Shown: one piece after another, positions 1-64,000 of the stretch
How the letters are laid out: every line of letters begins with the position of its first letter
Numbering within the stretch: the stretch's first letter is position 1
Assembly (NCBI GenBank): GCA_029862005.1
Contig: JAOTYD010000006.1
Span: 69,758 to 133,757, forward strand
From: Gammaproteobacteria bacterium
Lineage (GTDB): Bacteria > Pseudomonadota > Gammaproteobacteria > GCA-001735895
DNA length: 64,000 nucleotides
Direction of reading: 5' to 3'
The notes under the pieces: model-generated
The model's database searches: none
Told to the model about the DNA's origin: nothing
The model's input: only the letters and a program-made list of their open reading frames with translations
Program-made: the position numbers and the translations under genes

Positions 1-652
1 AGCCAATGTTCTCCACAGTGCCCTCGATGTCACGATCGGGCGAGCGGATCCAGTCACCAATAACAAACGGCCGGTCAAAATAGATAATCAGCCCACCGAA
101 AAAATTGGCGAGCAGGTCCTTGGCGGCAAAACCAACCGCAATGCCACCAATACCGCCCATCGCAAGCACACCGGAAACGCTGAAACCGAGAGTCTGCAGT
201 ATCACCAACGCCGCTGTGATAATAACCGCGAGGCGCACCAGTTTACCGATTGCGAGGACCGTATGCTTGTCGACCCGGTCCGATTCCTGGCCGAATTCCT
301 GTTCCGCGCCGCGGATAATTCCGAGCACAAACCAGGTGATACAGACCAGTACCCCGACGTCTCGTACCGAGTCAGAATAGGTGAAAATAGTGCTCTGGGT
401 TTCGGCATAGATAATTTCAACCGCGATATCCAGCCCTGCGAGCCAGATTATCCAGGTAACCGGGCGCATCATCGCACCGAACACAATTTCATCCCAGCGT
501 GTGGGCGTTCGGTAAAGCTTTTTATGAATTCGTGCGAGCAAGCGCTTGGCAAAAAAACTGACGACTGCAGTAATCAATACAACGATGAAAACCTGCACTA
601 TCCAGATCGATTCCCGTTCTATCCAGGGTAACCAGTTTTCCAGGTCAAACAT
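1..652 (-). CDS. MscS-family small-conductance mechanosensitive channel (partial; C-terminus lies beyond the window edge)
   Basis: Minus-strand translation from ATG 652-650 gives MFDLENWLPWIE...GGIGGIAVGFAAKDLLANFFGGLIIYFDRPF, typical of MscS TM3 and the beta-domain. The reading frame runs off the window. Its start overlaps the nagZ stop as TAATG. Confidence 0.8.
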   Translation of the reverse strand, partial: MFDLENWLPWIERESIWIVQVFIVVLITAVVSFFAKRLLARIHKKLYRTPTRWDEIVFGAMMRPVTWIIWLAGLDIAVEIIYAETQSTIFTYSDSVRDVGVLVCITWFVLGIIRGAEQEFGQESDRVDKHTVLAIGKLVRLAVIITAALVILQTLGFSVSGVLAMGGIGGIAVGFAAKDLLANFFGGLIIYFDRPFVIGDWIRSPDRDIEGTVENIG

Positions 653-1704
653 TATTCAAACAAGTCTCCGCTTTCAGCCAGACCCAGCCGATGATTAAAG
701 CTTTGTAATTCTTCACATGCATTTTGCCAGGCTTGAGAGTTGAACATATCTTTACAGGTCGCCTGTCCGTGCAGGCGAATCATGCGCAGCTGCGACGTGG
801 GATTAGAATAACCCTGTAGCGAATTCAGCACTTCGTCTGCGCCCTCGGCATTATTACAAACCAGCAGGATGTCACAACCGGCTGCAAGCGCGTGTTCCGC
901 ACGTTGCGGGTAACCGCCAACCGCCTCGGCTCCGCTCATGCTTAAATCGTCGCTGAAGACAGTGCCTTCGAATTGCAGCTGCCCGCGCAGGATTGTCTCG
1001 ATCCAGTAGCGCGAGTAACCCGCGGCATTCTGATCAACCTGGTCATAAATGACATGCGCCATCATGATGCCGGCTAAATGAGTCGCGATAACCCGTCGAA
1101 ATGGTACCAGGTCGAGCGCTTCGATTTCACTGATGCTGCGTCGATCGAATGGCATCACGTGGTGCGAGTCCCCCTTGACCGATCCGTGACCCGGAAAGTG
1201 CTTGCCAACTGCCTCCATGCCCGCCCTGCGCATGCCTCGTATCCAGGCATTGGCCAAATGAGAAACGGTCTCCGGATCCCGGTGAAACGCGCGATCACCG
1301 ATCACACTGCTGACCGGACTGGCGATATCCAGCACCGGCGAAAAGCTCAGATCAACACCGTAATAGAGCAGCTCTGCAGCCATTACCCAGGCAAATTTCT
1401 CGGCCAGTTGGAGCGCCTGCCCCGCATCCTCGTCGTAAAGATCACCTAGCAGGCCCATCGCCGGAATCGCCTGGAATCCGTCACGAAAGCGTTGTATCCG
1501 GCCACCTTCATGATCGACAGCCACCACCAGCCGTGGATCTCTGAGCTTATGAATTTCCGCGCACAGCGCCGCGAGTTGCTCCGGATTCCGGTAATTGCGG
1601 CTGAACAGGATCACACCACCGACCTGTGGATCCAGCAGACGCTTACGATCTTCCGCTTCGAGTTCGCAACCGGCGATATCGAGCATGACAGGTCCCAGAC
1701 TCAC
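652..1704 (-). CDS. nagZ: beta-N-acetylhexosaminidase NagZ
   Basis: 350 aa. The N-terminus MSLGPVMLDIAGCELEAED resembles E. coli NagZ (MGPVMLDVEG...). Glycoside hydrolase family 3 motifs are present. GTG start at 1704 overlaps the ispF stop. Confidence 0.9.
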   Translation of the reverse strand: MSLGPVMLDIAGCELEAEDRKRLLDPQVGGVILFSRNYRNPEQLAALCAEIHKLRDPRLVVAVDHEGGRIQRFRDGFQAIPAMGLLGDLYDEDAGQALQLAEKFAWVMAAELLYYGVDLSFSPVLDIASPVSSVIGDRAFHRDPETVSHLANAWIRGMRRAGMEAVGKHFPGHGSVKGDSHHVMPFDRRSISEIEALDLVPFRRVIATHLAGIMMAHVIYDQVDQNAAGYSRYWIETILRGQLQFEGTVFSDDLSMSGAEAVGGYPQRAEHALAAGCDILLVCNNAEGADEVLNSLQGYSNPTSQLRMIRLHGQATCKDMFNSQAWQNACEELQSFNHRLGLAESGDLFE

Positions 1705-2180
1705 TAATCAGACTCCAGGATTACGACCGCAGCTACGGCAATTCCCTGTTCACGTCCGATAAAGCCGAGCCCCTCGGTCGTGGTCGCCTTGATATTGATT
1801 GCGGTGGCCGGGGTCTCCAGATCCTCGGCGAGAATCGCGGTCATTGAGCCGATATGAGGTGCCATTTTTGGCACCTGTACGATGATCGTGATATCGGCAT
1901 TACCCAGCCGAAAGCCATCGGTATCGATCAACTGTTTAATTTTGCGCAGAAATTCACGGCTATCCCGATTTTCATTGCGTACATCGGTATCGGGAAACAT
2001 CCGGCCGATATCGCCGCGTCCCAGGGCACCGAGTAAGGCATCGCACAGCGCGTGAATAAGCGCGTCACCGTCTGAATGGGCGACGACTGCCTTGTCGCAG
2101 GATACGAAGACGCCGCCCAGGGTAAATCCGTTTCCTTCGACGAAGGCGTGCACATCATACCCGTGTCCAATCCTGGTCAT
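1704..2180 (-). CDS. ispF: 2-C-methyl-D-erythritol 2,4-cyclodiphosphate synthase
   Basis: 158 aa, MTRIGHGYDVHAF...; conserved IspF zinc-binding DVH motif. ATG at 2180. Confidence 0.93.
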   Translation of the reverse strand: MTRIGHGYDVHAFVEGNGFTLGGVFVSCDKAVVAHSDGDALIHALCDALLGALGRGDIGRMFPDTDVRNENRDSREFLRKIKQLIDTDGFRLGNADITIIVQVPKMAPHIGSMTAILAEDLETPATAINIKATTTEGLGFIGREQGIAVAAVVILESD

Positions 2181-2242
2181 GCTCTTCGAAATCCAGTCTC
2201 AATCGACTAAAAGCGGATAATTATAACCGCAGGTTATGCTAA

Positions 2243-3277
2243 CTACACCCGACTTAGTGCATGTATGTTGAAAAGTAATGCGCTGAATAACAGCAAGGCG
2301 CCAGCCTGGTGTAAGGCACCTAACCATACAGGCACCTGCATTAACAGGGTAGCGATGCCGAGTATCAGTTGCAGGACAACCATCATGCCTACCAGCTTGA
2401 AACTGCGCTGCAGCCTTGTCTCCTCGAAGTGCAAGCGCCCCCTGATATACCAGGCAATCAGAATTATTCCGGCCGTAACGGCCAGCCAGCGATGGTTGAA
2501 CTGTACCGTGACCATGTTTTCCAGCGGGTTCAGGTACCACGGTGATAATGCGCCGATGCCCTCGGGTATCAAACTGCCTCCCATCAACGGGAAAGTATTG
2601 AAAATCAAGCCGGCATCCAGCCCGGCAACAAAACCACCGGAGACGATGGTCACCAGTACCAGGATAGCTAATCCAAGGGACAGTAAGCGCCAGCCGGTAA
2701 CGGTCGACTCGGCCAGTCGACGATAGCTGGCTGTCGTCGCGAGGTTGAATATCGTCCACAGGATGAATCCGTAAATCAGGATTGCACTGAGCAAATGTGC
2801 ACTTAATCGGTATTGACTGACATGCGGATTACTGACCAGCCCGCTTTTAACCATGTACCAGCCCAGCAATCCCTGCAATCCACCCAGTACAAACATGATC
2901 ACCAGGCGGGGCGTCAATCCCGGTTTAATCATTTTACGCAACCAGAAGTAAACAAACGGCAGCAGGAATACCAGCCCGATTAAACGTCCCAGCATCCGGT
3001 GCGAGTACTCGAACCAGTAGATCGATTTAAAACCCTCGAGCGTCATGTCGCTATTGATTTTCTGAAACTCGGGAAACTGCTGATATAGCTTGAATTCCGC
3101 CAGCCACTGCTCCGCACCCAACGGCGGTAGCATTCCGGTCGGATGCCAGGTGACCATGGAAAGCCCCGAGCCGGTGAGGCGCGTGACGCCACCAAGTATT
3201 ATCATCGAAAAAATCAAAACCAGACAAACCTGCAACCAACGCGTTATCGCACGATCGTTTTCGCTAATCTCATTCAT
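2243..3277 (-). CDS. ctaA: heme A synthase (COX15/CtaA family)
   Basis: Polytopic membrane protein with conserved HR motifs (EYSHRMLGR, QFNHRWLA) in predicted TM helices. True ATG at 3277 (MNEISEN...). The ORF-track start at 3361 is a TTG lying inside the terminator A-tract. Confidence 0.8.
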   Translation of the reverse strand: MNEISENDRAITRWLQVCLVLIFSMIILGGVTRLTGSGLSMVTWHPTGMLPPLGAEQWLAEFKLYQQFPEFQKINSDMTLEGFKSIYWFEYSHRMLGRLIGLVFLLPFVYFWLRKMIKPGLTPRLVIMFVLGGLQGLLGWYMVKSGLVSNPHVSQYRLSAHLLSAILIYGFILWTIFNLATTASYRRLAESTVTGWRLLSLGLAILVLVTIVSGGFVAGLDAGLIFNTFPLMGGSLIPEGIGALSPWYLNPLENMVTVQFNHRWLAVTAGIILIAWYIRGRLHFEETRLQRSFKLVGMMVVLQLILGIATLLMQVPVWLGALHQAGALLLFSALLFNIHALSRV

Positions 3278-3360
3278 ATGGAACGGGTATCTAGTCTCCA
3301 GGATCTGCCGCCGTAACCGGCAGTCAGCACCACACTGCGTAATTCTATTACAGACGCCCA

Positions 3361-3385
3361 AAAAAAAAAGGCGCCTATGGGCGCC
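3361..3385 (-). terminator. Rho-independent terminator (GGCGCC-tatg-GGCGCC plus a 9-nt U-tract on the minus strand)
   Basis: Perfect 6-bp GC stem followed by A9 on the plus strand (U9 on the minus transcript). Lies downstream of the minus-strand M24 peptidase gene. Confidence 0.6.
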
Positions 3386-3637
3386 TTTCTCGTCCTCGCT
3401 GCCGCTATTATTCTTGTATGGCAGCTATCTCCTCCAGTTGCTTTGCCTTGATCGATCAACCATCCCGCGTTGACTTTTCAACACCAGGGCCCAGGGCCAC
3501 TGATACTTGCTGGCAGTAGTAAACCACAGGCATTTCAAAGTTGCTACCGAATTTTGCAATAATTTTTCCCGGTAATTTTCCGGATTATGCCGGGGAATTT
3601 CCAGACTTCAGGAGATGTCGCTCCGGATACAACTGGC

Positions 3638-4906
3638 TTAACGCCTGGCCTGAATCTCCTCGAACGGAAAGCTGTCCAGACGCTCAACCCCATGGTGCCT
3701 GACCACGACCTGGACCTCCAGCTTGATTGACTCGCTGCCCTTTTCTCCAATCAGGCTTTCCACGCACAGCACCATGTTCTTTTCAAATCGACCTTCGCAG
3801 GCAAATTCAAAATCGGGATGCAGGGGGATGACCGGCCATTCATCCGCCATGCCGACGCCATGCGCGGCCAGCGAATAGCGATAGGGTTGGTAAGGTTCCG
3901 GAATCCGCCAGGACTTCGCATTGAATTCTCGAAAACTCATTCCGCATTCGATAATTTCCAGGTTGTGATTTATCTGTTCCACCGCGGCCGCGTAAAGTTC
4001 GGCCTGCTTTGGCGTCATCTGGGTATAGCCACAGGTCCAGGAGCGCGACAGGTCCGCGCAGTATCCGTATGGCCCGATCATGTCCGTATCAAACGAAATC
4101 ATTTCCCCTTGCCGGCAGACGTAGTCAGAACACTCCTGGTACCAGGGATTGGTACGCGCACCGCAGGTTAGCAACCGGGTCTCGAGCCATTCTCCACCGG
4201 AACGCGCGTTTTCGTAGTGTAATTCTGCCCACAGCTCCTGCTCGGTGCGTCCCGGAACGGAGTTTTCATAGATGCGCGCCATGCCGGCCTCGCAAACGCG
4301 GATCGTCCATCGCATCAGGGTTAGTTCATCCTCGCTTTTAATCGCACGCGCGCGCTCGGTCAACTCCTGTCCATCAACGATCTCCAGGCCATGGGCTTCG
4401 AGTTCCCTGAGCCCGAGCGGTTCAAGTTTGTCAACTGCGAGGCGCCTGTTGCCGGCACCGTGGCTTTGCATTGAATCGACAATCCCCCGGCCCCAGGTAA
4501 CGACTTGCTCCGGGACACGGTCTCCAACTTCCATGAAAATCCATGGAACCGAACTACGAACCTCGTCGATACCCTCGTAGCCCTCGCACAAATGATGGCA
4601 GCCATCAAACTCGAACATAATCGCCGGTCCATCGGTAAAAATGAGTGCATAGCGCATGGCACTGTGCGCACACCAGACCTGCATGTTACGCACATCGAGG
4701 GCGTAACGAATATTAACCGGGTCATATAGTAACAATGCTGCGTAATCGAAATTCTGTAACTGTTCGCGGATTCGTGCCAGTCGATACTGGCGTGCGCTTA
4801 CCAGCGTTTCATGCGGGATCGGACTCTTTAGCGGACGCCCGGCGCCTTCCTGGTTAAGGTAGGTTCTTTTTCGTTCATCGAAGAAAGTATTCTTTAACGC
4901 CTTCAC
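3638..4906 (-). CDS. M24-family metallopeptidase with creatinase-type N-domain (Xaa-Pro aminopeptidase / DddP / ectoine-hydrolase-like)
   Basis: Creatinase-like N-domain plus pita-bread M24 domain (metal-ligand context HGVGM, E..E). Start is uncertain: GTG 4906 sits immediately after the upstream stop, and ATG 5005 would overlap the upstream gene by 98 nt. Confidence 0.72.
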   Translation of the reverse strand: MKALKNTFFDERKRTYLNQEGAGRPLKSPIPHETLVSARQYRLARIREQLQNFDYAALLLYDPVNIRYALDVRNMQVWCAHSAMRYALIFTDGPAIMFEFDGCHHLCEGYEGIDEVRSSVPWIFMEVGDRVPEQVVTWGRGIVDSMQSHGAGNRRLAVDKLEPLGLRELEAHGLEIVDGQELTERARAIKSEDELTLMRWTIRVCEAGMARIYENSVPGRTEQELWAELHYENARSGGEWLETRLLTCGARTNPWYQECSDYVCRQGEMISFDTDMIGPYGYCADLSRSWTCGYTQMTPKQAELYAAAVEQINHNLEIIECGMSFREFNAKSWRIPEPYQPYRYSLAAHGVGMADEWPVIPLHPDFEFACEGRFEKNMVLCVESLIGEKGSESIKLEVQVVVRHHGVERLDSFPFEEIQARR

Positions 4907-4907
4907 T

Positions 4908-5393
4908 TTATTGCCCCGGGTCAATATGAGCCAACCGGTCCAGCTTGTCGCCTTCCAGTTCGTAAGCCTGGCCAAAGCCGCGTACGAATCGACCCGTCTT
5001 TGCATGCACGCAAAACAACTGGAAATCGGGGAGCGGTTCGATAATTTCCATCACCTTACCAAAGCGGTGGTGAAACAGGTCCAACACAGCCCTGAATTGC
5101 CCATTATCCCGGGTTACGAGCTCCGCCCTTCCCTGTAGATTGATGCGTTTTCGGGCAAACGGATTTCCGGCTTCGTCTTCAAGCAGCATCAAGCCAATTT
5201 CAGGGTTGCGCATCAGATTGCCCGTATGACTCGCGAGCCGACTGAGGAAGAGATAGTAATTTCCTTCGAATAAAACGCAGGGAGCGTAACTCGATTCTGG
5301 GGTATGGGCGCTGCCGAGGGTTGCCAATTGAGCGCTGTTGGCATCGTCGCGTAACGCGAGATAATCCCGGTGTGCGCTATCTATGTCGTTCAA
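4908..5393 (-). CDS. pyridoxamine 5'-phosphate oxidase-like (FMN-binding split-barrel) protein
   Basis: 161 aa, PNPOx/HugZ-like fold pattern. TTG start at 5393; there is no in-frame ATG near the N-terminus. Confidence 0.6.
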   Translation of the reverse strand: MNDIDSAHRDYLALRDDANSAQLATLGSAHTPESSYAPCVLFEGNYYLFLSRLASHTGNLMRNPEIGLMLLEDEAGNPFARKRINLQGRAELVTRDNGQFRAVLDLFHHRFGKVMEIIEPLPDFQLFCVHAKTGRFVRGFGQAYELEGDKLDRLAHIDPGQ

Positions 5394-5432
5394 AACGGGC
5401 CCCGGCAGTCAGTACCCGTTTATTCTGCCACG

Positions 5433-6176
5433 CTAGGAAGACATTCGCATCAAGCTCGCGCTGGCGGTGTCGTTTTCACTGGCCAGTTTCATCAGTTTGA
5501 CCTGCTGCTCGTAGTAGCGCGCATAGTCAATCATGCGCACCATGGCGTCCACCGCGTTGACATTGCTGCCTTCGAGCGCACCCGAGGTTACCGAGATCGA
5601 TGCGTCGGCCTGGGCCTCGACACCATCCTGGACACGAAACAGGCCATCCTCGCCACGGTAGATTTGATCCCTGGGTGGATTGACCAGGCGAATTCGATCC
5701 ACACCGACCAACGTATTGGCTGACTGGCCAGTGGCACGAATGCTGATGGTGCCGTCGCGACCGATGACGAGACTTTCAAATTGCGGGATCGTAATCGGAC
5801 CACCGTCACCGAGCACGATCTGGTTGGCTCCATTGACTAAAAGACCGGTTGGGTCGATCCTGAAATCGCCACGACGCGAATAGGCCGTACTGCCATCTTC
5901 TGCCTGCACCGCAAACCAGCCGTCACCATCAATGGCAAGATCGAGGTTGCGACCGGTTATATTTATGGTGCCAGGGTTGAAATTGACACCACTATCCTCG
6001 TCGCTGACATATACCCGATCGAGATGACCGGGGCCAGAAACCGGGTTCGACTCGAAGTGGTCCAGGGTTGCCTTGAAGCCAACCGTACTGATATTGGCAA
6101 GATTATTGGCATTATTTTGCTGCGCAAGCATCGCCTGCGCAGCGCCATTCATTGCCAGGTACAGGTAATTATCCAT
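5433..6176 (-). CDS. flgF: flagellar basal-body rod protein FlgF
   Basis: 247 aa. N-terminal MDNYLYLAMNGA... and C-terminal rod-protein heptads. Confidence 0.9.
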   Translation of the reverse strand: MDNYLYLAMNGAAQAMLAQQNNANNLANISTVGFKATLDHFESNPVSGPGHLDRVYVSDEDSGVNFNPGTINITGRNLDLAIDGDGWFAVQAEDGSTAYSRRGDFRIDPTGLLVNGANQIVLGDGGPITIPQFESLVIGRDGTISIRATGQSANTLVGVDRIRLVNPPRDQIYRGEDGLFRVQDGVEAQADASISVTSGALEGSNVNAVDAMVRMIDYARYYEQQVKLMKLASENDTASASLMRMSS

Positions 6177-6196
6177 GACAGTCTAACCCTGATTCC

Positions 6197-7519
6197 CTAT
6201 CGAATCTGGATGATGGTATCGGTTATCGAGTTCGATGTTTCGATCGAACGCGCGTTGGCCTGGAAGTTCCGCTGCGCCGTGATTAGATTCACCAGTTGCT
6301 GCGTCAGGTCGACGTTGGAAGATTCCAGCGCACCCGATTGAATCAGGCCAAAACGTCCAGTACCGGCAGCGCCGGTGATCACCGGCCCCGAGTCTATGGT
6401 TTCCTGCCAGGCTGATCCACCAACCGCATTCAAGCCCTGCAGGTTGGCAAAATCGGCCAGCGCGACCTGTCCCATCGGGGTCTGAATGCCGTTACTGTAA
6501 GTCGCACGAATCAATCCATCCTCGGAAATATCCAGCCCGGTCAGTCTGCCGGTGGTGAAACCATCCGGATCGAGCGTACTCACCGAGAACGATGCTGCGA
6601 ACTGGGTGGTGCTGTTATTAGCAAAATCATGCAACACTGTGAGCGGGCTGGCGCCGTTGGTCAACGGAATCGCGGTGTTTTGCAGTGCTGCCGGCGTACT
6701 GCTGGCATAACTGCCGTCGGGATTGAAGTTCAAAACACCTGCATTTTGTAGCACAGGCAGGCCGCCATTCAAGTGGTTAACCGCGGTACCGCCGGCGATA
6801 TCAACCTCGGCACCATCGAGATAGGTAAATACTGCCCACTGGTTGGGATTGCTGAGCGGATTGGTAACCGAGCCCCCCAGGTCATTAACGAAGTAATAGG
6901 ACAACACATGCGAGGCACCGAGCGAATCGAAAACCGTGGACGAGGTCGCGTGCGTATAGGTGTTACTCGCAGTCGGATCGAACGCGGCGGGATCAAGCTT
7001 GATCGTCGACGCGTCCAGGTTCAGCCCGACTTCGACTTCGGTTGTTGCCTGTGGCGCGCCAGTGGTCGCCGGCAACGTAATCGGGATCGTGGTATTCAAG
7101 CTGGTCGAGGTGACATTACCGCTAGCGTCTACCGGGAAAGCCTGCAGGTATTCGCCCGCGCTATTGGTAACCGTGCCGGTATTATCAACACGAAACTGCC
7201 CGGCCCGGGTATAGGAAATGTCGCTGCCGGTCAGGGATTTGTTGGTAATGAAGAAACCCTGGCCACTGATTGCCATGTCGAGACTGGCGTCGGTAAATTT
7301 GAGGTTACCCTGGTCGAACTGCTGGCTAACGCTCAATACTTCAACCCCGCTTCCGACCTGGGTGGAAGTGTTGCCAAACGGCGATAACTCGAACAGGTCG
7401 CCGAATTCGGTACGCGAATTCTTGAACCCGGTGGTTGCGACGTTAGCGATGTTGTTGCTGGTAACGCTAAGATCGACGGTTGCGGCCTGTAATCCGCTCA
7501 GTGCTGCATTAAATGACAT
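6197..7519 (-). CDS. flgE: flagellar hook protein FlgE
   Basis: 440 aa. MSFNAALSGLQAA... N-terminus, C-terminus ending ...TDTIIQIR. Strong RBS AGGAGA. Confidence 0.93.
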   Translation of the reverse strand: MSFNAALSGLQAATVDLSVTSNNIANVATTGFKNSRTEFGDLFELSPFGNTSTQVGSGVEVLSVSQQFDQGNLKFTDASLDMAISGQGFFITNKSLTGSDISYTRAGQFRVDNTGTVTNSAGEYLQAFPVDASGNVTSTSLNTTIPITLPATTGAPQATTEVEVGLNLDASTIKLDPAAFDPTASNTYTHATSSTVFDSLGASHVLSYYFVNDLGGSVTNPLSNPNQWAVFTYLDGAEVDIAGGTAVNHLNGGLPVLQNAGVLNFNPDGSYASSTPAALQNTAIPLTNGASPLTVLHDFANNSTTQFAASFSVSTLDPDGFTTGRLTGLDISEDGLIRATYSNGIQTPMGQVALADFANLQGLNAVGGSAWQETIDSGPVITGAAGTGRFGLIQSGALESSNVDLTQQLVNLITAQRNFQANARSIETSNSITDTIIQIR

Positions 7520-7536
7520 TAGTTTCTCCTGCTTTG

Positions 7537-8214
7537 CTACATTATTTTGCGAACCTGGTTCATATCGATATCGCCGAGGCCGGACACGCTAAGCGTAAGA
7601 TCCTGACCACCGACGCCGAGGGTTACACTCTCGACATCAACCACCGTAAACATACTTCCCGAGCTGACCTCGGTACCCCTGTAAACCTCTGCTGCGATCT
7701 GGTACTGACCGCCCGGCAGACTATTGCCGTCCGGGTCCAGTCCATTCCATTCAAAATCGATCAACCCGGCCTGCTGCAGTCCGAGTTCCTGGCGATTCAT
7801 CAGTTGGCCTGCCGAATTCTTGATCGTAATGACGACCTTGCTTGCCGGCTGGGCCAGTTCTACTGATCCCATCAGGCTGGCACCATCATTCAGAATACCG
7901 GTTTGCGACGGCACCAAAACGCGCCTGCCGACCAGCGTCGATGCCTGCAACGCCTGGTTTGACTGGAAAGAGGCACTCATGGTGTTAATCGTGGTATTCA
8001 AATCACTGATTCCGCTAACCGTACCGAACTGGGCCATCTGCCCCAGAAAATTTCCGTTTTCCATTGGCTTGAGCGGATCCTGGTATTGCAATTGGGCAGT
8101 CATCAGTGCCAGAAACTCTGCCTGTCCGAGCTCATCGTTTTCCCTGGTATCATTTTCCGTGGGCTGGTTTAATCCCAGCTGGGTATAAATCGAGTTGGTA
8201 TCGATATCAGACAT
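7537..8214 (-). CDS. flgD: flagellar hook capping/assembly protein FlgD
   Basis: 225 aa, FlgD N- and C-domain pattern; sits between flgC and flgE. Confidence 0.9.
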   Translation of the reverse strand: MSDIDTNSIYTQLGLNQPTENDTRENDELGQAEFLALMTAQLQYQDPLKPMENGNFLGQMAQFGTVSGISDLNTTINTMSASFQSNQALQASTLVGRRVLVPSQTGILNDGASLMGSVELAQPASKVVITIKNSAGQLMNRQELGLQQAGLIDFEWNGLDPDGNSLPGGQYQIAAEVYRGTEVSSGSMFTVVDVESVTLGVGGQDLTLSVSGLGDIDMNQVRKIM

Positions 8215-8226
8215 CTTGATACTCCG

Positions 8227-8637
8227 TTAATTTCCCAACGACAGGACGCGCAGTAACAGGTCGCGCGAGGTATTTAAAACTTCAACATTATTCTGGTAGG
8301 CACGCGAAGCCGAAATCATGTTCGCCATTTCTTCGACCGGGTTGACATTGCTACCAAACACGAAGCCATCTTCATTCGCCAGGGCATGACCCGGGTCGTA
8401 GCGTCGTTCGACCGTCTTTTGACTTTGCACGATCTGAAGCATTTGCACCCCGACCTCACCCGGCCGGTTATGGTTGCCCAGCAATGACTGGAATACCGGC
8501 TGGCGAGATCGATATGCCTCTGCCTCGCTGCTGGCGATGGTTTCTACATTGGCCAGGTTACTGGCAACGGTATTCAAACGCACCGACTGAGCACTGATCG
8601 CGCTACCGGAAATATTGAAATTGGCATACAGCCCCAT
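8227..8637 (-). CDS. flgC: flagellar basal-body rod protein FlgC
   Basis: 136 aa, typical FlgC. Confidence 0.93.
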   Translation of the reverse strand: MGLYANFNISGSAISAQSVRLNTVASNLANVETIASSEAEAYRSRQPVFQSLLGNHNRPGEVGVQMLQIVQSQKTVERRYDPGHALANEDGFVFGSNVNPVEEMANMISASRAYQNNVEVLNTSRDLLLRVLSLGN

Positions 8638-8639
8638 GT

Positions 8640-9041
8640 CTATTCTCCTTTCAGGGCCTTCATAAGACCCGTTACCTTGCTATTCAGGAATGTAAAACTG
8701 GTTTGGAACATTAATGCGTTTTCGGAGAACTCGGCCTGCTCAACGTGGGAATCAACCGAGTTACCGTCCAGCGAGGGATGCAACGGGTTGCGATACATCA
8801 GGGCAGGCTGCATCGAGCTCGATTGAGTCGTCATATGGTCGCGATGCGTGCTGGCCAACACTATGTGGCTGGCCTGTTGCTGGCTTGCGTTGCGCAGCAT
8901 GGCGCCGAAGTCTATGTCACGCGCTTTATAGTTCGGTGTATCCGCGTTAGCGATATTGGCGGCCAGGATCGAGGTACGCTGGCCGCGCAGCAGCAGTGCG
9001 TCATCGTGTATAGAAAAGGCTCGTTCGAAGCTTATTGGCAT
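8640..9041 (-). CDS. flgB: flagellar basal-body rod protein FlgB
   Basis: 133 aa, typical FlgB; first gene of the operon. Confidence 0.93.
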   Translation of the reverse strand: MPISFERAFSIHDDALLLRGQRTSILAANIANADTPNYKARDIDFGAMLRNASQQQASHIVLASTHRDHMTTQSSSMQPALMYRNPLHPSLDGNSVDSHVEQAEFSENALMFQTSFTFLNSKVTGLMKALKGE

Positions 9042-9075
9042 GGTAATACCCGTAATTCAGCAATACGGATCCTGA

Positions 9076-9091
9076 TGCATAGACGATGCCA
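9076..9091 (-). promoter_or_regulatory. sigma-54 (RpoN) -24/-12 element TGGCAT-N5-ATGCA upstream of flgB
   Basis: Minus-strand TGGCATcgtctATGCA has correct GG/GC spacing. Predicted TSS is about 24 nt before the flgB ATG. Flagellar rod/hook operons are sigma-54 dependent in many polar-flagellated Proteobacteria. Confidence 0.5.
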
Positions 9092-9426
9092 CCAAATTAT
9101 TACGTTTGTAAATCAGAGACTTAGTTGAAAGTACCCGGCTAAAAGGTGGCAATGCGGCAATCCGGAGAGGCAATGTTGCCACCTCATTGTTAGCCTTTCA
9201 GAAAGCAGTCACAAAACTCAACAGGCAAGTTCTGCACAGGTTAGGTGCAGTCGGTGACAGCAGCGGGTAAGGTCGAAGCAGCGGAAACTGTCCTGTTGAA
9301 TTGCCTAAAATCCGTAAAACGGAATCCTTGATAAAAGCTCCTCGTCGGATTCGACCCGGGTCGATACTATTTTTCTCACGATAACTAAGGATGTGTTTTG
9401 GCCTGATAATTGCATTGATTTTTATC

Positions 9427-10161
9427 ATGACCAAACAAATGATTCTGCAAACCCTTACGAAGTACCTATTGCAACTTGCGATAACCGTATGTTTCATACT
9501 GGCATCTTCATCGTCACTACTGGCTGCGGAAATCCAGAGCCTGGCGTCGATCCGCATGCAGACCGAATCTTTTATCGTGAATTATCCCTACCAAAGCCCC
9601 TATCCACCACGTTTTCAATTCAGCAAGCTGGATTCAAGACTGCGCCTCAAGGCCTGTCCCGAAGCACTCCATGTCGAATTTGCCCGCCGCGACCTGATTG
9701 CAGGAAACACCGCGGTGCGGGTAAATTGCCCGACCAAAGCCGGCTGGAAAATTCACTTGCCGGTACGCGTTGATGTATTCGAAGACGTCGTGGTTACCGC
9801 AAAACCGCTGCTGAAAGGTCAAAAAATTGACGCATCAGCCGTGACTTTTCGGAAGCAAAATATCGCGCAGCTGAGAAATGGCTACTATGTCAAGAACAGC
9901 AACTTTAATCAGCTGCAGGCCCGTCGCAACCTGAGTCAGGGCACGGTACTTACCCCGAAAAATATGAGTCCCAGGTTAATGGTTCGCTCGGGCCAGCAGG
10001 TTACACTGGTGCTGGATTACAATGGGCTGCAGATTAAATCGAAGGGTACCGCCCTGAAGTCCGCGACCCTTGGCCAGCTCGTCCGGGTACGCAACAGCCA
10101 ATCGCTGAGGATTGTCGAGGGGATCGTCTCGGGCGAGGCCCTGGTGCGGGTAAGCATCTGA
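9427..10161 (+). CDS. flgA: flagellar basal-body P-ring formation chaperone FlgA
   Basis: Signal peptide MTKQMILQ...LLAAEIQ plus SAF/FlgA C-domain. ATG 9427 is preferred over the upstream ATG 9391. Confidence 0.85.
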   Translation: MTKQMILQTLTKYLLQLAITVCFILASSSSLLAAEIQSLASIRMQTESFIVNYPYQSPYPPRFQFSKLDSRLRLKACPEALHVEFARRDLIAGNTAVRVNCPTKAGWKIHLPVRVDVFEDVVVTAKPLLKGQKIDASAVTFRKQNIAQLRNGYYVKNSNFNQLQARRNLSQGTVLTPKNMSPRLMVRSGQQVTLVLDYNGLQIKSKGTALKSATLGQLVRVRNSQSLRIVEGIVSGEALVRVSI

Positions 10162-10183
10162 TGAATCCGGGCGCATTTAACAG

Positions 10184-10210
10184 TAAACTATTTTGTCACG
10201 CTGCCGATAA
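10184..10210 (+). promoter_or_regulatory. sigma-28 (FliA) promoter TAAACTAT-N11-GCCGATAA upstream of flgM
   Basis: Near-perfect match to the sigma-28 consensus TAAAGTTT-N11-GCCGATAA, about 30 nt upstream of the flgM ATG. Confidence 0.7.
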
Positions 10211-10239
10211 GGTAAGCAGGAACCTCCAGGAGTCCAGCA

Positions 10240-10557
10240 ATGACTGACGCGATTAACACGCAAAACCGCCCGCGCAATACCGGGGTATCAGCGGATACCA
10301 AGGCTAGCGCTACTGCGAAAACCAGCCCGCAGACCGCTCAGAACAAGTCCAAAGCTGACGCCACGGGTGAGACGAGCACGGTTGAGCTAAGTACTACCGG
10401 TTTGATCGAGCAATTAAGCGAACAAATCAAGAATCTACCCGAGGTTAACGAGGCCCGCGTGGAAGCAGTCAAACAGGCACTGGGTAAAGGGGAATACAAA
10501 CCCGATGCCGAAGTCATCGCACGTAAATACAGTGAAATCGAGAAGTTACTGCCATGA
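10240..10557 (+). CDS. flgM: anti-sigma-28 factor FlgM
   Basis: 105 aa. Disordered N-terminal region and conserved C-terminal helix (...NEARVEAVKQALGKGEYKPDAEVIARK...). Confidence 0.85.
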   Translation: MTDAINTQNRPRNTGVSADTKASATAKTSPQTAQNKSKADATGETSTVELSTTGLIEQLSEQIKNLPEVNEARVEAVKQALGKGEYKPDAEVIARKYSEIEKLLP

Positions 10558-11042
10558 ATAACCAACAATGTCGCGAGCAACTGACAGCACTGCTGGAAGA
10601 ACACAATCAACGCATTACCAGTGCCAGCGAGTACCTTGCTGGAATCAGGCAGGCGATCGCCGAGAATCAACTGGAGAGCCTGCAGGACTCACTGGCAAAG
10701 CCAGAGTTTGTGGTTGACGATATCGAGCAGCTCGAGCAGCAGCGTTACCAATTGCTGTCAAACTACGGATTTAGCCAGGATGCCGATGGATTTGAGAAAT
10801 GCATGGCCTGGTGTGACGATGGGAACCAACAGGTATCCGCGCTATACCAGCAACTGATACAGAACCTGGTGCGGCTGCAACATTCCACCCAGGTCAATAG
10901 TCTACTGGTTAACCGGGGTCGCGATCGGGTGCGACGCTCGCTCGGTATACTGACCGGGCTTGGCACCACGGGTACTTGTAAAACCTATAGCAGTGATGGC
11001 AAGCTTGGTTCCAGCGATCCGCGCGATATCGCAATCGCCTGA
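10554..11042 (+). CDS. flgN: flagellar export chaperone FlgN
   Basis: 162 aa helical protein immediately after flgM (ATGA overlap); FlgN-like. Confidence 0.8.
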   Translation: MNNQQCREQLTALLEEHNQRITSASEYLAGIRQAIAENQLESLQDSLAKPEFVVDDIEQLEQQRYQLLSNYGFSQDADGFEKCMAWCDDGNQQVSALYQQLIQNLVRLQHSTQVNSLLVNRGRDRVRRSLGILTGLGTTGTCKTYSSDGKLGSSDPRDIAIA

Positions 11043-11173
11043 TCTTCGGTCCTGTCGTCCTTAACGGCAGCAACCCTTACCGATCACAATCGCAAGATAC
11101 CCGCCTTTAGGTGGATGAGCGCTTTTCTTTCTCAGGTTTCAAATCCCGGTCTGTGCAGGCAATCAAGCGAATC

Positions 11174-11200
11174 AAAAAAAACCCCATCGCGTAAATGGGG
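11174..11200 (-). terminator. Orphan terminator-like hairpin (CCCCAT-N7-ATGGGG) with an 8-nt U-tract on the minus strand
   Basis: A8 on the plus strand precedes the stem, so it is oriented for minus-strand transcription, yet no minus-strand gene lies upstream. Confidence 0.35.
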
Positions 11201-11412
11201 TCAACACACAAAAATATAACTGGAGGGTCTTGAGATATAATCATAAGCATTTATGCACCCTTGTTTGGGACCTGGGTCTCAGTTCCTGATTCCTTAAAAG
11301 TAATTTAATCACAGATCTCCCGCCCAGGAGGCCGGCAATTCAATTGCCTGTCGATCATTTAAAACTCTGCCAGCGTCGTTATACTGTTCGTACCAGTATG
11401 GACGAAGCACCC

Positions 11413-12612
11413 ATGAACAAAGAAATATCCCTGTTACAGCCTTACCCGTTCGAAAAACTCGTCCGGCTGAAACAGGGCCTGAAGCCGCCCCAACATCTCG
11501 ATCATATCGCCCTGTCAATCGGTGAACCCCGGCATCTGGCACCGCATTTCGTAGTCGAGAGCCTGATCGCCCATTTGCACCAGTTATCGAACTACCCCGG
11601 TACCCGCGGCATAGAAGAATTGCGCGAGGCTATCGCGGCCTGGCTGACCTCAAGATACCGGATCGAACCGGGATTACTGGATCCCGAGACCAACCTGTTA
11701 CCGGTAAGCGGCACGCGTGAAGGTCTGTTTGCCATCGCCCAGTGCGTGGTCGATCGTAGTGCCTCGAATCCCCAGGTTCTGTTGCCGAATCCGTTTTACC
11801 AGATCTACGAGGGTGCTGCGCTGCTGGCTGGCGCAACACCGCGTTACCTCGACTGCCTGCCCGAGAATGATTTCCTGCCTGATCTTGACGACATTAGTGC
11901 GCGGGAATGGTCGGACTGCCAGATGATTTACATCTGCAATCCGGGTAATCCCAGCGGGGCGGTCATGCCAGGCCATTACCTCGAACGGTTGATCGAGCTT
12001 GCTCATCGCTACGATTTCGTGATCGCGAGCGATGAATGCTATGCCGAAATTTACTTTGACGAGCGGGATCCTCCCCCAGGCCTGCTGGGCGTTGCCGCAG
12101 CAATGGGAAATGACAGCTTCAGCCATTGCCTGGTTTTTCACAGCCTGTCGAAAAGATCCAATCTACCCGGACTGCGCTCGGGATTCGTCGCCGGTGACTC
12201 GGCAATCATCGAAAAATTTCTGCTGTACCGGACTTATCACGGTTGCGCGCTGCCTCCGGCAACCCAAACTGCCAGTGCCGTGGCCTGGCGTGACGAAACC
12301 CATGTCGTTGCAAACCGCGACCTTTACCGGCAAAAATTTGAGCAGGTTTTGGCAGTGCTTTCTGATACACTCGCGCCGCAGAAACCGCAGGCAGGTTTTT
12401 ACCTGTGGGCAAAAACGCCAGTTTCAGATACCGAGTTTGCACAGCGTCTTTACGCCGAGCAAAACGTAACCGTGCTGCCAGGCAGATTCCTGGCGCGCGA
12501 TCACGGCGGCCGGAATCCCGGCGAAAACCGGGTACGTATGGCACTGGTAGCTCCTCTGGACGAATGCCTCGATGCGGCCAAACGCATCAATTCACTGTTA
12601 ACGGTTCTTTAG
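11413..12612 (+). CDS. dapC: N-succinyldiaminopimelate aminotransferase (class I PLP aminotransferase, DapC type)
   Basis: [16 protein letters not shown]... matches the DapC N-terminus, with a PLP-lysine region. Located immediately upstream of dapD. Confidence 0.8.
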
Positions 12613-12622
12613 GAGAAACACC

Positions 12623-13444
12623 ATGGCTGAAATTCAGCAAATTATCGAACAGGCGTTCGAAAATCGCGCTGAAATAAATCCCGGTAATGTCGATGCCGGG
12701 ACCAGGAATGCCGTACTCGAAGCAATCGATCTTCTGGATAGCGGGCGCGAGCGGGTTGCCGAGCCTGTTGCGGGGGGATGGCAGGTCAACGAGTGGCTGA
12801 AGAAGGCCGTGTTGCTGTCGTTTCGTATTCGTGAAAATCAGATCATGCCGGGTGGATTTACCCAGTACTTCGATAAAGTCGACTCCAAGTTCGACGGCTG
12901 TTCCGCCGAGCAGCATGCCGCCAGCGGGGTTCGAGTGGTACCGCCCGCCGTGGCGCGCAAAGGCTCGTTCGTGGCCCCGGGCGTCGTTATGATGCCCTCC
13001 TACGTCAATATCGGCGCCTATGTTGACAGCGGCACCATGGTCGACACCTGGGCGACCGTTGGCTCCTGTGCGCAAATCGGCAAGAACGTGCATCTTTCCG
13101 GGGGCGTCGGTATCGGTGGTGTACTCGAACCGCTGCAAGCCTCTCCGACCATCATCGAGGACAACTGTTTTATCGGGGCCCGTTCGGAGGTCGTCGAAGG
13201 CGTCATCGTCGAGAAAAACTCGGTTATTTCGATGGGCGTTTATATCGGCCAAAGCACCAAGATATATGACCGTGAAACAGATGAAGTGACCTTCGGGCGT
13301 ATTCCGGCAGGCTCGGTAGTGGTTGCCGGAAATTTACCATCTGAAGATGGCAGGTATAGCCTCTATTGCGCGGTAATCGTCAAACAAGTCGACGAAAAAA
13401 CGCGTGCCAAGGTCGGCATCAACGAGCTGATACGTAACATATAG
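12623..13444 (+). CDS. dapD: 2,3,4,5-tetrahydropyridine-2,6-dicarboxylate N-succinyltransferase
   Basis: 273 aa with hexapeptide-repeat left-handed beta-helix. RBS AGGAGA. Confidence 0.92.
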
Positions 13445-13451
13445 ATCGAAC

Positions 13452-13805
13452 ATGGTTAACGAAATGACGCTCTACGGCATCCCCAACTGTGACACGATCA
13501 AAAAAGCCAGGGCATGGTTGGACGATCACAAGATCGCGTTCCGGTTCCATGACTACCGCAAGCAGGGTCTTGATAGGGAACAACTGCTATCCATGGTGTC
13601 TGCACTGGGCTGGGAAGCCATGCTGAATCGCCGGGGCACGACCTGGCGTGCCTTGCCAGGCAAAGTTAAGGACCACATCGACCTTGAGTCGGCGATTCAG
13701 GTCATGCTCGAGAACCCGACCATCATCAAGCGTCCGATACTGGCCACAGGTGATCAACTTCACGTGGGCTTCAGCGATGCACAATACCGGAAGATTTTCG
13801 GCTAG
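13452..13805 (+). CDS. yffB: ArsC/Spx-family protein (YffB-like)
   Basis: TLYGIPNCDTIKKARAWL motif of the ArsC/Spx thioredoxin-like family. The alternative start is ATG 13464. Confidence 0.8.
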   Translation: MVNEMTLYGIPNCDTIKKARAWLDDHKIAFRFHDYRKQGLDREQLLSMVSALGWEAMLNRRGTTWRALPGKVKDHIDLESAIQVMLENPTIIKRPILATGDQLHVGFSDAQYRKIFG

Positions 13806-13808
13806 GAC

Positions 13809-14939
13809 ATGGACAGTGCAACCCTGAAACTGGCATCAGACCTCATCGCAAGGCCCTCGGTTACGCCCGATGATGCCGGCTGCCAGGCGCTGTTGATAGA
13901 GCGGCTCAACGAAATCGGATTTGATTGCGAGACCCTGGTTTTCGAGGATGTCACCAACCTGTGGGCACGCCGCGGTAATTCCGGCCCGGTACTCGCCTTT
14001 GCCGGACATACCGATGTGGTGCCGCCTGGGCCACTGGAGAAATGGCTTAGCGATCCCTTTGTTCCGGAAATTCGGGATGGAATCCTTTATGGCCGGGGTG
14101 CCGCGGATATGAAATCGAGCATTGCCGCGATGATAACCGCCTGCGAGCGATTCATTGCGCAACGACCCGGGCACAGGGGTTCGATCGCTCTGCTGATTAC
14201 CAGTGACGAGGAAGGCAGGGCAGTTAACGGTACGGTCAAGGTAATTGAAACACTCGAGGCACGAGGTGAAAAAATCGACTGGGCGCTGATCGGAGAGCCC
14301 TCGAGTCACCTGCATGTAGGAGACGTTGTCAAAAACGGTCGCAGGGGATCCATCGGCGCAAAGCTCGTGATTCACGGGGTTCAGGGGCATGTCGCTTATC
14401 CACACAAGGTCGATAACCCAATCCACCGCGCAATGCCGGCTCTGCACGAGCTCGCTCGACACGAGTGGGACCAGGGCAATCGATTCTTTCCGCCCACGAG
14501 TTTTCAAATATCCAATATTAACTCGGGGACCGGTGCGCACAACGTGGTTCCAGCACATGCCGAGATTGTGTTTAACCTGCGCTACTCAACCGAGATCGAC
14601 GCGAAACAGATTATTGAAACCACCCGGGTAATCCTCGATAAACACGAGCTCGATTTTGACATCGACTGGTCGATTTCAGGGTATCCGTTCCTGACAGCCG
14701 AGGGAGAACTGGTCGCGGCAGCAAAGCAGGCCATCAAGCTGCATACCGGGCTTACCACCTCGCTGGAAACCACGGGCGGAACGTCGGATGGCCGATTTAT
14801 CGCTCCTACCGGTGCACAGGTCCTCGAACTCGGTCCCGTGAACGAGTCCATTCATAAACTCAATGAACATGTGAATACAAAAGAACTCGACCAACTGTCC
14901 GATATTTACCAAAGTATTCTCGAAAACCTGCTGTCTTGA
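13809..14939 (+). CDS. dapE: succinyl-diaminopimelate desuccinylase
   Basis: 376 aa M20 peptidase with the DapE N-terminus [22 protein letters not shown]. Confidence 0.92.
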
Positions 14940-15844
14940 TCCCGTTAATCGGACGATTCGCGCCCTCGCCTTCGGGCCCCCTGCATTTCGGCTCCCTGGT
15001 CGCAGGTCTCGCGAGTTACTGTCAGGCGAAGTCGCAACAGGGCAACTGGTTATTGCGCATCGAGGATGTCGATACACCGCGTGTCGTCGCCGGTGCCAGC
15101 GAGCAGATTCTGCGCGATCTGGAAGCCTTCGGTTTCGAGTGGGACGGACCGGTCTCCTACCAGAGCGATCGATTCGAACACTACCAGTATTACCTGGACA
15201 AGCTCTTCGAACGGGGCGACTGCTACGCCTGCGAATGCAGCCGCAGGTCCTTGCGCGAACAGGGCGTGCGCAGTGGCCCCCTGGGACAGATTTATCCGGG
15301 AAACTGCCGCTTGAAACGACTGGTGCCGGCCAACCATTCTATCCGGCTGAATATCGAGCATGCGCAATCCATCAGGTTTGTCGACAAGGTCTATGGCGAT
15401 TTCACGCTCAACCTGCCCGAATCGGTCGGTGATTTCGTGCTCAAGCGGGCGGACAATATCTATGCCTATCACCTGGCGGTTGTGGTCGATGACGAGCTAC
15501 AGAAGATTTCCGAAGTCGTTCGCGGCGCCGATTTGCTGGAGAACACCTGTCTGCATATCTACCTGCAGCAGAGACTGGGCTTCAAGACGCCTGAATACCT
15601 GCATATTCCACTGGTCAATAATGCCGAGGGCCTCAAGCTCAGCAAGCAAACCGGGGCCAATGCCCTAGATCATCGCAATGCCCCGAGACAGTTACTGGCC
15701 GCGTTGCACCACCTCGGCCAGTCACCACCGTCGGAACTCGAGCACCGACAACCGCGGGAAATCTTGCAATGGGCGCTCGACAACTGGTGTATCACGTCGA
15801 TTCCGGTGCAGCGCCCGGAGATTGCCGAAACTTTTGAAAATTAA
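14936..15844 (+). CDS. gluQ: glutamyl-Q tRNA(Asp) synthetase
   Basis: [15 protein letters not shown] class-I HIGH-like motif. TTG start overlapping the dapE stop (TTGA). Confidence 0.85.
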
Positions 15845-15922
15845 CCGATCAGACATTTGTTGTGCCCGGTTCATTTCGCTGTAAACTATGGTCCTCGTCC
15901 GTCATTAAACCAGGTGCAAAGC

Positions 15923-16273
15923 ATGCTCAAATCTGCAGGTGACATGATCCAGGAAGCCCAGCAGCATATAGAATGCGTGGACGTCACGACGGCAAAGAAG
16001 ATATACGATGAAAATTCGGATGCAGTCATTGTCGACGTGCGCGAGGCGCACAGCGCGAACGAGTCCAAGCTCTCCAACTCGATCAATATTTCGCGCGGAC
16101 TGCTGGAAATGCAGGTACATAAGGTCTGTCCCGAGGCAACGACCGTCATCCTGACTCACTGTGGTGGTGGGGGCCGTGCTTCACTTGCGGCACACACGTT
16201 GAAACAACTCGGTTACGCGGAGGTTTACGCGATCACGGCACCGTTTGAAGATATCAAGGAAGTCTTCGGCTGA
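15923..16273 (+). CDS. rhodanese-domain sulfurtransferase
   Basis: Rhodanese fold with active-site Cys loop THCGGGGRAS. ATG 15923 is preferred over the ORF-track start at 15857. Confidence 0.75.
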   Translation: MLKSAGDMIQEAQQHIECVDVTTAKKIYDENSDAVIVDVREAHSANESKLSNSINISRGLLEMQVHKVCPEATTVILTHCGGGGRASLAAHTLKQLGYAEVYAITAPFEDIKEVFG

Positions 16274-16281
16274 CCAGGTGC

Positions 16282-17496
16282 CTACTTGACCTGGTCAATC
16301 GTCAGAACGATTTTCTCGGGTGGATTGCTGCTGTCCACTGCTTCAAGCTCGGTGTAGAAGTCACCCGCCTGGGCCACCGGGTTGCCGCTGCTCGAGACCC
16401 GCGCGCCGACGATAACCTGGTCGAAGGTCGATAGCTTCATCGTCGGCATCATCGCGTCGTCGTCGCTCAACGTCAGCGTTGCCGGTAAATCGCTGAGTTG
16501 CAACTTTCTGACTGCCAGCGGCATCGGAGGTCCCTGCATCGCCTTGGCATAGATGAATACCGCTGCTCCGGGATTTGCCCTTGATTTAAGATCAGCGATG
16601 ATATCGACAACAACATTTAGTGTGGCCTTGTTGATCGCTTTGCTGGCGAGTTCCGGATCACGTTCTTCGAGCATCGCGATAAGATCCCTGATTTCACGGG
16701 TCGAATTTGGGTTGTCGGCGATCAACGGCAGCAACTGCGTCCAGTGTCGATGCGCCGTCTTGTAGTCCTGGCGTTGTTCGGCAGCCATTCCGGCCAGCCA
16801 GAGACCGTTCGGAAAACGGGGCGCGAGCTCGAGCCCCCGTTTAACCAATTTCTCCGGCTCACCCAGCAGGTTGCCATTGTTTTGCATTGCCAGAGCATCC
16901 GCGAGCGCAAACATGATTCCGGGTTCATCGGCAATCAGGTCATGGCTGCGTTGAAACGCGGTCACGGCCTGGCTGTACTGCTGCTTGCCCATATAGGATC
17001 TGCCCAGCATAAACCAGCCTTCTGCATCCTCGGGGTTGGCGCGTAACCTGTCCTTTATCGCGACGATCATTTCATCGAGCGTCATCTGTGGTGCTGCGGC
17101 CGTTTGTTGCGCCGGTACCGCGCGCGCCAGTTCCGGGTTCTTGATGACCCGGTACTCACCGTAAACCAGGTACAGCGCAACGCTCGACAGCGGTATTGCC
17201 AGTAACACTACGACAGCCATCCATTTGCCGCGTAATCTGTCACTGTCTGCTTCCTTGCCCTCCAGTTCCAGCGCGAGCGAGGTTTGTAAATCAACGAGTG
17301 CGCTGTCGTAACTGTCCTGGTCGATTTCGCCGTCGGCGAGCTGTGCTTCGAGCTGCCGTTTCTGTTCGCGTGCGATTTGAATATTCTGCTGCTGTCGTTG
17401 ATTATGCTGTTGCGCGCGGTTAGATCGAACCAGCGGCACCAGTAAAATGACGAGCGCTAGCGCGAGCAGCGCGATGGCGATAATCCAGAAACTCAT
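16282..17496 (-). CDS. ccmI: cytochrome c-type biogenesis protein CcmI (CycH), TPR-containing
   Basis: N-terminal membrane anchor plus periplasmic TPR repeats; last gene of the ccm operon. Confidence 0.85.
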   Translation of the reverse strand: MSFWIIAIALLALALVILLVPLVRSNRAQQHNQRQQQNIQIAREQKRQLEAQLADGEIDQDSYDSALVDLQTSLALELEGKEADSDRLRGKWMAVVVLLAIPLSSVALYLVYGEYRVIKNPELARAVPAQQTAAAPQMTLDEMIVAIKDRLRANPEDAEGWFMLGRSYMGKQQYSQAVTAFQRSHDLIADEPGIMFALADALAMQNNGNLLGEPEKLVKRGLELAPRFPNGLWLAGMAAEQRQDYKTAHRHWTQLLPLIADNPNSTREIRDLIAMLEERDPELASKAINKATLNVVVDIIADLKSRANPGAAVFIYAKAMQGPPMPLAVRKLQLSDLPATLTLSDDDAMMPTMKLSTFDQVIVGARVSSSGNPVAQAGDFYTELEAVDSSNPPEKIVLTIDQVK

Positions 17497-17951
17497 TTAC
17501 CCTGCTCGTTTTCTTCCAGCAGCTGTTTTGCTTCGGCCATTGCAGCGGCGTCCACTTCGACCGGCTTCTGGGCATTACGCAACCTGCGAACAAGCAGATA
17601 AAGAACCAGCAGCAATAACAGGAAAGGTCCCAGCCAAAGCAGGTAAGTCGTCGATTTGAATTGAGGACGGTAAAGCACGAAGTCGCCATAACGGGTGACC
17701 ATGAATTCGACCACCTGTTGTGGGGATTTGCCCTGCTGCAGCATCTCGTAGGTTTCGCGGCGCAGGTCACGAGCGAGGTCAGCATCGGAACCCGAAAGGT
17801 TCTGGTTCTGGCATACCAGGCAGCGCAGTTCGTCGATGAGTTTCTTGTAGTCTGCCTCCATCTGTTCAGACTCGAACTCGTAGGCCTCGATCGCGGCCTG
17901 CACCGGTACGACCCAGAGCACCAACATGAGCATCAGTAGTAGCGACTTCAA
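17493..17951 (-). CDS. ccmH: cytochrome c-type biogenesis protein CcmH
   Basis: Signal peptide plus LRCLVCQNQ (CxxC) motif. The ORF-track start at 17951 is TTG (TTGA overlap with ccmG); alternative ATG at 17933. Confidence 0.85.
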   Translation of the reverse strand: MKSLLLMLMLVLWVVPVQAAIEAYEFESEQMEADYKKLIDELRCLVCQNQNLSGSDADLARDLRRETYEMLQQGKSPQQVVEFMVTRYGDFVLYRPQFKSTTYLLWLGPFLLLLLVLYLLVRRLRNAQKPVEVDAAAMAEAKQLLEENEQGK

Positions 17952-18472
17952 CTCAGCAGCTCCCTGAGAACAGGCATAATTTTCTGCTCCAGCGATTCAT
18001 GCGTAACCGGACCAATATGCTTGTACTTGATCAGTCCGTCGGCGCCGATGACAAAGGTTTCCGGCACCCCGTAAACACCCCAGTCGATTCCAACTCGGCC
18101 ATCGCGATCGATAACGCTGGTGGCATAGGGATTGCCAAACTGCTGCAACCACCGGATTGCGTCATCCGGTTCATCCTTGTAGTTGAGCCCGACCACGGTA
18201 ACCAGGTTTTTGCGCGCAAGCGCCGAGATCACTGCATGCTCGGCACGGCAGGATACACACCACGAGGCCCATACGTTAAGTACCCAGACCTGTCCTGTCA
18301 TGTCCGCAGTCGAAAGCTGCCGGGTCGGATTATCCAGCATCGCCAGTGAAAACGACGGTGCCGGTTTATCGATCAGCACTGACGGCACTTTCTTGGGATC
18401 AAGACGCAGGCCGTAGCCGAGCAGACCGACCATTAGTACGAATACCGCAAGCGGCAGGATAAAACGATTCAC
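17948..18472 (-). CDS. ccmG: thiol:disulfide interchange protein CcmG/DsbE
   Basis: WASWCVSC thioredoxin motif plus GVYGVPETF. GTG start overlapping the ccmF stop. Confidence 0.9.
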   Translation of the reverse strand: MNRFILPLAVFVLMVGLLGYGLRLDPKKVPSVLIDKPAPSFSLAMLDNPTRQLSTADMTGQVWVLNVWASWCVSCRAEHAVISALARKNLVTVVGLNYKDEPDDAIRWLQQFGNPYATSVIDRDGRVGIDWGVYGVPETFVIGADGLIKYKHIGPVTHESLEQKIMPVLRELLS

Positions 18473-20439
18473 GCCGCACGCTCCCCGGCATCGGCATCGA
18501 CAGTGACGCTGCGGGCGAGTCGGCGATAGCGTCGGTCGGATGCGGCAAACAGCCCGCCAATCGCCATAATGATCGCACCGAGCCAGATCCAGCGGATAAA
18601 AGGTTTGTAATAGATTCGTACCGCCCAGGCGCCCTCCTTGTCGAGGGGTTCGCCCAGGGCGATAAACAAATCACGCGTGAATCCCGCATCGATCGCAGCC
18701 TCGGTCATCGGCATGGTTTGCACGAGGTAGGTCCGTTTCTCGGGGAACAGGTCAACCTTGAAATTTCCGCTTTCGGAACGCACCGAAAACCCACCCCGGG
18801 TTGCAACATAGTTCTCAATATTATAATCACGCACCCCGTGGAAGGTGAATTCATAACCCGCCACCGAGTAGGTATCGCCCGGCGCCATGCGCAGATCTTT
18901 TTCCTGGTTGTACAAACTGGTCAGCGTCACCCCGACGATGAAAACCGCGATACCGAGATGTCCGAGTAACATGCCATAGAAACCGGCCGGTGTTGAACGC
19001 AGGATCGAGAGTACAGCCCGGTTATGAAATCGATCGTAAATCGCGACGGCGCCCGTGACTACAATCCACAACGCCATCGCAATACCGAGGTAAGCACTCC
19101 ATATCCATTGCGGCAATGCCAGGCTGAGCGGCAAGGCCACAACCAGCACTACCAGGGCGGGAATTTTCAACTTGGCCCCCAACCGCGAAAGACTGTCAGT
19201 CTTCCAGCGAATCAACATACCGATACCGATTAATATGCCCAGTGGTGCGGTCAACGTTATGAACATCAGGTTGAAATACGGCGGACCAACAGAAATTTTC
19301 CCGCCCATGGCATCGATTGCAATCGGGTAAAGCGTACCCAGCAGGATCGCGCTGGTCACGACCGCGAGAAACGCGTTGTTCAATAACAGGGCCCCGTCGC
19401 GAGACAACAAGCGGGTCTGGGCCGCGCTCTTGAGTAACGGCGCGCGCCACGCATAAAGGGTTAACGAGCCGCCGACCACCAACACCAGGAATCCCAGGAT
19501 GAATATGCCGCGTTCCGGGTCACTGGCAAAGGCGTGCACCGAAGTCAAAACGCCGGAGCGAACCAGGAAGGTACCCAGCAAACTCAGCGCAAACGCGAAG
19601 ATTGCCAGTAGCGCCGTCCAGGCCTTGAAGGTGCCGCGCTTTTCGGTAATCGCCAGTGAATGCATCAGCGCGGTACCAATTAACCACGGCATGAAAGACG
19701 CATTTTCGACCGGGTCCCAGAACCACCAGCCACCCCAGCCGAGTTCGTAGTAAGCCCACCAGCTGCCCAGCGCGATTCCCAGCGTCAGAAACAGCCAGGC
19801 GACATTGGTCCACGGCCGCGACCAGCGCGCCCAGGCCGAATCGACCTGGCCGGAAATCAGTGCCGCAATCGAAAACGCGAACGCCACCGAGAATCCGACA
19901 TAACCGAGGTAAAGCATGGGCGGGTGAATCGCAAGCCCGATGTCCTGCAGCAACGGGTTCAAATCGCTGCCCTCGGTCGCCGCGGGAAACAGACGCTCAA
20001 ACGGATTCGATGTAATGATAATAAACAACAGGAATCCACAGCTTACCAATCCCAGCACCGACAGCACCCGGGCGCGCATGGCATTCGGAACATTCGGCGT
20101 AAACACTGCTACCGCGCCCGTCCACAACGCGAGCACCAGCGCCCACAACAACAGCGAGCCTTCATGCGAACCCCAGACCCCGGAAATCCGATAAATCAGC
20201 GGCAACGCGCTGTTCGAATTCTTGGCCACGTAAAGCACCGAGAAGTCATGGCTCAGGAAAGCCCAGGTCAGGCAGGCATAAGATATGCCAACGAATAGTA
20301 ACTGGCCCAGGGCGGCGGGCACTGCCAGCGCGACCCAGCGCTGTACCCCGAGACCGGCACCGGCGAGCGGCACTAGTGACTGGATCACGGCGATACTGAG
20401 CGCAATAATCAGTGCGAGTTGACCGATTTCGGGAATCAT
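18469..20439 (-). CDS. ccmF: cytochrome c heme lyase subunit CcmF
   Basis: 656 aa polytopic protein with a WWD domain. Confidence 0.93.
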   Translation of the reverse strand: MIPEIGQLALIIALSIAVIQSLVPLAGAGLGVQRWVALAVPAALGQLLFVGISYACLTWAFLSHDFSVLYVAKNSNSALPLIYRISGVWGSHEGSLLLWALVLALWTGAVAVFTPNVPNAMRARVLSVLGLVSCGFLLFIIITSNPFERLFPAATEGSDLNPLLQDIGLAIHPPMLYLGYVGFSVAFAFSIAALISGQVDSAWARWSRPWTNVAWLFLTLGIALGSWWAYYELGWGGWWFWDPVENASFMPWLIGTALMHSLAITEKRGTFKAWTALLAIFAFALSLLGTFLVRSGVLTSVHAFASDPERGIFILGFLVLVVGGSLTLYAWRAPLLKSAAQTRLLSRDGALLLNNAFLAVVTSAILLGTLYPIAIDAMGGKISVGPPYFNLMFITLTAPLGILIGIGMLIRWKTDSLSRLGAKLKIPALVVLVVALPLSLALPQWIWSAYLGIAMALWIVVTGAVAIYDRFHNRAVLSILRSTPAGFYGMLLGHLGIAVFIVGVTLTSLYNQEKDLRMAPGDTYSVAGYEFTFHGVRDYNIENYVATRGGFSVRSESGNFKVDLFPEKRTYLVQTMPMTEAAIDAGFTRDLFIALGEPLDKEGAWAVRIYYKPFIRWIWLGAIIMAIGGLFAASDRRYRRLARSVTVDADAGERAA

Positions 20440-20441
20440 CG

Positions 20442-20876
20442 CTAGTTTTCCTTTTTCATTTTCATTTTCATGTCGGCAAGCTCCGGCGGCATGTAAGTTT
20501 CGTCGTGCTTGGCCAACACTTCCTGGGCGACAAATTCGCCGGAATCATTCAACTTGCCATTGGCGATGATGCCCTGGCCCTCGCGAAACAGGTCAGGCAA
20601 TATTCCAGCGTATTGAACAGTTACCTGCTGTTCATTGTCAGTCAAATCGAACTTCACGGTCAGGCCGTCACCCGGGCGGTTGACGCTGCCTTCGACCACC
20701 ATGCCACCCATTCGAAACAGCTTGTTGGTGGGCGCCTTGCCGGAGATTACTTCGCTGGGTGTAAAAAAGAACATGATATTCTGATCCAGCGATTTGAGTG
20801 CGAGCCCGACGCCAACAGCCACGCCGGTAACCATCAACAGGATTAACGCGAGTCTTTTCTTTCTTGCAGGTGTCAT
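20442..20876 (-). CDS. ccmE: heme chaperone CcmE
   Basis: 144 aa, N-terminal anchor plus OB fold. Confidence 0.93.
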   Translation of the reverse strand: MTPARKKRLALILLMVTGVAVGVGLALKSLDQNIMFFFTPSEVISGKAPTNKLFRMGGMVVEGSVNRPGDGLTVKFDLTDNEQQVTVQYAGILPDLFREGQGIIANGKLNDSGEFVAQEVLAKHDETYMPPELADMKMKMKKEN

Positions 20877-21031
20877 TTCTGTTCATCCCTTGTGCGCCGC
20901 TTCAGCTGGCGCAGTTCTTTCTCGTGTTGCTTGCGCGGCAGGTACCAGTTCAGCCACAGCACCACTGCGACCAGTGCATAGCTTGGCCAAACAAAAACTG
21001 CATATCCGCCCATTTGGAAAAATTCTGCCAT
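20873..21031 (-). CDS. ccmD: heme exporter protein CcmD
   Basis: 52 aa single-TM protein (MAEFFQMGGYAVFVWPSYALVAVVLWLNWY...) found by manual translation between ccmC and ccmE. Its stop overlaps the ccmE ATG (ATGA). It is absent from the ORF track because it is shorter than 60 aa. Confidence 0.75.
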   Translation of the reverse strand: MAEFFQMGGYAVFVWPSYALVAVVLWLNWYLPRKQHEKELRQLKRRTRDEQK

Positions 21032-21757
21032 TTAAAGTTCCTCAACCCACTTGCTGTTGCGTTCGCGCCGCAACAACTCCAGGCGACACTTCTGAAACAG
21101 GGCCAGAACGTAGTAGATCTGGAAAGCCATCGCCATTAGCAGCAACGGGATCAACATGCTCCAGTGTATAGACGGCTTGTCGAACTTGGTAACGGTCGGC
21201 CCCTGGTGTAACGAATGCCACCACTCTACCGAGTAATGGATAATAGGAATATTCACCACGCCGACCAGCGCCAGGATTGCGACCGCCCGGGCAGCGATAC
21301 GTCGATCATCGATAGCATTGTGAAGCCCGATAATGCCGAGGTACAGGAACAGCAGGATAAGTTCAGATGTCAGGCGCGCATCCCAGACCCAGTAAGTGCC
21401 CCACATCGGTTTGCCCCACAACGAACCGGTGACCAGCGCTAGAAAGGTGAAGCTGGCACCAATCGGCGCACTGCTGATCAATACCACCTCGGCCAGTTTC
21501 ATGTGCCAGATTATAACTATGGCGCCACAAATCGCCATGACAACATAGATAAACAACGACATCCAGGCCGAGGGCACGTGGACAAAAATAATGCGATAGC
21601 TTTCACCCTGCTGGTAGTCGGGTGGTGCTTCGATTAAACCACCGTAAAGACCCGTCAGCAAGAACGCGAGAAAGATCCACGTTAACCATGGGATCCATTT
21701 ACCGGCAATGCGATAAAAGTGCGGGGGCGAACCTAACTTGTGAAACCAGAGAAACAT
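21032..21757 (-). CDS. ccmC: heme exporter protein CcmC
   Basis: WWD-domain membrane protein. ATG at 21757 (MFLWFHKLGSPPHFYRIAG...). Confidence 0.9.
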   Translation of the reverse strand: MFLWFHKLGSPPHFYRIAGKWIPWLTWIFLAFLLTGLYGGLIEAPPDYQQGESYRIIFVHVPSAWMSLFIYVVMAICGAIVIIWHMKLAEVVLISSAPIGASFTFLALVTGSLWGKPMWGTYWVWDARLTSELILLFLYLGIIGLHNAIDDRRIAARAVAILALVGVVNIPIIHYSVEWWHSLHQGPTVTKFDKPSIHWSMLIPLLLMAMAFQIYYVLALFQKCRLELLRRERNSKWVEEL

Positions 21758-21767
21758 TAAGATCCCT

Positions 21768-22454
21768 TTAACTTGCCGACATTCGTAACGCTGCTGCGGT
21801 GGCCCAGGGCGACAGCGAAATCGACAGGAACAGAAAAGCCAGAAGCATGTAAATCTGGGCTGATACGTCAAATCCCATCGCGGCATTTTCGATCGCGCTG
21901 GCCGCAAAAATCAAAACCGGCACATACAGGGGCAACACCAACAGCGACAGAATTATACCACCTTTTCTTAAGCCTACCGTAAGCGCGACACCGATCGCGC
22001 CGATGAGGCTCAAGATTGGGGTTCCGATGAGTATAGTCAATAGCAGCGTTATCTGCGCCGCCGATGGCAAGCCCAGCATTTCTGCCAGTAATGGCGCCAC
22101 GATCAGCAAAGGTAATCCGGTGACCAGCCAGTGTGCGCACACTTTCGCCAACACCAGTACCGCAACGGGATGCGCACTCAACAGAATCTGTTCGAGCGAG
22201 CCATCGTCAAAATCCGAGCGAAAGATGCTATCCAGCGACAACATCGCCGCGAGCAATGCAGCGACCCAGACAATCCCTGGCGCAATTCGCGCCAGCAGCT
22301 CGGGTTCGGCACCCAGCGCCAATGGAAAAAGAGTAATGACCAGCACAAAAAATAACAGCGGCATCGCGTACTCGGCGCGATTGCGCAGGGCCAACAGCAG
22401 GTCACGCCTGAGCAGAAACACGAAAGCCTGGGTCAGGGATAATCGATGACTCAT
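21768..22454 (-). CDS. ccmB: heme exporter permease CcmB
   Basis: 228 aa, 6-TM CcmB pattern. Confidence 0.9.
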   Translation of the reverse strand: MSHRLSLTQAFVFLLRRDLLLALRNRAEYAMPLLFFVLVITLFPLALGAEPELLARIAPGIVWVAALLAAMLSLDSIFRSDFDDGSLEQILLSAHPVAVLVLAKVCAHWLVTGLPLLIVAPLLAEMLGLPSAAQITLLLTILIGTPILSLIGAIGVALTVGLRKGGIILSLLVLPLYVPVLIFAASAIENAAMGFDVSAQIYMLLAFLFLSISLSPWATAAALRMSAS

Positions 22455-23083
22455 GCCGGTGCTCCGAGTTGAAGTCGCTGCACGGATTGTCCCGGCAGCG
22501 AAATATCGTGATGTGATGTCATCACAATCAGACCCTGGTTCTCCAGGTGATGTTCAAACAGTGAAGCGAACATCGCCATGCTGTTTCTGTCGAGCGAGGT
22601 AAACGGCTCATCCAGAATCCACAGTATTGATTCCGTCGCCAGCAGACGGGCCAGCGCCAGTCTGCGTTTCTGACCCGCCGACAGGCTGCCTACCTCGGTT
22701 TCACCGTAGGCGTAGAGGTTAACCTGCTCGAGTACGTCGTCGAGATCCCGCTCCGACGGCACGCCCATTGCTCTCGCCAGGCGCATGTTTTCGAGACAGG
22801 ACAGTTCGTTCTTGACACCGTCGTGATGCCCTACATAGGCTACCTGTTCGTAATAATTTCCAGCCAGGCGGTCAATCGGAGTACCGCGCCATCGAATCTC
22901 GCCACTATCAGCGAGCCTGAGTCCGGTCAGAATACGTAACAGGCTGGTTTTACCGCAACCGTTGGGGCCTTCGACCACCAGCATCTCGCCCGCTTCGAGT
23001 GCGAATTCGAGGTTCGCGAACAATTGACGATCGTTACGGATACAGCCGAGATCCCGGGTTTCGAGTAAGGTCGATGTGGACAT
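22451..23083 (-). CDS. ccmA: heme exporter ATP-binding protein CcmA
   Basis: Walker A GPNGCGKTS and ABC signature LSAGQKRR. Confidence 0.9.
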   Translation of the reverse strand: MSTSTLLETRDLGCIRNDRQLFANLEFALEAGEMLVVEGPNGCGKTSLLRILTGLRLADSGEIRWRGTPIDRLAGNYYEQVAYVGHHDGVKNELSCLENMRLARAMGVPSERDLDDVLEQVNLYAYGETEVGSLSAGQKRRLALARLLATESILWILDEPFTSLDRNSMAMFASLFEHHLENQGLIVMTSHHDISLPGQSVQRLQLGAPA

Positions 23084-23216
23084 GCAATGGTTGGATTTTA
23101 ATGTGCCCGAAGATTAGCCTTGCCCATGATCACGATCAACCCATTTTTTTGATATAGATCAGACAAGAGAGTATAAACGGTAGTAATGTAATGCCGTAAA
23201 TATCGGAGAAAACAGA

Positions 23217-23516
23217 ATGACTACCACCAAGGAACAATTAATCGATCAACACATTCGTGAGTACGAATCACGAATGAAACATATCGATGAACTTTACGAA
23301 CGCGCTGAAAAGGCGACCGAACACCTGGACGAAGAGCATGAAAGCCGCTCCGAGTTGAAATGGTTCGAAGAACGACTGCCGAAGGTTGCGGATGCGATCA
23401 AAACCATGCCGGTAAAGAACTGGCGCGAGGAAACCGTGCAAAAAGCCGGCCCCATGGCGATCTGGGATATTATCGCGCAACAACTCGAGGATTTTCTCGA
23501 ACGCCACGAAAAGTAG
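23217..23516 (+). CDS. hypothetical small highly charged helical protein
   Basis: 99 aa. Strong RBS GGAGA 7 nt upstream. Divergent from ccmA. Confidence 0.5.
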   Translation: MTTTKEQLIDQHIREYESRMKHIDELYERAEKATEHLDEEHESRSELKWFEERLPKVADAIKTMPVKNWREETVQKAGPMAIWDIIAQQLEDFLERHEK

Positions 23517-23615
23517 CGGCGGTGCGGCTGAATTAGTTTCTCCCGATCACTGCAGAAATCCCAGGTTTAGCAATATTCAATCGGATTCCAGGGAAGCCTC
23601 GCTAATTCGAGCAGG

Positions 23616-24542
23616 CTAGCTGCTATGTGGATACTTGTTGCCCCGCTTTTCTGCTTCGATAAATACACGCTTTATCTCCGGAAATTTTTGCTTGATTGAG
23701 CGATCGACTTCGGCGATGTCAGCCTCGACCAGCTGCGCGCTTATCGAATCCTTAAAATCAACGCTAATATTGACGAGAATAAAATCCGGCCCCATGTGCA
23801 TGGTCAATACCTCGTTGACATGTTCGATATTTTCTCGACCTGCCAGGGTGTTGCGAATACCGCGAATCACCGACTTTTTGGCCCGTTCTCCAATCAACAG
23901 GCCCTTGGTTTCATAAGCCAGCCAGATTGACGTGCCTAGCAGGATCAGACCGATCATGACCGAGGCGATGCCATCGAATACCAGGATGCCGGTCACCTGG
24001 CTCAGCAACACCCCGAAAAATGCAACGACCAGGCCGAGCATTGCCGCACTGTCTTCAAACAGCACGACGAACACCGTGGGATCCTTGGCAAGCTGAATAG
24101 CTTCCAGGTAACTCCAGTGTCCCCGGGTACGGTTGAATTCGCGAAACGCGAAATACCAGGCAGCACCTTCAAAAACCATTGCTAGCCCAAGCACGATGTA
24201 GTTAACCATCGGACTACTAATCGGCTCAGGGTGCCTGATATGCTGGAGGCCCTCGTAAATCGAGATACCGCCACCGAGCGCAAAAATCAGGATCGCAACG
24301 ATAAAACTCCAGAAATATATTTCTTTGCCATGACCAAAGGGGAAGTCTTCATCAGGCGGTTTCGCAGCCCGCTTCATCCCGTAAAGCAATAATCCCTGGT
24401 TACCGGTATCGACCAGCGAATGAATGCCTTCCGACAGCATCGCCGAACTGCCGGTAATCGATGCCGCGAAAAACTTGGTAATTGAAATCAGCGAGTTACC
24501 GACCAGTGCCGCAATGATGACCAACTTCGAGCCCGATGCCAT
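23616..24542 (-). CDS. cation diffusion facilitator (CDF) family metal efflux transporter
   Basis: 6-TM plus cytoplasmic domain; HSLVD...GN motif of FieF/CzcD-like CDF proteins. Confidence 0.88.
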   Translation of the reverse strand: MASGSKLVIIAALVGNSLISITKFFAASITGSSAMLSEGIHSLVDTGNQGLLLYGMKRAAKPPDEDFPFGHGKEIYFWSFIVAILIFALGGGISIYEGLQHIRHPEPISSPMVNYIVLGLAMVFEGAAWYFAFREFNRTRGHWSYLEAIQLAKDPTVFVVLFEDSAAMLGLVVAFFGVLLSQVTGILVFDGIASVMIGLILLGTSIWLAYETKGLLIGERAKKSVIRGIRNTLAGRENIEHVNEVLTMHMGPDFILVNISVDFKDSISAQLVEADIAEVDRSIKQKFPEIKRVFIEAEKRGNKYPHSS

Positions 24543-24806
24543 GTTTCTACCCCAAAAAATTTGCGCTTACTATATCTCAACAGCCACTCCGAGCGAAAGG
24601 CGAAGGTATATTCGGAATCACCATGCATTGTGATCTGACAGCGACCAGTGGCGGAAGTTGTCAGCCTGTTTTTGAATTCAGGACCTCAAGGCTCAGGGCG
24701 ATTTAATCGACAACGAATTAATCGTTGCTGGCAGGCCAACCCTCTACTAAACTCCGCGCAGCTTTGACCCAACTGACTTGCAGTTACTAGCTGGAATCAA
24801 ACCCTT

Positions 24807-26102
24807 ATGTGGAAAAATCTTGGCGCTTCCTGGGCGATATTAATTGGCATCGGATGCATGATGCTAGCCAATGGCCTGCAGGGTACCCTGCTGGGTGTGC
24901 GCGCCGGCATCGAGGGATTTTCGACGTTCACAACCGGGATATTGATGTCGGGATATTTCATCGGCATGTTTATCGGTTCGCTGGTGTCACCAATGCTGGT
25001 CAATCGAGTTGGCCATATTCGTGTGTTTTCGGCACTCGCGTCGATGGCCTCCATTTCAATCCTGTTTCACGGCGTTTATATCGAGCCGTGGATCTGGATG
25101 CTGATGCGCATCATTACCGGAATCAGTTTTGCCGGGTTCTACGTGGTAACCGAGAGCTGGCTCAACGACCGGGCCAGTAATGAAACCCGTGGCAAGGTGT
25201 TATCGGTATACATGCTCATTGTTACCGGCGGCATGGGCGCTGGTCAGTTTTTACTCAACCTTGCAAAACCCGAAGCGATTGATTTGTTCATACTGATTTC
25301 CGTGATCATATCATTTGGGCTGATTCCAATACTGCTAACGGCCAAGCCCGCGCCAAACTTCGCCACGTCGTCCAAGATGTCGGTAGTCGACCTGTATCGC
25401 GCCTCACCGCTGGCCGTTATCGGCAACTGCCTGACGGGAATGGCTCATGGTACGATTTTCGGGCTGGGAGCAATTTATGCGAGCGCGGTACTGGTCGACC
25501 TTAAGGCAATCTCGTGGTTCATGGCCTGCTTCCTGATTGGCAGCCTGATATTCCAGTGGCCCGTCGGATTTATCTCCGACCTCGTCGGCAGACGTGGCAT
25601 CATGGCCGGTCTGTCGAGCATTGCTATCGCCTGCTGTTTACTCGCGCTCGCTACACCGAGTGACAGCTGGCTGTTTTACGCATCGATCATCGCCCTCGGC
25701 GGCGCCGCAATGCCGATGTACTCGGTTTGTATTGCTTACGCCAACGATCGACTGGAACCACATCAAATCGTTGCCGCCAGTGGCAGCCTGGTCATGGTCG
25801 CAGGTTTTGGTGCAATGATCGGGCCTATTGTAATCGCCTTTTTCATGGACCTGTACGACCTGTCATTTTATTTCTGGGGTATCGCGACGGTATTCGCGAT
25901 TATCTTCTTTTTCACCTTGATCCGCATCGGCTCCCGTGCCGGAGTCGCAATAGCTGATCAATCGCACCTGATCGCTGGCCCTATTGGTACCCCGATTGCC
26001 GAGTTTATCGCACCCGATTCGTTCGAATACGCGGACGCCGTCGCAAAGCACAATGTGCGGGAGCTCGATCAACGCGAAGACATTACCGAGCGTCGGCTAT
26101 AG
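24807..26102 (+). CDS. MFS transporter
   Basis: 431 aa, 12-TM, major facilitator pattern. Confidence 0.88.
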   Translation: MWKNLGASWAILIGIGCMMLANGLQGTLLGVRAGIEGFSTFTTGILMSGYFIGMFIGSLVSPMLVNRVGHIRVFSALASMASISILFHGVYIEPWIWMLMRIITGISFAGFYVVTESWLNDRASNETRGKVLSVYMLIVTGGMGAGQFLLNLAKPEAIDLFILISVIISFGLIPILLTAKPAPNFATSSKMSVVDLYRASPLAVIGNCLTGMAHGTIFGLGAIYASAVLVDLKAISWFMACFLIGSLIFQWPVGFISDLVGRRGIMAGLSSIAIACCLLALATPSDSWLFYASIIALGGAAMPMYSVCIAYANDRLEPHQIVAASGSLVMVAGFGAMIGPIVIAFFMDLYDLSFYFWGIATVFAIIFFFTLIRIGSRAGVAIADQSHLIAGPIGTPIAEFIAPDSFEYADAVAKHNVRELDQREDITERRL

Positions 26103-26106
26103 CGAT

Positions 26107-27711
26107 TTAAAGCGTCCACCGCAGATCGAGCGTGAAGATGTCCTCGTCACCGATATCGTCACCGATTTCCTTTAACGGATGTCCCCAAAGCAGGCGACCA
26201 TTGAAGTTTGCATCCGATACTTCAATCCCTACACCAACACTGTAAATTTCTCCACAAACATCTGGATTGTCGACTTCACATTTGGCATCGCCATAGTCGA
26301 CGCCGGCCGACAGAGAAATTGTTTTGGTGAAAGGGTTTCCACTGAAGGGATTCACCACCGACCGTAATTGTCGGGTCAGGTTACTGTGCAGATACCAGGC
26401 ATTGCTTCCACTCAGTGACGACGAATAGCCACGCACGGTGTAGGGGCTGCCCAGGTACAGCTTATCGTTATCGAACAGTATATCGTCACTGTATTGCAGG
26501 TATAGCTTGATGCTCGCGTACCAGGCAGGATCAGGCAGGTAATAAAACAGCTGGCTGTCGATATTGAATTTTTCAAATTGAAGTCTTGCTTCATTTTCAA
26601 ACCCATCCGCGAGCGTGTAGTAGTCATCGTCTCTGGCCCCGAAGGAATCAAGCCCCCGGTGATAACTGAAACCGGTGCTGAGCTGACCCCATGGTTGTAT
26701 CCAGTCGTGCCGCAGATCGAGTCGCAGCTGGCTGGTTTTATAGCTGGAAACATCAATTAGCTGGTCATCAAAAAAACTGCGCGTGTCCTTAAGCTCCAAT
26801 GCCAACGCCAGGGTCAGCCTGGCCGTCTGGCTACGGGTTAGCAGCTTGCTGACCTGTAGCTGATTGCTGACAGTATCACCCTCGGAAAGAAAACTGTCGT
26901 TGATTCCCTGTACCCGTTGTTCATATTCGATATCGCTATGATTCAATAGCAGCAGGTAATCCCCCAGGGGAAAAGAGTAACTTAACTCGCGACTTCGATT
27001 ACTTTGATAGGTCTGAAATATTTCACCGCCGTTATAGCGAAACTCTATTATGTCATTGATATTGAAAGGATTATCGAGGGTTGCCAGTAAACTCAACTGG
27101 GGATCGATATCCGTTCGCACATTGATTCCAAGCTCGGTGCGAACCGTATCCGACTCCGTGGTCCTGATCGCTACGATGCTGCCACCCTGTTGTGTCCCCG
27201 GCCTGATCTCGAAACTGGCGCTGACCGAGGCCACGCGCTCGATGGCCTCAAGCGAAGTCTCAAGTTCGCGCAGGTTTAGAATCTCGCGGTTGAACATGAA
27301 AGCCGTCGCGATCTTGCCATTGCTGGTACCGCTATTGGCATCGATGATCGCCTCGACTCTGCCCACCAGGATACGAATCTCGATCTGACCATCGCTGATA
27401 TCCTGTTCCAGTAAATAAGGACGTGAGGTGACATAGCCTCGCCCGATAAAGTCATTCGAGATTGCTGACAGAATGCCTCGAATCAGGCTGCCATCGATAC
27501 AGTTGCCGAGGAATGGTCGGATCAATGATGCCTGGCCGGCATCGCTGAGAATTTCGCTGGCCTCAATATCCACCCTTGCCAGGGGGACACATTCAGCTTC
27601 GCTTGCCGCGTGTACCACGCCCTGCAGCAACAGGCTGAGTAGAACTACCCTAAAACCAGATTGACGTAAAAAGGCGCGTGACGGTAGCGTCAAAACTGTA
27701 AAGCGGTTCAT
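26107..27711 (-). CDS. Omp85-superfamily TpsB/ShlB/FhaC-like outer-membrane transporter (POTRA plus beta-barrel), orphan
   Basis: Signal peptide, POTRA-like N-region, C-terminal barrel carrying the conserved L6-loop VRGY motif (GSPYTVRGYSSS). ATG 27711 preferred; TTG 27717 also possible. Confidence 0.72.
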   Translation of the reverse strand: MNRFTVLTLPSRAFLRQSGFRVVLLSLLLQGVVHAASEAECVPLARVDIEASEILSDAGQASLIRPFLGNCIDGSLIRGILSAISNDFIGRGYVTSRPYLLEQDISDGQIEIRILVGRVEAIIDANSGTSNGKIATAFMFNREILNLRELETSLEAIERVASVSASFEIRPGTQQGGSIVAIRTTESDTVRTELGINVRTDIDPQLSLLATLDNPFNINDIIEFRYNGGEIFQTYQSNRSRELSYSFPLGDYLLLLNHSDIEYEQRVQGINDSFLSEGDTVSNQLQVSKLLTRSQTARLTLALALELKDTRSFFDDQLIDVSSYKTSQLRLDLRHDWIQPWGQLSTGFSYHRGLDSFGARDDDYYTLADGFENEARLQFEKFNIDSQLFYYLPDPAWYASIKLYLQYSDDILFDNDKLYLGSPYTVRGYSSSLSGSNAWYLHSNLTRQLRSVVNPFSGNPFTKTISLSAGVDYGDAKCEVDNPDVCGEIYSVGVGIEVSDANFNGRLLWGHPLKEIGDDIGDEDIFTLDLRWTL

Positions 27712-28828
27712 TTCCAACCGTCCCCGCCTTGGTCAGGTCGCGGAAATCGTCATAGTCGAAGCTTATGAAATCGAGCTGCAGGTTCAGACTGCCACGTTCA
27801 ACCGCACTCCAGGACCGGCCAAATTCGTAACTTGCACCCAGGCCAACAGTAGTGCTAGAAAAGGTGCTCAATTCCTTGTCACGTGCGAGGAAATTCAGTG
27901 CACCCCTGCTCGGGAACAAGTCGCTGTAGAATTCGGCGCTGCTTTGATCGTGATATCGAAAACTGGCCTCGACAATCCAGGCGTCACCGTAGGGGAAGGT
28001 ATACCCCAGCTCGTAGGTGGTCGCGTCGATATCCCAGGTATCTTCGAATATTCGAACCCCAGCATGTAACGCGGCACGTTGTGGCAGAAAATAATTGGCG
28101 CGCACGGCAATAGCGTTGCTAGTGCGGGTATCCGGATAGATTTCCGGCTCAAAGCTATAGCTAGTGCATGCTGGTGGATCACTACAAAATCGTACCGAAC
28201 GATAGGGATTATTGAGATAACCATCATCGGTTATCGTTTCCAGGGTTAAAGCCATGACCAGATCCTTGGTCAGGATTTGCGAAATCCCAAACCGATAGCT
28301 GCGCACCTTGGTGTCTTCTTCAAAAGCATCATCCCCATTTCGTCCAACTGTATTATCACCCAGCGCAAAGCTCATGGTGACGGTGGTCAGGTCACCAAAC
28401 ATGTCCTGCGAAATCCCGAGACTTAATGTATTAGCCTCGAAGTCACTTTCATCGCTAACCGTATAGCCGAGACTCATGGTTGTCTTTTGACGCAGGTAAT
28501 CGATGCTGACAGAATTTTCTGTGCGTTCCTCGGTGTACTCGCTTGCACTAACGAGCACATCAACCGAGGCACTGGTGACATTATCGACATAGTGATTCAA
28601 GCCTACTGATAGGCTATCACCCACATTCTTGCGCACCAGAAACGATGGTCCATCGATTTCGGCGCCACCACCATCGTATCGATGGTAGAGCAGGTCCACG
28701 CGCTCTTCCGGCAATACAGCGGCTCGCAATTCCTGGATGGACGATACCAACAGGGAGATAACCACCAACAGCCAACTGGATGATTTCACGAAAGCATGAC
28801 ATTGCTTGGTGGCGGTCATATTTACCAT
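27650..28828 (-). CDS. DUF3570-like outer-membrane beta-barrel protein
   Basis: About 390 aa, signal peptide, alternating beta-strand pattern ending in an aromatic residue (...SIWF). Family assignment is from memory of the DUF3570 size and context. ATG 28828 is preferred over GTG 28885. Confidence 0.55.
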   Translation of the reverse strand: MVNMTATKQCHAFVKSSSWLLVVISLLVSSIQELRAAVLPEERVDLLYHRYDGGGAEIDGPSFLVRKNVGDSLSVGLNHYVDNVTSASVDVLVSASEYTEERTENSVSIDYLRQKTTMSLGYTVSDESDFEANTLSLGISQDMFGDLTTVTMSFALGDNTVGRNGDDAFEEDTKVRSYRFGISQILTKDLVMALTLETITDDGYLNNPYRSVRFCSDPPACTSYSFEPEIYPDTRTSNAIAVRANYFLPQRAALHAGVRIFEDTWDIDATTYELGYTFPYGDAWIVEASFRYHDQSSAEFYSDLFPSRGALNFLARDKELSTFSSTTVGLGASYEFGRSWSAVERGSLNLQLDFISFDYDDFRDLTKAGTVGNEPLYSFDATVTRLFTSIWF

Positions 28829-28865
28829 GCAAGAGTTTTTTGCGGTAACCAGCAGGGCAGGCAAG

Positions 28866-29090
28866 CTAATTGCAGCCGCATCCACCGCCTGTTGCTATGC
28901 CCGCGCCCCTTGCGCCCTCACGAGAATCATAAACATGATGTATATAGCTTGCCGATACCGGATCTCGGTTGAAGCTCATGATGGGGTCTGCGAGATTGGC
29001 GCGTTCGTAGGGCTTGACCCAGGGCTCGATCGCACAACCCCCCAGAATAAAGACACTACTAATTAATGCAAATGCGATTTTCTTTTGCAT
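28866..29090 (-). CDS. DUF4266-like small lipoprotein (C-terminal GGGCGCN)
   Basis: 74 aa with lipobox LGGC and an unusual Cys/Gly C-terminal tail. Confidence 0.55.
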   Translation of the reverse strand: MQKKIAFALISSVFILGGCAIEPWVKPYERANLADPIMSFNRDPVSASYIHHVYDSREGARGAGIATGGGCGCN

Positions 29091-29094
29091 CTTT

Positions 29095-29607
29095 TTACTC
29101 GCGCACCAGTTTTTTCACCATCTTGCGATACTTCTCTTCATCGCCCGGCTTGTAACCCTTATGCAGATAGCGCACGTTGCCATCACGGTCGAGGACAACC
29201 GTGGTCGGCATCGCGATCACATTGTATTTCTTACTGACCAGGTTGTTGTTATCCAGCAATACCGGAAAATCAACCGGGAAGTTCTTGAGGAATCCCCGCG
29301 CTTTCTTGACGTCCTCTTCGACATTAACGCCGAGCACGGTAAATCCGAGCGGTTCATACTTATTATGCAGGTTGTTCAGCAAAGGCATTTCTTCTCGGCA
29401 GGGGCCGCACCAGGACGCCCAGAAATTAATCAGGACCACGTTACCCGTCAATTCGCTGAGTTTGAGGTTTTTACCGGTAAGCGACTTTAACGTGAAATTC
29501 GGCGCCGGACCCTTTAACGAGGCCGCGTGCGAGAGATTTAATCCTGCAAACGATAAAAAACACAGCAGTAACAAGCTGATTCCGGTTCGCGATAACATGC
29601 TGTTCAT
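29095..29607 (-). CDS. TlpA-like periplasmic thioredoxin (redoxin family)
   Basis: Signal peptide plus WASWCGPC. Strong RBS AGGAGA. Confidence 0.88.
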   Translation of the reverse strand: MNSMLSRTGISLLLLCFLSFAGLNLSHAASLKGPAPNFTLKSLTGKNLKLSELTGNVVLINFWASWCGPCREEMPLLNNLHNKYEPLGFTVLGVNVEEDVKKARGFLKNFPVDFPVLLDNNNLVSKKYNVIAMPTTVVLDRDGNVRYLHKGYKPGDEEKYRKMVKKLVRE

Positions 29608-29619
29608 ATCTAATCTCCT

Positions 29620-30273
29620 TTAGAAAAATAAGTTAAATGCCACTGTTAGTTCAATATTGTGGGTCGTTTCCTCGCTGCCGAAGAGGTCCTGCTCGAAGAT
29701 CAAGTCTCGCATTTCAATGTCGAGGCTGAAGCCGTCGGCAAACAAGGTGCGATGCCCTACTGCATAAGCGATGGTAAATCGATCATCGCCCGCAAATTCC
29801 GTGTTACCCACACCCGCAGACAGATAAAGCACAGTATTGAATGTAGTTGAATCGGTTAAAAATGCCTCCCCGGGGAACAGGTTGAATCCAAGGGAAACGA
29901 TGTAGTACTCGACTTCCCGCTCCTCATTGGACAACAGGGGGGCACCGCCACTCAGAATCTCGAAGCTGGTCTTTCCGGAGTCGCCGAGGCCGTAGGAAGC
30001 CTGCACGAAAAAATCTTCAGAAACGTTATAACCAAGCTTGATACCTTTCACGAGATCGGTATCAAAATCCTCGAGCGCCAGGTAACCTACGTAAACAGCG
30101 ATTTCAAAATCGTCTGAATCGATCTGGGATTCATCGAACTCGATACGCTCGATCTGAGGCTCGATCAGACTAGATTGATCCTCTTCATCACTCTGCGCAG
30201 CAACCTGGGTCACCGGCATCATTGCGATCAACCAAGCACTCGCTAGAAAAATACTGCGAAACCGAATTTCCAC
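29620..30273 (-). CDS. outer-membrane beta-barrel (OmpA-like / porin-family barrel domain) protein
   Basis: GTG start with signal peptide (MEIRFRSIFLASAWLIAMMPVTQVAA); amphipathic beta strands ending in ...AFNLFF. Confidence 0.6.
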   Translation of the reverse strand: MEIRFRSIFLASAWLIAMMPVTQVAAQSDEEDQSSLIEPQIERIEFDESQIDSDDFEIAVYVGYLALEDFDTDLVKGIKLGYNVSEDFFVQASYGLGDSGKTSFEILSGGAPLLSNEEREVEYYIVSLGFNLFPGEAFLTDSTTFNTVLYLSAGVGNTEFAGDDRFTIAYAVGHRTLFADGFSLDIEMRDLIFEQDLFGSEETTHNIELTVAFNLFF

Positions 30274-31118
30274 TCGTTTACTACCTCGCTGTTGTCACTG
30301 GTGCCGGATGAAAAAATTACATACTCGTTAGCCTCGAATCGAAACAGAAAACTGCGGCTGACATAGCGTTGCAATCCCAGACCAAATTGCGCAAAGCTAT
30401 TTTTATCGTCTCTTGCTGAAATCAGGATAACACTGGGATCAACCTCAATCTCACCCAATCCAAGAGTGAGATAAGGCGAGTACTTAAAATCCGGAAACGG
30501 CTGCATTACCAGATTTCCCTTGTAGAATGTACTACTCGATTTATCGCCTACTGACTTCCCAAAATGAAACTCACCCGTCAGGTTCTCGGAAAACGAATAT
30601 CCGGTAAACAGAGTAAACACCGGAGCCGATTCAAATTCACCGCCGGTATATCCCAGGATCCACTTGCGCTGGGTAAAATCTTCCAGATCGGACTCGACAA
30701 CCCTGAACTTTTCGCCGGTGAGTAGAAGTGTTTCCCGCATCTGATCACGACTCGCCCACCCGGTCTTGCCTGTGCTGGTTTCGATTCTGAACCAGTCGGT
30801 TTTGCGTCTGATAACACTGACCTCGGTGCCTCGATCAACCACGTAAAAAATCGGGTAGCCTGCGCCTGGGCCGGTATGCAGCTCGATAAAAGGATCAGCG
30901 ATTTTAACCTTGTAATAAACCTTTCCTTCCGCATCAATATTTTTCTCAGGCGCGACTTCACTCTCAGCTGTCCTTTTCGATGCTCCCTCTTCCATTACGG
31001 TAGGTGCTTTTTGTGCCACCAGGATATCTGCGTCGATCGATTGCGACTGTGACGGTCTGGAAGCGACAAATAGCAAAAGAAACAGGCTGGGCAAAAGTAT
31101 CCCCTTGAGACGTTTCAA
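30243..31118 (-). CDS. secreted SH3b-domain protein fused to an outer-membrane beta-barrel domain
   Basis: TTG start with signal peptide. Bacterial SH3-like segment (YYKVKIADPFIELHTGPGAGYPIFYVVDRGTEVSV...WFRIE...GWASRDQM) followed by a barrel ending ...GFAVFF. Confidence 0.6.
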   Translation of the reverse strand: MKRLKGILLPSLFLLLFVASRPSQSQSIDADILVAQKAPTVMEEGASKRTAESEVAPEKNIDAEGKVYYKVKIADPFIELHTGPGAGYPIFYVVDRGTEVSVIRRKTDWFRIETSTGKTGWASRDQMRETLLLTGEKFRVVESDLEDFTQRKWILGYTGGEFESAPVFTLFTGYSFSENLTGEFHFGKSVGDKSSSTFYKGNLVMQPFPDFKYSPYLTLGLGEIEVDPSVILISARDDKNSFAQFGLGLQRYVSRSFLFRFEANEYVIFSSGTSDNSEVVNEWKFGFAVFF

Positions 31119-31149
31119 GTTTATTTTCCCGTGTTATTACAGCCACTAG

Positions 31150-33975
31150 CTAGTTTTGTGGCGCCGCCGGGTCAAAAGGATCATTAAAGTTCTGGGCGCC
31201 TAAATCTATCCACTCTGAGATTAGCTTTAATTCGGCACCTGTCAACATAGTCGTATGATCGACACTGCCCACCGGCAATGCGCGCCCGGCGTCCAGCTCG
31301 GTTCCGGTCATCTTTTCAATGAAAAAGCTGCTGCGGGCACCAGCCGAAGTCATGATCGGAGCGATCGCAGCTGCCGGGTCGGGAATTGTACCGCCGATGC
31401 CGTCGGGCACAGTAAACTGCTCGAGCATACCCCCCGCATTGATGAACTGGCCCTGCCTGGTGTTAAACATTTGTTGATAAGACCTGAAACGATCGTTCGG
31501 GTCCTGGTTGGGATCGGTGGTCAAATCGAGCTGCCCATAGGGTAGGCGTGTACCGTTGTTAGTGGTGTGACAGCTAATACAGGTATCGTCACCGACGCCA
31601 TCGGCCACCGCCACTGACACCAGTGGCGTATTGGTCGGGTCGTTGTTTGGTGGATTGACCGGATCCATCGGCGTAATGGCGTCAACAGCGCCGCGATTAA
31701 GCTGGAAAATCGCGTGAATATGGGGTGGATAATGGATTGCCACACGGCAATTGTAGAGCCAGTTGGGAGCGCAAAAGGTATTAGTCGGCCTCAACATGCC
31801 GGGGCTCAGATCGGCATAAAGATAATCGATATCCGGGTCTGGAGTGCTTATGCCGGGATCGGTCCAGTAATCTCGGTATATCAGGTCAGCGCTGAGCTTC
31901 GGTTGATTGGCGACCGCAAGGCTATCGAAACGTACCTCCGCCATGGTTTGCCCGGGAGTACCCATGTAAGGACTAGCTGGCATCGAGCCTGGAATCAAAG
32001 TATTGACGAATATCCCACCAGCCGGCAGACCGCTATTGATCGATGGCGCCTCGCCATCGCTGCGCGCATGAATTTCGGGCGGACTACCGCCATTGTTGAC
32101 GTCATGACAACCGACGCAGGTTAGCATATCTCCCGGTTGCACCTGGAACCAGTTCTCATGCGACGGGCCAATCCTGCGACCTTCACCATCGAGCACCTCG
32201 ACCGCTAACGGGACATAGGCCGGAACTTTGACCTTGACCGAACCGTCGGGTTCGACCGGCGCGTAGCCGACGATCTCGCGCATACCCCGATTACGTTGCG
32301 GTCCAAACGCATTGCCATCAAGGTCCGGTGGGTTGACCAGCGTCGGGTCATCGGGATCGGGTATTCCGACCGACTTTACGAAACGCACGAAACGGGCGGG
32401 ACGATCGACTGCGGCGGAATTCACCGGATCGGCAAAATCCTGTACCGAGGTAATGCCGAGGCCAGCGGGCGCGCATTCGGTAAAGAAACAACCGTTAAAC
32501 GCGGGATCGCTCAAATCGTAAACGCTTTTGATATTGACCACGCCAACGACTTCGGTCTCCCAGCCAGGATCAAGCTCACCGAGCAGGCTCTTGTCGAAGA
32601 TAACCGGCGCCCGGGTTCTGTTCTCGAGCGCAATGACGTCGGTGATAACCCTGCCCGCTTCCGCCAACACGATGGGTTTCTGGGTATCGACGTCCATATC
32701 GTAAATCCAGATCGAGTAAGAGGGCGACCTTTCCACGGCCGCTGGATCATTCACATATTCATCAAGACAGGGCCTTATTACACCATTGACGTCCACCTGG
32801 CAGGTGGATTTACTGACCAGCATGCGATTCGATCCATCCCATAACGGGTAAACCGTGGCATAGCGGCCGTTGGCTGAGATCGAACCATCGTTGGTGACAT
32901 TGGAGACGGTGGCATCACGCTGCGCCGGACCGGGCATGCCCGCCAGTGACCAGAGCGGCTTATTGATATCCACAAAGCGATCGACGCTGATAACCTCAAC
33001 ATTGCCGCCGTCGAAGGTTCCGTCAAACGGCTTGGTGATTACCATCAAGTCACCGTTTTCCATTTCGCGAAAATTGGTAAAGTGGATTTCTGCGCCGCCG
33101 GTGCCGGTATTGTGACTTTGCGATCCATATAGAATCTGCAAATCGCTGCCGTCCGGATTGACGGTGTATAAATTGATTTCGTCATTGCCGCCGGCATTGT
33201 CCCAACGACTGAATACTATTTTTCCACCCTTGAAACTGGTAAATACCTGCGGGTAAAGATCGTGGCTCTGGTTGAAGGAAATCTGCTTGATTTCGGTGCC
33301 GTCGGCATTCATGACGTGCAGCACCAAAGCCTGAACACCCTCGTCTTCGTCGAGTGCGGAAAATCTCGGCTTGCCTTCGTTGATCAGCATTTCGCGAGAC
33401 TGGCGCTGACGATTCGAGGAAAATACGATACGGCCATCGGGCAGGTAGCTGGGGAAAAGATCATCACCCTCCTCGGCAATCAGAGCGGTGGAGATAACTC
33501 GACGAAGTTGACTCGTGGTTAAATCGTATTCGTAAACATTCCAGCTGGGGAACGGGGGATTGTTCGGGTCGGGGTCGAACAGGCGCAGTGAAAAAACCAG
33601 CTTGGTGCCATCGTGGCTGGCGCTCAAGCCCTTGACGTCGCCGATACCGGTGGTAACGGAGCTCGTGATATTAATCTCGTTGTCGTTACTCCGCAGATAA
33701 ACATCGCCGCCGGAACTGAACAGCCTCGGCTCGCGCACATCGACCTGAACCTCGTCGCCCATGTCGTCTACCGGAATCGGACGCTTGACGTAAGCAATCG
33801 GGATTTCGATGATGCCGGGATCGATTCCTTCGCCTGAGTCGGATCCGGGATCACATGCGCTCAGGGCGACGACTGCGGTGCATATTACAGCTAATCCTAA
33901 CCAGTGAAACTGGAATTCCATCAACTGCCTGGATCTCGTCAGAATGCGTGTATATAAGGCTGTCGTATGTTTCAT
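31150..33975 (-). CDS. lipoprotein with TolB-like PD40 beta-propeller and a C-terminal di-heme c-type cytochrome-like region
   Basis: Lipobox VALSAC. PD40-like repeats (DGTKLVFS, DGRIVFSSNR, KIVFSRWDNAGG). Two CxxCH modules: CVGCHDVNNGG at 32104-32118 and CISCHTTNNGT at 31567-31581. RBS AAGGA. Confidence 0.7.
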   Translation of the reverse strand: MKHTTALYTRILTRSRQLMEFQFHWLGLAVICTAVVALSACDPGSDSGEGIDPGIIEIPIAYVKRPIPVDDMGDEVQVDVREPRLFSSGGDVYLRSNDNEINITSSVTTGIGDVKGLSASHDGTKLVFSLRLFDPDPNNPPFPSWNVYEYDLTTSQLRRVISTALIAEEGDDLFPSYLPDGRIVFSSNRQRQSREMLINEGKPRFSALDEDEGVQALVLHVMNADGTEIKQISFNQSHDLYPQVFTSFKGGKIVFSRWDNAGGNDEINLYTVNPDGSDLQILYGSQSHNTGTGGAEIHFTNFREMENGDLMVITKPFDGTFDGGNVEVISVDRFVDINKPLWSLAGMPGPAQRDATVSNVTNDGSISANGRYATVYPLWDGSNRMLVSKSTCQVDVNGVIRPCLDEYVNDPAAVERSPSYSIWIYDMDVDTQKPIVLAEAGRVITDVIALENRTRAPVIFDKSLLGELDPGWETEVVGVVNIKSVYDLSDPAFNGCFFTECAPAGLGITSVQDFADPVNSAAVDRPARFVRFVKSVGIPDPDDPTLVNPPDLDGNAFGPQRNRGMREIVGYAPVEPDGSVKVKVPAYVPLAVEVLDGEGRRIGPSHENWFQVQPGDMLTCVGCHDVNNGGSPPEIHARSDGEAPSINSGLPAGGIFVNTLIPGSMPASPYMGTPGQTMAEVRFDSLAVANQPKLSADLIYRDYWTDPGISTPDPDIDYLYADLSPGMLRPTNTFCAPNWLYNCRVAIHYPPHIHAIFQLNRGAVDAITPMDPVNPPNNDPTNTPLVSVAVADGVGDDTCISCHTTNNGTRLPYGQLDLTTDPNQDPNDRFRSYQQMFNTRQGQFINAGGMLEQFTVPDGIGGTIPDPAAAIAPIMTSAGARSSFFIEKMTGTELDAGRALPVGSVDHTTMLTGAELKLISEWIDLGAQNFNDPFDPAAPQN

Positions 33976-34321
33976 CTATTTCCTTAAAGTTGGTACCCGG
34001 TGGAGCGCCCTATGTCATTAATTTTATAGTTTATCTTCGAACTTATATAACCCGCTGCCGAATTCTGACCAGATGTACTTATTTCCTTACGAACGGTATA
34101 CGTGAGAGCGAGCCAGTCTCGTAAAATAGGGTATTAGGTTTAATACGCAAACAGTATTTACGAGTTAACAGCTCTGAGCTTAACAGCATAAATAAAATGG
34201 TCAGGTGTAATTGAGGTTTTTGTGACTTAATTAACGCAGTTTATCCATTTGACGTTAACTCGTTGTGCTAGGTTTAAACCTTCGGCTTTGAGCCCGCGCA
34301 ACAGCGGTTGATAAGGAAATA

Positions 34322-35635
34322 ATGGGGATACTGATGGGAAAGAACAACAAAATATCGCTGCCGTTGTTAATCATGGTGGCACTGACAAGCCAGCCGCTCT
34401 GGGCCGATGCCCAGGATAGAGCGCAGGCCAAAAGAATTCATGATCGGCTCGTTGGCGTTACCGCTACTAACGCGACGATAGACGCCATGGAAGCACTGCT
34501 GATCAGTGATCCTACCGGTAAAACCGCCGCTGAATACGCGATCGACACCGCGCAAAATCCCAATGCACGATTCTTCTACAACGTAACCCTGAAGAATTTC
34601 GCCGCGCCCTGGACCAACGAAGAGCAGACGGTATTCACCCCGCTAAACGATTATTCGGCGACCGTGATCGGCCTGATACGCGATGGCGGCGATTTCAGGC
34701 AAATATTGCACGGCGACATCATCTATCGCGGTGATCCGGGCCTCGGCATCGCGGCTTACTCGAATAGCAACAACAACCACTATGAACAACTGGAAGCGCT
34801 TGGTCCCACTACTGGTGACCTCGCCAACCCGAATATCCTCGAGGGTAGCGTAACCCAGCCGGGCATAACCCAGAGCTCGGTGACAGGCCTGGCCAGTGGT
34901 GCCACCGCCGGTGTGATGACCACGCGCGCGGGCGCAATGGCGTTTTTCTCCGCAGGCACCAACCGCGCCATGTTCCGCTTCACGCTAATGAATCACCTGT
35001 GCACCGATCTCGAACCGCTCAAGGATGTCTCGCGCTCCCCCGACAAGGTTCGCCGCGATGTATCGCGCAGCCCAGGCGGCGATAGCCGTCTCTACATGAA
35101 TGGCTGTGTCGGCTGCCACGCCGGCATGGACGGCATGGCGGGCGCGTTCGCCTTCTACGAGTGGGATAGTGCCGCCGGCCGTATGCTGTACCAGGACATC
35201 GGCAGCCCGCTTTTCGACCCCGCCACCGGCGTATCGCTCAAGCACAACATTAACGGGAATAACTTCGAGTACGGTCACATCACCGAGGATGACAGCTGGA
35301 TCAACTACTGGCGCAACGGTCCCAACTCGAAGCTCGGACTCCGGCCCGCCGATGACGGCCCGAATGCTACCGGTTGGGGACCGCTCATCAATCCCGATGC
35401 CAATGGCAATGAAACCGGTAACGGGGCGAAATCTCTTGGCATCGAAATGTCCAATAGTAAAGCCTTCGCCCAGTGCCAGGTAGACAAGGCATTCAAGTCG
35501 ATCTGCCTGCGTGATCCCAATAATTTCGCCGCGGACCGCAGCGCACGCGACGGATTTGTTTCCAACTTGGTCGGCAGCGGATACGACATGCGCGAAGTCT
35601 TCACCGACGTCGCCGCATACTGCAAAGGGAGTTGA
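34322..35635 (+). CDS. secreted mono-heme c-type cytochrome-like protein
   Basis: Signal peptide; one CxxCH (CVGCH at 35105-35119); SGAT motif at 34895-34906. RBS AAGGA. Confidence 0.62.
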   Translation: MGILMGKNNKISLPLLIMVALTSQPLWADAQDRAQAKRIHDRLVGVTATNATIDAMEALLISDPTGKTAAEYAIDTAQNPNARFFYNVTLKNFAAPWTNEEQTVFTPLNDYSATVIGLIRDGGDFRQILHGDIIYRGDPGLGIAAYSNSNNNHYEQLEALGPTTGDLANPNILEGSVTQPGITQSSVTGLASGATAGVMTTRAGAMAFFSAGTNRAMFRFTLMNHLCTDLEPLKDVSRSPDKVRRDVSRSPGGDSRLYMNGCVGCHAGMDGMAGAFAFYEWDSAAGRMLYQDIGSPLFDPATGVSLKHNINGNNFEYGHITEDDSWINYWRNGPNSKLGLRPADDGPNATGWGPLINPDANGNETGNGAKSLGIEMSNSKAFAQCQVDKAFKSICLRDPNNFAADRSARDGFVSNLVGSGYDMREVFTDVAAYCKGS

Positions 35636-35637
35636 AT

Positions 35638-38304
35638 ATGAATAAAAATCACCCTTTTATTAAGATCATTTCACTCCTTGCACTGGGCGCGATGATGGCG
35701 GCCTGTGACAGTGGCGGCGTTGGCACCACGGCTAACCAGAACCTGGGTAACACGGCTAACAATTTCGCCTACACCGGTCCGGCCGCGCGCGACATCGCCG
35801 TCAGTAATTTCCAGTACTACCTATGGCGGAACGTGACCGACGTAACCCGCTGCGGCGGCTGTCATAACTCAGAAGCCAGCGCGCCGGTTACCCCGTTATT
35901 CTTCGATACCTCCAATGTTAACGTAGCTTACGACGCGACTGTGGCCAGGGATCCGTCACTTTTACCCGCGAATCTACCGACGATGAATCCGTTGAACGCG
36001 GTATTTGTCGACAAGCTCAACAATAATCACTTTTGCTGGGAGACCAATCCCGCGATCTGCGCCACGCTGATAGCTGGTTGGATCGACGACTGGAAAAATG
36101 CGGCCAATGGCGGCGCTGGGGCGCGCCAGATCAATCTGACTGCACCGGCCAGCATCAGGGACCCGGGCGACTCCAAGTCGTTTCCCGCCACCGCGACCAC
36201 TGTCGGCACCAACGGCACCAGTTTCGCCGATACCGTGTACGAGCTGCTGGTTGGCAGCAACCCGGTAATTGCCGACAATAACTGCCAGAACTGCCACAAT
36301 GAAGTTGGCCCAATATTGCCGCAGGCGCCGTTTTTTGCCCACACCGATGTCGATGTAGCTTACGAGGCCGCCAAGTCAAAAATGGACATCGATACACCCG
36401 CTAATTCGCGATTGGCCGTGCGCCTGTTCGAGCAGCACAACTGCTGGAGCACCTGTGGCCCCGACGAAACGCTGATGGTGCAGAGGATCACGGATTTTGC
36501 CGATGGCATTGCGGTTTCGTCGATCGACCCCACCCTGGTCACCAGTAAGGCACTGACCCTGGGCGAAGGTATTATCGCCTCCGGTGGCAATCGCCATGAA
36601 ACCGATCAATTCGCCATCTGGGAATTCAAAACCGGCACTGGTCTGACCGCTTACGACACCAGCGGTGTCGGCGCCTCGATCAACCTGTCACTGATCGGCA
36701 GCGTCAACTGGGTTGGCGGCTATGGTCTCGAATTCACTGGTGGACGGGCACAGGCCGATACTATCAGCAGCGATAAAATCTTTACCTATCTTCAGGATAC
36801 CGGTGAATATGCCATCGAAGCCTGGGTCATCCCGGCCAACGTCACCCAGGAAGACGCCAATATCGTCAGTTACTCCGGTGGTGACCTCGCGCGCAATTTC
36901 ACGCTGGGCCAGGATATGTACAACTACGAGTCTTACAACCGGATTGACTCGGTTATTCCTGCACCGAACGGCGAACCCGTTATGTCTACCGGGGAAGACG
37001 ACGAGGAGCTGGCGCAAGCCAGCTTGCAGCATGTCGTGATCAACTATGATCCCCTCGATCGCCTTGGCAATGGCGCTGGCCGCAGCATTTACGTCAACGG
37101 CCAGCTGGTCAATAACCTGACTGACACCGCGGCGGGATTACCGATCACAAACGTCTGGGACGATACTTTCGCATTCATCCTCGGCAACGAAATCTCAGGA
37201 AACCGCCCGTGGATGGGACAGGTCAAAATGGTTGCGCTACACAACAGGGCACTAGCCCAACCAGAGATTCAGCAGAACTTCGACCTCGGCGTCGGCCAGA
37301 AATTCCTGCTGCTATTCTATGTCGGTCATCACCTCGGTGAAATCGGCAACCCCAACAGCTTTATCATGTTCGAGGTGGCCCAGTTCGACAGCTACAGTTA
37401 CCTGTTCAACAAGCCCACGTTCGTCACCCTTGATGGCAGTGCCCCGAGTTCAGACATTGATATTAAAGGCCTGCGTATCGGCATCAACGGCAAAGAGGCG
37501 CTCGCAGGCCAGGCTTATGCCAACCTCGACACCAGCGTCATCGCCGCCACCTACGACCCGGCGACCGGCCAGGAACTGTCTTCTAAGGGTACTATTATTT
37601 CGCTCGAAAAAGGCTCCGACAGCGACGAGTTCTTCCTGACTTTCGAGGATTTCAACGGCTTCACCAAGGCCTTTAGTGATATCGTTCCGACAGTAGCTGC
37701 CGATCCGGGCGATCCGGTCAACCCGCTTGAGGCCGACATCGGCGTGCGCACCTTCCAGGAGATCAATGTGACCATCGCCGAGATTACCGGCGTGCCTGTC
37801 ACCAACACGGCAGTCGCAACGGTTTACAACGACTACATCCAGCAGTTGCCGACGATAGAGGCGATCGAAGCCTTCCTGCCCTCGCACCAGATGGCGATCG
37901 CGCAACTCGCGTTGACTTCCTGTAGCGAACTGGTCGAAGGCAACGGTTCGATACCCAGGGCGACCTACTTCCCTGGATTCAATTTCGGCACCAACGCGCA
38001 AACCGCTTTCGATACCCAGGCCGAGCGAGATGCGATTATCGATCCGCTGCTAAGCGCGGCGATGAACGTCGACCAGGCCACGCCTGCGAATAATCTCATC
38101 ACGCAACCAGTGGAACTGGAAGTCGCTGACTTGCTGAGTTCTCCGGCCGCGCAGGATCTTGATCCCGCACTCACCGGCGACTCGTATGACAGTCTGATAA
38201 CAGAAATGTTATCCGATCTCGTAAACACGCCAGCACGCACCGAGCAAATCGTGAAAGCCGTCTGCGCCGTCGCCACTGGTGGCGCGGTAATGCTAGTACA
38301 ATAG
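35638..38304 (+). CDS. lipoprotein with two cytochrome-c-like CxxCH modules and a LamG/concanavalin-like domain
   Basis: Lipobox LGAMMAAC. CGGCH at 35851-35865 and CQNCH at 36283-36297 lie in an internally duplicated module (...P..FF...V.VAY). Jellyroll/LamG-like middle region. RBS AGGGAG. Confidence 0.68.
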   Translation: MNKNHPFIKIISLLALGAMMAACDSGGVGTTANQNLGNTANNFAYTGPAARDIAVSNFQYYLWRNVTDVTRCGGCHNSEASAPVTPLFFDTSNVNVAYDATVARDPSLLPANLPTMNPLNAVFVDKLNNNHFCWETNPAICATLIAGWIDDWKNAANGGAGARQINLTAPASIRDPGDSKSFPATATTVGTNGTSFADTVYELLVGSNPVIADNNCQNCHNEVGPILPQAPFFAHTDVDVAYEAAKSKMDIDTPANSRLAVRLFEQHNCWSTCGPDETLMVQRITDFADGIAVSSIDPTLVTSKALTLGEGIIASGGNRHETDQFAIWEFKTGTGLTAYDTSGVGASINLSLIGSVNWVGGYGLEFTGGRAQADTISSDKIFTYLQDTGEYAIEAWVIPANVTQEDANIVSYSGGDLARNFTLGQDMYNYESYNRIDSVIPAPNGEPVMSTGEDDEELAQASLQHVVINYDPLDRLGNGAGRSIYVNGQLVNNLTDTAAGLPITNVWDDTFAFILGNEISGNRPWMGQVKMVALHNRALAQPEIQQNFDLGVGQKFLLLFYVGHHLGEIGNPNSFIMFEVAQFDSYSYLFNKPTFVTLDGSAPSSDIDIKGLRIGINGKEALAGQAYANLDTSVIAATYDPATGQELSSKGTIISLEKGSDSDEFFLTFEDFNGFTKAFSDIVPTVAADPGDPVNPLEADIGVRTFQEINVTIAEITGVPVTNTAVATVYNDYIQQLPTIEAIEAFLPSHQMAIAQLALTSCSELVEGNGSIPRATYFPGFNFGTNAQTAFDTQAERDAIIDPLLSAAMNVDQATPANNLITQPVELEVADLLSSPAAQDLDPALTGDSYDSLITEMLSDLVNTPARTEQIVKAVCAVATGGAVMLVQ

Positions 38305-38316
38305 GATTCGAATATC

Positions 38317-39945
38317 ATGGCCAGATTTAAAAAGAACCAGTACATCCCCCCCCAGGCACCGTTGTTGTACGAAGACCACGGACGTCCTGTCACCCGACGG
38401 CAGTTTATTCGCCAGGGCATGATGACCGGCTCGGCTACCGTGCTTTCGGCCGGCGCCTTCGGTATGTTTGCGAATCCGAACATGGCGCGTGCAGCGGTCG
38501 CACCCGATCTTGACGCCCTCGCGACCGATATCGGCTGTATCCTGGGCGGTGTCGGCGCCGGTCAAAGCGTACCCTTTATCGCCTTTGACCTGGCCGGGGG
38601 TGCTAATTTTGCTGGCTCCAACGTGCTGGTCGGCCAGGGCGGCGGACAGATGGATCTGCTGTCCACGGCCGGTTACAGCAAACTCGGTCTGCCGGGCGAT
38701 ATGCTGCCCGGACAGGACAGCACCGGCGTAACCCTGTTAAATACCAGCGCCAACAACGATTTCACCAATAATGATCTCAATCTCGTATTTCATGCGGATA
38801 GCCCGATGCTGTTCGGCATTCTCGAGAAAGCCAGCACGGCAATCGGCAATGTCGATGGCGCCGTGATCCCGGCACGCTCGGACAACGACACCGGCAACAA
38901 TCCGCATAACCCGCTCTACCCGCTGGCGATGGCCGGTGCGCGCGGCAGTGTGGTCGACCTGATTGGTTCGCGCAGTAGCGTCTCGGGCGGCAACTCGATG
39001 GCGCCGGCGATGTATATCGATCCCAATTTCCAACCCACCAAGGTAGATCGTCCCAGCGATGTCACCGGGCTTGTGGATGTCGGCGATCTGACCACAATCC
39101 TGGGTCCGGACGATGTCACCGCGGTGATGGAATCCATTACCCGGATAACCCACAAAAAACTCAAGCTGGGTACCATCGACACCGGGCTGACCAACGACGA
39201 CGTGGTCAAGGACCTGGTACGCTGTGGCTACCTCAAGGCCTCCGACATCGCCGACCGCTTTGCCGGCGTCGAAGTCGATCCGACACTCGATACCAACATT
39301 GCTGGTCCGATCTTTTCGGCAACCGAACTGGCCAACGATGGTGAGTTCAGAAAAACCGCCTCGGTCATGAAAATGGTCATGAATGGCTATGCCGCAGGCG
39401 GCTGCATCACCATGGGTGGCTATGATTACCACACCGGTGACCGGCGCGTCGGTGAAAATCGCGATTTGCGGGCCGGGCGCTGCATCGGCGCCTGCCTCGA
39501 ATATGCGCGCCTGCTGGCGTCTCCGCTAATGATTTACGTGTTTAGCGACGGTTCGGTGGCCAGTAACGGTAACACCGACGATACCGCGTCTGCCGGTGCT
39601 GGTGAGAACCTGGTACTCGGTGGCGGCGGCAAGGGCGAATGGACTGGCGATAATTCCTCGACCGCCTGTTCCTTTTTCCTGGTGTTCGACCCGACAGCCG
39701 CACCTACGCTGGTCGGCACACGCCAGATCGGACGTATGAACGCAGGCGCTTCCGTGGTCACCTCGGCCACGCCCGCGGCAAATAACGTCAACCTGCTGGT
39801 TAATATGGTCATACTTAACTATATGGCCGTGAACGGGCAGGTGTCGCCCGGAAATACAACCGCCTTCACCAATATTTTTCCGAATCACGGCCTGGGTAAT
39901 CAGGCAAACCTGGACAGCTTTATTTCGTTTGGTTCTTTGGTGTAA
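38317..39945 (+). CDS. Tat-signal secreted protein of unknown function (possibly DUF1501 / sulfatase-superfamily-like)
   Basis: Twin-arginine motif TRRQFIRQG plus an h-region. 542 aa. Tightly coupled to the preceding heme lipoprotein. Confidence 0.6.
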   Translation: MARFKKNQYIPPQAPLLYEDHGRPVTRRQFIRQGMMTGSATVLSAGAFGMFANPNMARAAVAPDLDALATDIGCILGGVGAGQSVPFIAFDLAGGANFAGSNVLVGQGGGQMDLLSTAGYSKLGLPGDMLPGQDSTGVTLLNTSANNDFTNNDLNLVFHADSPMLFGILEKASTAIGNVDGAVIPARSDNDTGNNPHNPLYPLAMAGARGSVVDLIGSRSSVSGGNSMAPAMYIDPNFQPTKVDRPSDVTGLVDVGDLTTILGPDDVTAVMESITRITHKKLKLGTIDTGLTNDDVVKDLVRCGYLKASDIADRFAGVEVDPTLDTNIAGPIFSATELANDGEFRKTASVMKMVMNGYAAGGCITMGGYDYHTGDRRVGENRDLRAGRCIGACLEYARLLASPLMIYVFSDGSVASNGNTDDTASAGAGENLVLGGGGKGEWTGDNSSTACSFFLVFDPTAAPTLVGTRQIGRMNAGASVVTSATPAANNVNLLVNMVILNYMAVNGQVSPGNTTAFTNIFPNHGLGNQANLDSFISFGSLV

Positions 39946-39969
39946 GCTAACCTTTTTGGTGCACTTTAC

Positions 39970-40989
39970 ATGTCTGAATCTCTGGCAGGCAAAGCCAATG
40001 GTTTGCCTCGGCAGACATTAGCCTCGTCTATCTTTACGATAATTCTCCTGTGTAGCCAAACGACGGCGCACGCCGAATGGCATCAACAGCAGCGCGACAT
40101 CATGGGAACCCGGGTTTCAGTTGAACTCTGGCATGATGAAGCCACAACCGCATCCAGATGCAGTGAAAAGGTTTTCACCGAAATGCGTCGCATCGAAGCA
40201 AGGATGAGCTCATATAAAAGCGACAGTGAGCTTTCATTTATCAATGACAACGCCGCGATGAACGCGGTCAAAATCAGTGATGAAATGATGCATCTGATTA
40301 AAAGATCGATTCACTTCTCCGAGGTTTCGAAAGGCGCGTTCGATATCACTTATGCCAGCGTCGGCTATGCCTACGACTACCGTAAACGCCAGCAGCCCAG
40401 CAATGAATCTATCTCGGAGAAACTGCCAGCTATCGACTATCATCATATTATGATTTCCGGAGATGAGATTCAGTTTGGCAACGATGCGGTACGTATCAAC
40501 CTCGGCGGCATCGCCAAGGGTTACGCGGTCGATCGTGCTGCCGATATTATCGGCCAGTGTGGCATCACCGAGGCCATGGTAAGTGCGGGCGGTGACAGCC
40601 GTATCATCGGAGATCGCAAGGGTCGCCCCTGGGTCATGGGTATCAAGCATCCTCGCGACCCTGAGGGCATTGCGATACGTCTGCCGCTCAGCGAAAGCGC
40701 GATTTCAACGTCGGGTGATTACGAGCGGTTTTTTATTGACGACGGCAAACGCGTGCATCACATTATCAATCCCGCCACCGGCCGCTCCGCGACGGCCAGC
40801 TGGAGTGCAACCGTCGTCGGCCCCGATGCCCTGACAACTGACGCTTTATCTACTACTATTTTTATTCTGGGTGCAGTCGACGGAATTACCCTGATTGAAA
40901 CCCTGGAAGGAATCGACGCCATCATTATCGATAGCGATGGAAAAGTGCATTACTCCTCTGGCTTTGAAGTACCTGAAGTCAAACAATAA
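39970..40989 (+). CDS. apbE: FAD:protein FMN transferase (ApbE family)
   Basis: Lipoprotein-like signal; the ApbE fold signature is spread along the protein. Confidence 0.85.
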   Translation: MSESLAGKANGLPRQTLASSIFTIILLCSQTTAHAEWHQQQRDIMGTRVSVELWHDEATTASRCSEKVFTEMRRIEARMSSYKSDSELSFINDNAAMNAVKISDEMMHLIKRSIHFSEVSKGAFDITYASVGYAYDYRKRQQPSNESISEKLPAIDYHHIMISGDEIQFGNDAVRINLGGIAKGYAVDRAADIIGQCGITEAMVSAGGDSRIIGDRKGRPWVMGIKHPRDPEGIAIRLPLSESAISTSGDYERFFIDDGKRVHHIINPATGRSATASWSATVVGPDALTTDALSTTIFILGAVDGITLIETLEGIDAIIIDSDGKVHYSSGFEVPEVKQ

Positions 40990-41011
40990 TCGCCCAAAAT
41001 CTAGCAGACCT

Positions 41012-41620
41012 ATGAAATATTTCAGCCTTATCATCCTTTTACTTGTTTACCTCGCCGTTCCCGTTGTCGGGCAGGAAACTTCATCAGAGTTGATCGAAGG
41101 CGAGATCGAAGTGCCACAAGCGGAAGAATCGGACGAGGCCAATGCAGAATCGATCGATGAAGATGAGTCCCTGGAAGGCTCGCTCGACGCGGATATCGAA
41201 GCCCTGAAAAAAGAAGTACTATCGCTTAACCGGGACCTGTTTATCCTCGAAGAGGACTTACTGTTTCCTTCGAACACCCAGTTCAGCGTCTTCCTGTCGA
41301 TGAACGCCGGTGCACTGTTCAGTCTCGATTCGATCCAGCTGAAAATTGACGACAAGAACATCGCCAATCACCTGTACACCGAGCGCGAACTCGCGGCCCT
41401 CAAGCGCGGTGGCGTGCAGCGTCTCTACATCGGCAACCTGCCGACAGGTGAGCACGAAATTATCCTGATTTTTACCGGGGTTGGACCCAAGGGTCGGGAC
41501 TACCGCCTCGGTGAAACAATCGTCATAGAAAAGACAACCGATCCCCAGTTCGTGGAATTCATGATCGCTGATGATACCGGTAAGGAACAACCTCAATTCG
41601 ATGTGCGTGTCTGGGAATAA
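41012..41620 (+). CDS. secreted acidic coiled-coil protein
   Basis: Signal peptide, a D/E-rich stretch, a coiled coil (ALKKEVLSLNRDLFILEEDL), then a beta-rich C-domain. Confidence 0.5.
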   Translation: MKYFSLIILLLVYLAVPVVGQETSSELIEGEIEVPQAEESDEANAESIDEDESLEGSLDADIEALKKEVLSLNRDLFILEEDLLFPSNTQFSVFLSMNAGALFSLDSIQLKIDDKNIANHLYTERELAALKRGGVQRLYIGNLPTGEHEIILIFTGVGPKGRDYRLGETIVIEKTTDPQFVEFMIADDTGKEQPQFDVRVWE

Positions 41621-43487
41621 GCGCCATCAAAAATTCCTGAGGCACGTATCGCGCGGCATTCGTCGCTCATTCTACGGGCTACTGTTAAGCTGTGCCTGCA
41701 GCCCGGTCATCGCGGTTCAAACGGTCGAACATAGAGTCGAGGATCTCGACTATGGTCGCGCACTCTACCAGTTTTTCCAGGATAGCAGGCTGGCGGCAAT
41801 TACCCAACTGATGATAGCCGCGGAAAGACCTCGCAGCCGTAGCCAGGTCAATGAGTCCAACCTGTTGCTCGCAGATCTATACTACGGGTACGGGCTATAC
41901 GAAGAATCGCGCGACCTGTTTGCCCAGCTCCTGACCGCCGAGGTTTCGGACTCGATTCAAAACAGGATCTGGTTCAACCTGGCACGGCTTCGCTACGAGC
42001 AGGGTTACTATGAACCAGCGCTTGACCTGCTATCACGCATTAACGACCAGCTACCGGGTGGTGTGGAGTCAGAAAAGAGATACCTGCTGACCAACCTTTA
42101 TCTTGACAATCGCCAGTACGACGAGGCCGCCGATCTCAGCAACCAGATCAACCCGAAATCGATCTGGAAGATCTACGCGCGCTACAACCTGGCGGTAACG
42201 CTCATCGAAGACGATCGCTACGAGTCCGGTAAGACACTGCTCGAAAAGATCGGCCAGATGGAAGCCGGTACACCCGAATTGATTGCCCTGCGCGATCGCG
42301 CAAATCTTTCGCTGGGGCTCAAACAGCTGCGCATGGAACTGGCCGAGCCGGCACTGGAAAGCCTTTCCAGGATCAGGCTCGAGGGACCCCTGAGCAACGA
42401 GGCGCTACTTGCATCCGGCTGGGCCTGGTATCGACTCGGCAAGTTCGACAAGGCAATGATCCCCTGGCAGGTGCTGCTGCAGCGCAACGCAGTAGATGCA
42501 GCGACACAGGAAGCGATCCTGGCGATTCCCGCCAATTACGCCAAGTCAGGCCAGGACGGGCTGGCAGTACGCCATTATGAAATTGCCGCGACACAGTTTG
42601 ATTTGCAGCTGCAGTTGCTCGATAACGCGATCAAGTCGATCGAAAGTGATGAATTAATTGCAGCGCTGCGGGAAAACGCCATTCTCTACGATCGCAGCAG
42701 CCTGCAACGCTTACCACCGAGTTCCGATGTTACCCCGCAATTACACCTTCTGCTGGCTTCGACAGAATTTCAACGCGAAATTACACGCTACCAGGAATTG
42801 CTCGATATTCGTAACTCGCTTCGATTCTGGGGCAATAACTTCCCTGCTCTGGAGCTGATGCTGTCAGAGCGTCGCCGTGGTTTTGAAAACAAGCTGCCGT
42901 TACTGCAGCAATCCAGCAGTTTCGATCAGCTCGATCTACTGCGTGAACAGAGGGACCAGTTTGCCGGCCGGGTCAGTGCGATCGAGGCGGCACAAGACTT
43001 CGAGGCGCTCGCAAATCCGGATGAGCAGGAACAGCTGTCAAGGCTGCAACGCGTCTCGACGTCTATTGACATGGTCGCACCGGAACGTAATACGGCCTAC
43101 CAGCAGGATATGTTTCGCCTGTTATCCGGATTGCTGCGGTACGAGTTGGAGACCGACTTTCCGGTAAGATTCTGGAAAACAAAGAAACAGCTGATACTGC
43201 TGGATCGTGCACTGGCTGAATCCGAGCAGCGGGTTAATGACTTACGCAGGATCACGGAGCGTACCGACCTCGAGTTCGGTCTGTTCGAGAAACGCATCGG
43301 CGGCCAGACAGAGCGCATCAGTCAATTGCGTAGCAAGGTCTCAACCCTGTTGTCGTCACAGGAGCGACTCATCAATCAAATGGCAATTGACGCCATTCGT
43401 CAACAGCAGCAGCATATCGTGCAGTTACGCCTTAATGCCCGTTTTGAACTGGCCAAAATTTTCGACCGGATGGCGGCAGAACAATGA
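41601..43487 (+). CDS. TPR-repeat protein with C-terminal coiled coil
   Basis: Signal-like N-terminus (…RRSFYGLLLSCACSPVIA), multiple TPR-like helices, long coiled-coil tail. Start is uncertain: ATG 41601 overlaps the upstream gene by 20 nt. Confidence 0.6.
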   Translation: MCVSGNKRHQKFLRHVSRGIRRSFYGLLLSCACSPVIAVQTVEHRVEDLDYGRALYQFFQDSRLAAITQLMIAAERPRSRSQVNESNLLLADLYYGYGLYEESRDLFAQLLTAEVSDSIQNRIWFNLARLRYEQGYYEPALDLLSRINDQLPGGVESEKRYLLTNLYLDNRQYDEAADLSNQINPKSIWKIYARYNLAVTLIEDDRYESGKTLLEKIGQMEAGTPELIALRDRANLSLGLKQLRMELAEPALESLSRIRLEGPLSNEALLASGWAWYRLGKFDKAMIPWQVLLQRNAVDAATQEAILAIPANYAKSGQDGLAVRHYEIAATQFDLQLQLLDNAIKSIESDELIAALRENAILYDRSSLQRLPPSSDVTPQLHLLLASTEFQREITRYQELLDIRNSLRFWGNNFPALELMLSERRRGFENKLPLLQQSSSFDQLDLLREQRDQFAGRVSAIEAAQDFEALANPDEQEQLSRLQRVSTSIDMVAPERNTAYQQDMFRLLSGLLRYELETDFPVRFWKTKKQLILLDRALAESEQRVNDLRRITERTDLEFGLFEKRIGGQTERISQLRSKVSTLLSSQERLINQMAIDAIRQQQQHIVQLRLNARFELAKIFDRMAAEQ

Positions 43488-46309
43488 CTAAAAGCCTGTC
43501 CCATCGCCTGCCCATCATGATGCTCACCGCGACACTTGTTGCCTGTGGTTCAGGTGGGTCCGATTTCGGACCGACGATCGGTGATCTCGAGGAACTGCCG
43601 CCCCTGCTGGAGACCGCGGAACTGGAGCCGCAGGCGAGTTTCAAAGTCGATCGTCAGCAAGTCATAGACAGCTTTCGGGCCCTGGTTGAGATAACGGCCG
43701 ACGGTGGCGGTACCGGAGATGAATTACGACGCCTGGCTGATCTCGAACTGGAATCCAGCCTCGATAACCGAATATCCGATGACGAGACGACCCAGCAGCA
43801 GGGCATTGGCGAAGCGGCACGGGCAATCGGGATTTACGAAGCCTATCTTAAAAAATACCCCGAACGCCCGAGTAACGATATGGTGCTTTACCAATTGTCT
43901 CGTGCCTATGCCCTCGAAGCTGAATCTGAAAAATCCATAGCCGCGCTGGATCGCATCGCGCGCGAGTACCCGGATTCACAATACATGGACGAGGTTCAGT
44001 TCCGGCGTGGCGAGAACCTGTTTGTGCAGCGGGAATACCAGGCTGCAGAGCAGGCTTATGGCAAGGTCGTAAACGATCACCCGGATTCGCTGTTTTTCGA
44101 AAAAGCGCTCTATAAATATGGCTGGACGCAGTTCAAACAGAGTCGCTATCGCGATGCCCTAGCCAGCTACACGCGCTTGCTCGACGTCAATTTTGAACAG
44201 GATAAGATCTGGGAAATCGGTTTCAATCCAGGGCTGCCTAGAGCAGATCGGGAGCTACTCGAAGATGTCGTGCGCGTCGTCTCACTCAGCTTTTCCTACC
44301 AGGACGAAAAATACTATATTGCACAATACTTCAATGAAACCGGAAAGCGAAACTACGAGCCCCTGCTTTACCTGCGGCTGGGCGAACTTTACCTGGACAA
44401 AAAGCGCATCATCGACGGTTCGGATCTGTTCCTGGCCTACACCAAGCAATACCCCTACTCATCGCATACCCCGCGTTTTCACCAGCGTGCAATTGAAACC
44501 TTCCAGCAAGCCGGTTATTCGGACCTGGTGCTAAAAGAAAAGATCGCCTTCGTTAACCGCTACGACGTAAACGGCGAATACTGGGCGTTGCAGGAACCCG
44601 AAACCCAGCGAACCCTGACCAAGACCCTGGTCTTGCACATGACCGAGCTGGCTACCCATTTTCACGCACTGGCCCGGGCCAGCAAGAAAATGAAAGACTA
44701 CGGGATTTCGGCCGACTGGTATCGCCGCTTTCTAAAATCCTTTCCGAATGATCCGGGCGCACCGCGGATGAATTTTCTGCTCGCCGAAAACCTCTACGAT
44801 GCAGGTCAATATCCGCAGGCAATCGACGAGTACCAGAAAACAGCATATAACTATGCGCCACACAAGGATAGTGCCGAGGCAGGCTACGCAGCGCTGATCG
44901 CGTTTGATGCCCTGTTCAAGACGACCAATGCAAGTGACATTCCCGCATTGCGGCGCAAGCGCATTAAATCGGCGGTCCGCTTTACCACGGCTTATCCCGA
45001 TGATCCCCGATTGTCGGTGGTTGAACTGCAGACCGCACAACAGTTCTTCAAGTGGAAGAATTATCCTGACGCGATCGCGTCGGCAAACCGCCTGATTGAA
45101 AACCAGCGCGTTGACAAAACCACCAAGCAAACCGCGTGGACAATACTGTCCGATGCGCAGTTTTCAACGGCGGACTACGCCGCGGCTGAAAAATCCTATC
45201 TCACGCTGCTGACTTTTATGCCGAAACAGGACCAGAAGAGAAAGGCAGTGCGCGAACAGGTCGCCGCGAGTATTTACAAACAGGGGGAAATCGCTCGTGA
45301 GGTGGGGAATCACCTGCTCGCAGCACAAACCTTCACCCGACTTGGCCAGGTGATCCCAGAATCTCCAAAACGCAAGGTCGCCGACTACGATGCGGCAACC
45401 GCGTACATACAACTCGAAGACTGGTCGACCACGATCGCGCAACTGGAAGCCTTTCGCAAGAGATACCCGAGTGATAAAAAGTTCACGGATGGTGTCACCG
45501 AGAAACTCGCGCTGGCCTACAGCAAAAATGGAAACCAGTCCAAGGCGGCGCGGGAAATACTCGCGTTATCGAATCTTCCCGGCACGGCTGAGCGCAAGCG
45601 GGACCTGATGTGGCGTGCTGCCGAACTGTATCAGCAGGACGGCCAGCCCGAACAGGCGATTGCAATCTACAAGCAGTACGTCAAGGTTTATCCCTACCCG
45701 CTGGAACGCTCGATCGAACTGCGTCACAAGATCGCCGAATCATATCGCGCCAAGAACGATACCAAGAACCGTAATTACTGGCTCAACGAAATTATCAGGG
45801 CGGATGCAGCTGGAAAATCGGAACGCAGTGCACGTAGCCGGTACCTGGCCGCTACCGCCAGCCTGGAATTGATCCAGCCACTGCATCGAACCTATAGCAA
45901 AGCCAGGCTGACAATACCGCTTAAAACCAGCCTGGGCAAAAAGAAAAAACTGATGCAACAAGCGATTGACGCCTACAGCAAGGCAATGAAATACCAGGTG
46001 CAGGAAGTAACCACCGAAGCCACGTTCCAGATTGCCGAAATCTACCATGATTTCGCAAGATCCCTGATGGATTCACAAAGACCCAAGGGTCTTGATGAAG
46101 AACAACTCGAAGAGTACGAACTGTTGCTGGAAGAACAGGCCTTTCCGTTCGAGGAGAAGGCAATCGATATACATCTGGCGAACTTCAAGCGCATCCCCGC
46201 CGGCACTTTCGATGAACCCACGAAAAAGAGTTTACAGGTCCTGGGTGAAATGATGCCGTTTCGTTACGCCCGGGCTGAGAGCACTGATAATTATGTTGAA
46301 ATTCAATAA
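43484..46309 (+). CDS. large TPR-repeat lipoprotein
   Basis: Lipobox LVACGS; about 940 aa of TPR-like repeats. ATGA overlap with the upstream gene. Confidence 0.72.
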   Translation: MTKSLSHRLPIMMLTATLVACGSGGSDFGPTIGDLEELPPLLETAELEPQASFKVDRQQVIDSFRALVEITADGGGTGDELRRLADLELESSLDNRISDDETTQQQGIGEAARAIGIYEAYLKKYPERPSNDMVLYQLSRAYALEAESEKSIAALDRIAREYPDSQYMDEVQFRRGENLFVQREYQAAEQAYGKVVNDHPDSLFFEKALYKYGWTQFKQSRYRDALASYTRLLDVNFEQDKIWEIGFNPGLPRADRELLEDVVRVVSLSFSYQDEKYYIAQYFNETGKRNYEPLLYLRLGELYLDKKRIIDGSDLFLAYTKQYPYSSHTPRFHQRAIETFQQAGYSDLVLKEKIAFVNRYDVNGEYWALQEPETQRTLTKTLVLHMTELATHFHALARASKKMKDYGISADWYRRFLKSFPNDPGAPRMNFLLAENLYDAGQYPQAIDEYQKTAYNYAPHKDSAEAGYAALIAFDALFKTTNASDIPALRRKRIKSAVRFTTAYPDDPRLSVVELQTAQQFFKWKNYPDAIASANRLIENQRVDKTTKQTAWTILSDAQFSTADYAAAEKSYLTLLTFMPKQDQKRKAVREQVAASIYKQGEIAREVGNHLLAAQTFTRLGQVIPESPKRKVADYDAATAYIQLEDWSTTIAQLEAFRKRYPSDKKFTDGVTEKLALAYSKNGNQSKAAREILALSNLPGTAERKRDLMWRAAELYQQDGQPEQAIAIYKQYVKVYPYPLERSIELRHKIAESYRAKNDTKNRNYWLNEIIRADAAGKSERSARSRYLAATASLELIQPLHRTYSKARLTIPLKTSLGKKKKLMQQAIDAYSKAMKYQVQEVTTEATFQIAEIYHDFARSLMDSQRPKGLDEEQLEEYELLLEEQAFPFEEKAIDIHLANFKRIPAGTFDEPTKKSLQVLGEMMPFRYARAESTDNYVEIQ

Positions 46310-46934
46310 CATAACCGCACTTTTACTTGCCGCATTACTGCTCGTAGCCTGCCAGAGCGGTCCCGACAAGGCATCGCCTCCAAAACCCGAGGTCGCGGCG
46401 ACGCCGAGTACAGAAGAGCCAGCAACTGAAGCAGAGGTGGTGGATTTTTATCAGCAATTTTATGAAGACGCGGTGGCTTCGCTTAAAAGCGGCAAAACTG
46501 CGCAAGCAGTAGAACTGCTGGTGCAGGTCAGCAACGATGCACCCGACAAGCCCTACGTTTTCACTAACCTCGGGCTCGCTTACTTCAAACTGCAGGAACT
46601 GGACCTTGCAGAACAGGCGTTCAAACAGGCAATTACGCGCGACGATAATGATGCCGTTGCGCATAACCATCTCGGAATCCTGCAGCGCCAAAAAGGGCAA
46701 TTTAAAGAGGCGATGAATCGCTATCAACGTGCCATTAAGATCGATTCCAGCTACGCGTCGGCGCATCTGAACCTCGGCATCCTATTCGATATCTACCTGC
46801 AGGATCTGGACCTGGCGTTACGACATTACCAGAATTACCAGTCTCTGATCGGCGAGGAAGATACCCAGGTGGCCAACTGGATTGTCGACATCAAGCGACG
46901 CCTGAAATCGGGCACTACCAAGTCCCAGGGATAA
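46293..46934 (+). CDS. TPR-repeat lipoprotein
   Basis: Lipobox LLVACQS; three or four TPR motifs. Confidence 0.72.
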   Translation: MLKFNNITALLLAALLLVACQSGPDKASPPKPEVAATPSTEEPATEAEVVDFYQQFYEDAVASLKSGKTAQAVELLVQVSNDAPDKPYVFTNLGLAYFKLQELDLAEQAFKQAITRDDNDAVAHNHLGILQRQKGQFKEAMNRYQRAIKIDSSYASAHLNLGILFDIYLQDLDLALRHYQNYQSLIGEEDTQVANWIVDIKRRLKSGTTKSQG

Positions 46935-46938
46935 ACAA

Positions 46939-47223
46939 ATGAGAAAACTTTCGCTAGCATTTTTCCTATTATTTGCTATTTCAAGTACTGCTAATGTGTG
47001 TGCTCAAGAAAGACTGCAAATGGAAGGCACCGAGATAACCGGAAACAAGGAATTGCCCAGGGTTTTGTATATCGTTCCATGGAAATCGGTTGAACGTTTC
47101 GAGATTTCGTCACCCCCGATTACAAGTATCATGGACCAGCAACTAACCCCCATCGAAAGGGCTGCTTTCAAACGACAGATTCACTATCACGACGCCATTT
47201 TTTCAAAGGCAAAACTGGAATAA
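46939..47223 (+). CDS. small secreted protein
   Basis: 94 aa with signal peptide; lies immediately upstream of exbB. Confidence 0.45.
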   Translation: MRKLSLAFFLLFAISSTANVCAQERLQMEGTEITGNKELPRVLYIVPWKSVERFEISSPPITSIMDQQLTPIERAAFKRQIHYHDAIFSKAKLE

Positions 47224-47259
47224 TCCAGCAGTTGACCAGAGACCGCGGAGGCTCTCGCA

Positions 47260-47907
47260 ATGAACGAAATACTAGTTACAGTAATCAGGTTTTTCCAGGA
47301 CGGTGGACCATTCATGTACCCTATTCTGATTGTTCTGGCTATCGGCCTGGCGATTACGATAGAGCGCTGGTTGCATCTTACCGTTGCAAAAACGAAAAAT
47401 CGCCTCATGATTGCCAAGCTGATGCCACTGGTGGCAAAAGGTGATGTAAACAACGCCAGCGAACTCGCTCGAAAATCAAGCGCTACGGTTAGCCGAATTC
47501 TGCTGCAGGGTATCGAGCATTACAAATCTGCTCGCCGCAGGGATGATTTCGAATCGGCAATGGATGAGAGCATCATGGAGGCAATTCCACGTCTCGAAAA
47601 GCGCACCCATTACCTGGCAATGTTTGCCAATATAGCGACCCTGCTCGGGCTGCTGGGAACAATTATCGGCTTGATCAAGGCGTTCACCGCGGTCGCCCAG
47701 GTCGATCCATCGATGAAAGCGGAGATACTATCAACCAGTATATCGGTCGCTATGAATACCACCGCGTTCGGACTCATCGTCGCGATCCCGCTATTATTTT
47801 TCTACACGGTATTACAAACCAAGACGACCGAAATCGTCGACAGCCTTGAGATGACTGTCGTCAAGTTCGTCAATCATTTATCTCGCGTTAAAAACAGCGC
47901 CGGGTAG
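47260..47907 (+). CDS. exbB: MotA/TolQ/ExbB proton-channel family protein
   Basis: 3-TM topology with conserved C-terminal TM helices. RBS GGAGG. Confidence 0.9.
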   Translation: MNEILVTVIRFFQDGGPFMYPILIVLAIGLAITIERWLHLTVAKTKNRLMIAKLMPLVAKGDVNNASELARKSSATVSRILLQGIEHYKSARRRDDFESAMDESIMEAIPRLEKRTHYLAMFANIATLLGLLGTIIGLIKAFTAVAQVDPSMKAEILSTSISVAMNTTAFGLIVAIPLLFFYTVLQTKTTEIVDSLEMTVVKFVNHLSRVKNSAG

Positions 47908-47916
47908 GTACTACAA

Positions 47917-48408
47917 ATGTCAAGACGGGTACATCGGCGCAAGCATCCGGCTGTCGAGCTGAACATTACTGCCTTCATGAACTTGATGGTAGTGCTGGTG
48001 CCTTTCTTATTGATGACGGCGGTGTTCAGCCATATCACCATCCTCGATTTAAACCTGCCCCCACCGGGCGGGCAGGATACCAAGCAACCAAAAAAGCCTC
48101 CTTATGAACTGCGCATCACGATTCGCAAAAATATGCTGGTGCTCTCCGATAACCGCCTGGGCTTGATTCAACGTATTCCGTCCAAGGGCAAAGAACATAA
48201 TTTCGCCATGCTGAAGGAGACCCTGAAACAGGTTAAAGCTCGGATTCCCAAGCATACCAATATCACGATCCTGGCCGAGCAACAAACCCGTTATAACGAC
48301 CTGATCAGAGCGATGGACAGTTCGCGTTCGTACCGCACAGAAGTCGAGGGTGAGTGGGTCTTTGCCGAACTGTTCCCCGATATATCGATTGGCGATGCGG
48401 CCAGGTGA
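47917..48408 (+). CDS. exbD: ExbD/TolR family protein (copy 1)
   Basis: Single TM (LNITAFMNLMVVLVPFLLM) plus periplasmic domain. Confidence 0.88.
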   Translation: MSRRVHRRKHPAVELNITAFMNLMVVLVPFLLMTAVFSHITILDLNLPPPGGQDTKQPKKPPYELRITIRKNMLVLSDNRLGLIQRIPSKGKEHNFAMLKETLKQVKARIPKHTNITILAEQQTRYNDLIRAMDSSRSYRTEVEGEWVFAELFPDISIGDAAR

Positions 48409-48426
48409 TAACAGGATGTTGATGCA

Positions 48427-48918
48427 ATGAAATTATCCAGACGCGCCAAACGCATGAATCAGCACCACGTTCGTGGGCAGAAGCGAAACGCCATGTTAAA
48501 CATGGTGTCGTTAATGGATATATTTACGATCCTGGTTTTTTTCCTGTTGGTGAATGCGACCAGTACCCAGATTTTGCCCTCACCCAAGAACATCGTGTTA
48601 CCCGAGGCCGCGGCTGAGAAATTGCCTTCCCGCAACCTGGTCATCGCCGTTGACGAACGTGTCATCCGCCTGCAGGGGAAAGCCATTGTTACGGTCAAGG
48701 ATGCGCTCAAAGGTGACCGCAACTCGATCAAGCCTCTGTTTAATGCGTTGCGACTTGCCTCGACGACGGTCAAGGATATCACCGACAAGCAGGGTGTTAC
48801 GATTATGGGTGACCAGGAGATTCCTTACCTGCTGCTGAAAAAGATCATGCTGACCTGTGCCGGTGCGCAATATACCAATATCTCGTTCGCTGTAAACCAG
48901 AAGGTATTAGACAGCTAA
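48427..48918 (+). CDS. exbD: ExbD/TolR family protein (copy 2)
   Basis: Paralogous to copy 1 (MVSLMDIFTILVFFLL). Confidence 0.88.
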   Translation: MKLSRRAKRMNQHHVRGQKRNAMLNMVSLMDIFTILVFFLLVNATSTQILPSPKNIVLPEAAAEKLPSRNLVIAVDERVIRLQGKAIVTVKDALKGDRNSIKPLFNALRLASTTVKDITDKQGVTIMGDQEIPYLLLKKIMLTCAGAQYTNISFAVNQKVLDS

Positions 48919-49910
48919 TGGCAAGGGCAGTGGCTATATCCGAACCGAATCTGCCCTGGATCGACCAGCAGGAAGATCGCAGTTTTCGCCGCCTATTGAT
49001 TATTATGATGCTGCTGTTTTTAGGCGTGGGCGTGGTATTGAATACGATCAAGCTGCCGGAAGTAGTACAGAAAAACCTGGTCGATGTTTCACCGCGCCTC
49101 GCGAAGCTGATCCTGGAAAAGCAAAAAGTTAAACCACCACCTCCCAAGAAAGAAAAACCAAAGGAAGTAAAGAAAAAGGAGCCTGAAAAAAAGAAAGAAA
49201 AACCGAAAAAAAAGGAACCTGAGAAAAAGAAGCCTGAGAAAAAGAAGCCTGAGAAAAAGAAGCCTGAGAAAAAGAAGGAAGTTAAGAAACCCGACGCACG
49301 TGAAGTCGCCAAGAACGCGGGCCTGATCGCGTTAAGTGATGAGCTCGAGGACTTGCGTGAAAGCTTTGCCCTCGACGACGTCGCCAAATTGCCGCAACAA
49401 ACGACCGGCAAGCAGGCAGTCAAGGTCGCGACTGCCAGCGACCTGCTAACCTCGAGCGCGCAAAGAACCAGCGGCGGCATAAAGACAGATACTCTCAACC
49501 GCACCATAAAAACCAATGAATTAACACAACGTCAGACCACGAGGGTTGAAAGCAAGATCGAAGCCGACAGTAAAAAGCTCGCCAAGGCCTCTACCACCCA
49601 GACCCGGGGGGGATCGGCCGCCAGGCGCAGCGAGGATGAAATCGAACGTATTTTCCAGCAAAACAAAGGCGGTATCTTTAATATCTATAATCGGGCATTG
49701 CGCAAAAATCCGTCACTCGCCGGACAGGTTGTGGTTGAACTGACGATCGCGCCCGGCGGTCAGGTGACCGCGGTTAAAATTCTCTCCAGCGAGTTGGGTG
49801 ACGAGACACTCGAGCGTAAATTGATACTAAAGATAAAAAAATTCAAATTCAGCAGTTCCAACGTGGCCGAAATCACGGTCACCTATCCAATCGACTTTCT
49901 GCCCTCCTGA
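48918..49910 (+). CDS. tonB: TonB-family energy transducer with Pro/Glu/Lys-rich linker
   Basis: N-terminal TM helix, KKPEKKK-rich spacer, C-terminal TonB_C-like domain (GQVVVELTIAPGGQVTAVKILSS...). Confidence 0.8.
   Translation: MARAVAISEPNLPWIDQQEDRSFRRLLIIMMLLFLGVGVVLNTIKLPEVVQKNLVDVSPRLAKLILEKQKVKPPPPKKEKPKEVKKKEPEKKKEKPKKKEPEKKKPEKKKPEKKKPEKKKEVKKPDAREVAKNAGLIALSDELEDLRESFALDDVAKLPQQTTGKQAVKVATASDLLTSSAQRTSGGIKTDTLNRTIKTNELTQRQTTRVESKIEADSKKLAKASTTQTRGGSAARRSEDEIERIFQQNKGGIFNIYNRALRKNPSLAGQVVVELTIAPGGQVTAVKILSSELGDETLERKLILKIKKFKFSSSNVAEITVTYPIDFLPS
49218..49277 (+). repeat. perfect 4x15-nt in-frame tandem repeat (CCTGAGAAAAAGAAG, encoding PEKKK) inside the tonB-like linker
   Basis: Four identical nucleotide copies read directly in the sequence. 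Confidence 0.9.
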
Positions 49911-49916
49911 GCGCAA

Positions 49917-50435
49917 ATGAAAAGGCCGATGTCCATCGAAACCGCACGTTTGAGGATTCGATGGCTAAAACCCGGCGACGCAGAATTTATCTATCACCTG
50001 GTCAACGACCCGATGTGGATGCACTACATCGGGGATAAAAATGTCTCGAACCTCGAGGACGCCAAAACCTACATCGAAACCGGTCCTCGTAATATGTACC
50101 GGAACCTGGGATTTGGTTTGAACCTGGTATCGCTTAAAGAGAATGACACGTCAATCGGCATCTGCGGATTATTGAAACGAGAAACTCTCGATGATGTCAA
50201 AATCGGATTTGCCTTGCTGCCCCGGTTCAGAAGACAGGGATATGCATTCGAAGCTGCCACCGCAGTGCTCGAGCAGGGCCGCAGGGATCATAACACATCA
50301 CATGTCCTTGCGATCCTGACAGCGGATAATGAAGCTTCCAAAATGCTGCTGACCAGGCTCGGATTTAAGTACCAGAACAGCTTTCAAAGGGAACCAAAAT
50401 CAGGCATTCTCGATCGATACGTAATCAAATTATGA
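49917..50435 (+). CDS. GNAT-family N-acetyltransferase
   Basis: Acetyl-CoA binding motif region (RRQGYAFEAATAVLE). Confidence 0.85.
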   Translation: MKRPMSIETARLRIRWLKPGDAEFIYHLVNDPMWMHYIGDKNVSNLEDAKTYIETGPRNMYRNLGFGLNLVSLKENDTSIGICGLLKRETLDDVKIGFALLPRFRRQGYAFEAATAVLEQGRRDHNTSHVLAILTADNEASKMLLTRLGFKYQNSFQREPKSGILDRYVIKL

Positions 50436-50450
50436 TTTAAGAAACTACCG

Positions 50451-50918
50451 ATGACATTGCGGCGTATTATGGCGGTATTGATAATCGGCCTGTTATCCCT
50501 TTCGATACAGGCCGCTGATACCGGCGATTACCAGCTGCGAGACATGGATGGAAATCTTTATCGCGTTTCAGATTATCGAGGCAAGTGGTTGATTATCAAC
50601 TTCTGGGCAACCTGGTGTGCACCCTGTATCAAGGAAATACCTGAACTGGAACGCTTTTATCAGCAAAACAAGGCATCTGCGCAGGTATGGGGGGTGACAT
50701 TTGAAGATACCGACAAGATAAAAATCCTCGAGTATATTAATCGTCTAGGTGTCACCTATCCCATCCTCGGGTATGGCCAGGATCCACTCACCGGCTTTGG
50801 CACGGTTACGGTGTTGCCAACCACCTTTGTTATCGATACCAATGGACTTTTCTTCCATCGTTTTGAAGGACCGATAACGAGGCAGGATATATCCAGCGTA
50901 ATTCAGCAATCAAACTGA
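50451..50918 (+). CDS. TlpA-like periplasmic thioredoxin
   Basis: Signal peptide plus WATWCAPC. Confidence 0.85.
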   Translation: MTLRRIMAVLIIGLLSLSIQAADTGDYQLRDMDGNLYRVSDYRGKWLIINFWATWCAPCIKEIPELERFYQQNKASAQVWGVTFEDTDKIKILEYINRLGVTYPILGYGQDPLTGFGTVTVLPTTFVIDTNGLFFHRFEGPITRQDISSVIQQSN

Positions 50919-50997
50919 TCAGACGCGTAATCTAACGTCACTTATTTCCGGTCTTCGATCGATAACCTGTTTTTTATGCGATTAGTGGCTGTCCATG

Positions 50998-51756
50998 CTA
51001 CGCGACCAGTATCGCCGGGCAGCGCAGCGCATTCAGTATTCGAGCCAACTCTTCGACCTTTTCGTGTTGTGACATGATCGCGCAGTCGAAATTCGGGCCG
51101 GCTCGAGACAGCAATTCAAACAGCTTGTCTCTATGAGTCCTGGTTATCGTTATCTCCCCGTGCTTGTCTTCAGTCCCGGTCGCAAATATCGATGACAAAT
51201 CCATATCAGGATCTTCACCAACGACAGTCAATTCAATCCTTTCATGTTGAAAACGTCGCAATACTACGTCGAGCGCATGTTGCTGCCGCGGTGAATCATC
51301 CAGGATCAGCAGGACCCTGCGAGTCTTGGGCACTTGCCCGGATTGCAGTCGGTGCGATACCGGGCGGCTAACAATCGTATAGGACACGTCCAGGTGGGGT
51401 TTGAGACCGATATCCCGCATGCGGCCACGAACCGTGTCGAAGTGCCAGGTAATTTGCGACGCCTGTGCTTCCTTTTGCAGGGATTTCTTGAATTGCAGGG
51501 CAGCAGCCTGAAGTGAGCGCTGCATCTGGTTGGTACTGGTGGGACGTTCACGTGTCGTCGTCAGGGTGATTTCACGCGTACATGGCAATCCTGCGACCCG
51601 GAGTAAATCTTCGTCCTCGATAAACAGGCAGAGCAAACCGGTCTGTACCGACGCTGCCATCTCCACCGCCAGGGTCACAGTGGTGACGGAATAGCTGCTG
51701 ACATCTGCCGCGAGCATCACGTTTGCCTGCTTTTGATTCGGTTGATCTGCCGTCAT
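50998..51756 (-). CDS. hypothetical protein co-transcribed with the Lon-like protease
   Basis: ATG 51756 overlaps the upstream stop (TGATG). There is no recognisable motif. Confidence 0.5.
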   Translation of the reverse strand: MTADQPNQKQANVMLAADVSSYSVTTVTLAVEMAASVQTGLLCLFIEDEDLLRVAGLPCTREITLTTTRERPTSTNQMQRSLQAAALQFKKSLQKEAQASQITWHFDTVRGRMRDIGLKPHLDVSYTIVSRPVSHRLQSGQVPKTRRVLLILDDSPRQQHALDVVLRRFQHERIELTVVGEDPDMDLSSIFATGTEDKHGEITITRTHRDKLFELLSRAGPNFDCAIMSQHEKVEELARILNALRCPAILVA

Positions 51757-54185
51757 CACTTCTTATCCGATTTCGCGGGAGAATTTCCGTTACCATTTCG
51801 TTGAGCGAACTGTTTTTGTATGGATTGCAGCTGCTTGATGCGCTGTTGCACCCTGTAATTGAAACTCTTTTGCGGATAGTTACCGCTGGCGTCAGCCTTG
51901 CCCGGTTCCAGGCCAGTAAGCAGCCGCATTACGTCTTCTACCTGCTCGGCAACGTAAATATTGAACGCTCCTTTTTTGACCGCTTCACGAACATCCTTGT
52001 GCAGCATCAGGTGTGCCTGGTTGGCAGCAGGGATAATAACCCCCTGTTCCTTGTTCAATTCGCGCGCTGTACAGATCTCGAAAAAACCCTCGATTTTTTC
52101 GTTGACACCCCCGATCGCCTGGATTTCGCCCAGTTGATTGATCGAACCGGTAACGGCCAGCGATTGTTTGAGCGGTATTTCACCCAGTGCCGACAACAGC
52201 GCGCACAATTCTGCCGCCGAAGCACTATCGCCGTCGACCATACCGTATGATTGTTCGAAAGCCAGGCTTGCGGCCAGCGGTAAAGGCTGGTTCGCGGCAT
52301 AGCGATGGGCCAGGTAGGACGACAGGATCATAACCCCCTTGGAGTGTATTTCACCACCCAGCTTGGCCTCGCGTTCGATATCAACAACACCGCTGCGGCC
52401 GAGCCTCGCGGTCGCGGTGATGCGGGAGGCCTGTCCAAAACGATAGCCACCAACCTGCAGTAACGAAAGCGCGTTCACCTGGGCAACCCTGCTGCCCTCG
52501 GTATCGATGAGCTTTATGCCACGCAGTACCTGCTCCTGCAACAGTTCGCGGTATCGGTCCTGGCGACGGGTCTGCTTTTCGATTGCCTGCTCGACATCAG
52601 CCAGGCCTATGATTTTCCGGTTTGCCTTGCCTGCCCAGTAATTGGCTTCGTTCACCAAATCGCGCATATCGTCCATATGCAAAGACAGCTTTTCGGTATC
52701 GCCCACGTTGCGTGACGCCTCTTCGATAATTCGGCCAACGCCTGCCTTGTTCAAAGGCCGGACCTCGCTTTTCTGTTGCACTGCCGCGATCATGCGTGCA
52801 TAACCAAGCATGCTCTCAGTGTCACGCTTCGTGGTTTGTGCAAAATCTGCCGATACCTTGAACAACTGTTCAAACTCGTGATCATGGGACCTCAGCAGGT
52901 AATAAAGCCAGGGCTCACCTACCAGGATTACCTTGACGTCGAGTGGCATCGACTCCGGTTCGAGTGAAACCGTGTTAACCAGGCTCAGCATCTGTTCCAG
53001 CGATTGAATCTTGATTTCCCCGGACTTGAGAGCCCCCTTGAGACCCTCCCACGCAAAGCCATGCCTTAACAGATTAAAAGCATCCAGAATCAGGTAACCG
53101 CCGTTGGCGCGATGCAGGGCCCCGGGCTTGATCAAGGTGAAGTTTGTGAGCAGAGTTCCCATCTGGGAAACATACTCGACGCGGCCGATAAGGTTCTGGT
53201 AGGTGGGATTGTCTTCAAACATGATCGGCGCACCCCGGGTATCGGTATTGTCGAGAATAACGTTGATGCTGAAAGCATGAAACTCGGCCACGCGGCTGGC
53301 AATATTATCGGTTCCCTGGGTCTGCTCCGAAGGTAAAAACGCGTTTACGCCCTTGATCGCATTCTCTTTTACCGCTTGCAGATATTGCATGACATCGGGA
53401 TGATCGCGATAGCTGTTTTCCATCCAGGCAATTAATTGCTCTACCGTATGTTCGGTAATTTCCTGGTTCAAAGCCTTGATCCGCTGCAGGTGCTCGCGCT
53501 GCACCAGCGGCATCTGCTGCAAAATAGCCTGCAACTTGGCCTGCAAATCGGTAATCACCTTCTCGATGCGCTGTTTTTCGTCATCGGGGAGTTTCGCGTA
53601 TCCTTGTTGATCAAGCAGGTGACCATCGACCATCGGTCCCATCGTGTAACCACCCGGCGTGCGCATGATGATGATGCCTTTCTCCTCGGCTTCCTTGTCG
53701 AGTTCGTGGAAAACCTGCTCCTGCTGGTCCTGCAGTTCCTGCTCGATTTCCTGTCGCCGCGATTGATATTCCTCGCTCTGAAAAGAGGACGGCAACAGGG
53801 TTAGCAGGTCCTCAACCAGCGTCTCCATGTCGGCGCGCAGTTGCTGACCCATGCCGGCCGGAAGCTTTAACAATCGCGGTCGCTGCGGATTTTCAAAGTT
53901 GTTCACGTAGCACCAGTCGTTACGAGCCTCCAGGTCCTGCGCCTGGCGCGACAGTATCTGCTGCACGAGCTCGTGTTTGCCGAGCCCGGTATTTCCCAGT
54001 ACAAACAGGTTGAAACCCTGCTGATCGATATCGACGCCGAATTCGATTGCTTCCAGCGCCCGGTCCTGTCCCAGCGGTTGATCCAGCAGCTCAAGATCCG
54101 CTGTCGTTTTAAAATCAAACTGCCGCAGGTCGCAGGCCTGGTAAAGGTTTGCGTACTTCAGTGAAACGGGTTTCCTGGTTGCCAT
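51756..54185 (-). CDS. Lon-like ATP-dependent protease (AAA+ domain plus Lon S16 proteolytic domain; YcbZ/LonC-like)
   Basis: Walker A GNTGLGKHE; C-terminal Lon protease domain (...GDSASAAELCALLSALGEIPLKQSLAVTGSINQLGEIQAIGG...). Confidence 0.8.
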   Translation of the reverse strand: MATRKPVSLKYANLYQACDLRQFDFKTTADLELLDQPLGQDRALEAIEFGVDIDQQGFNLFVLGNTGLGKHELVQQILSRQAQDLEARNDWCYVNNFENPQRPRLLKLPAGMGQQLRADMETLVEDLLTLLPSSFQSEEYQSRRQEIEQELQDQQEQVFHELDKEAEEKGIIIMRTPGGYTMGPMVDGHLLDQQGYAKLPDDEKQRIEKVITDLQAKLQAILQQMPLVQREHLQRIKALNQEITEHTVEQLIAWMENSYRDHPDVMQYLQAVKENAIKGVNAFLPSEQTQGTDNIASRVAEFHAFSINVILDNTDTRGAPIMFEDNPTYQNLIGRVEYVSQMGTLLTNFTLIKPGALHRANGGYLILDAFNLLRHGFAWEGLKGALKSGEIKIQSLEQMLSLVNTVSLEPESMPLDVKVILVGEPWLYYLLRSHDHEFEQLFKVSADFAQTTKRDTESMLGYARMIAAVQQKSEVRPLNKAGVGRIIEEASRNVGDTEKLSLHMDDMRDLVNEANYWAGKANRKIIGLADVEQAIEKQTRRQDRYRELLQEQVLRGIKLIDTEGSRVAQVNALSLLQVGGYRFGQASRITATARLGRSGVVDIEREAKLGGEIHSKGVMILSSYLAHRYAANQPLPLAASLAFEQSYGMVDGDSASAAELCALLSALGEIPLKQSLAVTGSINQLGEIQAIGGVNEKIEGFFEICTARELNKEQGVIIPAANQAHLMLHKDVREAVKKGAFNIYVAEQVEDVMRLLTGLEPGKADASGNYPQKSFNYRVQQRIKQLQSIQKQFAQRNGNGNSPAKSDKK

Positions 54186-54299
54186 TCAGTAATACTCGCG
54201 CAACCGGTGACATCAAATACCGACACAGATCAATTCAAGTGTTTAAAGTTTAGACAACCTGGACAGGCATCCCCACCCGCCCGGCACAAATACCGAGGC

Positions 54300-54325
54300 A
54301 AAAAAAAGCCCCGCATAAGCGGGGC
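54300..54325 (-). terminator. Rho-independent terminator downstream of groEL (GCCCCGC-ttat-GCGGGGC plus U8)
   Basis: 7-bp GC stem with an 8-nt U-tract on the minus transcript. Confidence 0.65.
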
Positions 54326-54398
54326 TCTCTCGTTATTGGAACATCTGCGAGACCAGAAGGATTTCTGGCGCCGCTATTGCGAGCGCAGCAGCCAGAAA

Positions 54399-56060
<1,662 letters not shown>

Positions 56061-56073
56061 TTAATATTCCGAA

Positions 56074-56361
56074 TTATTCAACAACCGCGATGATGTCATC
56101 TTCGCGCATGATCAGCAGTTCTTCGCCTTCAACCTTGATTTCGGTGCCGGAGTACTTGCCGAAGTAAACGGTGTCACCCACCTTTACATCCAGGGCGCGT
56201 ATATCACCGGAATCAGTGACTTTACCGTGGCCTGTCGCGAGGATTTCACCCATGCTTGGTTTTTCAGTGGCAGAATCGGGGATGACGATACCACCAGCGG
56301 TGGTGCGCTCCTCTTCCATACGCCTGACGACTACTCGATCATGCAGGGGACGAATTTTCAT
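56074..56361 (-). CDS. groES: co-chaperonin GroES
   Basis: 95 aa, [12 protein letters not shown]... Confidence 0.95.
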
Positions 56362-56435
56362 TGTTGCTACGCTCCGTAGTTTTCGTTAATGACTTGCCAT
56401 CCGCCAGGGATGGGCCTATTAAGTTTAGTCGCGAG

Positions 56436-56462
56436 TTAGCACTCGCCTTTTGAGAGTGCTAA
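56436..56462 (-). promoter_or_regulatory. CIRCE element (HrcA operator) TTAGCACTC-N9-GAGTGCTAA
   Basis: Perfect match to the CIRCE consensus, positioned just downstream of the sigma-70-like -10. Confidence 0.8.
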
Positions 56463-56489
56463 TAATATTCAGCGGCTTTTCGTAGTCAA
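56462..56489 (-). promoter_or_regulatory. sigma-70-like promoter (TTGACT-N16-TATTAT) for groESL
   Basis: Read on the minus strand. The -10 abuts CIRCE, so the TSS would fall inside the operator. Confidence 0.45.
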
Positions 56490-56492
56490 GAG

Positions 56493-56520
56493 AAATGGGG
56501 TAGAAAATCGAGGATTCAAG
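56493..56520 (-). promoter_or_regulatory. sigma-32 heat-shock promoter (CTTGAAT-N13-CCCCATTT) for groESL
   Basis: Matches the CTTGAAA-N13-15-CCCCATNT consensus on the minus strand. Confidence 0.6.
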
Positions 56521-56545
56521 CGAAATCCTGATAAAAAATTGATTT

Positions 56546-57001
56546 TTATCTCAATTTTTCGTGGGAATCGTCTTCCCGGTGGAATTTGACGCCGTCAATA
56601 ACGTCATCATCGCGATGCGGATGAGCGTGCATGTTGACCGAAGTCGAAACTACCATGCGCGATGCCATACGGCTAACCAGCCAGATACGGGTTGGCGGAA
56701 AAAGCAGCAGGAAGCCCACGGCATCGGTGAAAAACCCGGGCGTGAGCAGTAATGCGCCGGCCACGACGAGCCCCATGCCCTCGAGTATCTCCCGTGCCGG
56801 TAATTCGTTTTCCTGTAATTTACGCTGTGCTCGTGTCAAAGTTGATAACCCCTGTATCCTCAGCAACCAGACGCCGATTACGGCGGTCAATACCACCAAA
56901 AATACGGTCCAACCCGCCCCGATCACCTGGCCAACCTGGATTAACAGGTAGATTTCGACGATTGGCACAATCAGAAAAAGCGTGGCGATCAGTGGGAACA
57001 T
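56546..57001 (-). CDS. fxsA: FxsA family inner-membrane protein
   Basis: 151 aa with a MFPLIATLFLIVPIVEIYLLIQVG-type N-terminus. Confidence 0.8.
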   Translation of the reverse strand: MFPLIATLFLIVPIVEIYLLIQVGQVIGAGWTVFLVVLTAVIGVWLLRIQGLSTLTRAQRKLQENELPAREILEGMGLVVAGALLLTPGFFTDAVGFLLLFPPTRIWLVSRMASRMVVSTSVNMHAHPHRDDDVIDGVKFHREDDSHEKLR

Positions 57002-57122
57002 AAGCTTGGAAATTGGTTAATATCGATTATTTTACTATTCGGGTGTATTACCAGAGTAATACTGATATTTGTACTATATGTGGTTAGCATAACACTTATT
57101 CAATCTCGTCTAAGGAAAACCG

Positions 57123-57440
57123 ATGTCGGAGCATTACCTCGTGATTACATCCTGGCCCGATATTGAGGGAGCCAGACATCAGGCCATGAACTGGCTGCAA
57201 AATAAACTTGCGGCGAGTGTAAACATTTTGCCGCAAATGGACTCTATATATCATTGGAAAGGTGAGCTACGACAGGGTAAGGAACATAAGATTTTCATAA
57301 AAACGAGCGCTGACCGCATCGATGCACTGCAACGGGAAATTAGAGCCGCTCATCCGTATGCCGTAGCCGAAATCTTACAGTTTGAGATAGACTCTGGCGA
57401 ACCCGATTATCTGGACTGGATTACAGCTTCGACGAGATGA
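57123..57440 (+). CDS. cutA: divalent-cation tolerance protein CutA
   Basis: 105 aa CutA1 fold; precedes dsbD as in the E. coli cutA locus. Confidence 0.88.
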   Translation: MSEHYLVITSWPDIEGARHQAMNWLQNKLAASVNILPQMDSIYHWKGELRQGKEHKIFIKTSADRIDALQREIRAAHPYAVAEILQFEIDSGEPDYLDWITASTR

Positions 57441-59887
57441 CGATACTGCGACCTATCTTTGGAATTTTTCTAATCCTGTTGCTGGCCTACAGCCAGCTGC
57501 TGCAAGCCCAGGAAGAGGAACTGCTGCCGCCCGAGCAAGCCTTCGCGCTACAGGCGTGGGTCGATGGCGATGCATTGGTGGCGGAATATAAAATTGCGCC
57601 CGGATATTACATGTACCGCGAACGTTTCGATTTCCAGATCGAAGCGGGCGACGCGCCGGTGCGCTTTGGCACTGCACAAATTCCCAAAGGCAAGATCAAG
57701 GTCGATGAATTCTTCGGCGCAATGGAGACCTACCGCGACCGCGTATTAATAAAGCTACCGCTGGTCTACCAGGCCACTCCGGCGAGCCAATTACAGGTCA
57801 AGGCGGTAAGCCAGGGCTGCGCCGACATCGGGGTTTGTTACCCGCCACTTAAGCAGGTGCTTAAAGTCAACCTGGCGTCGACTGCACGCATTACCCCGAC
57901 TGCCTGGGTCGCAACTGACGTTGGCAACGAGACCGTCAGCGATGACGTTGCGGCCTTGCAAGCGCTACTGGGTGAAGTTACCGAAAACCTTGGAAACCAG
58001 CAACAATCGCAAAGCATCGATAGCGACACGGGTTCGGATGCGCTTGCCATTTTACAGGACCTCGGAGCGGACATCGGGCTCAGCGATGAGGACGAAATTC
58101 TGCACCCCGACCAGGCTTTTATCCTGTCGGCCCGGCTCGATGCCAACAATATCATTCAGTCGAATATCCTATTGGCCGAAAATATATACGTTTATCGGGA
58201 CAAAATTCGGATCGCGGTGGTCGAAGGACAGGGTCATTCGCTTGGGGCGATCTCGCTACCGCGCGGGAAACAGAAGTACGATGAATTCTTCGGCGATACC
58301 GAAGTCATCTACGACCAGATCAATGTATCGATCCCGGTCATTTCCGACGCGGGGGCCAGTGACAAATTTGCTTTGTCTTATACCTACCAGGGCTGTGTCG
58401 AAGACCGCATTTGTTATCCGCCGATAACCAAGTACCTGGCGGTGGATGCCAGTCAAGGATTGCTCGAAGTACGACATGAAATGGCTGCAGGCAGCTCCAC
58501 CAGCGAGCAGCCGCAGAGCGGCGACAATCAGCCGGCGCCGATATCGGAACAGGATCAGTTCGCGCAGCTGTTAAGTAGCGGCAGCTTGTTGTTGATCATC
58601 AGCCTTTTTTTCCTGGCCGGCATCGGCCTTACCTTTACCCCTTGCGTGTTTCCGATGATTCCAATTTTATCCAGCATCATCGCCGGCCAGGGATCATCGA
58701 TAACCACGGGTAAGGCCTTTTTCCTGTCGCTGGTTTACGTGTTGTCGATGGCTGTAACCTACGCCGCTGCGGGCGCGATCGTCGGTTATTATGGTGCCGA
58801 GTTCAACATACAAATCTGGTTCCAGGATCCGATAATCTTGAGCCTTTTCGCGGCGATTTTCGTCCTACTTGCGCTGTCGATGTTCGGCTTTTACGAACTG
58901 CAAATGCCGAATGCAATCCAGTCACGCCTGACCGCGATCAGCAACAGCCAACAGGGCGGCACCTTGATCGGCGTGGGCCTGATGGGATTTTTCTCAGCGA
59001 TAATCGTGGGCCCCTGCATTACCGCACCTCTGGTCGGTGCCCTCATTTTCATTTCTCAAACCCAGGACTGGCAGCTCGGCGGGCTTGCGTTATTTGCACT
59101 CGGACTCGGTATGGGTGTGCCGCTGCTCGTAGTCGGTACCTCGGCGGGCAAATTGATGCCTCGCGCCGGTGGCTGGATGGACACGGTCAAAGCGGTATTT
59201 GGGGTCGTCCTGCTAGGTGTCGCTATCTGGTTGCTCGAACGAATTCTGCCGGTGGGCATGACCATGCTATTGATCGCGGCGTTGTTAATCGCTTCTGCGA
59301 TTTACATGGGGGCGCTGGATTCGCTCGGCGAAGCCGCATCCGGCTGGCAACGCTTTTCCAAATCGCTGGGATTACTGGTGCTGATCTATGGGATTGCTTA
59401 TCTGATTGGCGCCGCTGCCGGTAACAACGACTTGATACAGCCGCTGCGCGGCATCGTCGCCTCGACTGGCGGCAGTGGCGCAAATGCCTCGGAGCATGTC
59501 GTTTTTCGCCAGATCAAGGGTAAGCAAGGCTTACAGGTTGCGTTGCAAAATGCGGCCCAACTCAAGCGCGGCACCGTGCTCGATTTTTATGCCGACTGGT
59601 GTATTTCGTGCAAGGAAATGGAAAAGTACACCTTTTCCGATCCCGAGGTTCGCCAGGCACTCGAATCGCTGTCGCTAGTGCAGGCGGATGTCACCGCCAA
59701 CGACAGGATCGATGTCGAACTAATGTCTTCGTTGGGTATTTATGGCCCACCCGCAATCCTGTTTTACGATGCCAACGGCGAGGAAATCAAGGGTCGAAGA
59801 ATAGTCGGGTTCATGTCGGCCCAGAAATTCAGCGCCCACATTAAAAATACCTATAGTCAGCAATACGTTCGATTGAATGAATACTAG
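57437..59887 (+). CDS. dsbD: thiol:disulfide interchange protein DsbD
   Basis: Tandem duplicated N-terminal DsbD-alpha-like regions (CxxxxxC), an 8-TM core with Cys, and a C-terminal thioredoxin-like domain (WCISC). Confidence 0.9.
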   Translation: MTILRPIFGIFLILLLAYSQLLQAQEEELLPPEQAFALQAWVDGDALVAEYKIAPGYYMYRERFDFQIEAGDAPVRFGTAQIPKGKIKVDEFFGAMETYRDRVLIKLPLVYQATPASQLQVKAVSQGCADIGVCYPPLKQVLKVNLASTARITPTAWVATDVGNETVSDDVAALQALLGEVTENLGNQQQSQSIDSDTGSDALAILQDLGADIGLSDEDEILHPDQAFILSARLDANNIIQSNILLAENIYVYRDKIRIAVVEGQGHSLGAISLPRGKQKYDEFFGDTEVIYDQINVSIPVISDAGASDKFALSYTYQGCVEDRICYPPITKYLAVDASQGLLEVRHEMAAGSSTSEQPQSGDNQPAPISEQDQFAQLLSSGSLLLIISLFFLAGIGLTFTPCVFPMIPILSSIIAGQGSSITTGKAFFLSLVYVLSMAVTYAAAGAIVGYYGAEFNIQIWFQDPIILSLFAAIFVLLALSMFGFYELQMPNAIQSRLTAISNSQQGGTLIGVGLMGFFSAIIVGPCITAPLVGALIFISQTQDWQLGGLALFALGLGMGVPLLVVGTSAGKLMPRAGGWMDTVKAVFGVVLLGVAIWLLERILPVGMTMLLIAALLIASAIYMGALDSLGEAASGWQRFSKSLGLLVLIYGIAYLIGAAAGNNDLIQPLRGIVASTGGSGANASEHVVFRQIKGKQGLQVALQNAAQLKRGTVLDFYADWCISCKEMEKYTFSDPEVRQALESLSLVQADVTANDRIDVELMSSLGIYGPPAILFYDANGEEIKGRRIVGFMSAQKFSAHIKNTYSQQYVRLNEY

Positions 59888-60410
59888 CAAGCTGCCCCTG
59901 CTTGCGATCGGGTTGGTCTCGATGCTGGCTGGTATGCTGCTGTTCAATCTGCTGCCGCCAGACCCGCCGCGACCTCCGATTGCGAGCGAGACGGCTATCG
60001 AACTGGATTCGATACCCCTGACCGACCTGGATGGGAAACAAACCCGGATCGCTGATTGGGAGGCAAATATTCTGATTGTCAATTTCTGGGCTCCCTGGTG
60101 CGCGCCCTGCCGACGCGAAGTGCCGACCCTGATAAAGTTTCACAGGGATTTCGCTGAACGGGGTGTTCGGGTAATGGGAATTGCCTACGATAGTGAATCC
60201 CAGGTAAGTCGGTTTGCCGATGAGTATCAAATTAATTACCCGCTGTTTCTCGCCGGAAATCGTACCGCGATGTATAACGCCGCATTCGGGAATCACAGCG
60301 GTAGCCTACCGTTTACCGCCCTGCTGGACCAAAATCATCGTATCGTGTTTCAGCACAATGGAGAACTCACCGCCAAACAATTGCACGAGCAACTCGAAGC
60401 ACTGTTATAA
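59877..60410 (+). CDS. TlpA-like thioredoxin (membrane-anchored)
   Basis: WAPWCAPC motif; overlaps the dsbD stop. Confidence 0.85.
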   Translation: MNTSKLPLLAIGLVSMLAGMLLFNLLPPDPPRPPIASETAIELDSIPLTDLDGKQTRIADWEANILIVNFWAPWCAPCRREVPTLIKFHRDFAERGVRVMGIAYDSESQVSRFADEYQINYPLFLAGNRTAMYNAAFGNHSGSLPFTALLDQNHRIVFQHNGELTAKQLHEQLEALL

Positions 60411-60544
60411 ACATTCTACGGGCCCGAAAAGACTAAAACTGTCGTTAACTTCGTCAATCTGGCGGTTATCTCTCAAAAACTGGACTCTATCTGGTCGTTA
60501 TGTGAAAATCGCGCCACGCTAGTCCAAATCTGGAAACGTTCAAA

Positions 60545-60988
60545 ATGGCGAACATCCTGGTCATTCATGGCCCCAACCTGAACCTGCTCGGTACCCGTGA
60601 ACCCGAGGTTTACGGTACCGATACCCTTGCCTCGATAAACAAGCACCTCGCCCAGATGGCGGAACAAAACGAGGTAAGGCTCAGGACTTACCAGTCCAAT
60701 ACCGAGGGCAATATCATTAGCTGTATACAGCAGGCAGCTTCGAAGGATATTCAGTTCATCATCATTAATCCCGGCGCTTTCACACATACCAGTATCGCGA
60801 TTCGTGACGCGTTCCTGGCGACTCGAATCCCGTTCATCGAAGTCCACGTGTCCAATGTTTACGCGCGCGAAGATTTCAGAGCGCACTCCTACCTTTCTGA
60901 TATCGCCTTGGGCGTTATCAGTGGCTTCGGCAGAAACAGCTATCTGCTGGCATTCGAGGCCGCTATCATCCATTGCAATCAATCTTAA
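60545..60988 (+). CDS. aroQ: type II 3-dehydroquinate dehydratase
   Basis: [24 protein letters not shown]... Confidence 0.92.
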
Positions 60989-61007
60989 TAAGTCGAGAAC
61001 CGCATTA

Positions 61008-61463
61008 ATGGATATTCGCAAAGTAAAAAAATTGATTGAACTCCTCGAGCAATCGGGCATAGCCGAGCTTGAAATCAAGGAAGGTGAGGAGTCGGTCAGA
61101 ATCAGCCGACAGTCGTCAACCAGTGTCCACAGTGCGGCATCGGTAGCCGCCCCGCCAGTATCGACCGCCCCGCCAGTTCCCGCTGCGGCACCCCCGACCT
61201 CGATACCGGAAGTTGCCGATAAAGTAGACGGGCACCAGGTCAAATCGCCAATGGTGGGCACCTTTTATATCGCCGCCTCCCCGACGTCGGGCCCGTTTGT
61301 GACACCAGGGCAGCAGGTGAACATCGGCGATACCCTGTGCATTATCGAAGCCATGAAAATGATGAACCAGATCGAAGCCGACAAGGCCGGCACGGTGCGC
61401 TCCATCATGGTTGAAAATGGCAGCCCGGTCGAGTTTGACCAGGTTTTGTTTATCATCGATTAA
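61008..61463 (+). CDS. accB: acetyl-CoA carboxylase biotin carboxyl carrier protein
   Basis: Ala/Pro linker plus biotinyl-lysine motif EAMKMM. Confidence 0.92.
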
Positions 61464-61482
61464 ACCGGCGGGAATCCACTCG

Positions 61483-62826
61483 ATGCTGGAAAAAATTGTT
61501 ATCGCCAACCGCGGTGAAATCGCACTTCGGATCCTGCGCGCCTGTCGCGAAATGGATATCAAGACAGTCGCGGTTCATTCGACCGCCGATCGGGACCTGA
61601 AACACGTGCGGCTTGCCGACGAATCGGTGTGCATCGGACCGCCCTCCTCGCTGGAAAGCTATCTCAATATCCCGGCGTTGATCTGCGCTGCTGAATTGAC
61701 CAACGCCGATGGCATCCATCCTGGCTACGGTTTCCTGTCTGAAAACGCAGAATTCGCGGAGCAGGTCGAGTCGAGTGGTTTCAAATTCATCGGACCAAGC
61801 GCGGCAGCGATCCGCATCATGGGTGACAAGGTGGCCGCGATCAAGGCGATGAAGCAGGCCGGCGTGCCGACCGTGCCTGGCTCGGACGGGCCTCTCGGTG
61901 ACAGCGACAGCAAAAACCTGGAGATGGGCCGCAAGATCGGATACCCGGTCATTATCAAGGCCGCCGGTGGTGGCGGTGGACGCGGAATGCGGGTGGTGCA
62001 TGCCGAGGGCAGCCTGTTGAACTCGATCCAGTTAACCAAATCGGAGGCGGCAGCCGCTTTCGACAACGACACGGTCTACATGGAAAAATTCCTCGGTGCA
62101 CCGCGCCATATTGAAATACAGGTACTCGCGGATGCCCACGGTCACGCCATCCATTTGGCCGAACGCGATTGCTCGATGCAAAGGAGACACCAGAAAGTAG
62201 TCGAGGAAGCGCCGGCGCCGGGCATCACCGAGGAGCAACGCAATCGAATTGGCACGCGTTGCGCCGAGGCCTGCATCAAGATGGAATATGAAGGTGCCGG
62301 TACTTTCGAGTTCCTTTATGAAAATGGCGAGTTTTACTTTATCGAGATGAATACGCGCGTCCAGGTGGAACATCCGGTGACCGAAATGATTACCTGGGTG
62401 GATATTATCAAGGAACAGATCTCGATCGCCTCCGGTAATCCACTGCGCTTTAAGCAGGAGGATATTCACGTGCACGGACACGCCATCGAATGCCGCATAA
62501 ACGCCGAGGACTCGAAAACCTTTCTGCCCTCGCCCGGCAAGATCACGCTCTACCACGCACCCGGTGGGCCCGGCGTCCGCATGGACTCCCATATCTACAA
62601 CGGCTATACCGTGCCACCCTATTACGATTCGATGATCGGCAAGCTAATCACTTACGGCAGCACGCGCGAATCGGCGATAGCACGCATGAACGGCGCACTT
62701 TCTGAAATCGTGATCGAAGGCATCAAAACCAATCTCGAGCTGCAAAAGGACATCATCAGCGATGGAAACTTCGCCGCCGGTGGCACCGATATCCACTACC
62801 TCGAAAAGAAACTCGGGCTGGACTAG
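61483..62826 (+). CDS. accC: acetyl-CoA carboxylase biotin carboxylase subunit
   Basis: [21 protein letters not shown]...; ATP-grasp fold. Confidence 0.95.
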
Positions 62827-62838
62827 CACTTTATAACG

Positions 62839-63738
62839 ATGACATGGTGGCAATTCAGCCTAAACTGTCAGGCGTCTGAACTCGAGCAGGTCGAAGCGTT
62901 GATGCAGGAGCTGGGCGCGCTCAGTATCTCGCTGCGTGATGCGGGTGACGAACCCATCTATGAACCGCTGCCGGACGATAATCCTGTCTGGCAGGAATCA
63001 GTCGTCACCGCGACCTTCGACGCTGGCCTGGACCCCGGGCAGTTAAAGCAGCAATTGACCCAGGGATTACCGCGTCACCTGGCAGTCGAAGTCCGGCAGG
63101 AAACGCTTGAAGAACAGGCCTGGGATCAGGCTTACAAGCAGCATTTCCAGCCGTTGCAGTACGCGCCCGATCTCTGGATCGTCCCGAGCTGGTCGGAGCC
63201 CCCGGTTCCCGACGCAACGGTCATCCGGCTCGATCCGGGCCTTGCCTTTGGCACCGGAAGCCATCCGACAACCGCACTGTGCCTGGCCTGGTTGGGTGCA
63301 AACAAAATTAAAGATCGCCACGTCATCGATTTTGGTTGTGGCTCCGGCATCCTGGCGATTGCAGCGATTAAACTTGGCGCCAAACAGGTTACCGCGGTCG
63401 ATATTGACGAACAGGCTCTGACCGCCTGTCAATCAAATATGGAAGTGAATGCCATCAGTGCAGAACAGATCAAGGTTTGTCGGCCCGAGAATTTGACGAC
63501 TGCCGGAACAGACCTGTTGGTCGCTAACATTCTGGCCAGCCCGCTGGTCGAGCTCGCACCCCGCTTTGCATCGTTGATCAGGCCCGATGGCCAAATATTG
63601 CTCTCGGGTATACTCAACACACAGCTGGAAGAGATACAATCGTCTTATCAACCCTTTTTCGATCTCGATCCAGCCAGTTACCGCGACGAATGGGTATGTG
63701 TCAGCGGTTACCGACTTTTACGGGAGAATAATGACTAG
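62839..63738 (+). CDS. prmA: ribosomal protein L11 methyltransferase
   Basis: SAM motif DFGCGSGILAI. Confidence 0.9.
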   Translation: MTWWQFSLNCQASELEQVEALMQELGALSISLRDAGDEPIYEPLPDDNPVWQESVVTATFDAGLDPGQLKQQLTQGLPRHLAVEVRQETLEEQAWDQAYKQHFQPLQYAPDLWIVPSWSEPPVPDATVIRLDPGLAFGTGSHPTTALCLAWLGANKIKDRHVIDFGCGSGILAIAAIKLGAKQVTAVDIDEQALTACQSNMEVNAISAEQIKVCRPENLTTAGTDLLVANILASPLVELAPRFASLIRPDGQILLSGILNTQLEEIQSSYQPFFDLDPASYRDEWVCVSGYRLLRENND

Positions 63739-64000
63739 CAGCACCCATTTGGGCATCGTGATGGAAACCACCTGCACCGAGTGCGGGAGTCGTTTTCGCC
63801 TCACCGAAAACCAGCTGAAGCACGCTTACGGTAAGGTTCGCTGCGGGGAATGTGAGACCGTGTTCAATGCGCTAGTCAACCTCAGGAATTATGAAGGCGA
63901 GATCCCGCCGGGTTACCTGGACCAGTTTCAACGCGAGGATTTCACGTCGGGAAAGGCATCGCCGTTAACCGGCTCTGACGACGAATCGGATTTTGAGCAG
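63731..64000 (+). CDS. zinc-ribbon (MJ0042-type) domain protein, partial at the window end
   Basis: CTECGSRF...CGECETVF zinc-ribbon motif. ATGA-type overlap with the prmA stop. Confidence 0.55.
   Translation, partial: MTSSTHLGIVMETTCTECGSRFRLTENQLKHAYGKVRCGECETVFNALVNLRNYEGEIPPGYLDQFQREDFTSGKASPLTGSDDESDFEQ

Follow-up and report, generated by a model that had tools for sequence, protein, structure and literature searches.

Two adjacent genes in the stretch of DNA analyzed here (64 kb, hereafter the window) encode exported proteins with CxxCH motifs, A437 and B890. The locus raises the question of whether these proteins are c-type cytochromes and, if so, which electron-transfer system they belong to.

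The gene pair and its CxxCH motifs

According to the ORF list, A437 (437 aa) is encoded at 34322..35635 of the + strand, and B890, on the same strand, either at 35638..38304 from an ATG codon (888 aa) or, in its longest form, from TTG 35632 (890 aa); residue numbers for B890 follow the 890-aa form. Since the N-termini of B homologues start with MLKNHPF... in line with ATG 35638 and the Shine-Dalgarno sequence AAGGGAG sits 7 nt upstream of it, this ATG is the likely start. It begins 2 nt past the TGA stop of A437. A first reading of this DNA from sequence only had the stop of the first gene overlap the start region of the second (35633-35640), and this is the case only with TTG 35632, whereas the likelier ATG leaves a 2-nt gap. 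The operon-like arrangement itself was supported, the tight packing makes translational coupling plausible, and no terminator-like signal above chance was found between the genes for A437, B890, the following C542 and ApbE.

Among the window ORFs of at least 150 aa, only A437, B890 and the neighbouring U941 carry CxxCH, and the number expected from composition is just 0.0013 and 0.0018 per protein for A437 and B890, respectively. As the sequence-only reading had stated, A437 has a single motif, CVGCH (residues 262-266 with C262, C265 and H266; 35105..35119, + strand), and B890 has two, CGGCH at residues 74-78 and CQNCH at 218-222. The A437 motif was invariant in 36 close homologues and in all of 101 diverged representatives (31-52% identity), the sample used for motif and Pfam counts in an A family of 1301 representatives at 50% identity. 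Both B890 motifs were invariant in 44 close and 43/43 diverged homologues (39-54% identity), and exactly two CxxCH were present in 68/68 full-length B homologues of the fetched loci. This invariance in 101 A and 43 B diverged homologues agrees with the heme attachment that had been proposed.

Export was borne out for both proteins. A Sec-type signal peptide of A437, read from the sequence, covers about residues 1-28 with the boundary between LWA and D, and the lipoprotein status of B890 is supported by a lipobox whose Cys25 (35704-35706, + strand) is invariant among homologues. A gene of the heme-lyase system, CcmF, is located at 18469-20439. Conserved CxxCH, periplasmic export signals and CcmF in the window are the sequence hallmarks of c-type cytochromes, and from the motifs we infer covalent heme on A437 and B890. 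Could the CxxCH instead form structural disulfides or bind metal (Zn/Fe) in exported proteins that have no redox function? Neither A437 nor the excised B890 modules pass a Pfam cytochrome threshold, the heme assignment rests on motifs, and further conserved Cys pairs are found in both proteins. However, the full five-residue pattern including the His has remained invariant over hundreds of millions of years, the proteins are exported and Ccm genes are present, cytochrome c models recur among family members, and the neighbouring genes all encode redox proteins, so that we regard non-heme sites as highly improbable. The AlphaFold2 (AF2) confidence was below 50 around every CxxCH of A437 and B890, which is expected without the cofactor and is uninformative.

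Domains of A437 and B890

A Pfam search of A437 itself gave no family at E <= 10. When the 101 diverged family members were searched, PSD2 (DUF1585) matched 54 (best 1.9e-7) and PSCyt3 (DUF1588) 47 (best 3.1e-4), and one member, P0331, passed the PSD2 threshold (27.9 bits vs cut-off 25.8). The PSCyt3-like region corresponds to residues 257-283 of A437, and CVGCH maps to where the PSCyt3 profile ends C-terminally; the helical domain at the C-terminus of A437 (residues 365-432; 35414..35617, + strand) is the PSD2/DUF1585 equivalent according to the matches in P0331, P0308 and P0381. C385, C395 and C434 in the C-terminal region are conserved. By these profile matches, A437 is a remote relative of PSCyt3/DUF1588 plus PSD2/DUF1585 proteins. 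Because a conserved His or Met that might serve as distal ligand is absent, and only K307 and Y135 are conserved, the A437 heme would perhaps be ligand-accessible or Lys/Tyr-ligated. Both copies of the DVSRSP-x5-DVSRSP repeat noticed earlier are present, at residues 235 (35024..35041, + strand) and 246-251 (35057..35074, + strand). In the A-family alignment only the second is kept, in the form DV[DST]R[SAN]P inside the family signature RRDVxRxPGGDS, while the first site reads D-T/V-x-x-P-D; the DVSRSP duplication is therefore lineage-specific and not a conserved repeat.

B890 has two predicted heme modules, both on the + strand. Module 1 (residues 52-160; 35785..36111) contains CGGCH and the invariant H133-x-C135-W136 and C143, and module 2 (residues 196-292; 36217..36507) contains CQNCH and the invariant H269-N-C271-W and C275; each thus has an invariant second His (H133, H269) and Cys pair (C135/C143, C271/C275). 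The pairwise score of the two modules was 83, compared with 32 +/- 6 for shuffles, and hhalign gave a probability of 99.2% with E 1.4e-19. The duplication noted in the sequence-only reading was thereby borne out, and these scores show that the modules derive from internal duplication. Module 2 is the copy kept by single-module B relatives. The further suggestion that A437 shares the module was not upheld, as the B-module HMMs matched only B890 in the window and not A437.

The B modules weakly resemble class I cytochromes c, with matches also to cytochrome c555 and to the heme subunit of flavocytochrome c. Among the 43 diverged B homologues, Cytochrom_C matched 21 (best 1.7e-5) and Cytochrome_CBB3 matched 34, all below threshold. 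The earlier reading had likened the modules to the planctomycete-type domain PSCyt1 (PF07635), and one may extend this and regard them as PSCyt1 domains, and the gene pair as a gammaproteobacterial copy of the PSCyt1/PSCyt2/PSD1 plus DUF1501 module of PVC bacteria. A parallel architecture of CxxCH, Laminin_G_3 and a twin-arginine partner does exist in PVC bacteria (PMC3542564), PSCyt2 and DUF1800 matched 6/101 and 2/101 A-family members, and PSCyt1 touched 2/43 B homologues at E 0.13. In contrast, PSCyt1 matched neither whole A437 and B890 nor the excised modules at E <= 10, and none of the 101 A-family members among the matches listed; PSCyt2 and PSD1 did not match B890 or its modules at E <= 10. 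Moreover, Cytochrom_C and Cytochrome_CBB3 outscored PSCyt1 across the 43 B homologues, the candidate distal ligand is the His in H-N-C-W, and C542 together with 40 homologues matched neither DUF1501 nor DUF1552 at E <= 1. Identity with the PVC module is accordingly unlikely. PSCyt1 membership was not confirmed, and what stands of the planctomycete resemblance is the link of the A family to PSCyt3/PSD2 and the parallel of Laminin_G_3 with a twin-arginine protein.

The LamG region recognized earlier in B890 was confirmed as Laminin_G_3 (PF13385, E 2.7e-17, 63.8 bits vs cut-off 27.6). This concanavalin-like jelly-roll (residues 387-547; 36790..37272, + strand) matched in 43/43 B homologues, the Sialidase N-terminal domain model matched 13 of them, and Foldseek matched the domain in the PDB to lectin-type jelly-rolls, those of trans-sialidase and botulinum toxin Hc. 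AF2 indicated a second beta-sandwich (about residues 557-672; 37300..37647, + strand) and a C-terminal helical domain (about residues 705-890; 37744..38304, + strand). In split systems, the second beta-sandwich stays with the heme module (HMM positions 527-648 match L085_g362 and L087_g290), and in minimal systems the helical domain is a separate lipoprotein gene of ~204-252 aa between A and C (HMM positions 656-825 match L085_g204 and L087_g235). These minimal systems, in which B is split, have no LamG although A, C, heme module and helical domain are all retained, indicating that LamG is dispensable.

This result bears on a possible role in redox-assisted polymer processing, in which LamG would bind an extracellular or outer-membrane glycan and the hemes would feed C542 as an oxidative or hydrolytic enzyme. 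By analogy, cytochrome domains feed carbohydrate-active oxidoreductases; the LamG is closest to glycan-binding domains of sialidases and neurotoxins, genes for a secretin, an S8 peptidase and a ShlB-type transporter adjoin some loci, and for the analogous PVC proteins, Kamneva et al. suggested that sugars or proteins serve as acceptors (PMC3542564). Nevertheless, the minimal systems lack LamG, and no conserved glycoside hydrolase, lyase or sugar transporter was found in the cluster, which makes such a role unlikely.

A conserved trio beside flavinylation genes

The gene following B890 encodes C542 (38317..39945, + strand), a twin-arginine-exported protein of an unnamed family, whose RR motif at residues 27-28 (nt 38395-38400) was kept in 63/63 homologues and for which no relative was found in Pfam, NCBIfam or PDB. 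In 84 loci compared for synteny, B adjoins A in 83 and C adjoins A in 70, U941 is present in 74, and DUF3570, DUF4266 and Trx genes are present in 58-59. A C542 homologue was present beside A/B in all distant systems examined. The trio was found in Marinobacter, Paraglaciecola, Bdellovibrionales and others, its hosts belonging to Gammaproteobacteria, Bdellovibrionota and Myxococcota. As judged from sequence and gene order, A437, B890 and C542 are a widespread, conserved three-part module, previously unnamed.

In the window, the core flavinylation genes are clustered around the trio. ApbE FAD:protein FMN transferase (PF02424, E 3.2e-78) is encoded downstream at 39970..40989 on the + strand, and the other flavinylation-associated relay genes are on the - strand, namely DUF3570 (27650-28885), DUF4266 with a C-terminal GCGC (28866-29090) and a Redoxin/Trx-like protein with CGPC (29095-29607). 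Also on the - strand are two outer-membrane beta-barrels, OMP_myx_plus and SH3_3 + OMP_b-brl (29620..31118; found in 59/84 and 65/84 loci), and U941 (31150..33975), a divergently encoded lipoprotein like hydrazine synthase alpha with a beta-propeller, the HZS_alpha middle domain and two CxxCH. A DsbD-like ORF is located at 57437-59887, not adjacent to the relay genes. Where the canonical [ST]GA[ST] motifs align, the window DUF3570 has TSAS and VSAS, keeping the acceptor Ser and replacing the Gly; canonical SGAS/SGAT is present in the DUF3570 of the distant locus L086.

DsbD, Trx-like, DUF4266, DUF3570 and ApbE constitute an extracytosolic flavinylation system, in which ApbE flavinylation of DUF3570 was demonstrated experimentally (Meheust et al. 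2021, PMC8238504). The trio here is embedded in this gene cluster, a flavin/thiol electron relay already known from marine bacteria. LamG-bearing versions of the trio, also those of unrelated genomes, always adjoin Trx, DUF4266, DUF3570 and usually ApbE, in the company of an HZS-alpha-like heme protein. The trio lies beside DsbD-Trx-DUF4266-DUF3570-ApbE in L086, beside ApbE-DUF3570-DUF4266-Trx in L088, and within a rearranged copy of the window's gene set in L089; L092 is a further such case, and at another distant locus ApbE and a NapH-like polyferredoxin adjoin it. Of nine distant contexts, four have a split-B module and no flavinylation genes nearby, and the module therefore does not require the relay.

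Downstream of ApbE (41012..49910, + strand) follow genes for a small secreted protein, three TPR proteins, a 94-aa ORF, ExbB, two ExbD and a TonB-like protein; this set recurs unchanged in L003 and rearranged in L089. These genes recall metal (iron) reduction or acquisition, in which the hemes, flavinylated DUF3570 and the TonB-ExbBD motor would release or import metal at the outer membrane. Many flavinylation clusters were tied to iron assimilation by Meheust et al., with a VIT1 iron transporter in 25 DUF3570 clusters (PMC8238504); the downstream TPR, ExbB, ExbD and TonB genes recur in L003, L019, L022 and L089, and the two outer-membrane barrels are conserved as well. A role in metal handling is nonetheless quite unlikely, as a TonB-dependent receptor, siderophore gene, ferrous transporter or Fur-type regulator was not seen in the cluster and many distant loci keep the trio without TonB genes.

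Proposed function and comparison with known systems

We propose that A437 (one heme) and B890 (two hemes) are probably periplasm-facing c-type cytochromes that, together with C542, link the thiol/flavin relay to an exported enzyme. The B890 hemes would be bis-His electron-transfer centres held at the membrane face by the lipid anchor, and the LamG jelly-roll may bind a glycan or protein partner. Reducing equivalents from DsbD-type thiol chemistry would pass via the Trx-like protein and DUF4266 to ApbE-flavinylated DUF3570. The hemes of B, of A and of U941, the HZS-alpha-like protein, would come next, with C542, as the exported enzyme, or the substrate of C542 as the end point; electrons may instead flow in the opposite direction. 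To place C542 at the catalytic end of this relay is a guess. More tentatively, a thiol-to-flavin-to-heme relay not described before may span the envelope, from DsbD via the Trx-like protein, DUF4266, FMN-DUF3570, then U941 and the A/B hemes to C542, with the trio as its terminal oxidoreductase; C542 may then represent a new metalloenzyme class that is exported by the twin-arginine route and is perhaps distantly related to DUF1501. If true, the genetically tractable Marinobacter would offer the first functional access to the DUF3570 flavinylation system as well as to the PSCyt/PSD plus DUF1501/DUF1552 modules of planctomycetes, which are enigmatic.

In planctomycete genomes, a DUF1552 gene is the partner of PSCyt3/DUF1588 plus PSD2/DUF1585. 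Like planctomycete proteins with PSCyt3 (PF07627) and PSD2 (PF07624), the A family yields matches to both models, with PSCyt3 on the N-terminal side of PSD2 in either case. Unlike these multidomain proteins, A437 is a stand-alone protein of ~400 aa with its own N-terminal helical domain and does not form the tail of a large DUF1592-type protein; A437 itself matches neither model (E <= 10), and C542 is not detectably DUF1552.

For the PVC modules of DUF1501 with PSCyt1/PSCyt2/PSD1, with or without Laminin_G_3, an electron-transfer role was proposed (Kamneva et al. 2012, PMC3542564). The present trio is similar in that the gene of a CxxCH protein, sometimes with Laminin_G_3, is conserved beside that of a twin-arginine protein, and differs in that the PSCyt1, PSCyt2, PSD1 and DUF1501 models fail on B890/C542 and that its hosts come from Gammaproteobacteria, Bdellovibrionota and Myxococcota and not from the PVC bacteria.

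The main text of the flavinylation study (PMC8238504) mentions neither the heme/LamG/twin-arginine trio nor the HZS-alpha-like protein, and the sole Laminin_G_3 entry found in the accessible part of its supplement is an unrelated one from Streptococcus. In common with that system, ApbE, DUF3570, Trx-like and DUF4266 are all near the trio, with the canonical version containing DsbD in L086; the window departs from that system in its looser flavinylation motif, [ST][SAG]AS, and in that DsbD is not adjacent. Finally, the B modules share with class I cytochromes c (PF00034, PF13442) an N-terminal helix followed by CxxCH, whereas the remaining part of this module of ~95 residues (FF/FV...AY...SR.V..HNCW...C) is without counterpart there and the probable sixth ligand is His instead of Met.

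The A437/B890 gene pair and its CxxCH motifs

A437, a 437-aa exported protein, is encoded at 34322-35635 (+) and has a Sec-type signal (...LWA|DA) and one CxxCH (CVGCH, residues 262-266). The ORF of B890, an 890-aa protein, begins at 35632 or 35638 and ends at 38304 (+); it has a lipoprotein signal (...MAAC25-D), two CxxCH (residues 74-78 and 218-222) and a Laminin_G_3 domain (residues 387-547; PF13385, E 2.7e-17). These motif counts, the lipoprotein signal and the LamG domain had been read in the sequence beforehand, and the sequence-only reading was largely right. The number of CxxCH expected from composition alone is 0.0013 for A437 and 0.0018 for B890 per protein, and among all ORFs of at least 150 aa in the 64 kb window only A437, B890 and U941, a divergently encoded lipoprotein resembling hydrazine synthase alpha (HZS-alpha), carry the motif.

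The stop codon of A437 is the TGA at 35633-35635, and the longest B890 ORF begins at an overlapping TTG. The N-termini of homologues (MLKNHPF...), together with a Shine-Dalgarno sequence (AAGGGAG), favour the ATG at 35638, two bases past the stop; the overlap of stop and start claimed earlier therefore holds only for the TTG-started ORF, and a 2-nt gap replaces it with the ATG. B890 is followed after 12 nt by the start of C542, a twin-arginine protein, and C542 after 24 nt by that of ApbE (FAD:protein FMN transferase). A promoter/terminator scan stayed at chance level, with no terminator-like signal above chance between A437, B890, C542 and ApbE.

Conservation and assignment of the A, B and C families

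The A and B families comprise at least 8000 and at least 5383 clusters at 90% identity, labeled 'hypothetical' or 'LamG domain-containing' and derived mostly from marine Gammaproteobacteria MAGs. An exhaustive profile search recovered at least 1,301 A-family representatives when sequences were clustered at 50% identity, 575 of them with E <= 1e-30.

Searches with A437, B890 and the excised modules gave no cytochrome-family or PSCyt1 match at E <= 10, and NCBIfam and PDB sequence searches with window proteins and modules were empty. Profile searches of PDB sequences with A1, A2, A3, A5 and C542 likewise gave nothing meaningful, the best match of A3 being a non-significant one to cytochrome P460 (E 0.27).

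When 43 B homologues (39-54% identity) were compared, C25, both CxxCH, H133-x-C135-W136...C143 and H269-N-C271-W...C275 were invariant, and hence each module contains an invariant His beyond that of its CxxCH, together with a Cys pair, a pattern that suggests bis-His heme ligation plus a disulfide. Module 1 is homologous to module 2 (hhalign 99.2%, E 1.4e-19; supported by a shuffle control). HMMs of these modules found no match in A437, and therefore the module that the two proteins had been thought to share is not common to them. Generic class I cytochrome c models matched many of the 43 members (Cytochrom_C 21, best 1.7e-5; Cytochrome_CBB3 34; Haem_bd 14); PSCyt1, the label proposed earlier, matched two of them at E 0.13 and is not supported. 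Judged by sequence, the B modules are a putative c-type cytochrome domain that is undescribed. Asp at +2 after the lipobox Cys is an inner-membrane retention signal in E. coli; it is present in B890 and close homologues (...AACDSGG; 35704-35709) and also in U941 (...SACDPGS), and more distant B homologues have Gly after the Cys (ACGGG).

For the A family, 101 full-length representatives (31-52% identity to A437) were aligned. G117, G212-T-N-R215, D246, R249 and C262/C265/H266 are invariant, and four more Cys (227, 385, 395 and 434) are conserved. No second conserved His or Met was found in the 101 sequences; K307 (100/101) and Y135 (97/101) would be the sole candidates for the distal heme ligand. 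The DVSRSP direct repeat seen in A437 is not a family feature, as just its second copy is conserved, within the signature RRDVxRxPGGDS. When the members were scanned one by one, PSD2/DUF1585 matched 54 of the 101 (best 1.9e-7) and PSCyt3/DUF1588 matched 47, and one member, P0331, passed the Pfam PSD2 threshold (27.9 versus 25.8 bits). Alignment mapping placed PSD2 at residues 365-432 of A437, and the C-terminal end of PSCyt3 at residues 257-283, including the CxxCH. This mapping ruled out DUF1585, a C-terminal helical domain, as the identity of the CxxCH region, which belongs to the DUF1588-like part. Because of the member-scan matches and the mapping, we place A437, at the level of sequence, as a remote member of the DUF1588-DUF1585 superfamily that occurs as a protein on its own. 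No functional work was found in the literature on DUF1585, DUF1588, DUF1592 and DUF1552. A437 also contains SGAT (residues 192-195; 34895-34906), which fits the ApbE flavinylation motif. Since SGAT is kept in only 9 of 36 close and 2 of 101 distant homologues, A437 was rejected as an ApbE substrate and the match is probably due to chance.

C542 (38317-39945, +) has no Pfam, NCBIfam or PDB family, per-member scans included. Its twin-arginine signal, TRRQFIRQG, is kept as a motif in 63 of 63 homologues. Conservation extends to P15, H21 and P24 ahead of the RR (PLxHxDHxRPVTRRxF; 38317-38400, +), which TAT n-regions do not usually show and which may reflect binding of a dedicated export chaperone. 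Invariant Asp, His, Ser and Asn residues form clusters (FDLAGGAN with D91; NDxxNNPHNP, 190-199; GGYDYH, 367-372; SDGS, 410-413; D445). These clusters, GGYDYH and SDGS among them, may resemble in motif the metal sites of DUF1501 or of the alkaline-phosphatase type; per-member Pfam scans give no support to C542 being DUF1501 or DUF1552.

The surrounding cluster and its variants across genomes

A conserved cluster of about 24 kb is centred on the gene pair. Its minus strand encodes a ShlB-type transporter, DUF3570, DUF4266, a Redoxin/Trx-like protein (CGPC), two OMP barrels and U941 (31150-33975), and its plus strand A437, B890, C542, ApbE, a small secreted protein and, downstream of the operon, three TPR proteins, a 94-aa ORF, ExbB, two ExbD and a TonB-like protein (41571-49910). 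The set from TPR to TonB-like recurs with the operon in loci L003, L019, L022 and L024, and L089 has it in inverted orientation; the cluster showed no TonB-dependent receptor. U941 aligns collinearly with 5c2v_A, a hydrazine synthase alpha, through the propeller, middle heme domain and C-terminal domain, and both of its CxxCH are kept in 61 of 61 homologues. The function of non-anammox HZS-alpha homologues is unknown (PMC12758564).

Elsewhere in the window, CcmF (18469-20439, -) and adjacent small ORFs (region 16282-20439) resemble a System I cytochrome c maturation operon, which would fit production of c-type cytochromes by the organism. A DsbD-like ORF (57437-59887, +), about 7.5 kb past the TonB-like gene, has 26% identity over 405 aa (E 7.6e-11) to the DsbD adjacent to the A-B-C trio in L086, and a second Redoxin/AhpC-TSA gene is located at 50451-50918.

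A locus scan queried with 18 A-family sequences gave 84 loci with an A homologue, where the neighbours included B (83), U941 (74), C (70) and DUF3570/DUF4266/Trx (58-59); most absences fall at contig ends. The apparent lack of B beside A at L001/L009 was dismissed: in this 'chromosome'-level MAG (CP070646.1, 6891-12912), N-runs within the U941 and B homologues followed by unrelated joined sequence mimic truncation, and the structure suggests an artefact of assembly or scaffolding. Cultured hosts include Marinobacter, Paraglaciecola, Aliiglaciecola, Pleionea and Corallincola. Among named organisms, the Olavius algarvensis Gamma 3 endosymbiont is the nearest relative (A at 88% identity). Its scaffold DS021201.1 (L056) has the same cluster at 67-94% protein identity; therefore, the window organism is closely related to the Gamma 3 symbiont lineage.

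Nine contexts of distant A homologues, three of them (L085-L087) compared by HMM and the rest by Pfam labels and gene sizes, point to two classes, LamG and minimal. In the LamG class (L086, L088, L089 and L092), B is a single polypeptide carrying one or two heme modules, and the trio always adjoins Trx-DUF4266-DUF3570, usually with ApbE. L086 has the full canonical relay set, DsbD included, and L089 the entire window gene set in changed order. In the minimal class, represented by L085 (Bdellovibrionales) and L087, B is split into a lipoprotein of about 204-235 aa, corresponding to the B C-terminal helical domain, between A and C, and a lipoprotein of about 290-362 aa with heme module and beta-sandwich, encoded after C; neither LamG nor nearby flavinylation genes were found in these two loci. 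L090 and L091 were added to this class by gene order and size, their layout matching that of L085 and L087, and one further minimal-type locus adjoins ApbE and a NapH-like polyferredoxin. From the comparison of the two classes, the constant core is A, the B helical domain, the heme module and C, and the add-ons are LamG, the second heme module and the thiol/flavin relay.

A possible electron-transfer role and comparison with known systems

In the work of Meheust et al. (PMC8238504), DUF3570 proved to be flavinylated by ApbE, and the ApbE/DUF3570/Trx-like/DUF4266 cluster, with or without DsbD, was described as a system for extracytosolic electron transfer whose function is unknown. The main text of that paper does not mention the trio or U941, and the part of its supplementary data consulted yielded only an unrelated Laminin_G_3 entry. 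We infer that A and B may be c-type cytochromes linking this relay to exported C542 or its substrate, in which case U941 could contribute one more heme to the path and LamG could act in docking; the directly supported parts are the motifs, homologies and gene associations. Two caveats bear on this proposal: the window DUF3570 (27650-28885, -) has TSAS/VSAS in place of [S/T]GA[S/T], although the acceptor Ser aligns with canonical sites, and the minimal class manages without the relay. Other cluster-associated DUF3570 homologues have [ST][SAG]AS and [ST](G)AS where L086 has canonical SGAS/SGAT, the Ser being kept and the Gly relaxed.

The locus joins, in cultivable hosts, three uncharacterised systems: planctomycete-type PSCyt/PSD heme proteins with twin-arginine partners, the DUF3570/ApbE relay and the non-anammox HZS-alpha homologues. 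Because cultured genera open to genetic work (Marinobacter, Paraglaciecola, Aliiglaciecola and Pleionea) carry the cluster, as does an organism closely related to the Olavius algarvensis Gamma 3 symbiont, direct functional testing is possible. The A family and its C partner both lack a Pfam model. Proteins now annotated as 'hypothetical' or 'LamG domain', thousands in number, could be relabeled as putative c-type cytochromes of a defined module.

Among known systems, PSCyt3/PSD2 is the nearest at the sequence level, for A only, and the DUF3570 flavinylation system is the nearest in genomic context. In architecture, the nearest are the PVC modules of DUF1501 with PSCyt1/PSCyt2/PSD1, with or without Laminin_G_3, whose function is likewise unknown (PMC3542564). 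The PSCyt1 label finds no support, but it is fair to speak of a planctomycete-type heme protein that has a twin-arginine partner.

Follow-up and report, generated by a model that had tools for sequence, protein, structure and literature searches.

Modules that combine PSCyt1, PSCyt2 and PSD1 domains, with or without Laminin_G_3, with DUF1501 proteins have been described in Planctomycetes, Verrucomicrobia and Lentisphaerae, and the most complex of the PVC clusters hold a protein joining a cytochrome to a beta-propeller, PSCyt1/WD40 (Kamneva et al. 2012, PMC3542564). A second described system is the gene set of ApbE, DUF3570, DUF4266 and a thioredoxin-like protein, for which flavinylation of the DUF3570 family by ApbE has been shown experimentally (Meheust et al. 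2021, PMC8238504). Both systems were compared with a locus in the window, here meaning the whole stretch of 64,000 nucleotides that was analysed.

The cytochrome and Tat-signal gene trio

The centre of the locus is a trio of genes on the forward strand, with a divergent gene upstream and a further module downstream:

34322–35635, forward strand: heme437, the gene that opens the trio, for a secreted c-type protein of 437 residues with a single heme motif (CVGCH)
35632–38304, forward strand: LamG890, a lipoprotein in which two repeats of a heme-c module are combined with Laminin_G_3 and a conserved C-terminal domain
38317–39945, forward strand: Tat542, an open reading frame for a 542-residue protein of an unclassified family, its predicted fold resembling the alkaline-phosphatase superfamily
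38317–38493, forward strand: predicted twin-arginine signal peptide of Tat542, with a conserved n-region (P..H..H..P), TRRQFIR at 38392–38412, an h-region and A-R-A
31150–33975, reverse strand: HZS-alpha-like di-heme beta-propeller protein (PF18582, 4.1e-15; PD40), divergent from the trio
41012–49910, forward strand: downstream module of a 202-residue secreted protein, three TPR proteins and an ExbB-ExbD-ExbD-TonB-like set

The first-pass annotation had described Tat542 as a Tat-exported protein tightly coupled to a di-heme/LamG lipoprotein, and both parts of that description were borne out. The motif T26-R-R-Q-F-I-R32 fits the S/T-R-R-x-F-L-K pattern of Tat substrates, and R27 and R28 are invariant in 56/56 homologues, down to 29% identity. 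Behind the motif come a 19-residue h-region and then A-R-A, which puts the probable end of the signal at 38493. Export of Tat542 via the Tat pathway is predicted from this signal. The gene is separated from the LamG890 stop codon (ending at 38304) by a spacer of 12 nt, with AGGA overlapping that stop codon ahead of Tat542, and LamG890 was found in 70 of 80 loci, which is every locus whose upstream flank reaches it, making it an obligate partner upstream of Tat542.

LamG890 (890 residues) combines a lipobox (AAC at C25) with two CxxCH motifs and a Laminin_G_3 match at 2.7e-17, and its gene is overlapped by that of heme437 by 4 nt. The heme437 gene was found in 63 of the 80 loci, and the trio was always contiguous among the relatives compared. 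Three of five distant contexts kept it at 28–32% identity in reduced or split form; heme437 homologues of 35–42% identity adjoin distant Tat542 homologues, and in distant loci the C-terminal domain of LamG890 survives as a small lipoprotein. This synteny suggests that the trio members may associate physically.

In the LamG890-type lipoprotein a Cys located 13 residues before the C-terminus is conserved. A SoxY-like carrier arm at this position was considered and rejected, as minimal homologues hold exactly two Cys outside the lipobox; the C-terminal Cys pairs with the second conserved Cys and is therefore probably part of a disulfide rather than a carrier arm. A JDVT-CTERM-type sorting signal on LamG890 was also rejected, the tail having no transmembrane segment, Asp-Pro motif or Arg cluster.

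The Tat542 family is large, with at least 7989 clusters at 90% identity and at least 1165 representatives at 50% identity (E<=1e-3), and 427 confirmed matching stretches were found in the species-genome collection, numbers that show the gene to be genuine. Its carriers are abundant among marine sediment bacteria and sulfur-oxidising symbionts, many hosts being sulfur oxidisers, and the family is also present in heterotrophic lineages. Around the trio, the HZS-alpha-like protein was found in 34/34 fully flanked loci, and the downstream TPR/ExbB-ExbD-ExbD-TonB-like module was syntenic in most relatives, not all. Regulatory scans gave no RNA family in the window (Rfam), chance-level results for promoters and terminators, and, in the intergenic region between the divergent genes, none of the boxes for Fur, Pho, FNR or sigma-54.

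Tat542, DUF1501 and the alkaline-phosphatase superfamily

The pairing of Tat542 with its lipoprotein had been likened at first pass to the PSCyt plus DUF1501 pairs, a comparison that held for architecture and failed for family membership. In both systems a Tat-signal protein lies just downstream of a secreted protein with CxxCH and Laminin_G_3; a genuine DUF1501 gene that was examined has a 1077-residue PSCyt1/PSCyt2/Laminin_G_3/PSD1 protein upstream, with one small gene between. The trio thus parallels the PSCyt/DUF1501 pairs in architecture, while homology is not demonstrable. The HMM check proposed with the original comparison gave no match of Tat542 to DUF1501 (PF07394) at E<=10 and matches in 0/56 homologues at E<=0.01.

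One reading of these similarities is that Tat542 is a deeply diverged DUF1501 homologue and that the whole trio descends from a PVC-type module, rather than having arisen by convergence. Gene order and the Tat signal are common to both systems, and a permissive hhalign alignment was collinear through the Tat signal, the first-strand GG region, DTxNNPHNP/TEAINHDPA and GGYDYH/RGWDQH. For the partner proteins, an alignment of 24 columns joined heme module 2 of LamG890 to the PSCyt1 region with a probability of 75% (E 2.5e-5), and LamG aligned to LamG at 89%. However, hhalign of the Tat542 alignment against genuine DUF1501 proteins gave a non-significant probability of 1.2–1.3% (E 0.04), PF07394 was unmatched in all 57 sequences scanned and BLASTP returned no matches. 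The Pfam scan of LamG890 likewise matched Laminin_G_3 only, with the PSCyt1, PSCyt2 and PSD1 models unmatched; its C-terminal domain showed no similarity to PSD1 (1%), and heme437 gave no significant signal against PSCyt proteins. We regard common descent as possible, although on balance unlikely. No relevant newer functional data on DUF1501, DUF1549 or DUF1553 emerged from a search of the literature.

Sequence comparison placed Tat542 in no described family. It matched none in Pfam or NCBIfam, in Pfam even up to an E-value of 10, and a Pfam scan of 56 diverse homologues also found none. PDB sequence and profile searches returned only non-significant matches to Tat signals (NosZ, DyP, PaoA), and no sequence profile connected Tat542 to any alkaline-phosphatase-superfamily family. 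An AlphaFold2 model was built from the diverse alignment (pLDDT 84, pTM 0.82) and superseded an earlier model from a shallow alignment (pLDDT 67). In a Foldseek search of the PDB with this model, the top 50 matches all belonged to the alkaline-phosphatase superfamily and covered about nine different families, the matches being weak (best E 5.5e-4, TM-scores of about 0.2). This superfamily, which includes sulfatases, alkaline phosphatases, cofactor-independent phosphoglycerate mutase, NPP and phosphoethanolamine transferases, provided the sole fold matches. DUF1501 shares its Pfam clan with alkaline phosphatase and sulfatase, in agreement with the fold matches of Tat542.

The pattern of conservation would fit such a fold. 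Five residues, D191, D370, H372, D411 and D445, are invariant across 56 sequences of 29–52% identity, and D91 and S162 are near-invariant. By sequence position D91 falls within predicted core strand 87–92, D370 and H372 just after predicted core strand 361–366, and D411 just after predicted core strand 404–410; Asp and His residues at or just after the core strands are expected for the metal site of an alkaline-phosphatase-superfamily fold, and their placement in Tat542 would be a likeness to that superfamily. The weak matches suggest a core resembling this superfamily, with putative metal binding. Tat542 differs from the superfamily in lacking a family HMM match, in its very low structural scores, in showing no recognised nucleophile motif of the CxPxR kind and in the large helical insertions of its model (residues 246–355).

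Across the wider family S116 and T117 are variable, which leaves the position usual for the superfamily nucleophile without a conserved one. This variability and the weakness of the fold matches would suit a pseudo-enzyme without catalytic activity, acting only as a scaffold that holds the cytochromes in place or as a subunit that binds a ligand. Against such a role stand the five invariant Asp/His residues, the near-invariance of S162 at a predicted helix N-terminus and the Tat signal, as substrates of the Tat pathway are usually proteins whose folding involves a cofactor. We consider a purely structural role improbable, and a catalytic role for Tat542 is preferred below.

ApbE and its candidate substrate

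The gene following Tat542 and a second gene set on the opposite strand bear on flavinylation:

39970–40989, forward strand: ApbE, predicted periplasmic FAD:protein FMN transferase (PF02424, 3.2e-78, profile positions 1–266 of 266)
34895–34906, forward strand: SGAT in heme437, the flavinylation site proposed in the first-pass annotation, not conserved
27650–28885, reverse strand: DUF3570 protein, likely ApbE substrate (PF12094, 2.3e-40; probable start 28819)
28541–28585, reverse strand: candidate flavinylation sites of the DUF3570 protein, D-N-V-T-S-A-S and then V-D-V-L-V-S-A-S, from the translation
28866–29090, reverse strand: small DUF4266 lipoprotein ending in CGCN, a C-terminal CXC (PF14086 in an identical contig)
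29095–29607, reverse strand: TlpA-like periplasmic thioredoxin (WCGPC)

The full-length PF02424 match confirms the earlier identification of the gene after Tat542 as ApbE. The protein scored 131 bits against the E. coli ApbE equivalog model, under the 498-bit cut-off of that model. An N-terminal signal peptide with an AxA site was present in all of the approximately 45 orthologues listed, and ApbE is accordingly predicted to be extracytosolic. Among the 34 fully flanked relatives, ApbE adjoins Tat542 in 23 (downstream on the same strand in 21, on the opposite strand in two), lies within 10 kb in 26 and is relocated or missing within 10 kb in 13; OZ246006.1 is one example of its absence within that distance. 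It was also absent from the four distant contexts of Tat542-family members with readable surroundings. This mobility argues against the suggestion that ApbE is a cofactor-insertion partner of Tat542.

The same suggestion had been extended to a flavo-cytochrome, with ApbE flavinylating Thr195 in the SGAT of heme437 and forming a cofactor-insertion sub-module with Tat542. The motif is located exactly as claimed, in a secreted protein that this operon also encodes, and ApbE directly follows the Tat542 gene. However, a strict [ST]GA[ST] occurs at this site in just 4 of 64 heme437 orthologues, the others having ASAT, AAAT, SNAT and further variants, and the site has no Asp at position -6 as in D-x-x-[S/T]-G-A-[S/T]. 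ApbE is moreover missing or relocated in many relatives that retain heme437, and a validated substrate family, DUF3570, is encoded within the locus. Nor does SGAT stand alone as a candidate among the secreted proteins encoded nearby, as the near-canonical D-N-V-T-S-A-S of DUF3570 lies at 28565–28585 on the reverse strand. The flavo-cytochrome is thus very improbable and the proposal can be dropped.

The DUF3570 gene encodes 389 residues in the gene calls of the source contig. Its first candidate site is D-x-[IV]-[ST]-S-A-S in 31 of 34 orthologues (SGAS, SAAS and TSAT in the other three) and fits D-x-x-[S/T]-G-A-[S/T] except for a change of G to S. The second is x-x-A-S in most orthologues, with the canonical [ST]GAS in five. 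In another ApbE substrate, a G-to-A change left approximately 50% of flavinylation. No conserved flavinylation motif was found in the other proteins of the locus. The thioredoxin and DUF4266 genes were present in 34/34 fully flanked relatives, and DUF3570 in all 29 whose flank reaches it. DUF3570 is therefore most likely the partner of ApbE in the source organism, a pairing suggested by this conservation, with candidate sites that deviate from the canonical SGAS.

The position of ApbE beside Tat542 in 23 of the 34 relatives may point to a connection between ApbE and the trio, an observation that counts against pairing with DUF3570.

Proposed role and comparison with described systems

The reading that we favour, and hold to be fairly probable, is that Tat542 is the catalytic subunit of the heme trio and the counterpart of the PSCyt/DUF1501 modules, while ApbE serves DUF3570. 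Together with heme437 and LamG890, Tat542 would form a periplasmic module of three proteins. It would be the catalytic subunit, folded and probably loaded with metal, and after Tat export would act in concert with the c-type hemes that the other two carry. The trio would be the proteobacterial counterpart of the Planctomycetes and Verrucomicrobia modules. ApbE would mature neither Tat542 nor heme437 and would most likely attach FMN at one or more serines of the conserved D-x-x-[S/T]-S-A-S in DUF3570, whose gene lies with those for DUF4266 and the TlpA-like thioredoxin on the divergent side of this conserved locus. Tat542 thus represents a new, unnamed family of putative enzymes in a known type of module, the ApbE–DUF3570 pairing itself appearing ordinary.

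In several NCBI records Tat542 carries the name 'general secretion pathway protein GspF', that of a type II secretion component, an identity that is almost certainly wrong, as T2SSF and every other Pfam and NCBIfam family are unmatched, the sole hydrophobic segment is the Tat signal with a soluble alpha/beta fold predicted for the remainder, and no type II secretion genes lie nearby. A large family without a Pfam or NCBIfam model is thereby misnamed in public records. Cultivable proteobacterial hosts are available for functional study (Sedimenticola and Oleiphilaceae isolates).

A wider and more speculative reading, which we consider unlikely, joins the trio, the HZS-alpha-like protein, the flavinylated DUF3570/DUF4266/thioredoxin set, two small outer-membrane barrels and the TPR/ExbB-ExbD-TonB module into one envelope-spanning redox machine, in which a metalloenzyme of alkaline-phosphatase fold would be wired to hemes and a covalent flavin. 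If true, the machine would be a periplasmic hydrolase or transferase of a new class, coupled to redox chemistry and following a Sox-like logic, and would offer a first way into the function of both the DUF1501/PSCyt modules and the DUF3570 system.

In Sox thiosulfate oxidation, SoxAX carries heme, SoxYZ is the carrier and SoxB is a Tat-exported hydrolase. The likeness to the present locus is one of functional analogy, with a c-type cytochrome, the Tat-exported, putatively metallohydrolase-like Tat542 and a small partner with a near-C-terminal Cys, and many Tat542 hosts are sulfur oxidisers. The locus differs from Sox in that there is no homology, the C-terminal Cys is probably in a disulfide and Tat542 also occurs in heterotrophs.

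In the comparison with the PSCyt/DUF1501 modules, the HZS-alpha-like heme and propeller protein extends the likeness to the PSCyt1/WD40 protein of the PVC clusters. In contrast to those modules, Tat542 has no sequence or profile match to DUF1501, LamG890 lacks PSCyt2 and PSD1 and has another C-terminal domain, heme437 is an additional mono-heme partner, and the Tat542 family occurs in Gammaproteobacteria amid DUF3570/ApbE and TonB-ExbBD genes. As a putative alkaline-phosphatase-like cytochrome partner exported by Tat, Tat542 would provide an architectural link to the long-unexplained DUF1501/PSCyt modules.

As in the published flavinylation system (PMC8238504), the window holds each of the four components, DUF4266 ends in CXC, ApbE is predicted to be extracytosolic and a DsbD is encoded 7.5 kb beyond the locus. 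The arrangement differs in that ApbE and DUF3570 are approximately 10–11 kb apart on opposite strands, ApbE lying within the cytochrome operon, and in that the DUF3570 sites in the window are [S/T]-S-A-S rather than [S/T]-G-A-[S/T]. The set is also joined to a much larger conserved cluster, unmentioned in the main text of that paper, and this fixed association gives the orphan DUF3570/DUF4266/thioredoxin flavinylation system candidate redox partners.

Tat542 gene, family and predicted fold

The gene for Tat542, the 542-aa Tat-exported protein, is real, and the features described in the first-pass annotation were all found to be present: the Tat motif, a di-heme/LamG gene (LamG890) upstream, ApbE downstream and an SGAT site in the 437-aa mono-heme protein (heme437).

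34895–34906, + strand, SGAT in heme437, proposed as a flavinylation site
35632–38304, + strand, LamG890, 890-aa lipoprotein with two CxxCH and Laminin_G_3
37921–38304, + strand, C-terminal domain of LamG890, encoded as a separate small lipoprotein by distant relatives
38317–39945, + strand, Tat542, ORF of 542 aa
39970–40989, + strand, ApbE, full length (PF02424, 3.2e-78)

The LamG890 stop codon, overlapped by AGGA, is separated from the Tat542 ATG by 12 nt. The Tat motif T-R-R-Q-F-I-R occupies residues 26–32 and is followed by a hydrophobic stretch and then A-R-A; both arginines are invariant in 56 homologues with identities down to 29%. The n-region before the twin arginines (residues 1–25, 38317–38391) is also conserved, which is uncommon in a Tat signal. 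Its consensus across the same sequences was P..H..H..P.TRR.FLAQG, with H21 kept in at least 90%; a dedicated export chaperone may bind here.

Clustering of the family gives at least 7989 groups at 90% identity and 1165 representatives at 50% identity (E<=1e-3); in the species-genome collection, 427 matching stretches were confirmed. For the related-locus comparison 80 loci were kept, nearly all of them labelled as coming from Gammaproteobacteria of marine or sediment origin. Among the named relatives, the Olavius algarvensis Gamma 3 endosymbiont was nearest, with 95% in the best segment, and further hosts included Sedimenticola, tubeworm symbionts, Thiotrichaceae, Ectothiorhodospiraceae, Woeseiaceae, Kangiellaceae and Oleiphilaceae.

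Pfam and NCBIfam scans of Tat542, taken as far as E<=10, gave no match. DUF1501, sulfatase, alkaline phosphatase and related models were not matched by any of 56 diverse homologues, and PDB sequence and profile searches returned only non-significant signal-peptide matches to other Tat signals. An AlphaFold2 model was built from a diverse alignment (pLDDT 84, pTM 0.82), and its top 50 Foldseek matches in the PDB all belonged to the alkaline-phosphatase superfamily, albeit weakly (best E 5.5e-4, TM-scores ~0.2). These weak matches included steroid and carrageenan sulfatases, alkaline phosphatases, cofactor-independent phosphoglycerate mutases, phosphopentomutase, ENPP6, PorX, MCR-1/ICR and phosphonoacetate hydrolase. 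The family-invariant acidic and histidine residues (D191, D370, H372, D411 and D445) and the near-invariant D91 and S162 map, by sequence position, to predicted core strands, to the residues immediately after them or to the N-terminal end of a helix, which fits a putative metal site of this superfamily. By inference, Tat542 would depend on a metal for its enzymatic activity, have an alkaline-phosphatase-like core and belong to a family not yet classified.

Several members (records P0001, P0011, P0036, P0056 and P0095) are named 'general secretion pathway protein GspF' in NCBI MAG entries; because it comes without any domain evidence, this unsupported label is a propagating misannotation. The family of Tat542 is widespread and has no name, and the module in which it occurs is of a known type.

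ApbE and its likely substrate

Upstream of the trio (heme437, LamG890 and Tat542, in that order), the minus strand encodes two outer-membrane barrel proteins and the following:

27650–28885, − strand, DUF3570 (PF12094, 2.3e-40)
28866–29090, − strand, DUF4266 lipoprotein, 74 aa, ending in CGCN
29095–29607, − strand, TlpA-like thioredoxin
31150–33975, − strand, HZS-alpha-like di-heme protein, 941 aa, with a PD40/TolB-like beta-propeller, PF18582 (4.1e-15) and two CxxCH

The DUF3570, DUF4266 and thioredoxin genes are the set that accompanies orphan apbE genes in the study of Meheust et al. 2021 (PMC8238504), whose experiments showed that the cognate ApbE flavinylates DUF3570 at two serines. Among 34 relatives with full 10-kb flanks, thioredoxin and DUF4266 were found in all 34, and DUF3570 in all 29 whose flank extends to it. 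In 21 of these 34, ApbE comes immediately after Tat542; 2 have it next to Tat542 but on the other strand, 3 have it past the TonB-like gene, and in 8 it was not within range. At four related loci (L037, L038, L042 and L047) the trio, ApbE, HZS-alpha-like, outer-membrane barrel, thioredoxin, DUF4266 and DUF3570 genes share one strand. A cleavable signal peptide was present on ApbE in all orthologues examined.

The published flavinylation motif is D-x-x-[S/T]-G-A-[S/T], and a G-to-A change in another ApbE substrate retained ~50% flavinylation. The first DUF3570 site reads D-x-[IV]-[S/T]-S-A-S in 31 of 34 orthologues (SGAS, SAAS and TSAT in the other three), and a second A-S site ~8 residues later is canonical [S/T]GAS in five. 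DUF3570 was the only protein of the locus with a conserved motif. The earlier proposal that heme437 may be a flavo-cytochrome was not borne out, its SGAT being strict in just 4 of 64 orthologues; motif conservation and the published gene set instead point to DUF3570. That ApbE serves DUF3570 is therefore the best-supported reading of these sequences, and the presence of ApbE has an ordinary explanation.

The conserved trio and the surrounding cluster

The trio genes were contiguous wherever the contig extends across the 80 loci. LamG890 contains two heme modules that repeat one another (residues ~58–160 and ~196–300; hhalign 99.6%), and in both of them CxxCH precedes a conserved HNCW..C motif. 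Its C-terminal domain, which stands alone at L087 (733–1458) and L089 (9130–9969), always has a cysteine 13–14 residues before the C-terminus; because this pairs with one other conserved cysteine, the two (C764 and C878 in LamG890) probably form a disulfide.

Five distant family members (28–35% identity) were compared. L086 encodes the Tat protein together with a one-heme LamG protein and a homologue of heme437 (42%). At L087 the Tat protein is accompanied by only the 180-aa heme-binding C-terminal half of heme437 and by a 241-aa lipoprotein equivalent to the final ~140 residues of LamG890. L089 (570–13540), from a distant organism, has two tandem paralogous modules; each encodes a separate multi-heme cytochrome (648 or 1182 aa) downstream of the Tat gene, in place of a fused heme/LamG lipoprotein. 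The remaining two contexts had other partners or none recognisable. Neither ApbE nor DUF3570 was found in the 4/4 distant contexts with surrounding sequence. The trio, kept in distant contexts without nearby ApbE, is therefore a module in its own right, and ApbE is not a general requirement for Tat542.

The wider locus contains these further features:

16282–23083, upstream, ccm genes
26107–27717, − strand, ShlB/FhaC-type two-partner-secretion transporter (POTRA_2 and ShlB)
41012–41620, + strand, 202-aa secreted protein, no family match, highly conserved
51756–54185, − strand, Lon-like protease of LonB/LonC type (AAA_32, LonC_helical, Lon_C)
57437–60410, + strand, DsbD (two DsbD_N stretches), then a TlpA-like redoxin, 7.5 kb downstream

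The 202-aa protein is better conserved than its neighbours (93% against 71% for Tat542 at L017) and co-occurs with the TPR/ExbBD genes; three TPR proteins and ExbB-ExbD-ExbD-TonB-like genes follow it on the plus strand. The HZS-alpha-like protein, whose PF18582 is the hydrazine-synthase-alpha middle domain, was present in every fully flanked relative. The transporter gene overlaps the DUF3570 gene end by 68 nt, and no obvious TpsA cargo was seen for it. The Lon-like protease gene adjoins GroEL (54399–56045) and FxsA (56546–57001) and is unrelated to the Tat542 finding. Scans for RNA families, promoters, terminators and regulator boxes yielded nothing informative. The DsbD/TlpA-like pair might supply electrons to the thioredoxin/DUF4266/DUF3570 set in the periplasm and to the ccm genes. 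As the main further possibility, all of the 23-kb cluster may be one redox machine, for which synteny support is limited to this clade.

Comparison with PSCyt/DUF1501 modules

The first-pass annotation had likened Tat542 and its heme partner to the PSCyt/DUF1501 pairs. Real DUF1501 proteins, all with PF07394, were retrieved and aligned. Profile-profile comparison with the Tat542 family gave a non-significant probability of 1.2–1.3%, which together with the Pfam result above argues against DUF1501 membership. The alignment, also non-significant, was collinear through the Tat signal, the first strand and GG, DTxNNPHNP versus TEAINHDPA and GGYDYH versus RGWDQH, a suggestive pattern.

The architectural part of the parallel held, with a heme/LamG partner and a Tat signal in both. 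One LamG890 heme module matched the PSCyt1 region (24 columns, 75%), a resemblance confined to the heme-binding stretch, and its LamG domain matched that of the PSCyt-type protein (89%). Profile comparison gave no match between the LamG890 C-terminal domain and PSD1, nor between heme437 and PSCyt-type proteins. One real DUF1501 gene has a 1077-aa PSCyt1/PSCyt2/Laminin_G_3/PSD1 protein upstream, with one small gene between, in agreement with the modules of Kamneva et al. 2012 (PMC3542564). The most complex of these clusters also contain a PSCyt1/WD40 protein (Kamneva et al. 2012, PMC3542564), which the HZS-alpha-like protein parallels. The likeness of the Tat542 module to PSCyt/DUF1501 pairs is therefore real in architecture and probably extends to the fold.

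Follow-up and report, generated by a model that had tools for sequence, protein, structure and literature searches.

A set of genes for TPR proteins and an ExbB/ExbD/ExbD/TonB-like motor is found in the 64 kb stretch of gammaproteobacterial DNA analysed here (referred to as the window). It raises the question of which kind of energy-transducing machine these genes encode and what that machine serves.

Gene content of the core block

The features of the window are collected in Table 1. ORF and domain analysis placed eight core genes, all on the plus strand, at 41601-49910, and the TPR/ExbB/ExbD/ExbD/TonB-like module proposed in an earlier note was borne out. For the GltC-like TPR protein existing gene callers give 628 residues, and an alternative ORF start at 41571 gives 638. 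Its N-terminal half consists of TPR repeats. The C-terminal third is charged, helical and low in Pro and Gly, in line with the coiled-coil tail suggested earlier, but its heptad periodicity is only moderate and such a tail is no more than plausible. The status of this protein as a lipoprotein (sequence LLSC) is uncertain. The lipoboxes of the 941- and 213-residue proteins agree with the two TPR lipoproteins that had been claimed.

Table 1. Coordinates of the core genes, the ninth gene and the redox genes of the window.
Feature	Coordinates	Strand	Length (aa)	Characteristics
DUF3570 protein	27650..28822	-		Pfam DUF3570 139 bits
DUF4266 lipoprotein	28866..29090	-	74	C-terminus GGGCGCN; Pfam DUF4266 79.4 bits
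Thioredoxin-like (Redoxin/TlpA) periplasmic protein	29095..29607	-		Pfam Redoxin 111.8 bits
Small outer-membrane barrel	29620..30273	-	217	TIGR04565 OMP_myx_plus 144 bits (cut-off 60)
Outer-membrane barrel with periplasmic SH3 domain (SH3-OMP)	30243..31118	-	291	Pfam SH3_3, OMP_b-brl
HZS-alpha-like haem lipoprotein	31150..33975	-		beta-propeller repeats, 2 CXXCH; Pfam HZS_alpha 56.5 bits, PD40
Secreted one-CXXCH protein	34322..35635	+	437	
LamG-domain lipoprotein	35632..38304	+	890	two CXXCH; Pfam Laminin_G_3 63.8 bits; lipobox
Tat-signal protein	38317..39945	+	542	RRQFIRQG motif
ApbE flavin transferase	39970..40989	+		Pfam ApbE 263 bits
Near-constant ninth gene, secreted protein	41012..41620	+	202	signal peptide
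GltC-like TPR protein	41601..43487	+	628	Pfam TPR_16/TPR_19
GltD-like TPR lipoprotein	43484..46309	+	941	lipobox LVAC; many TPR families
GltE-like TPR lipoprotein	46293..46934	+	213	lipobox LVAC
Small secreted protein	46939..47223	+	94	signal peptide; gltF position
AglR-like MotA/TolQ/ExbB stator subunit	47260..47907	+	215	3 TM; Pfam MotA_ExbB 105.6 bits
ExbD/TolR paralogue 1 (AglQ position)	47917..48408	+	163	one TM; Pfam ExbD 62 bits
ExbD/TolR paralogue 2 (AglS position)	48427..48918	+	163	one TM; Pfam ExbD 55 bits
GltG-like TonB/TolA-type transducer	48918..49910	+	330	one TM; AgmX/PglI-type TonB_C domain
DsbD	57437..59887	+		Pfam DsbD_TM 314 bits, DsbD_N 188 bits

In profile searches the GltD-like protein matches YbgF with 97.9 bits and contains YbgF/BamD-like repeats; it has 2065 database relatives at E<=1e-10. 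The GltE-like protein scores 50.8 bits against NF033758 gliding_GltE, where the equivalog cut-off is 225, and it also matches PilW, Tgl and other TPR-lipoprotein models. Profile searches assigned the 94-residue protein to no Pfam or NCBIfam family. It is present in all 40 of the related loci with full flanks (see below), its conserved features being the motif G.xE.PxxLYIVPW and, at the C-terminus, a helix-like segment.

The ninth gene, overlooked in the earlier reading, lies immediately 5' of the GltC-like gene in 38 of these 40 loci, with identities of 28-81%. Its product consists of an acidic disordered linker, a long helix and an 8-strand beta-sandwich (AF2 mean pLDDT 76), and a PDB fold search gave no significant match. 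The name 'AraC family regulator', which NCBI gives to some of its 3127 relatives, is a mislabel.

The core belongs to a run of 16 plus-strand genes (34322-50918) which overlap or are separated by gaps of at most 36 bp, and this spacing fits one transcript. A scan for promoters and terminators in the sequence gave the same result as in shuffled sequence. In species-representative genomes a relative of the 941-residue protein is encoded in 591 of the 600 pattern-matched stretches, among the matches listed, and the entire gene order was found again in the 80 loci fetched. The arrangement is therefore not due to chance.

Relationship to the Agl-Glt core complex

In order and size these genes correspond to the Agl-Glt core complex described by Luciano et al. 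2011 (GltC-GltD-GltE-extra gene-AglR-AglQ-AglS-GltG), and the module is therefore of an already known kind. The core sizes of 628/941/213/94/215/163/163/330 residues may be compared with 634/941/243/[unlisted gene]/217/170/163/371 for Methylibium Mpe_A1224-1231, which Luciano et al. assigned to GltC, D, E, AglR, Q, S and GltG. In their Table S3, GltC homologues of like position and size are Mpe_A1224 and Tgr7_0543 (620 residues), the MXAN_4870/GltD homologue Mpe_A1225 has exactly the length found here, and the GltE homologues occupy the same position. For four genomes that table passes over one locus tag between gltE and aglR; the 94-residue protein is this 'additional gene' of the core. The Thioalkalivibrio and Methylibium of their list overlap with the loci studied here (Thioalkalispiraceae, Ectothiorhodospiraceae, Aquabacterium). 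The monophyly with Myxococcus AglRQS is a statement of the literature.

The kinship with the TPR plus MotA/TolQ/TolR-like core behind Agl-Glt, to which the earlier note had pointed, is confirmed by gene order and sizes, by an AgmX/PglI domain scoring above its cut-off and by the alignment to GltG. It is very probable that 41601-49910 is a member of the Agl-Glt core complexes, with GltC/D/E-like proteins, a small secreted protein, an AglR-like channel, two ExbD/TolR-like proteins that differ from each other and serve as plug subunits, and a GltG-like transducer. In contrast to the Myxococcus Agl-Glt system only the core is found, with no FHA domain in the GltG-like protein, and GltF, H, I, J, K and cytoplasmic platform genes were not seen.

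Motor subunits and transducer

The AglR-like protein has hydrophobic segments at residues 16-34, 121-139 and 163-188. Among named families it matches TolQ with 70 bits and ExbB with 46 bits, scores that fall well short of the equivalog cut-offs, and against the PDB it is equidistant from ExbB (36 bits) and TolQ (33 bits). The two ExbD paralogues differ at the proton-accepting position. In the first, N22 aligns with the proton-accepting D25 of E. coli ExbD, and of 67 sequences (window and homologues) 52 have Asn here and 15 have Asp. The second keeps the transmembrane Asp (D31), found in 64 of 64 sequences.

The GltG-like protein consists of a short cytoplasmic N-terminus, a transmembrane segment (26-44), a spacer (60-127) composed of 47% K, 18% P and 18% E, an S/T/A-rich linker and a C-terminal domain. 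This domain scores slightly below the cut-off of Pfam TonB_C (23.0 against 24.6 bits), and above those of TIGR01352 tonB_Cterm (38 against 27.1 bits) and the NF033768 AgmX/PglI C-terminal domain (74.8 against 40 bits). The alignment to the GltG model spans 335-644 of its 650 positions (54 bits), which corresponds to the part from the transmembrane segment to the C-terminus.

All Ton and Tol equivalog models score far below cut-off for the core proteins (for example ExbB 46 against 206 bits, TonB 23.6 against 265 bits). A TonB-dependent receptor was found neither among the window ORFs of at least 500 residues nor in any annotated related locus. The divergent promoter region contains no Fur box: it reaches 11/19 at most, a score equalled or exceeded at about 280 positions of the window. 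The equal distance from ExbB and TolQ, the low equivalog scores, the receptor-free window and the missing Fur box led us to reject a TonB or Tol system as such. These results uphold the earlier view that the module differs from housekeeping TonB-ExbBD and that no receptor lies next to it. The likeness to Vibrio TonB2 suggested at the same time found no support, since the present module has two distinct ExbD paralogues, no TtpC-like protein and a channel protein equally far from ExbB and TolQ. The absence of a receptor does not imply that an outer-membrane partner is absent.

Redox neighbours and their conservation

The neighbours of the core include candidate redox proteins. The CxGCH-GMD motif of the 437-residue CXXCH protein is invariant across 23 homologues, and no Pfam family was found for it. 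The 542-residue Tat-signal protein has no Pfam, NCBIfam or PDB match; its gene accompanies the two cytochrome-like genes in 20 of 40 loci. The PDB match of the HZS-alpha-like protein (5c2v) is limited to the middle domain. Both haem lipoproteins have Asp at position +2, a residue that leads to inner-membrane retention under the E. coli rule. The SH3 module and C-terminal FF of the SH3-OMP are conserved, and its gene is syntenic in 17 of 19 DUF3570 loci, those with a flank reaching far enough. The 217-residue barrel has a conserved N-terminal periplasmic extension, in which the motif P...RR......ID..FE precedes the barrel. The module from DUF3570 to HZS (27650-33975) lies on the minus strand beyond the coordinates of the earlier reading, which missed it.

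Flavinylation of the DUF3570 family by ApbE was shown experimentally in PMC8238504, where the family is found together with a thioredoxin-like protein, DUF4266 and DsbD and where a 'DsbD system' is described; all of these partners occur in the window. The segments DNVTSASVD and VSASEY align to two conserved [ST][SG]A[ST]-type sites, and the DUF3570 protein is a likely substrate of ApbE. It is probably an outer-membrane barrel, as suggested by amphipathic beta segments and by a terminal F or Y in 19 of 19 homologues (its single-sequence AF2 model has a pLDDT of 36). DsbD may be the source of electrons for the thioredoxin/DUF4266/DUF3570 chain.

Neighbours were counted in the 40 loci with full flanks among the 80 fetched. 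These 80 are the closest relatives (GltD-like identity 36-81%), and the classical carriers of the core complex (Marinobacter, Cellvibrio, Saccharophagus, Geobacter) lie outside the set. The nine-gene nucleus is conserved in 37-40 of the 40 loci (the GltC-like gene in 38). At least one of the HZS-like, cytochrome trio, ApbE and thioredoxin-like genes lies within 10 kb of the core in 35 of 40; a redox neighbour is absent within this distance in 4-5, including contexts of the L025 type with LPS genes upstream. The HZS-alpha-like gene is near the core in 24 of 40 loci, either co-directional or divergent, ApbE is found within 10 kb on either side in 18 of 40, the cytochrome/LamG/Tat trio occurs in about half, and in most loci a Redoxin homologue immediately precedes the ninth gene or DUF4266.

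The arrangements vary. Nineteen other loci have SH3-OMP, OMP, Redoxin, DUF4266, DUF3570, ninth gene and core in this sequence, co-directional and tightly packed (confirmed by Pfam in L012). ApbE is the sole adjacent redox gene in Thiodiazotropha, downstream of GltG, the cytochrome trio is divergent in L010, and Redoxin stands alone in L084. The linkage thus persists in spite of rearrangement in Acidiferrobacterales, Steroidobacteraceae, Woeseiaceae, Sedimenticolaceae, Chromatiales and Burkholderiales. This gene neighbourhood makes it reasonably probable that the core is functionally coupled to the redox module. Of the earlier proposal that the motor energises or assembles outer-membrane redox components, the association itself is supported by the 35 loci, while the action remains conjectural.

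Proposed role and alternative explanations

We propose, with moderate confidence, that the Agl-Glt-type core acts as a PMF-driven transducer for an outer-envelope redox complex. The alternatives need to be weighed against this. An accessory TonB2/TtpC-like system could act on receptors encoded elsewhere, with the redox genes releasing iron reductively from imported chelates. The TIGR01352 match, the TonB-like K/P/E spacer and the association of some other DUF3570 and ApbE clusters with iron transporters (PMC8238504) would fit. However, Ton systems do not have three dedicated TPR scaffolds, no receptor is seen in the window or in an annotated related locus, and a TtpC-like protein and a Fur box are missing; together with the two ExbD paralogues, the low ExbB and TonB equivalog scores and the better fit of the AgmX/PglI subfamily, this makes such a role very unlikely. 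Still more improbable is a machine for gliding or surface motility of the Myxococcus Agl-Glt kind: the genome contains flagellar genes (flgA, D, E, F, N), the GltG-like protein is without FHA, genes for GltF, H, I, J, K and the cytoplasmic platform were not seen, and Luciano et al. hold that the core by itself does not drive motility, despite the core homology and the small barrel of TIGR04565, a family expanded in Myxococcus.

A second Tol-Pal-like system might maintain envelope integrity or tether the outer membrane to peptidoglycan, the redox genes adjoining it for regulatory or historical reasons only. TolQ is the top named family for the channel, the 941-residue protein has YbgF/CpoB-like and the HZS-like protein TolB-like PD40 repeats, the SH3 domain of one barrel could bind peptidoglycan like Pal, and certain loci are without redox neighbours. 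We consider this unlikely, because none of the Tol equivalog models comes near its cut-off, orthologues of Pal and TolB are lacking, and the ApbE/thioredoxin-like/DUF3570 linkage, kept through at least four arrangements in several orders, is hard to explain without a shared function. An aid to cytochrome or lipoprotein biogenesis, in which the TPR proteins chaperone apocytochromes or lipoproteins and the motor powers their passage to the outer membrane or surface, is a specific sub-case of the redox-complex transducer. Weak TPR_CcmH_CycH and TPR_Slam matches, the ccmABC, ccmFGH-I, DsbD and four thioredoxin-like genes of the window, two haem lipoproteins as partners and the control of surface exposure of a lipoprotein by the Myxococcus machine all speak for it. 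Its probability is nevertheless low, as the CcmH and Slam matches are below cut-off and are usual TPR cross-hits, ccm and dsbD are not among the conserved neighbours in the 80 loci, and Asp at +2 speaks against outer-membrane sorting by the E. coli rule.

The mechanism of the proposed redox-complex transducer is inferred from Tol/Ton structures and from an AlphaFold model of the Myxococcus machine, in which AglR5QS is joined to GltG, GltG is wrapped on GltD, and GltC grips the N-terminal strands of outer-membrane barrels. Five AglR-like subunits would surround a heterodimer of both ExbD-like proteins, the second of which alone has retained the protonatable Asp here. Proton flow would drive the single-TM GltG-like protein, whose K/P/E spacer and long linker would extend through the periplasm and attach to the GltD-like scaffold; this would bear the GltE-like lipoprotein and, via the GltC-like protein, reach outer-membrane proteins. 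The ninth-gene and 94-residue proteins probably link the TPR scaffold, the TonB_C domain and the outer-membrane side as adaptors.

The conserved neighbourhood suggests that the target would be an outer-envelope redox assembly and not a TonB-dependent nutrient receptor. This assembly may comprise the ApbE-flavinylated DUF3570 protein with its thioredoxin-like and DUF4266 partners, the two small barrels with their conserved periplasmic handles and the HZS-alpha-like haem lipoprotein, and in this genome additionally the cytochrome/LamG/Tat trio. Most likely the motor assembles or positions this complex, or else exposes or gates it, although any one of these modes taken singly is doubtful. Such a role would parallel that in Myxococcus, where the Agl-Glt outer-membrane platform, via the PMF, controls exposure of the lipoprotein CglB. 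It was from this core, in its non-gliding form, that the gliding machine of Myxococcus evolved. The position of the core beside a flavin, thiol and haem redox kit for the outer envelope in many bacteria provides a testable clue to its role.

Results and Discussion

The features of the window are collected in the table. On the + strand, 16 genes follow one another without a break from 34322 to 50918, either overlapping or separated by gaps of at most 36 bp, and a scan of the window for promoters and terminators gave nothing exceeding background. All elements of the module that the earlier note had described at 41601-49910, namely three TPR proteins, a small secreted protein, a 3-TM ExbB, two ExbD proteins and a TonB_C protein, are present. 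The lipoboxes are clear in the second and third TPR proteins (941 and 213 aa) and doubtful in the first.

Table. Features of the window in order of position
Feature	Coordinates	Strand	Remarks
Flagellar cluster	5433-11042		flgF, flgE, flgD, flgA, flgN
Cytochrome c biogenesis genes	16282-23083	-	ccmH/I, ccmG-like, ccmF, ccmC, ccmB, ccmA
ShlB/FhaC-type transporter	26107-27717	-	POTRA + ShlB; overlaps DUF3570 3' end
DUF3570	27650-28822	-	Pfam
DUF4266	28866-29090	-	ends GGGCGCN (C-terminal CXC)
Redoxin	29095-29607	-
OMP	29620-30273	-
SH3/OMP	30243-31118	-
HZS-like	31150-33975	-
Trio of CXXCH, CXXCH/LamG and Tat-signal proteins	34322-39945	+	437, 890 and 542 aa
Ninth gene	41012-41620	+
Three TPR proteins, 628/638, 941 and 213 aa	within 41601-49910	+
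Secreted protein, 94 aa	within 41601-49910	+	matches no known family
MotA/TolQ/ExbB protein, 215 aa	within 41601-49910	+	three hydrophobic segments
Two ExbD/TolR proteins, 163 aa each	within 41601-49910	+	paralogue 1 at 47917-48408
330-aa protein	within 41601-49910	+	one TM helix, Lys/Pro/Glu-rich spacer, TonB_C-type domain
GNAT	49917-50435		conserved in closest relatives only, among the best 80 of at least 591 loci
Second TlpA	50451-50918		conserved in closest relatives only, among the best 80 of at least 591 loci
253-aa protein and LonC/LonB-like protease	50998-54185	-	one operon
DsbD	57437-59887	+	Pfam
The same DsbD together with the thioredoxin-like gene that follows it	57437-60410	+

The module should be compared with the core complex of Luciano et al. 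2011 (PMC3169522), which consists of gltC, gltD, gltE, gltG, aglR, aglQ, aglS and one extra gene, and which occurs as one cluster of unknown function in some Gamma- and Betaproteobacteria and in Geobacter. In Table S3 of that work the Methylibium genes Mpe_A1224-1231 are given as GltC, GltD, GltE, an unlisted gene, AglR, AglQ, AglS and GltG, with lengths of 634, 941, 243, unlisted, 217, 170, 163 and 371 aa, respectively. The window proteins (628, 941, 213, 94, 215, 163, 163 and 330 aa) stand in the same order with near-equal sizes, as they do in comparison with Thioalkalivibrio Tgr7_0536-0543. Order and sizes also match the Thioalkalivibrio, Marinobacter and Teredinibacter entries of Table S3, including the skipped locus tag between gltE and aglR, and the 94-aa gene is the "additional gene" of Luciano et al. 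The 330-aa protein matches NF033768, the AgmX/PglI C-terminal domain, with 74.8 bits (cut-off 40). It aligns with positions 335-644 of the GltG model, the part from the TM helix to the C-terminus, and has the TM helix and K/P/E spacer expected for a GltG-type transducer. The GltE model gave a weak match to the 213-aa lipoprotein, 50.8 bits, under its cut-off of 225.

From its gene order, protein sizes and domain matches, the module very probably belongs to the known Agl-Glt core complex family, and the link to this core in the earlier note was essentially right. The module itself shows no essential difference from the core complex. New in comparison with it are a ninth near-constant gene, small outer-membrane (OM) barrels, haem lipoproteins, an Asn at the Asp position of ExbD paralogue 1, and the linkage to an ApbE/DUF3570/thioredoxin/DUF4266 module.

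Other systems resemble the module in part. It has in common with TonB-ExbB-ExbD and with Vibrio TonB2-TtpC a TonB_C-family domain, the K/P/E spacer and the MotA_ExbB and ExbD domains. With Tol-Pal (TolQRA-TolB-Pal-CpoB) it shares a 3-TM TolQ-like channel, a TolR-like plug, a TolA/TonB-like transducer and CpoB/YbgF-like TPR repeats in a trans-envelope arrangement driven by the proton-motive force (PMF). However, every Ton and Tol equivalog model scored far under its cut-off: ExbB TIGR02797 46 bits (206), ExbD TIGR02803 24 (153), TonB PRK10819 23.6 (265), TolQ TIGR02796 70 (221) and TolR 30.6 (127). Against PDB structures the channel protein is equally distant from ExbB (36 bits) and TolQ (33 bits), and its ExbD partners are heteromeric. 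As the earlier note had stated, no TonB-dependent receptor accompanies the module: no Plug/TonB_dep_Rec protein occurs among the ORFs of the 64-kb window; neither was a TonB-dependent receptor found in the annotated related loci, and the best Fur-box match in the region 33976-34321 (11/19) does not exceed background. Identity with TonB-ExbB-ExbD was rejected on the model scores and on the lack of a receptor in the window and of a Fur box in that region. The TolQ and TolR scores likewise argue against Tol-Pal, which was rejected with neither a TolB nor a Pal gene in the block; the window has instead two unlike plug paralogues and three large dedicated TPR proteins. The analogy with Vibrio TonB2 drawn in the earlier note was wrong and that identity was discarded, the 215-aa protein being the sole MotA_ExbB protein, with no TtpC-like member of the large MotA/TolQ/ExbB family beside it.

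The similarity to the Agl-Glt machine of Myxococcus xanthus and its Nfs sporulation paralogue is closer, with a putatively homologous AglR5QS-type motor, a GltG-type transducer and GltC/D/E-type TPR scaffolds. The layout also recalls M. xanthus gltB-gltA-gltC, since two small OM barrels, each extended at the N-terminus, are encoded close to the GltC-like gene. Unlike the M. xanthus machine, the module has no FHA domain on its GltG-like protein and no GltF, H, I, J or K, CglB or cytoplasmic platform, and its partners are redox proteins where those of Agl-Glt and Nfs are an adhesin or a spore-coat polymer. On the cytoplasmic side the GltG-like protein has only some 25 residues, and among the NCBIfam gliding models, with Group A GltA, B, F, H, I, J and K looked for, none matched except GltE and GltG. 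A gliding machine was rejected on the absence of FHA from the GltG-like protein, the absence of visible Group A genes, and the presence of flagellar genes. The flagellar cluster identifies the host as a flagellated bacterium; as with other core complexes, all genes of the module stand in one cluster, and the bacterium has flagella and presumably does not glide.

A profile of the 941-aa GltD-like protein was run against one genome per species and gave at least 591 confirmed relatives; a search of the same protein against plasmids gave no match. The best 80 of these loci (36-81% identity), which may not represent the whole family, were compared by tblastn with all window proteins. They come from Thioalkalispiraceae, Acidiferrobacterales, Chromatiales, Thiodiazotropha/Sedimenticolaceae, Steroidobacteraceae, Woeseiaceae, Ectothiorhodospiraceae and Burkholderiales. 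Among the best 80 of at least 591, a nucleus of nine genes, formed by the eight core genes and the gene of a 202-aa secreted protein directly upstream, is present in 37-40 of the 40 loci with full flanks. Of these best-matching full-flank loci, 35/40 also have one or more redox neighbours, a count that rises to 36 with a weak Redoxin match found with a second query set in locus L059. One of the four full-flank loci without a redox neighbour has an assembly gap.

Three layouts recur among the best 80 of at least 591 loci. Nineteen loci share the co-directional, closely packed series (ApbE)-HZS-like-x-SH3/OMP-OMP-Redoxin-DUF4266-DUF3570-ninth gene-core, as confirmed by Pfam in one of them (L012). 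In about 20 loci, as in the window, the HZS-like gene is divergent and the trio is followed by an ApbE or thioredoxin-like gene and then by the ninth gene; the redox module of the first layout is found in the window on the minus strand. The third layout takes several forms: ApbE comes after the GltG-like gene in Thiodiazotropha, and the ninth gene is preceded by ApbE-Redoxin in Woeseiaceae and by Redoxin alone in locus L084. A distant relative (L053, 1-6500) has the core without the ninth and GltC-like genes; upstream lies a + strand run of genes resembling an alternative-complex-III-type cluster. In locus L002, from the complete-chromosome MAG CP070646.1, the core is flanked by N runs at 9565-9664 and 15786-15885 of the locus. 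The sequence upstream of the first run has no match in the window although the core is 81% identical, so that a scaffolding gap or misjoin is probable there. The LonC/LonB-like AAA+ protease (809 aa) and the 253-aa protein without known family that precedes it are conserved with the cluster in the closest relatives only (L001 and L003, among the best 80 of at least 591).

Experiments by Meheust et al. 2021 (PMC8238504) showed that the cognate ApbE flavinylates the DUF3570 family at two [S/T]GA[S/T] sites; these authors described ApbE, DUF3570, a thioredoxin-like protein and DUF4266 (with DsbD) as a system of unknown function and report no association with a MotA/ExbD/TonB_C/TPR machine, a small OM barrel or an HZS-like haem protein. 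All five components are present in the window; the difference is that here they form one block with such a machine, small OM barrels and HZS-like haem proteins. In the window DUF3570 protein, DNVTSASVD and VSASEY occupy two conserved flavinylation-type columns and are predicted sites. Its homologues end in F or Y in 19/19 cases and have about 12 amphipathic beta segments, which fits a putative outer-membrane barrel; a single-sequence AF2 model (pLDDT 36.5) was unusable. The 217-aa barrel matches TIGR04565 "OMP_myx_plus" with 144 bits and has a conserved N-terminal periplasmic motif, while in the 291-aa barrel a periplasmic SH3 domain is conserved.

The HZS-like gene codes for a lipoprotein of 941 aa that combines PD40 propeller repeats with an HZS-alpha middle domain and two sites for haem c, although the host is a gammaproteobacterium and no anammox organism; the literature names no function for HZS_alpha-domain proteins outside anammox bacteria. 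The haem lipoproteins carry Asp at +2, a possible sign of inner-membrane anchoring. The trio is conserved and, the LamG domain apart, belongs to no Pfam family. It consists of the 437-aa protein with an invariant CxGCH-GMD motif, a lipoprotein with 2 CXXCH motifs and a LamG domain, and the Tat-signal protein, for which sequence comparison with Pfam, NCBIfam and the PDB gave no match. The trio is reminiscent of the cytochrome-like and Tat-protein pairs of Planctomycetes (DUF1549/1553 + DUF1501), and the GGYDYH motif of the Tat-signal protein may resemble DUF1501. An SGAT in the 437-aa cytochrome-like protein was considered as a flavinylation site and dropped because only xATAG is conserved. Downstream of DUF3570, the ShlB/FhaC-type two-partner-secretion OM transporter has no TpsA-like cargo nearby; it is not counted as a member of the system because it has no counterpart in the best 80 of at least 591 loci. 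The neighbourhood is rich in genes of cytochrome c biogenesis and thiol redox, with five thioredoxin-like genes in the window (17948, 29095, 50451 and 59877, plus the DsbD C-terminal domain).

In ExbD paralogue 1, Asn22 aligns with the essential Asp25 of E. coli ExbD. Among the window protein and its aligned homologues this position is Asn in 52/67 and Asp in 15/67, while paralogue 2 keeps the Asp in 64/64, so that most stators of the clade would have one protonatable Asp. Judged from the alignments, the stator plug would be heteromeric and by nature "half-site". AF2, run with 72 sequences, models the ninth protein (pLDDT 76) with a signal peptide followed by a disordered acidic linker, a helix of 33 residues and a sandwich of eight strands, and the predicted fold has no significant match in the PDB. 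The protein is named "AraC family transcriptional regulator" in NCBI records, one of them 100% identical (P0121); this looks like a propagated misannotation because a signal peptide is present and a DNA-binding domain is lacking. In the 94-aa protein a strand-like motif towards the N-terminus, G.xE.PxxLYIVPW, is strongly conserved and is joined by a helix-like segment at the C-terminus; its gene occupies the position of gltF in Myxococcus. The AlphaFold model of the Myxococcus machine shows GltF as a bridge between the TonB_C sheet of GltG and a groove of GltC. By analogy, we infer that the 94-aa protein may be a GltF-like adaptor.

Homology shows the module to be a PMF-driven stator and transducer of the Tol/Ton type, with TPR scaffolds of the Glt type. 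Following published models, force would pass from the GltG-like protein to the GltD/E-like proteins, then to the GltC-like protein and to the N-terminal handles of the OM barrels. In Myxococcus, both an OM platform and the surface exposure of a lipoprotein are under the control of the machine. The conserved neighbourhood suggests that the platform here would be a DUF3570/small-barrel/haem-lipoprotein redox assembly, fed by ApbE and the thiol-disulfide proteins. Gene neighbourhood alone makes functional coupling of the core to the redox module fairly likely. Any one mode of action, in which the core assembles, exposes or gates the redox assembly, is taken singly improbable. Only tentatively can it be proposed that the ancestral Agl-Glt core was a proton-driven energiser dedicated to an OM flavin/haem redox complex, pulling on or gating an ApbE-flavinylated DUF3570 barrel and its small-barrel/haem-lipoprotein partners through the GltG/GltD/GltC-like proteins.

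Biological Significance

Luciano et al. 2011 (PMC3169522) regarded the function of the core in non-gliders as the key to the origin of the gliding machine, and in the Agl-Glt literature searched this function is nowhere reported for non-gliding bacteria. The ApbE/DUF3570/DUF4266/thioredoxin set is likewise an experimentally confirmed flavinylation module without known role (PMC8238504). The Agl-Glt core-complex module was already known; what is added is the conserved joining of two orphan systems. Several orders of Proteobacteria have them, along with small OM barrels and haem lipoproteins, as a single conserved block of genes. Each orphan system thereby gains a concrete, testable partner, and the function of the core becomes a testable question. 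Genetics is feasible because cultured carriers exist (Aquabacterium, Methylibium and Thioalkalivibrio). The block also suggests redox chemistry of the outer envelope as a task that Tol/Ton-like motors driven by the PMF can serve. If the proposal of an ancestral energiser is true, the core would be a Ton-like motor that serves electron transfer outside the cytoplasm or the exposure of redox proteins, not nutrient import, and this would explain both the role of the core complex in non-gliders and the purpose of the orphan DUF3570 system.
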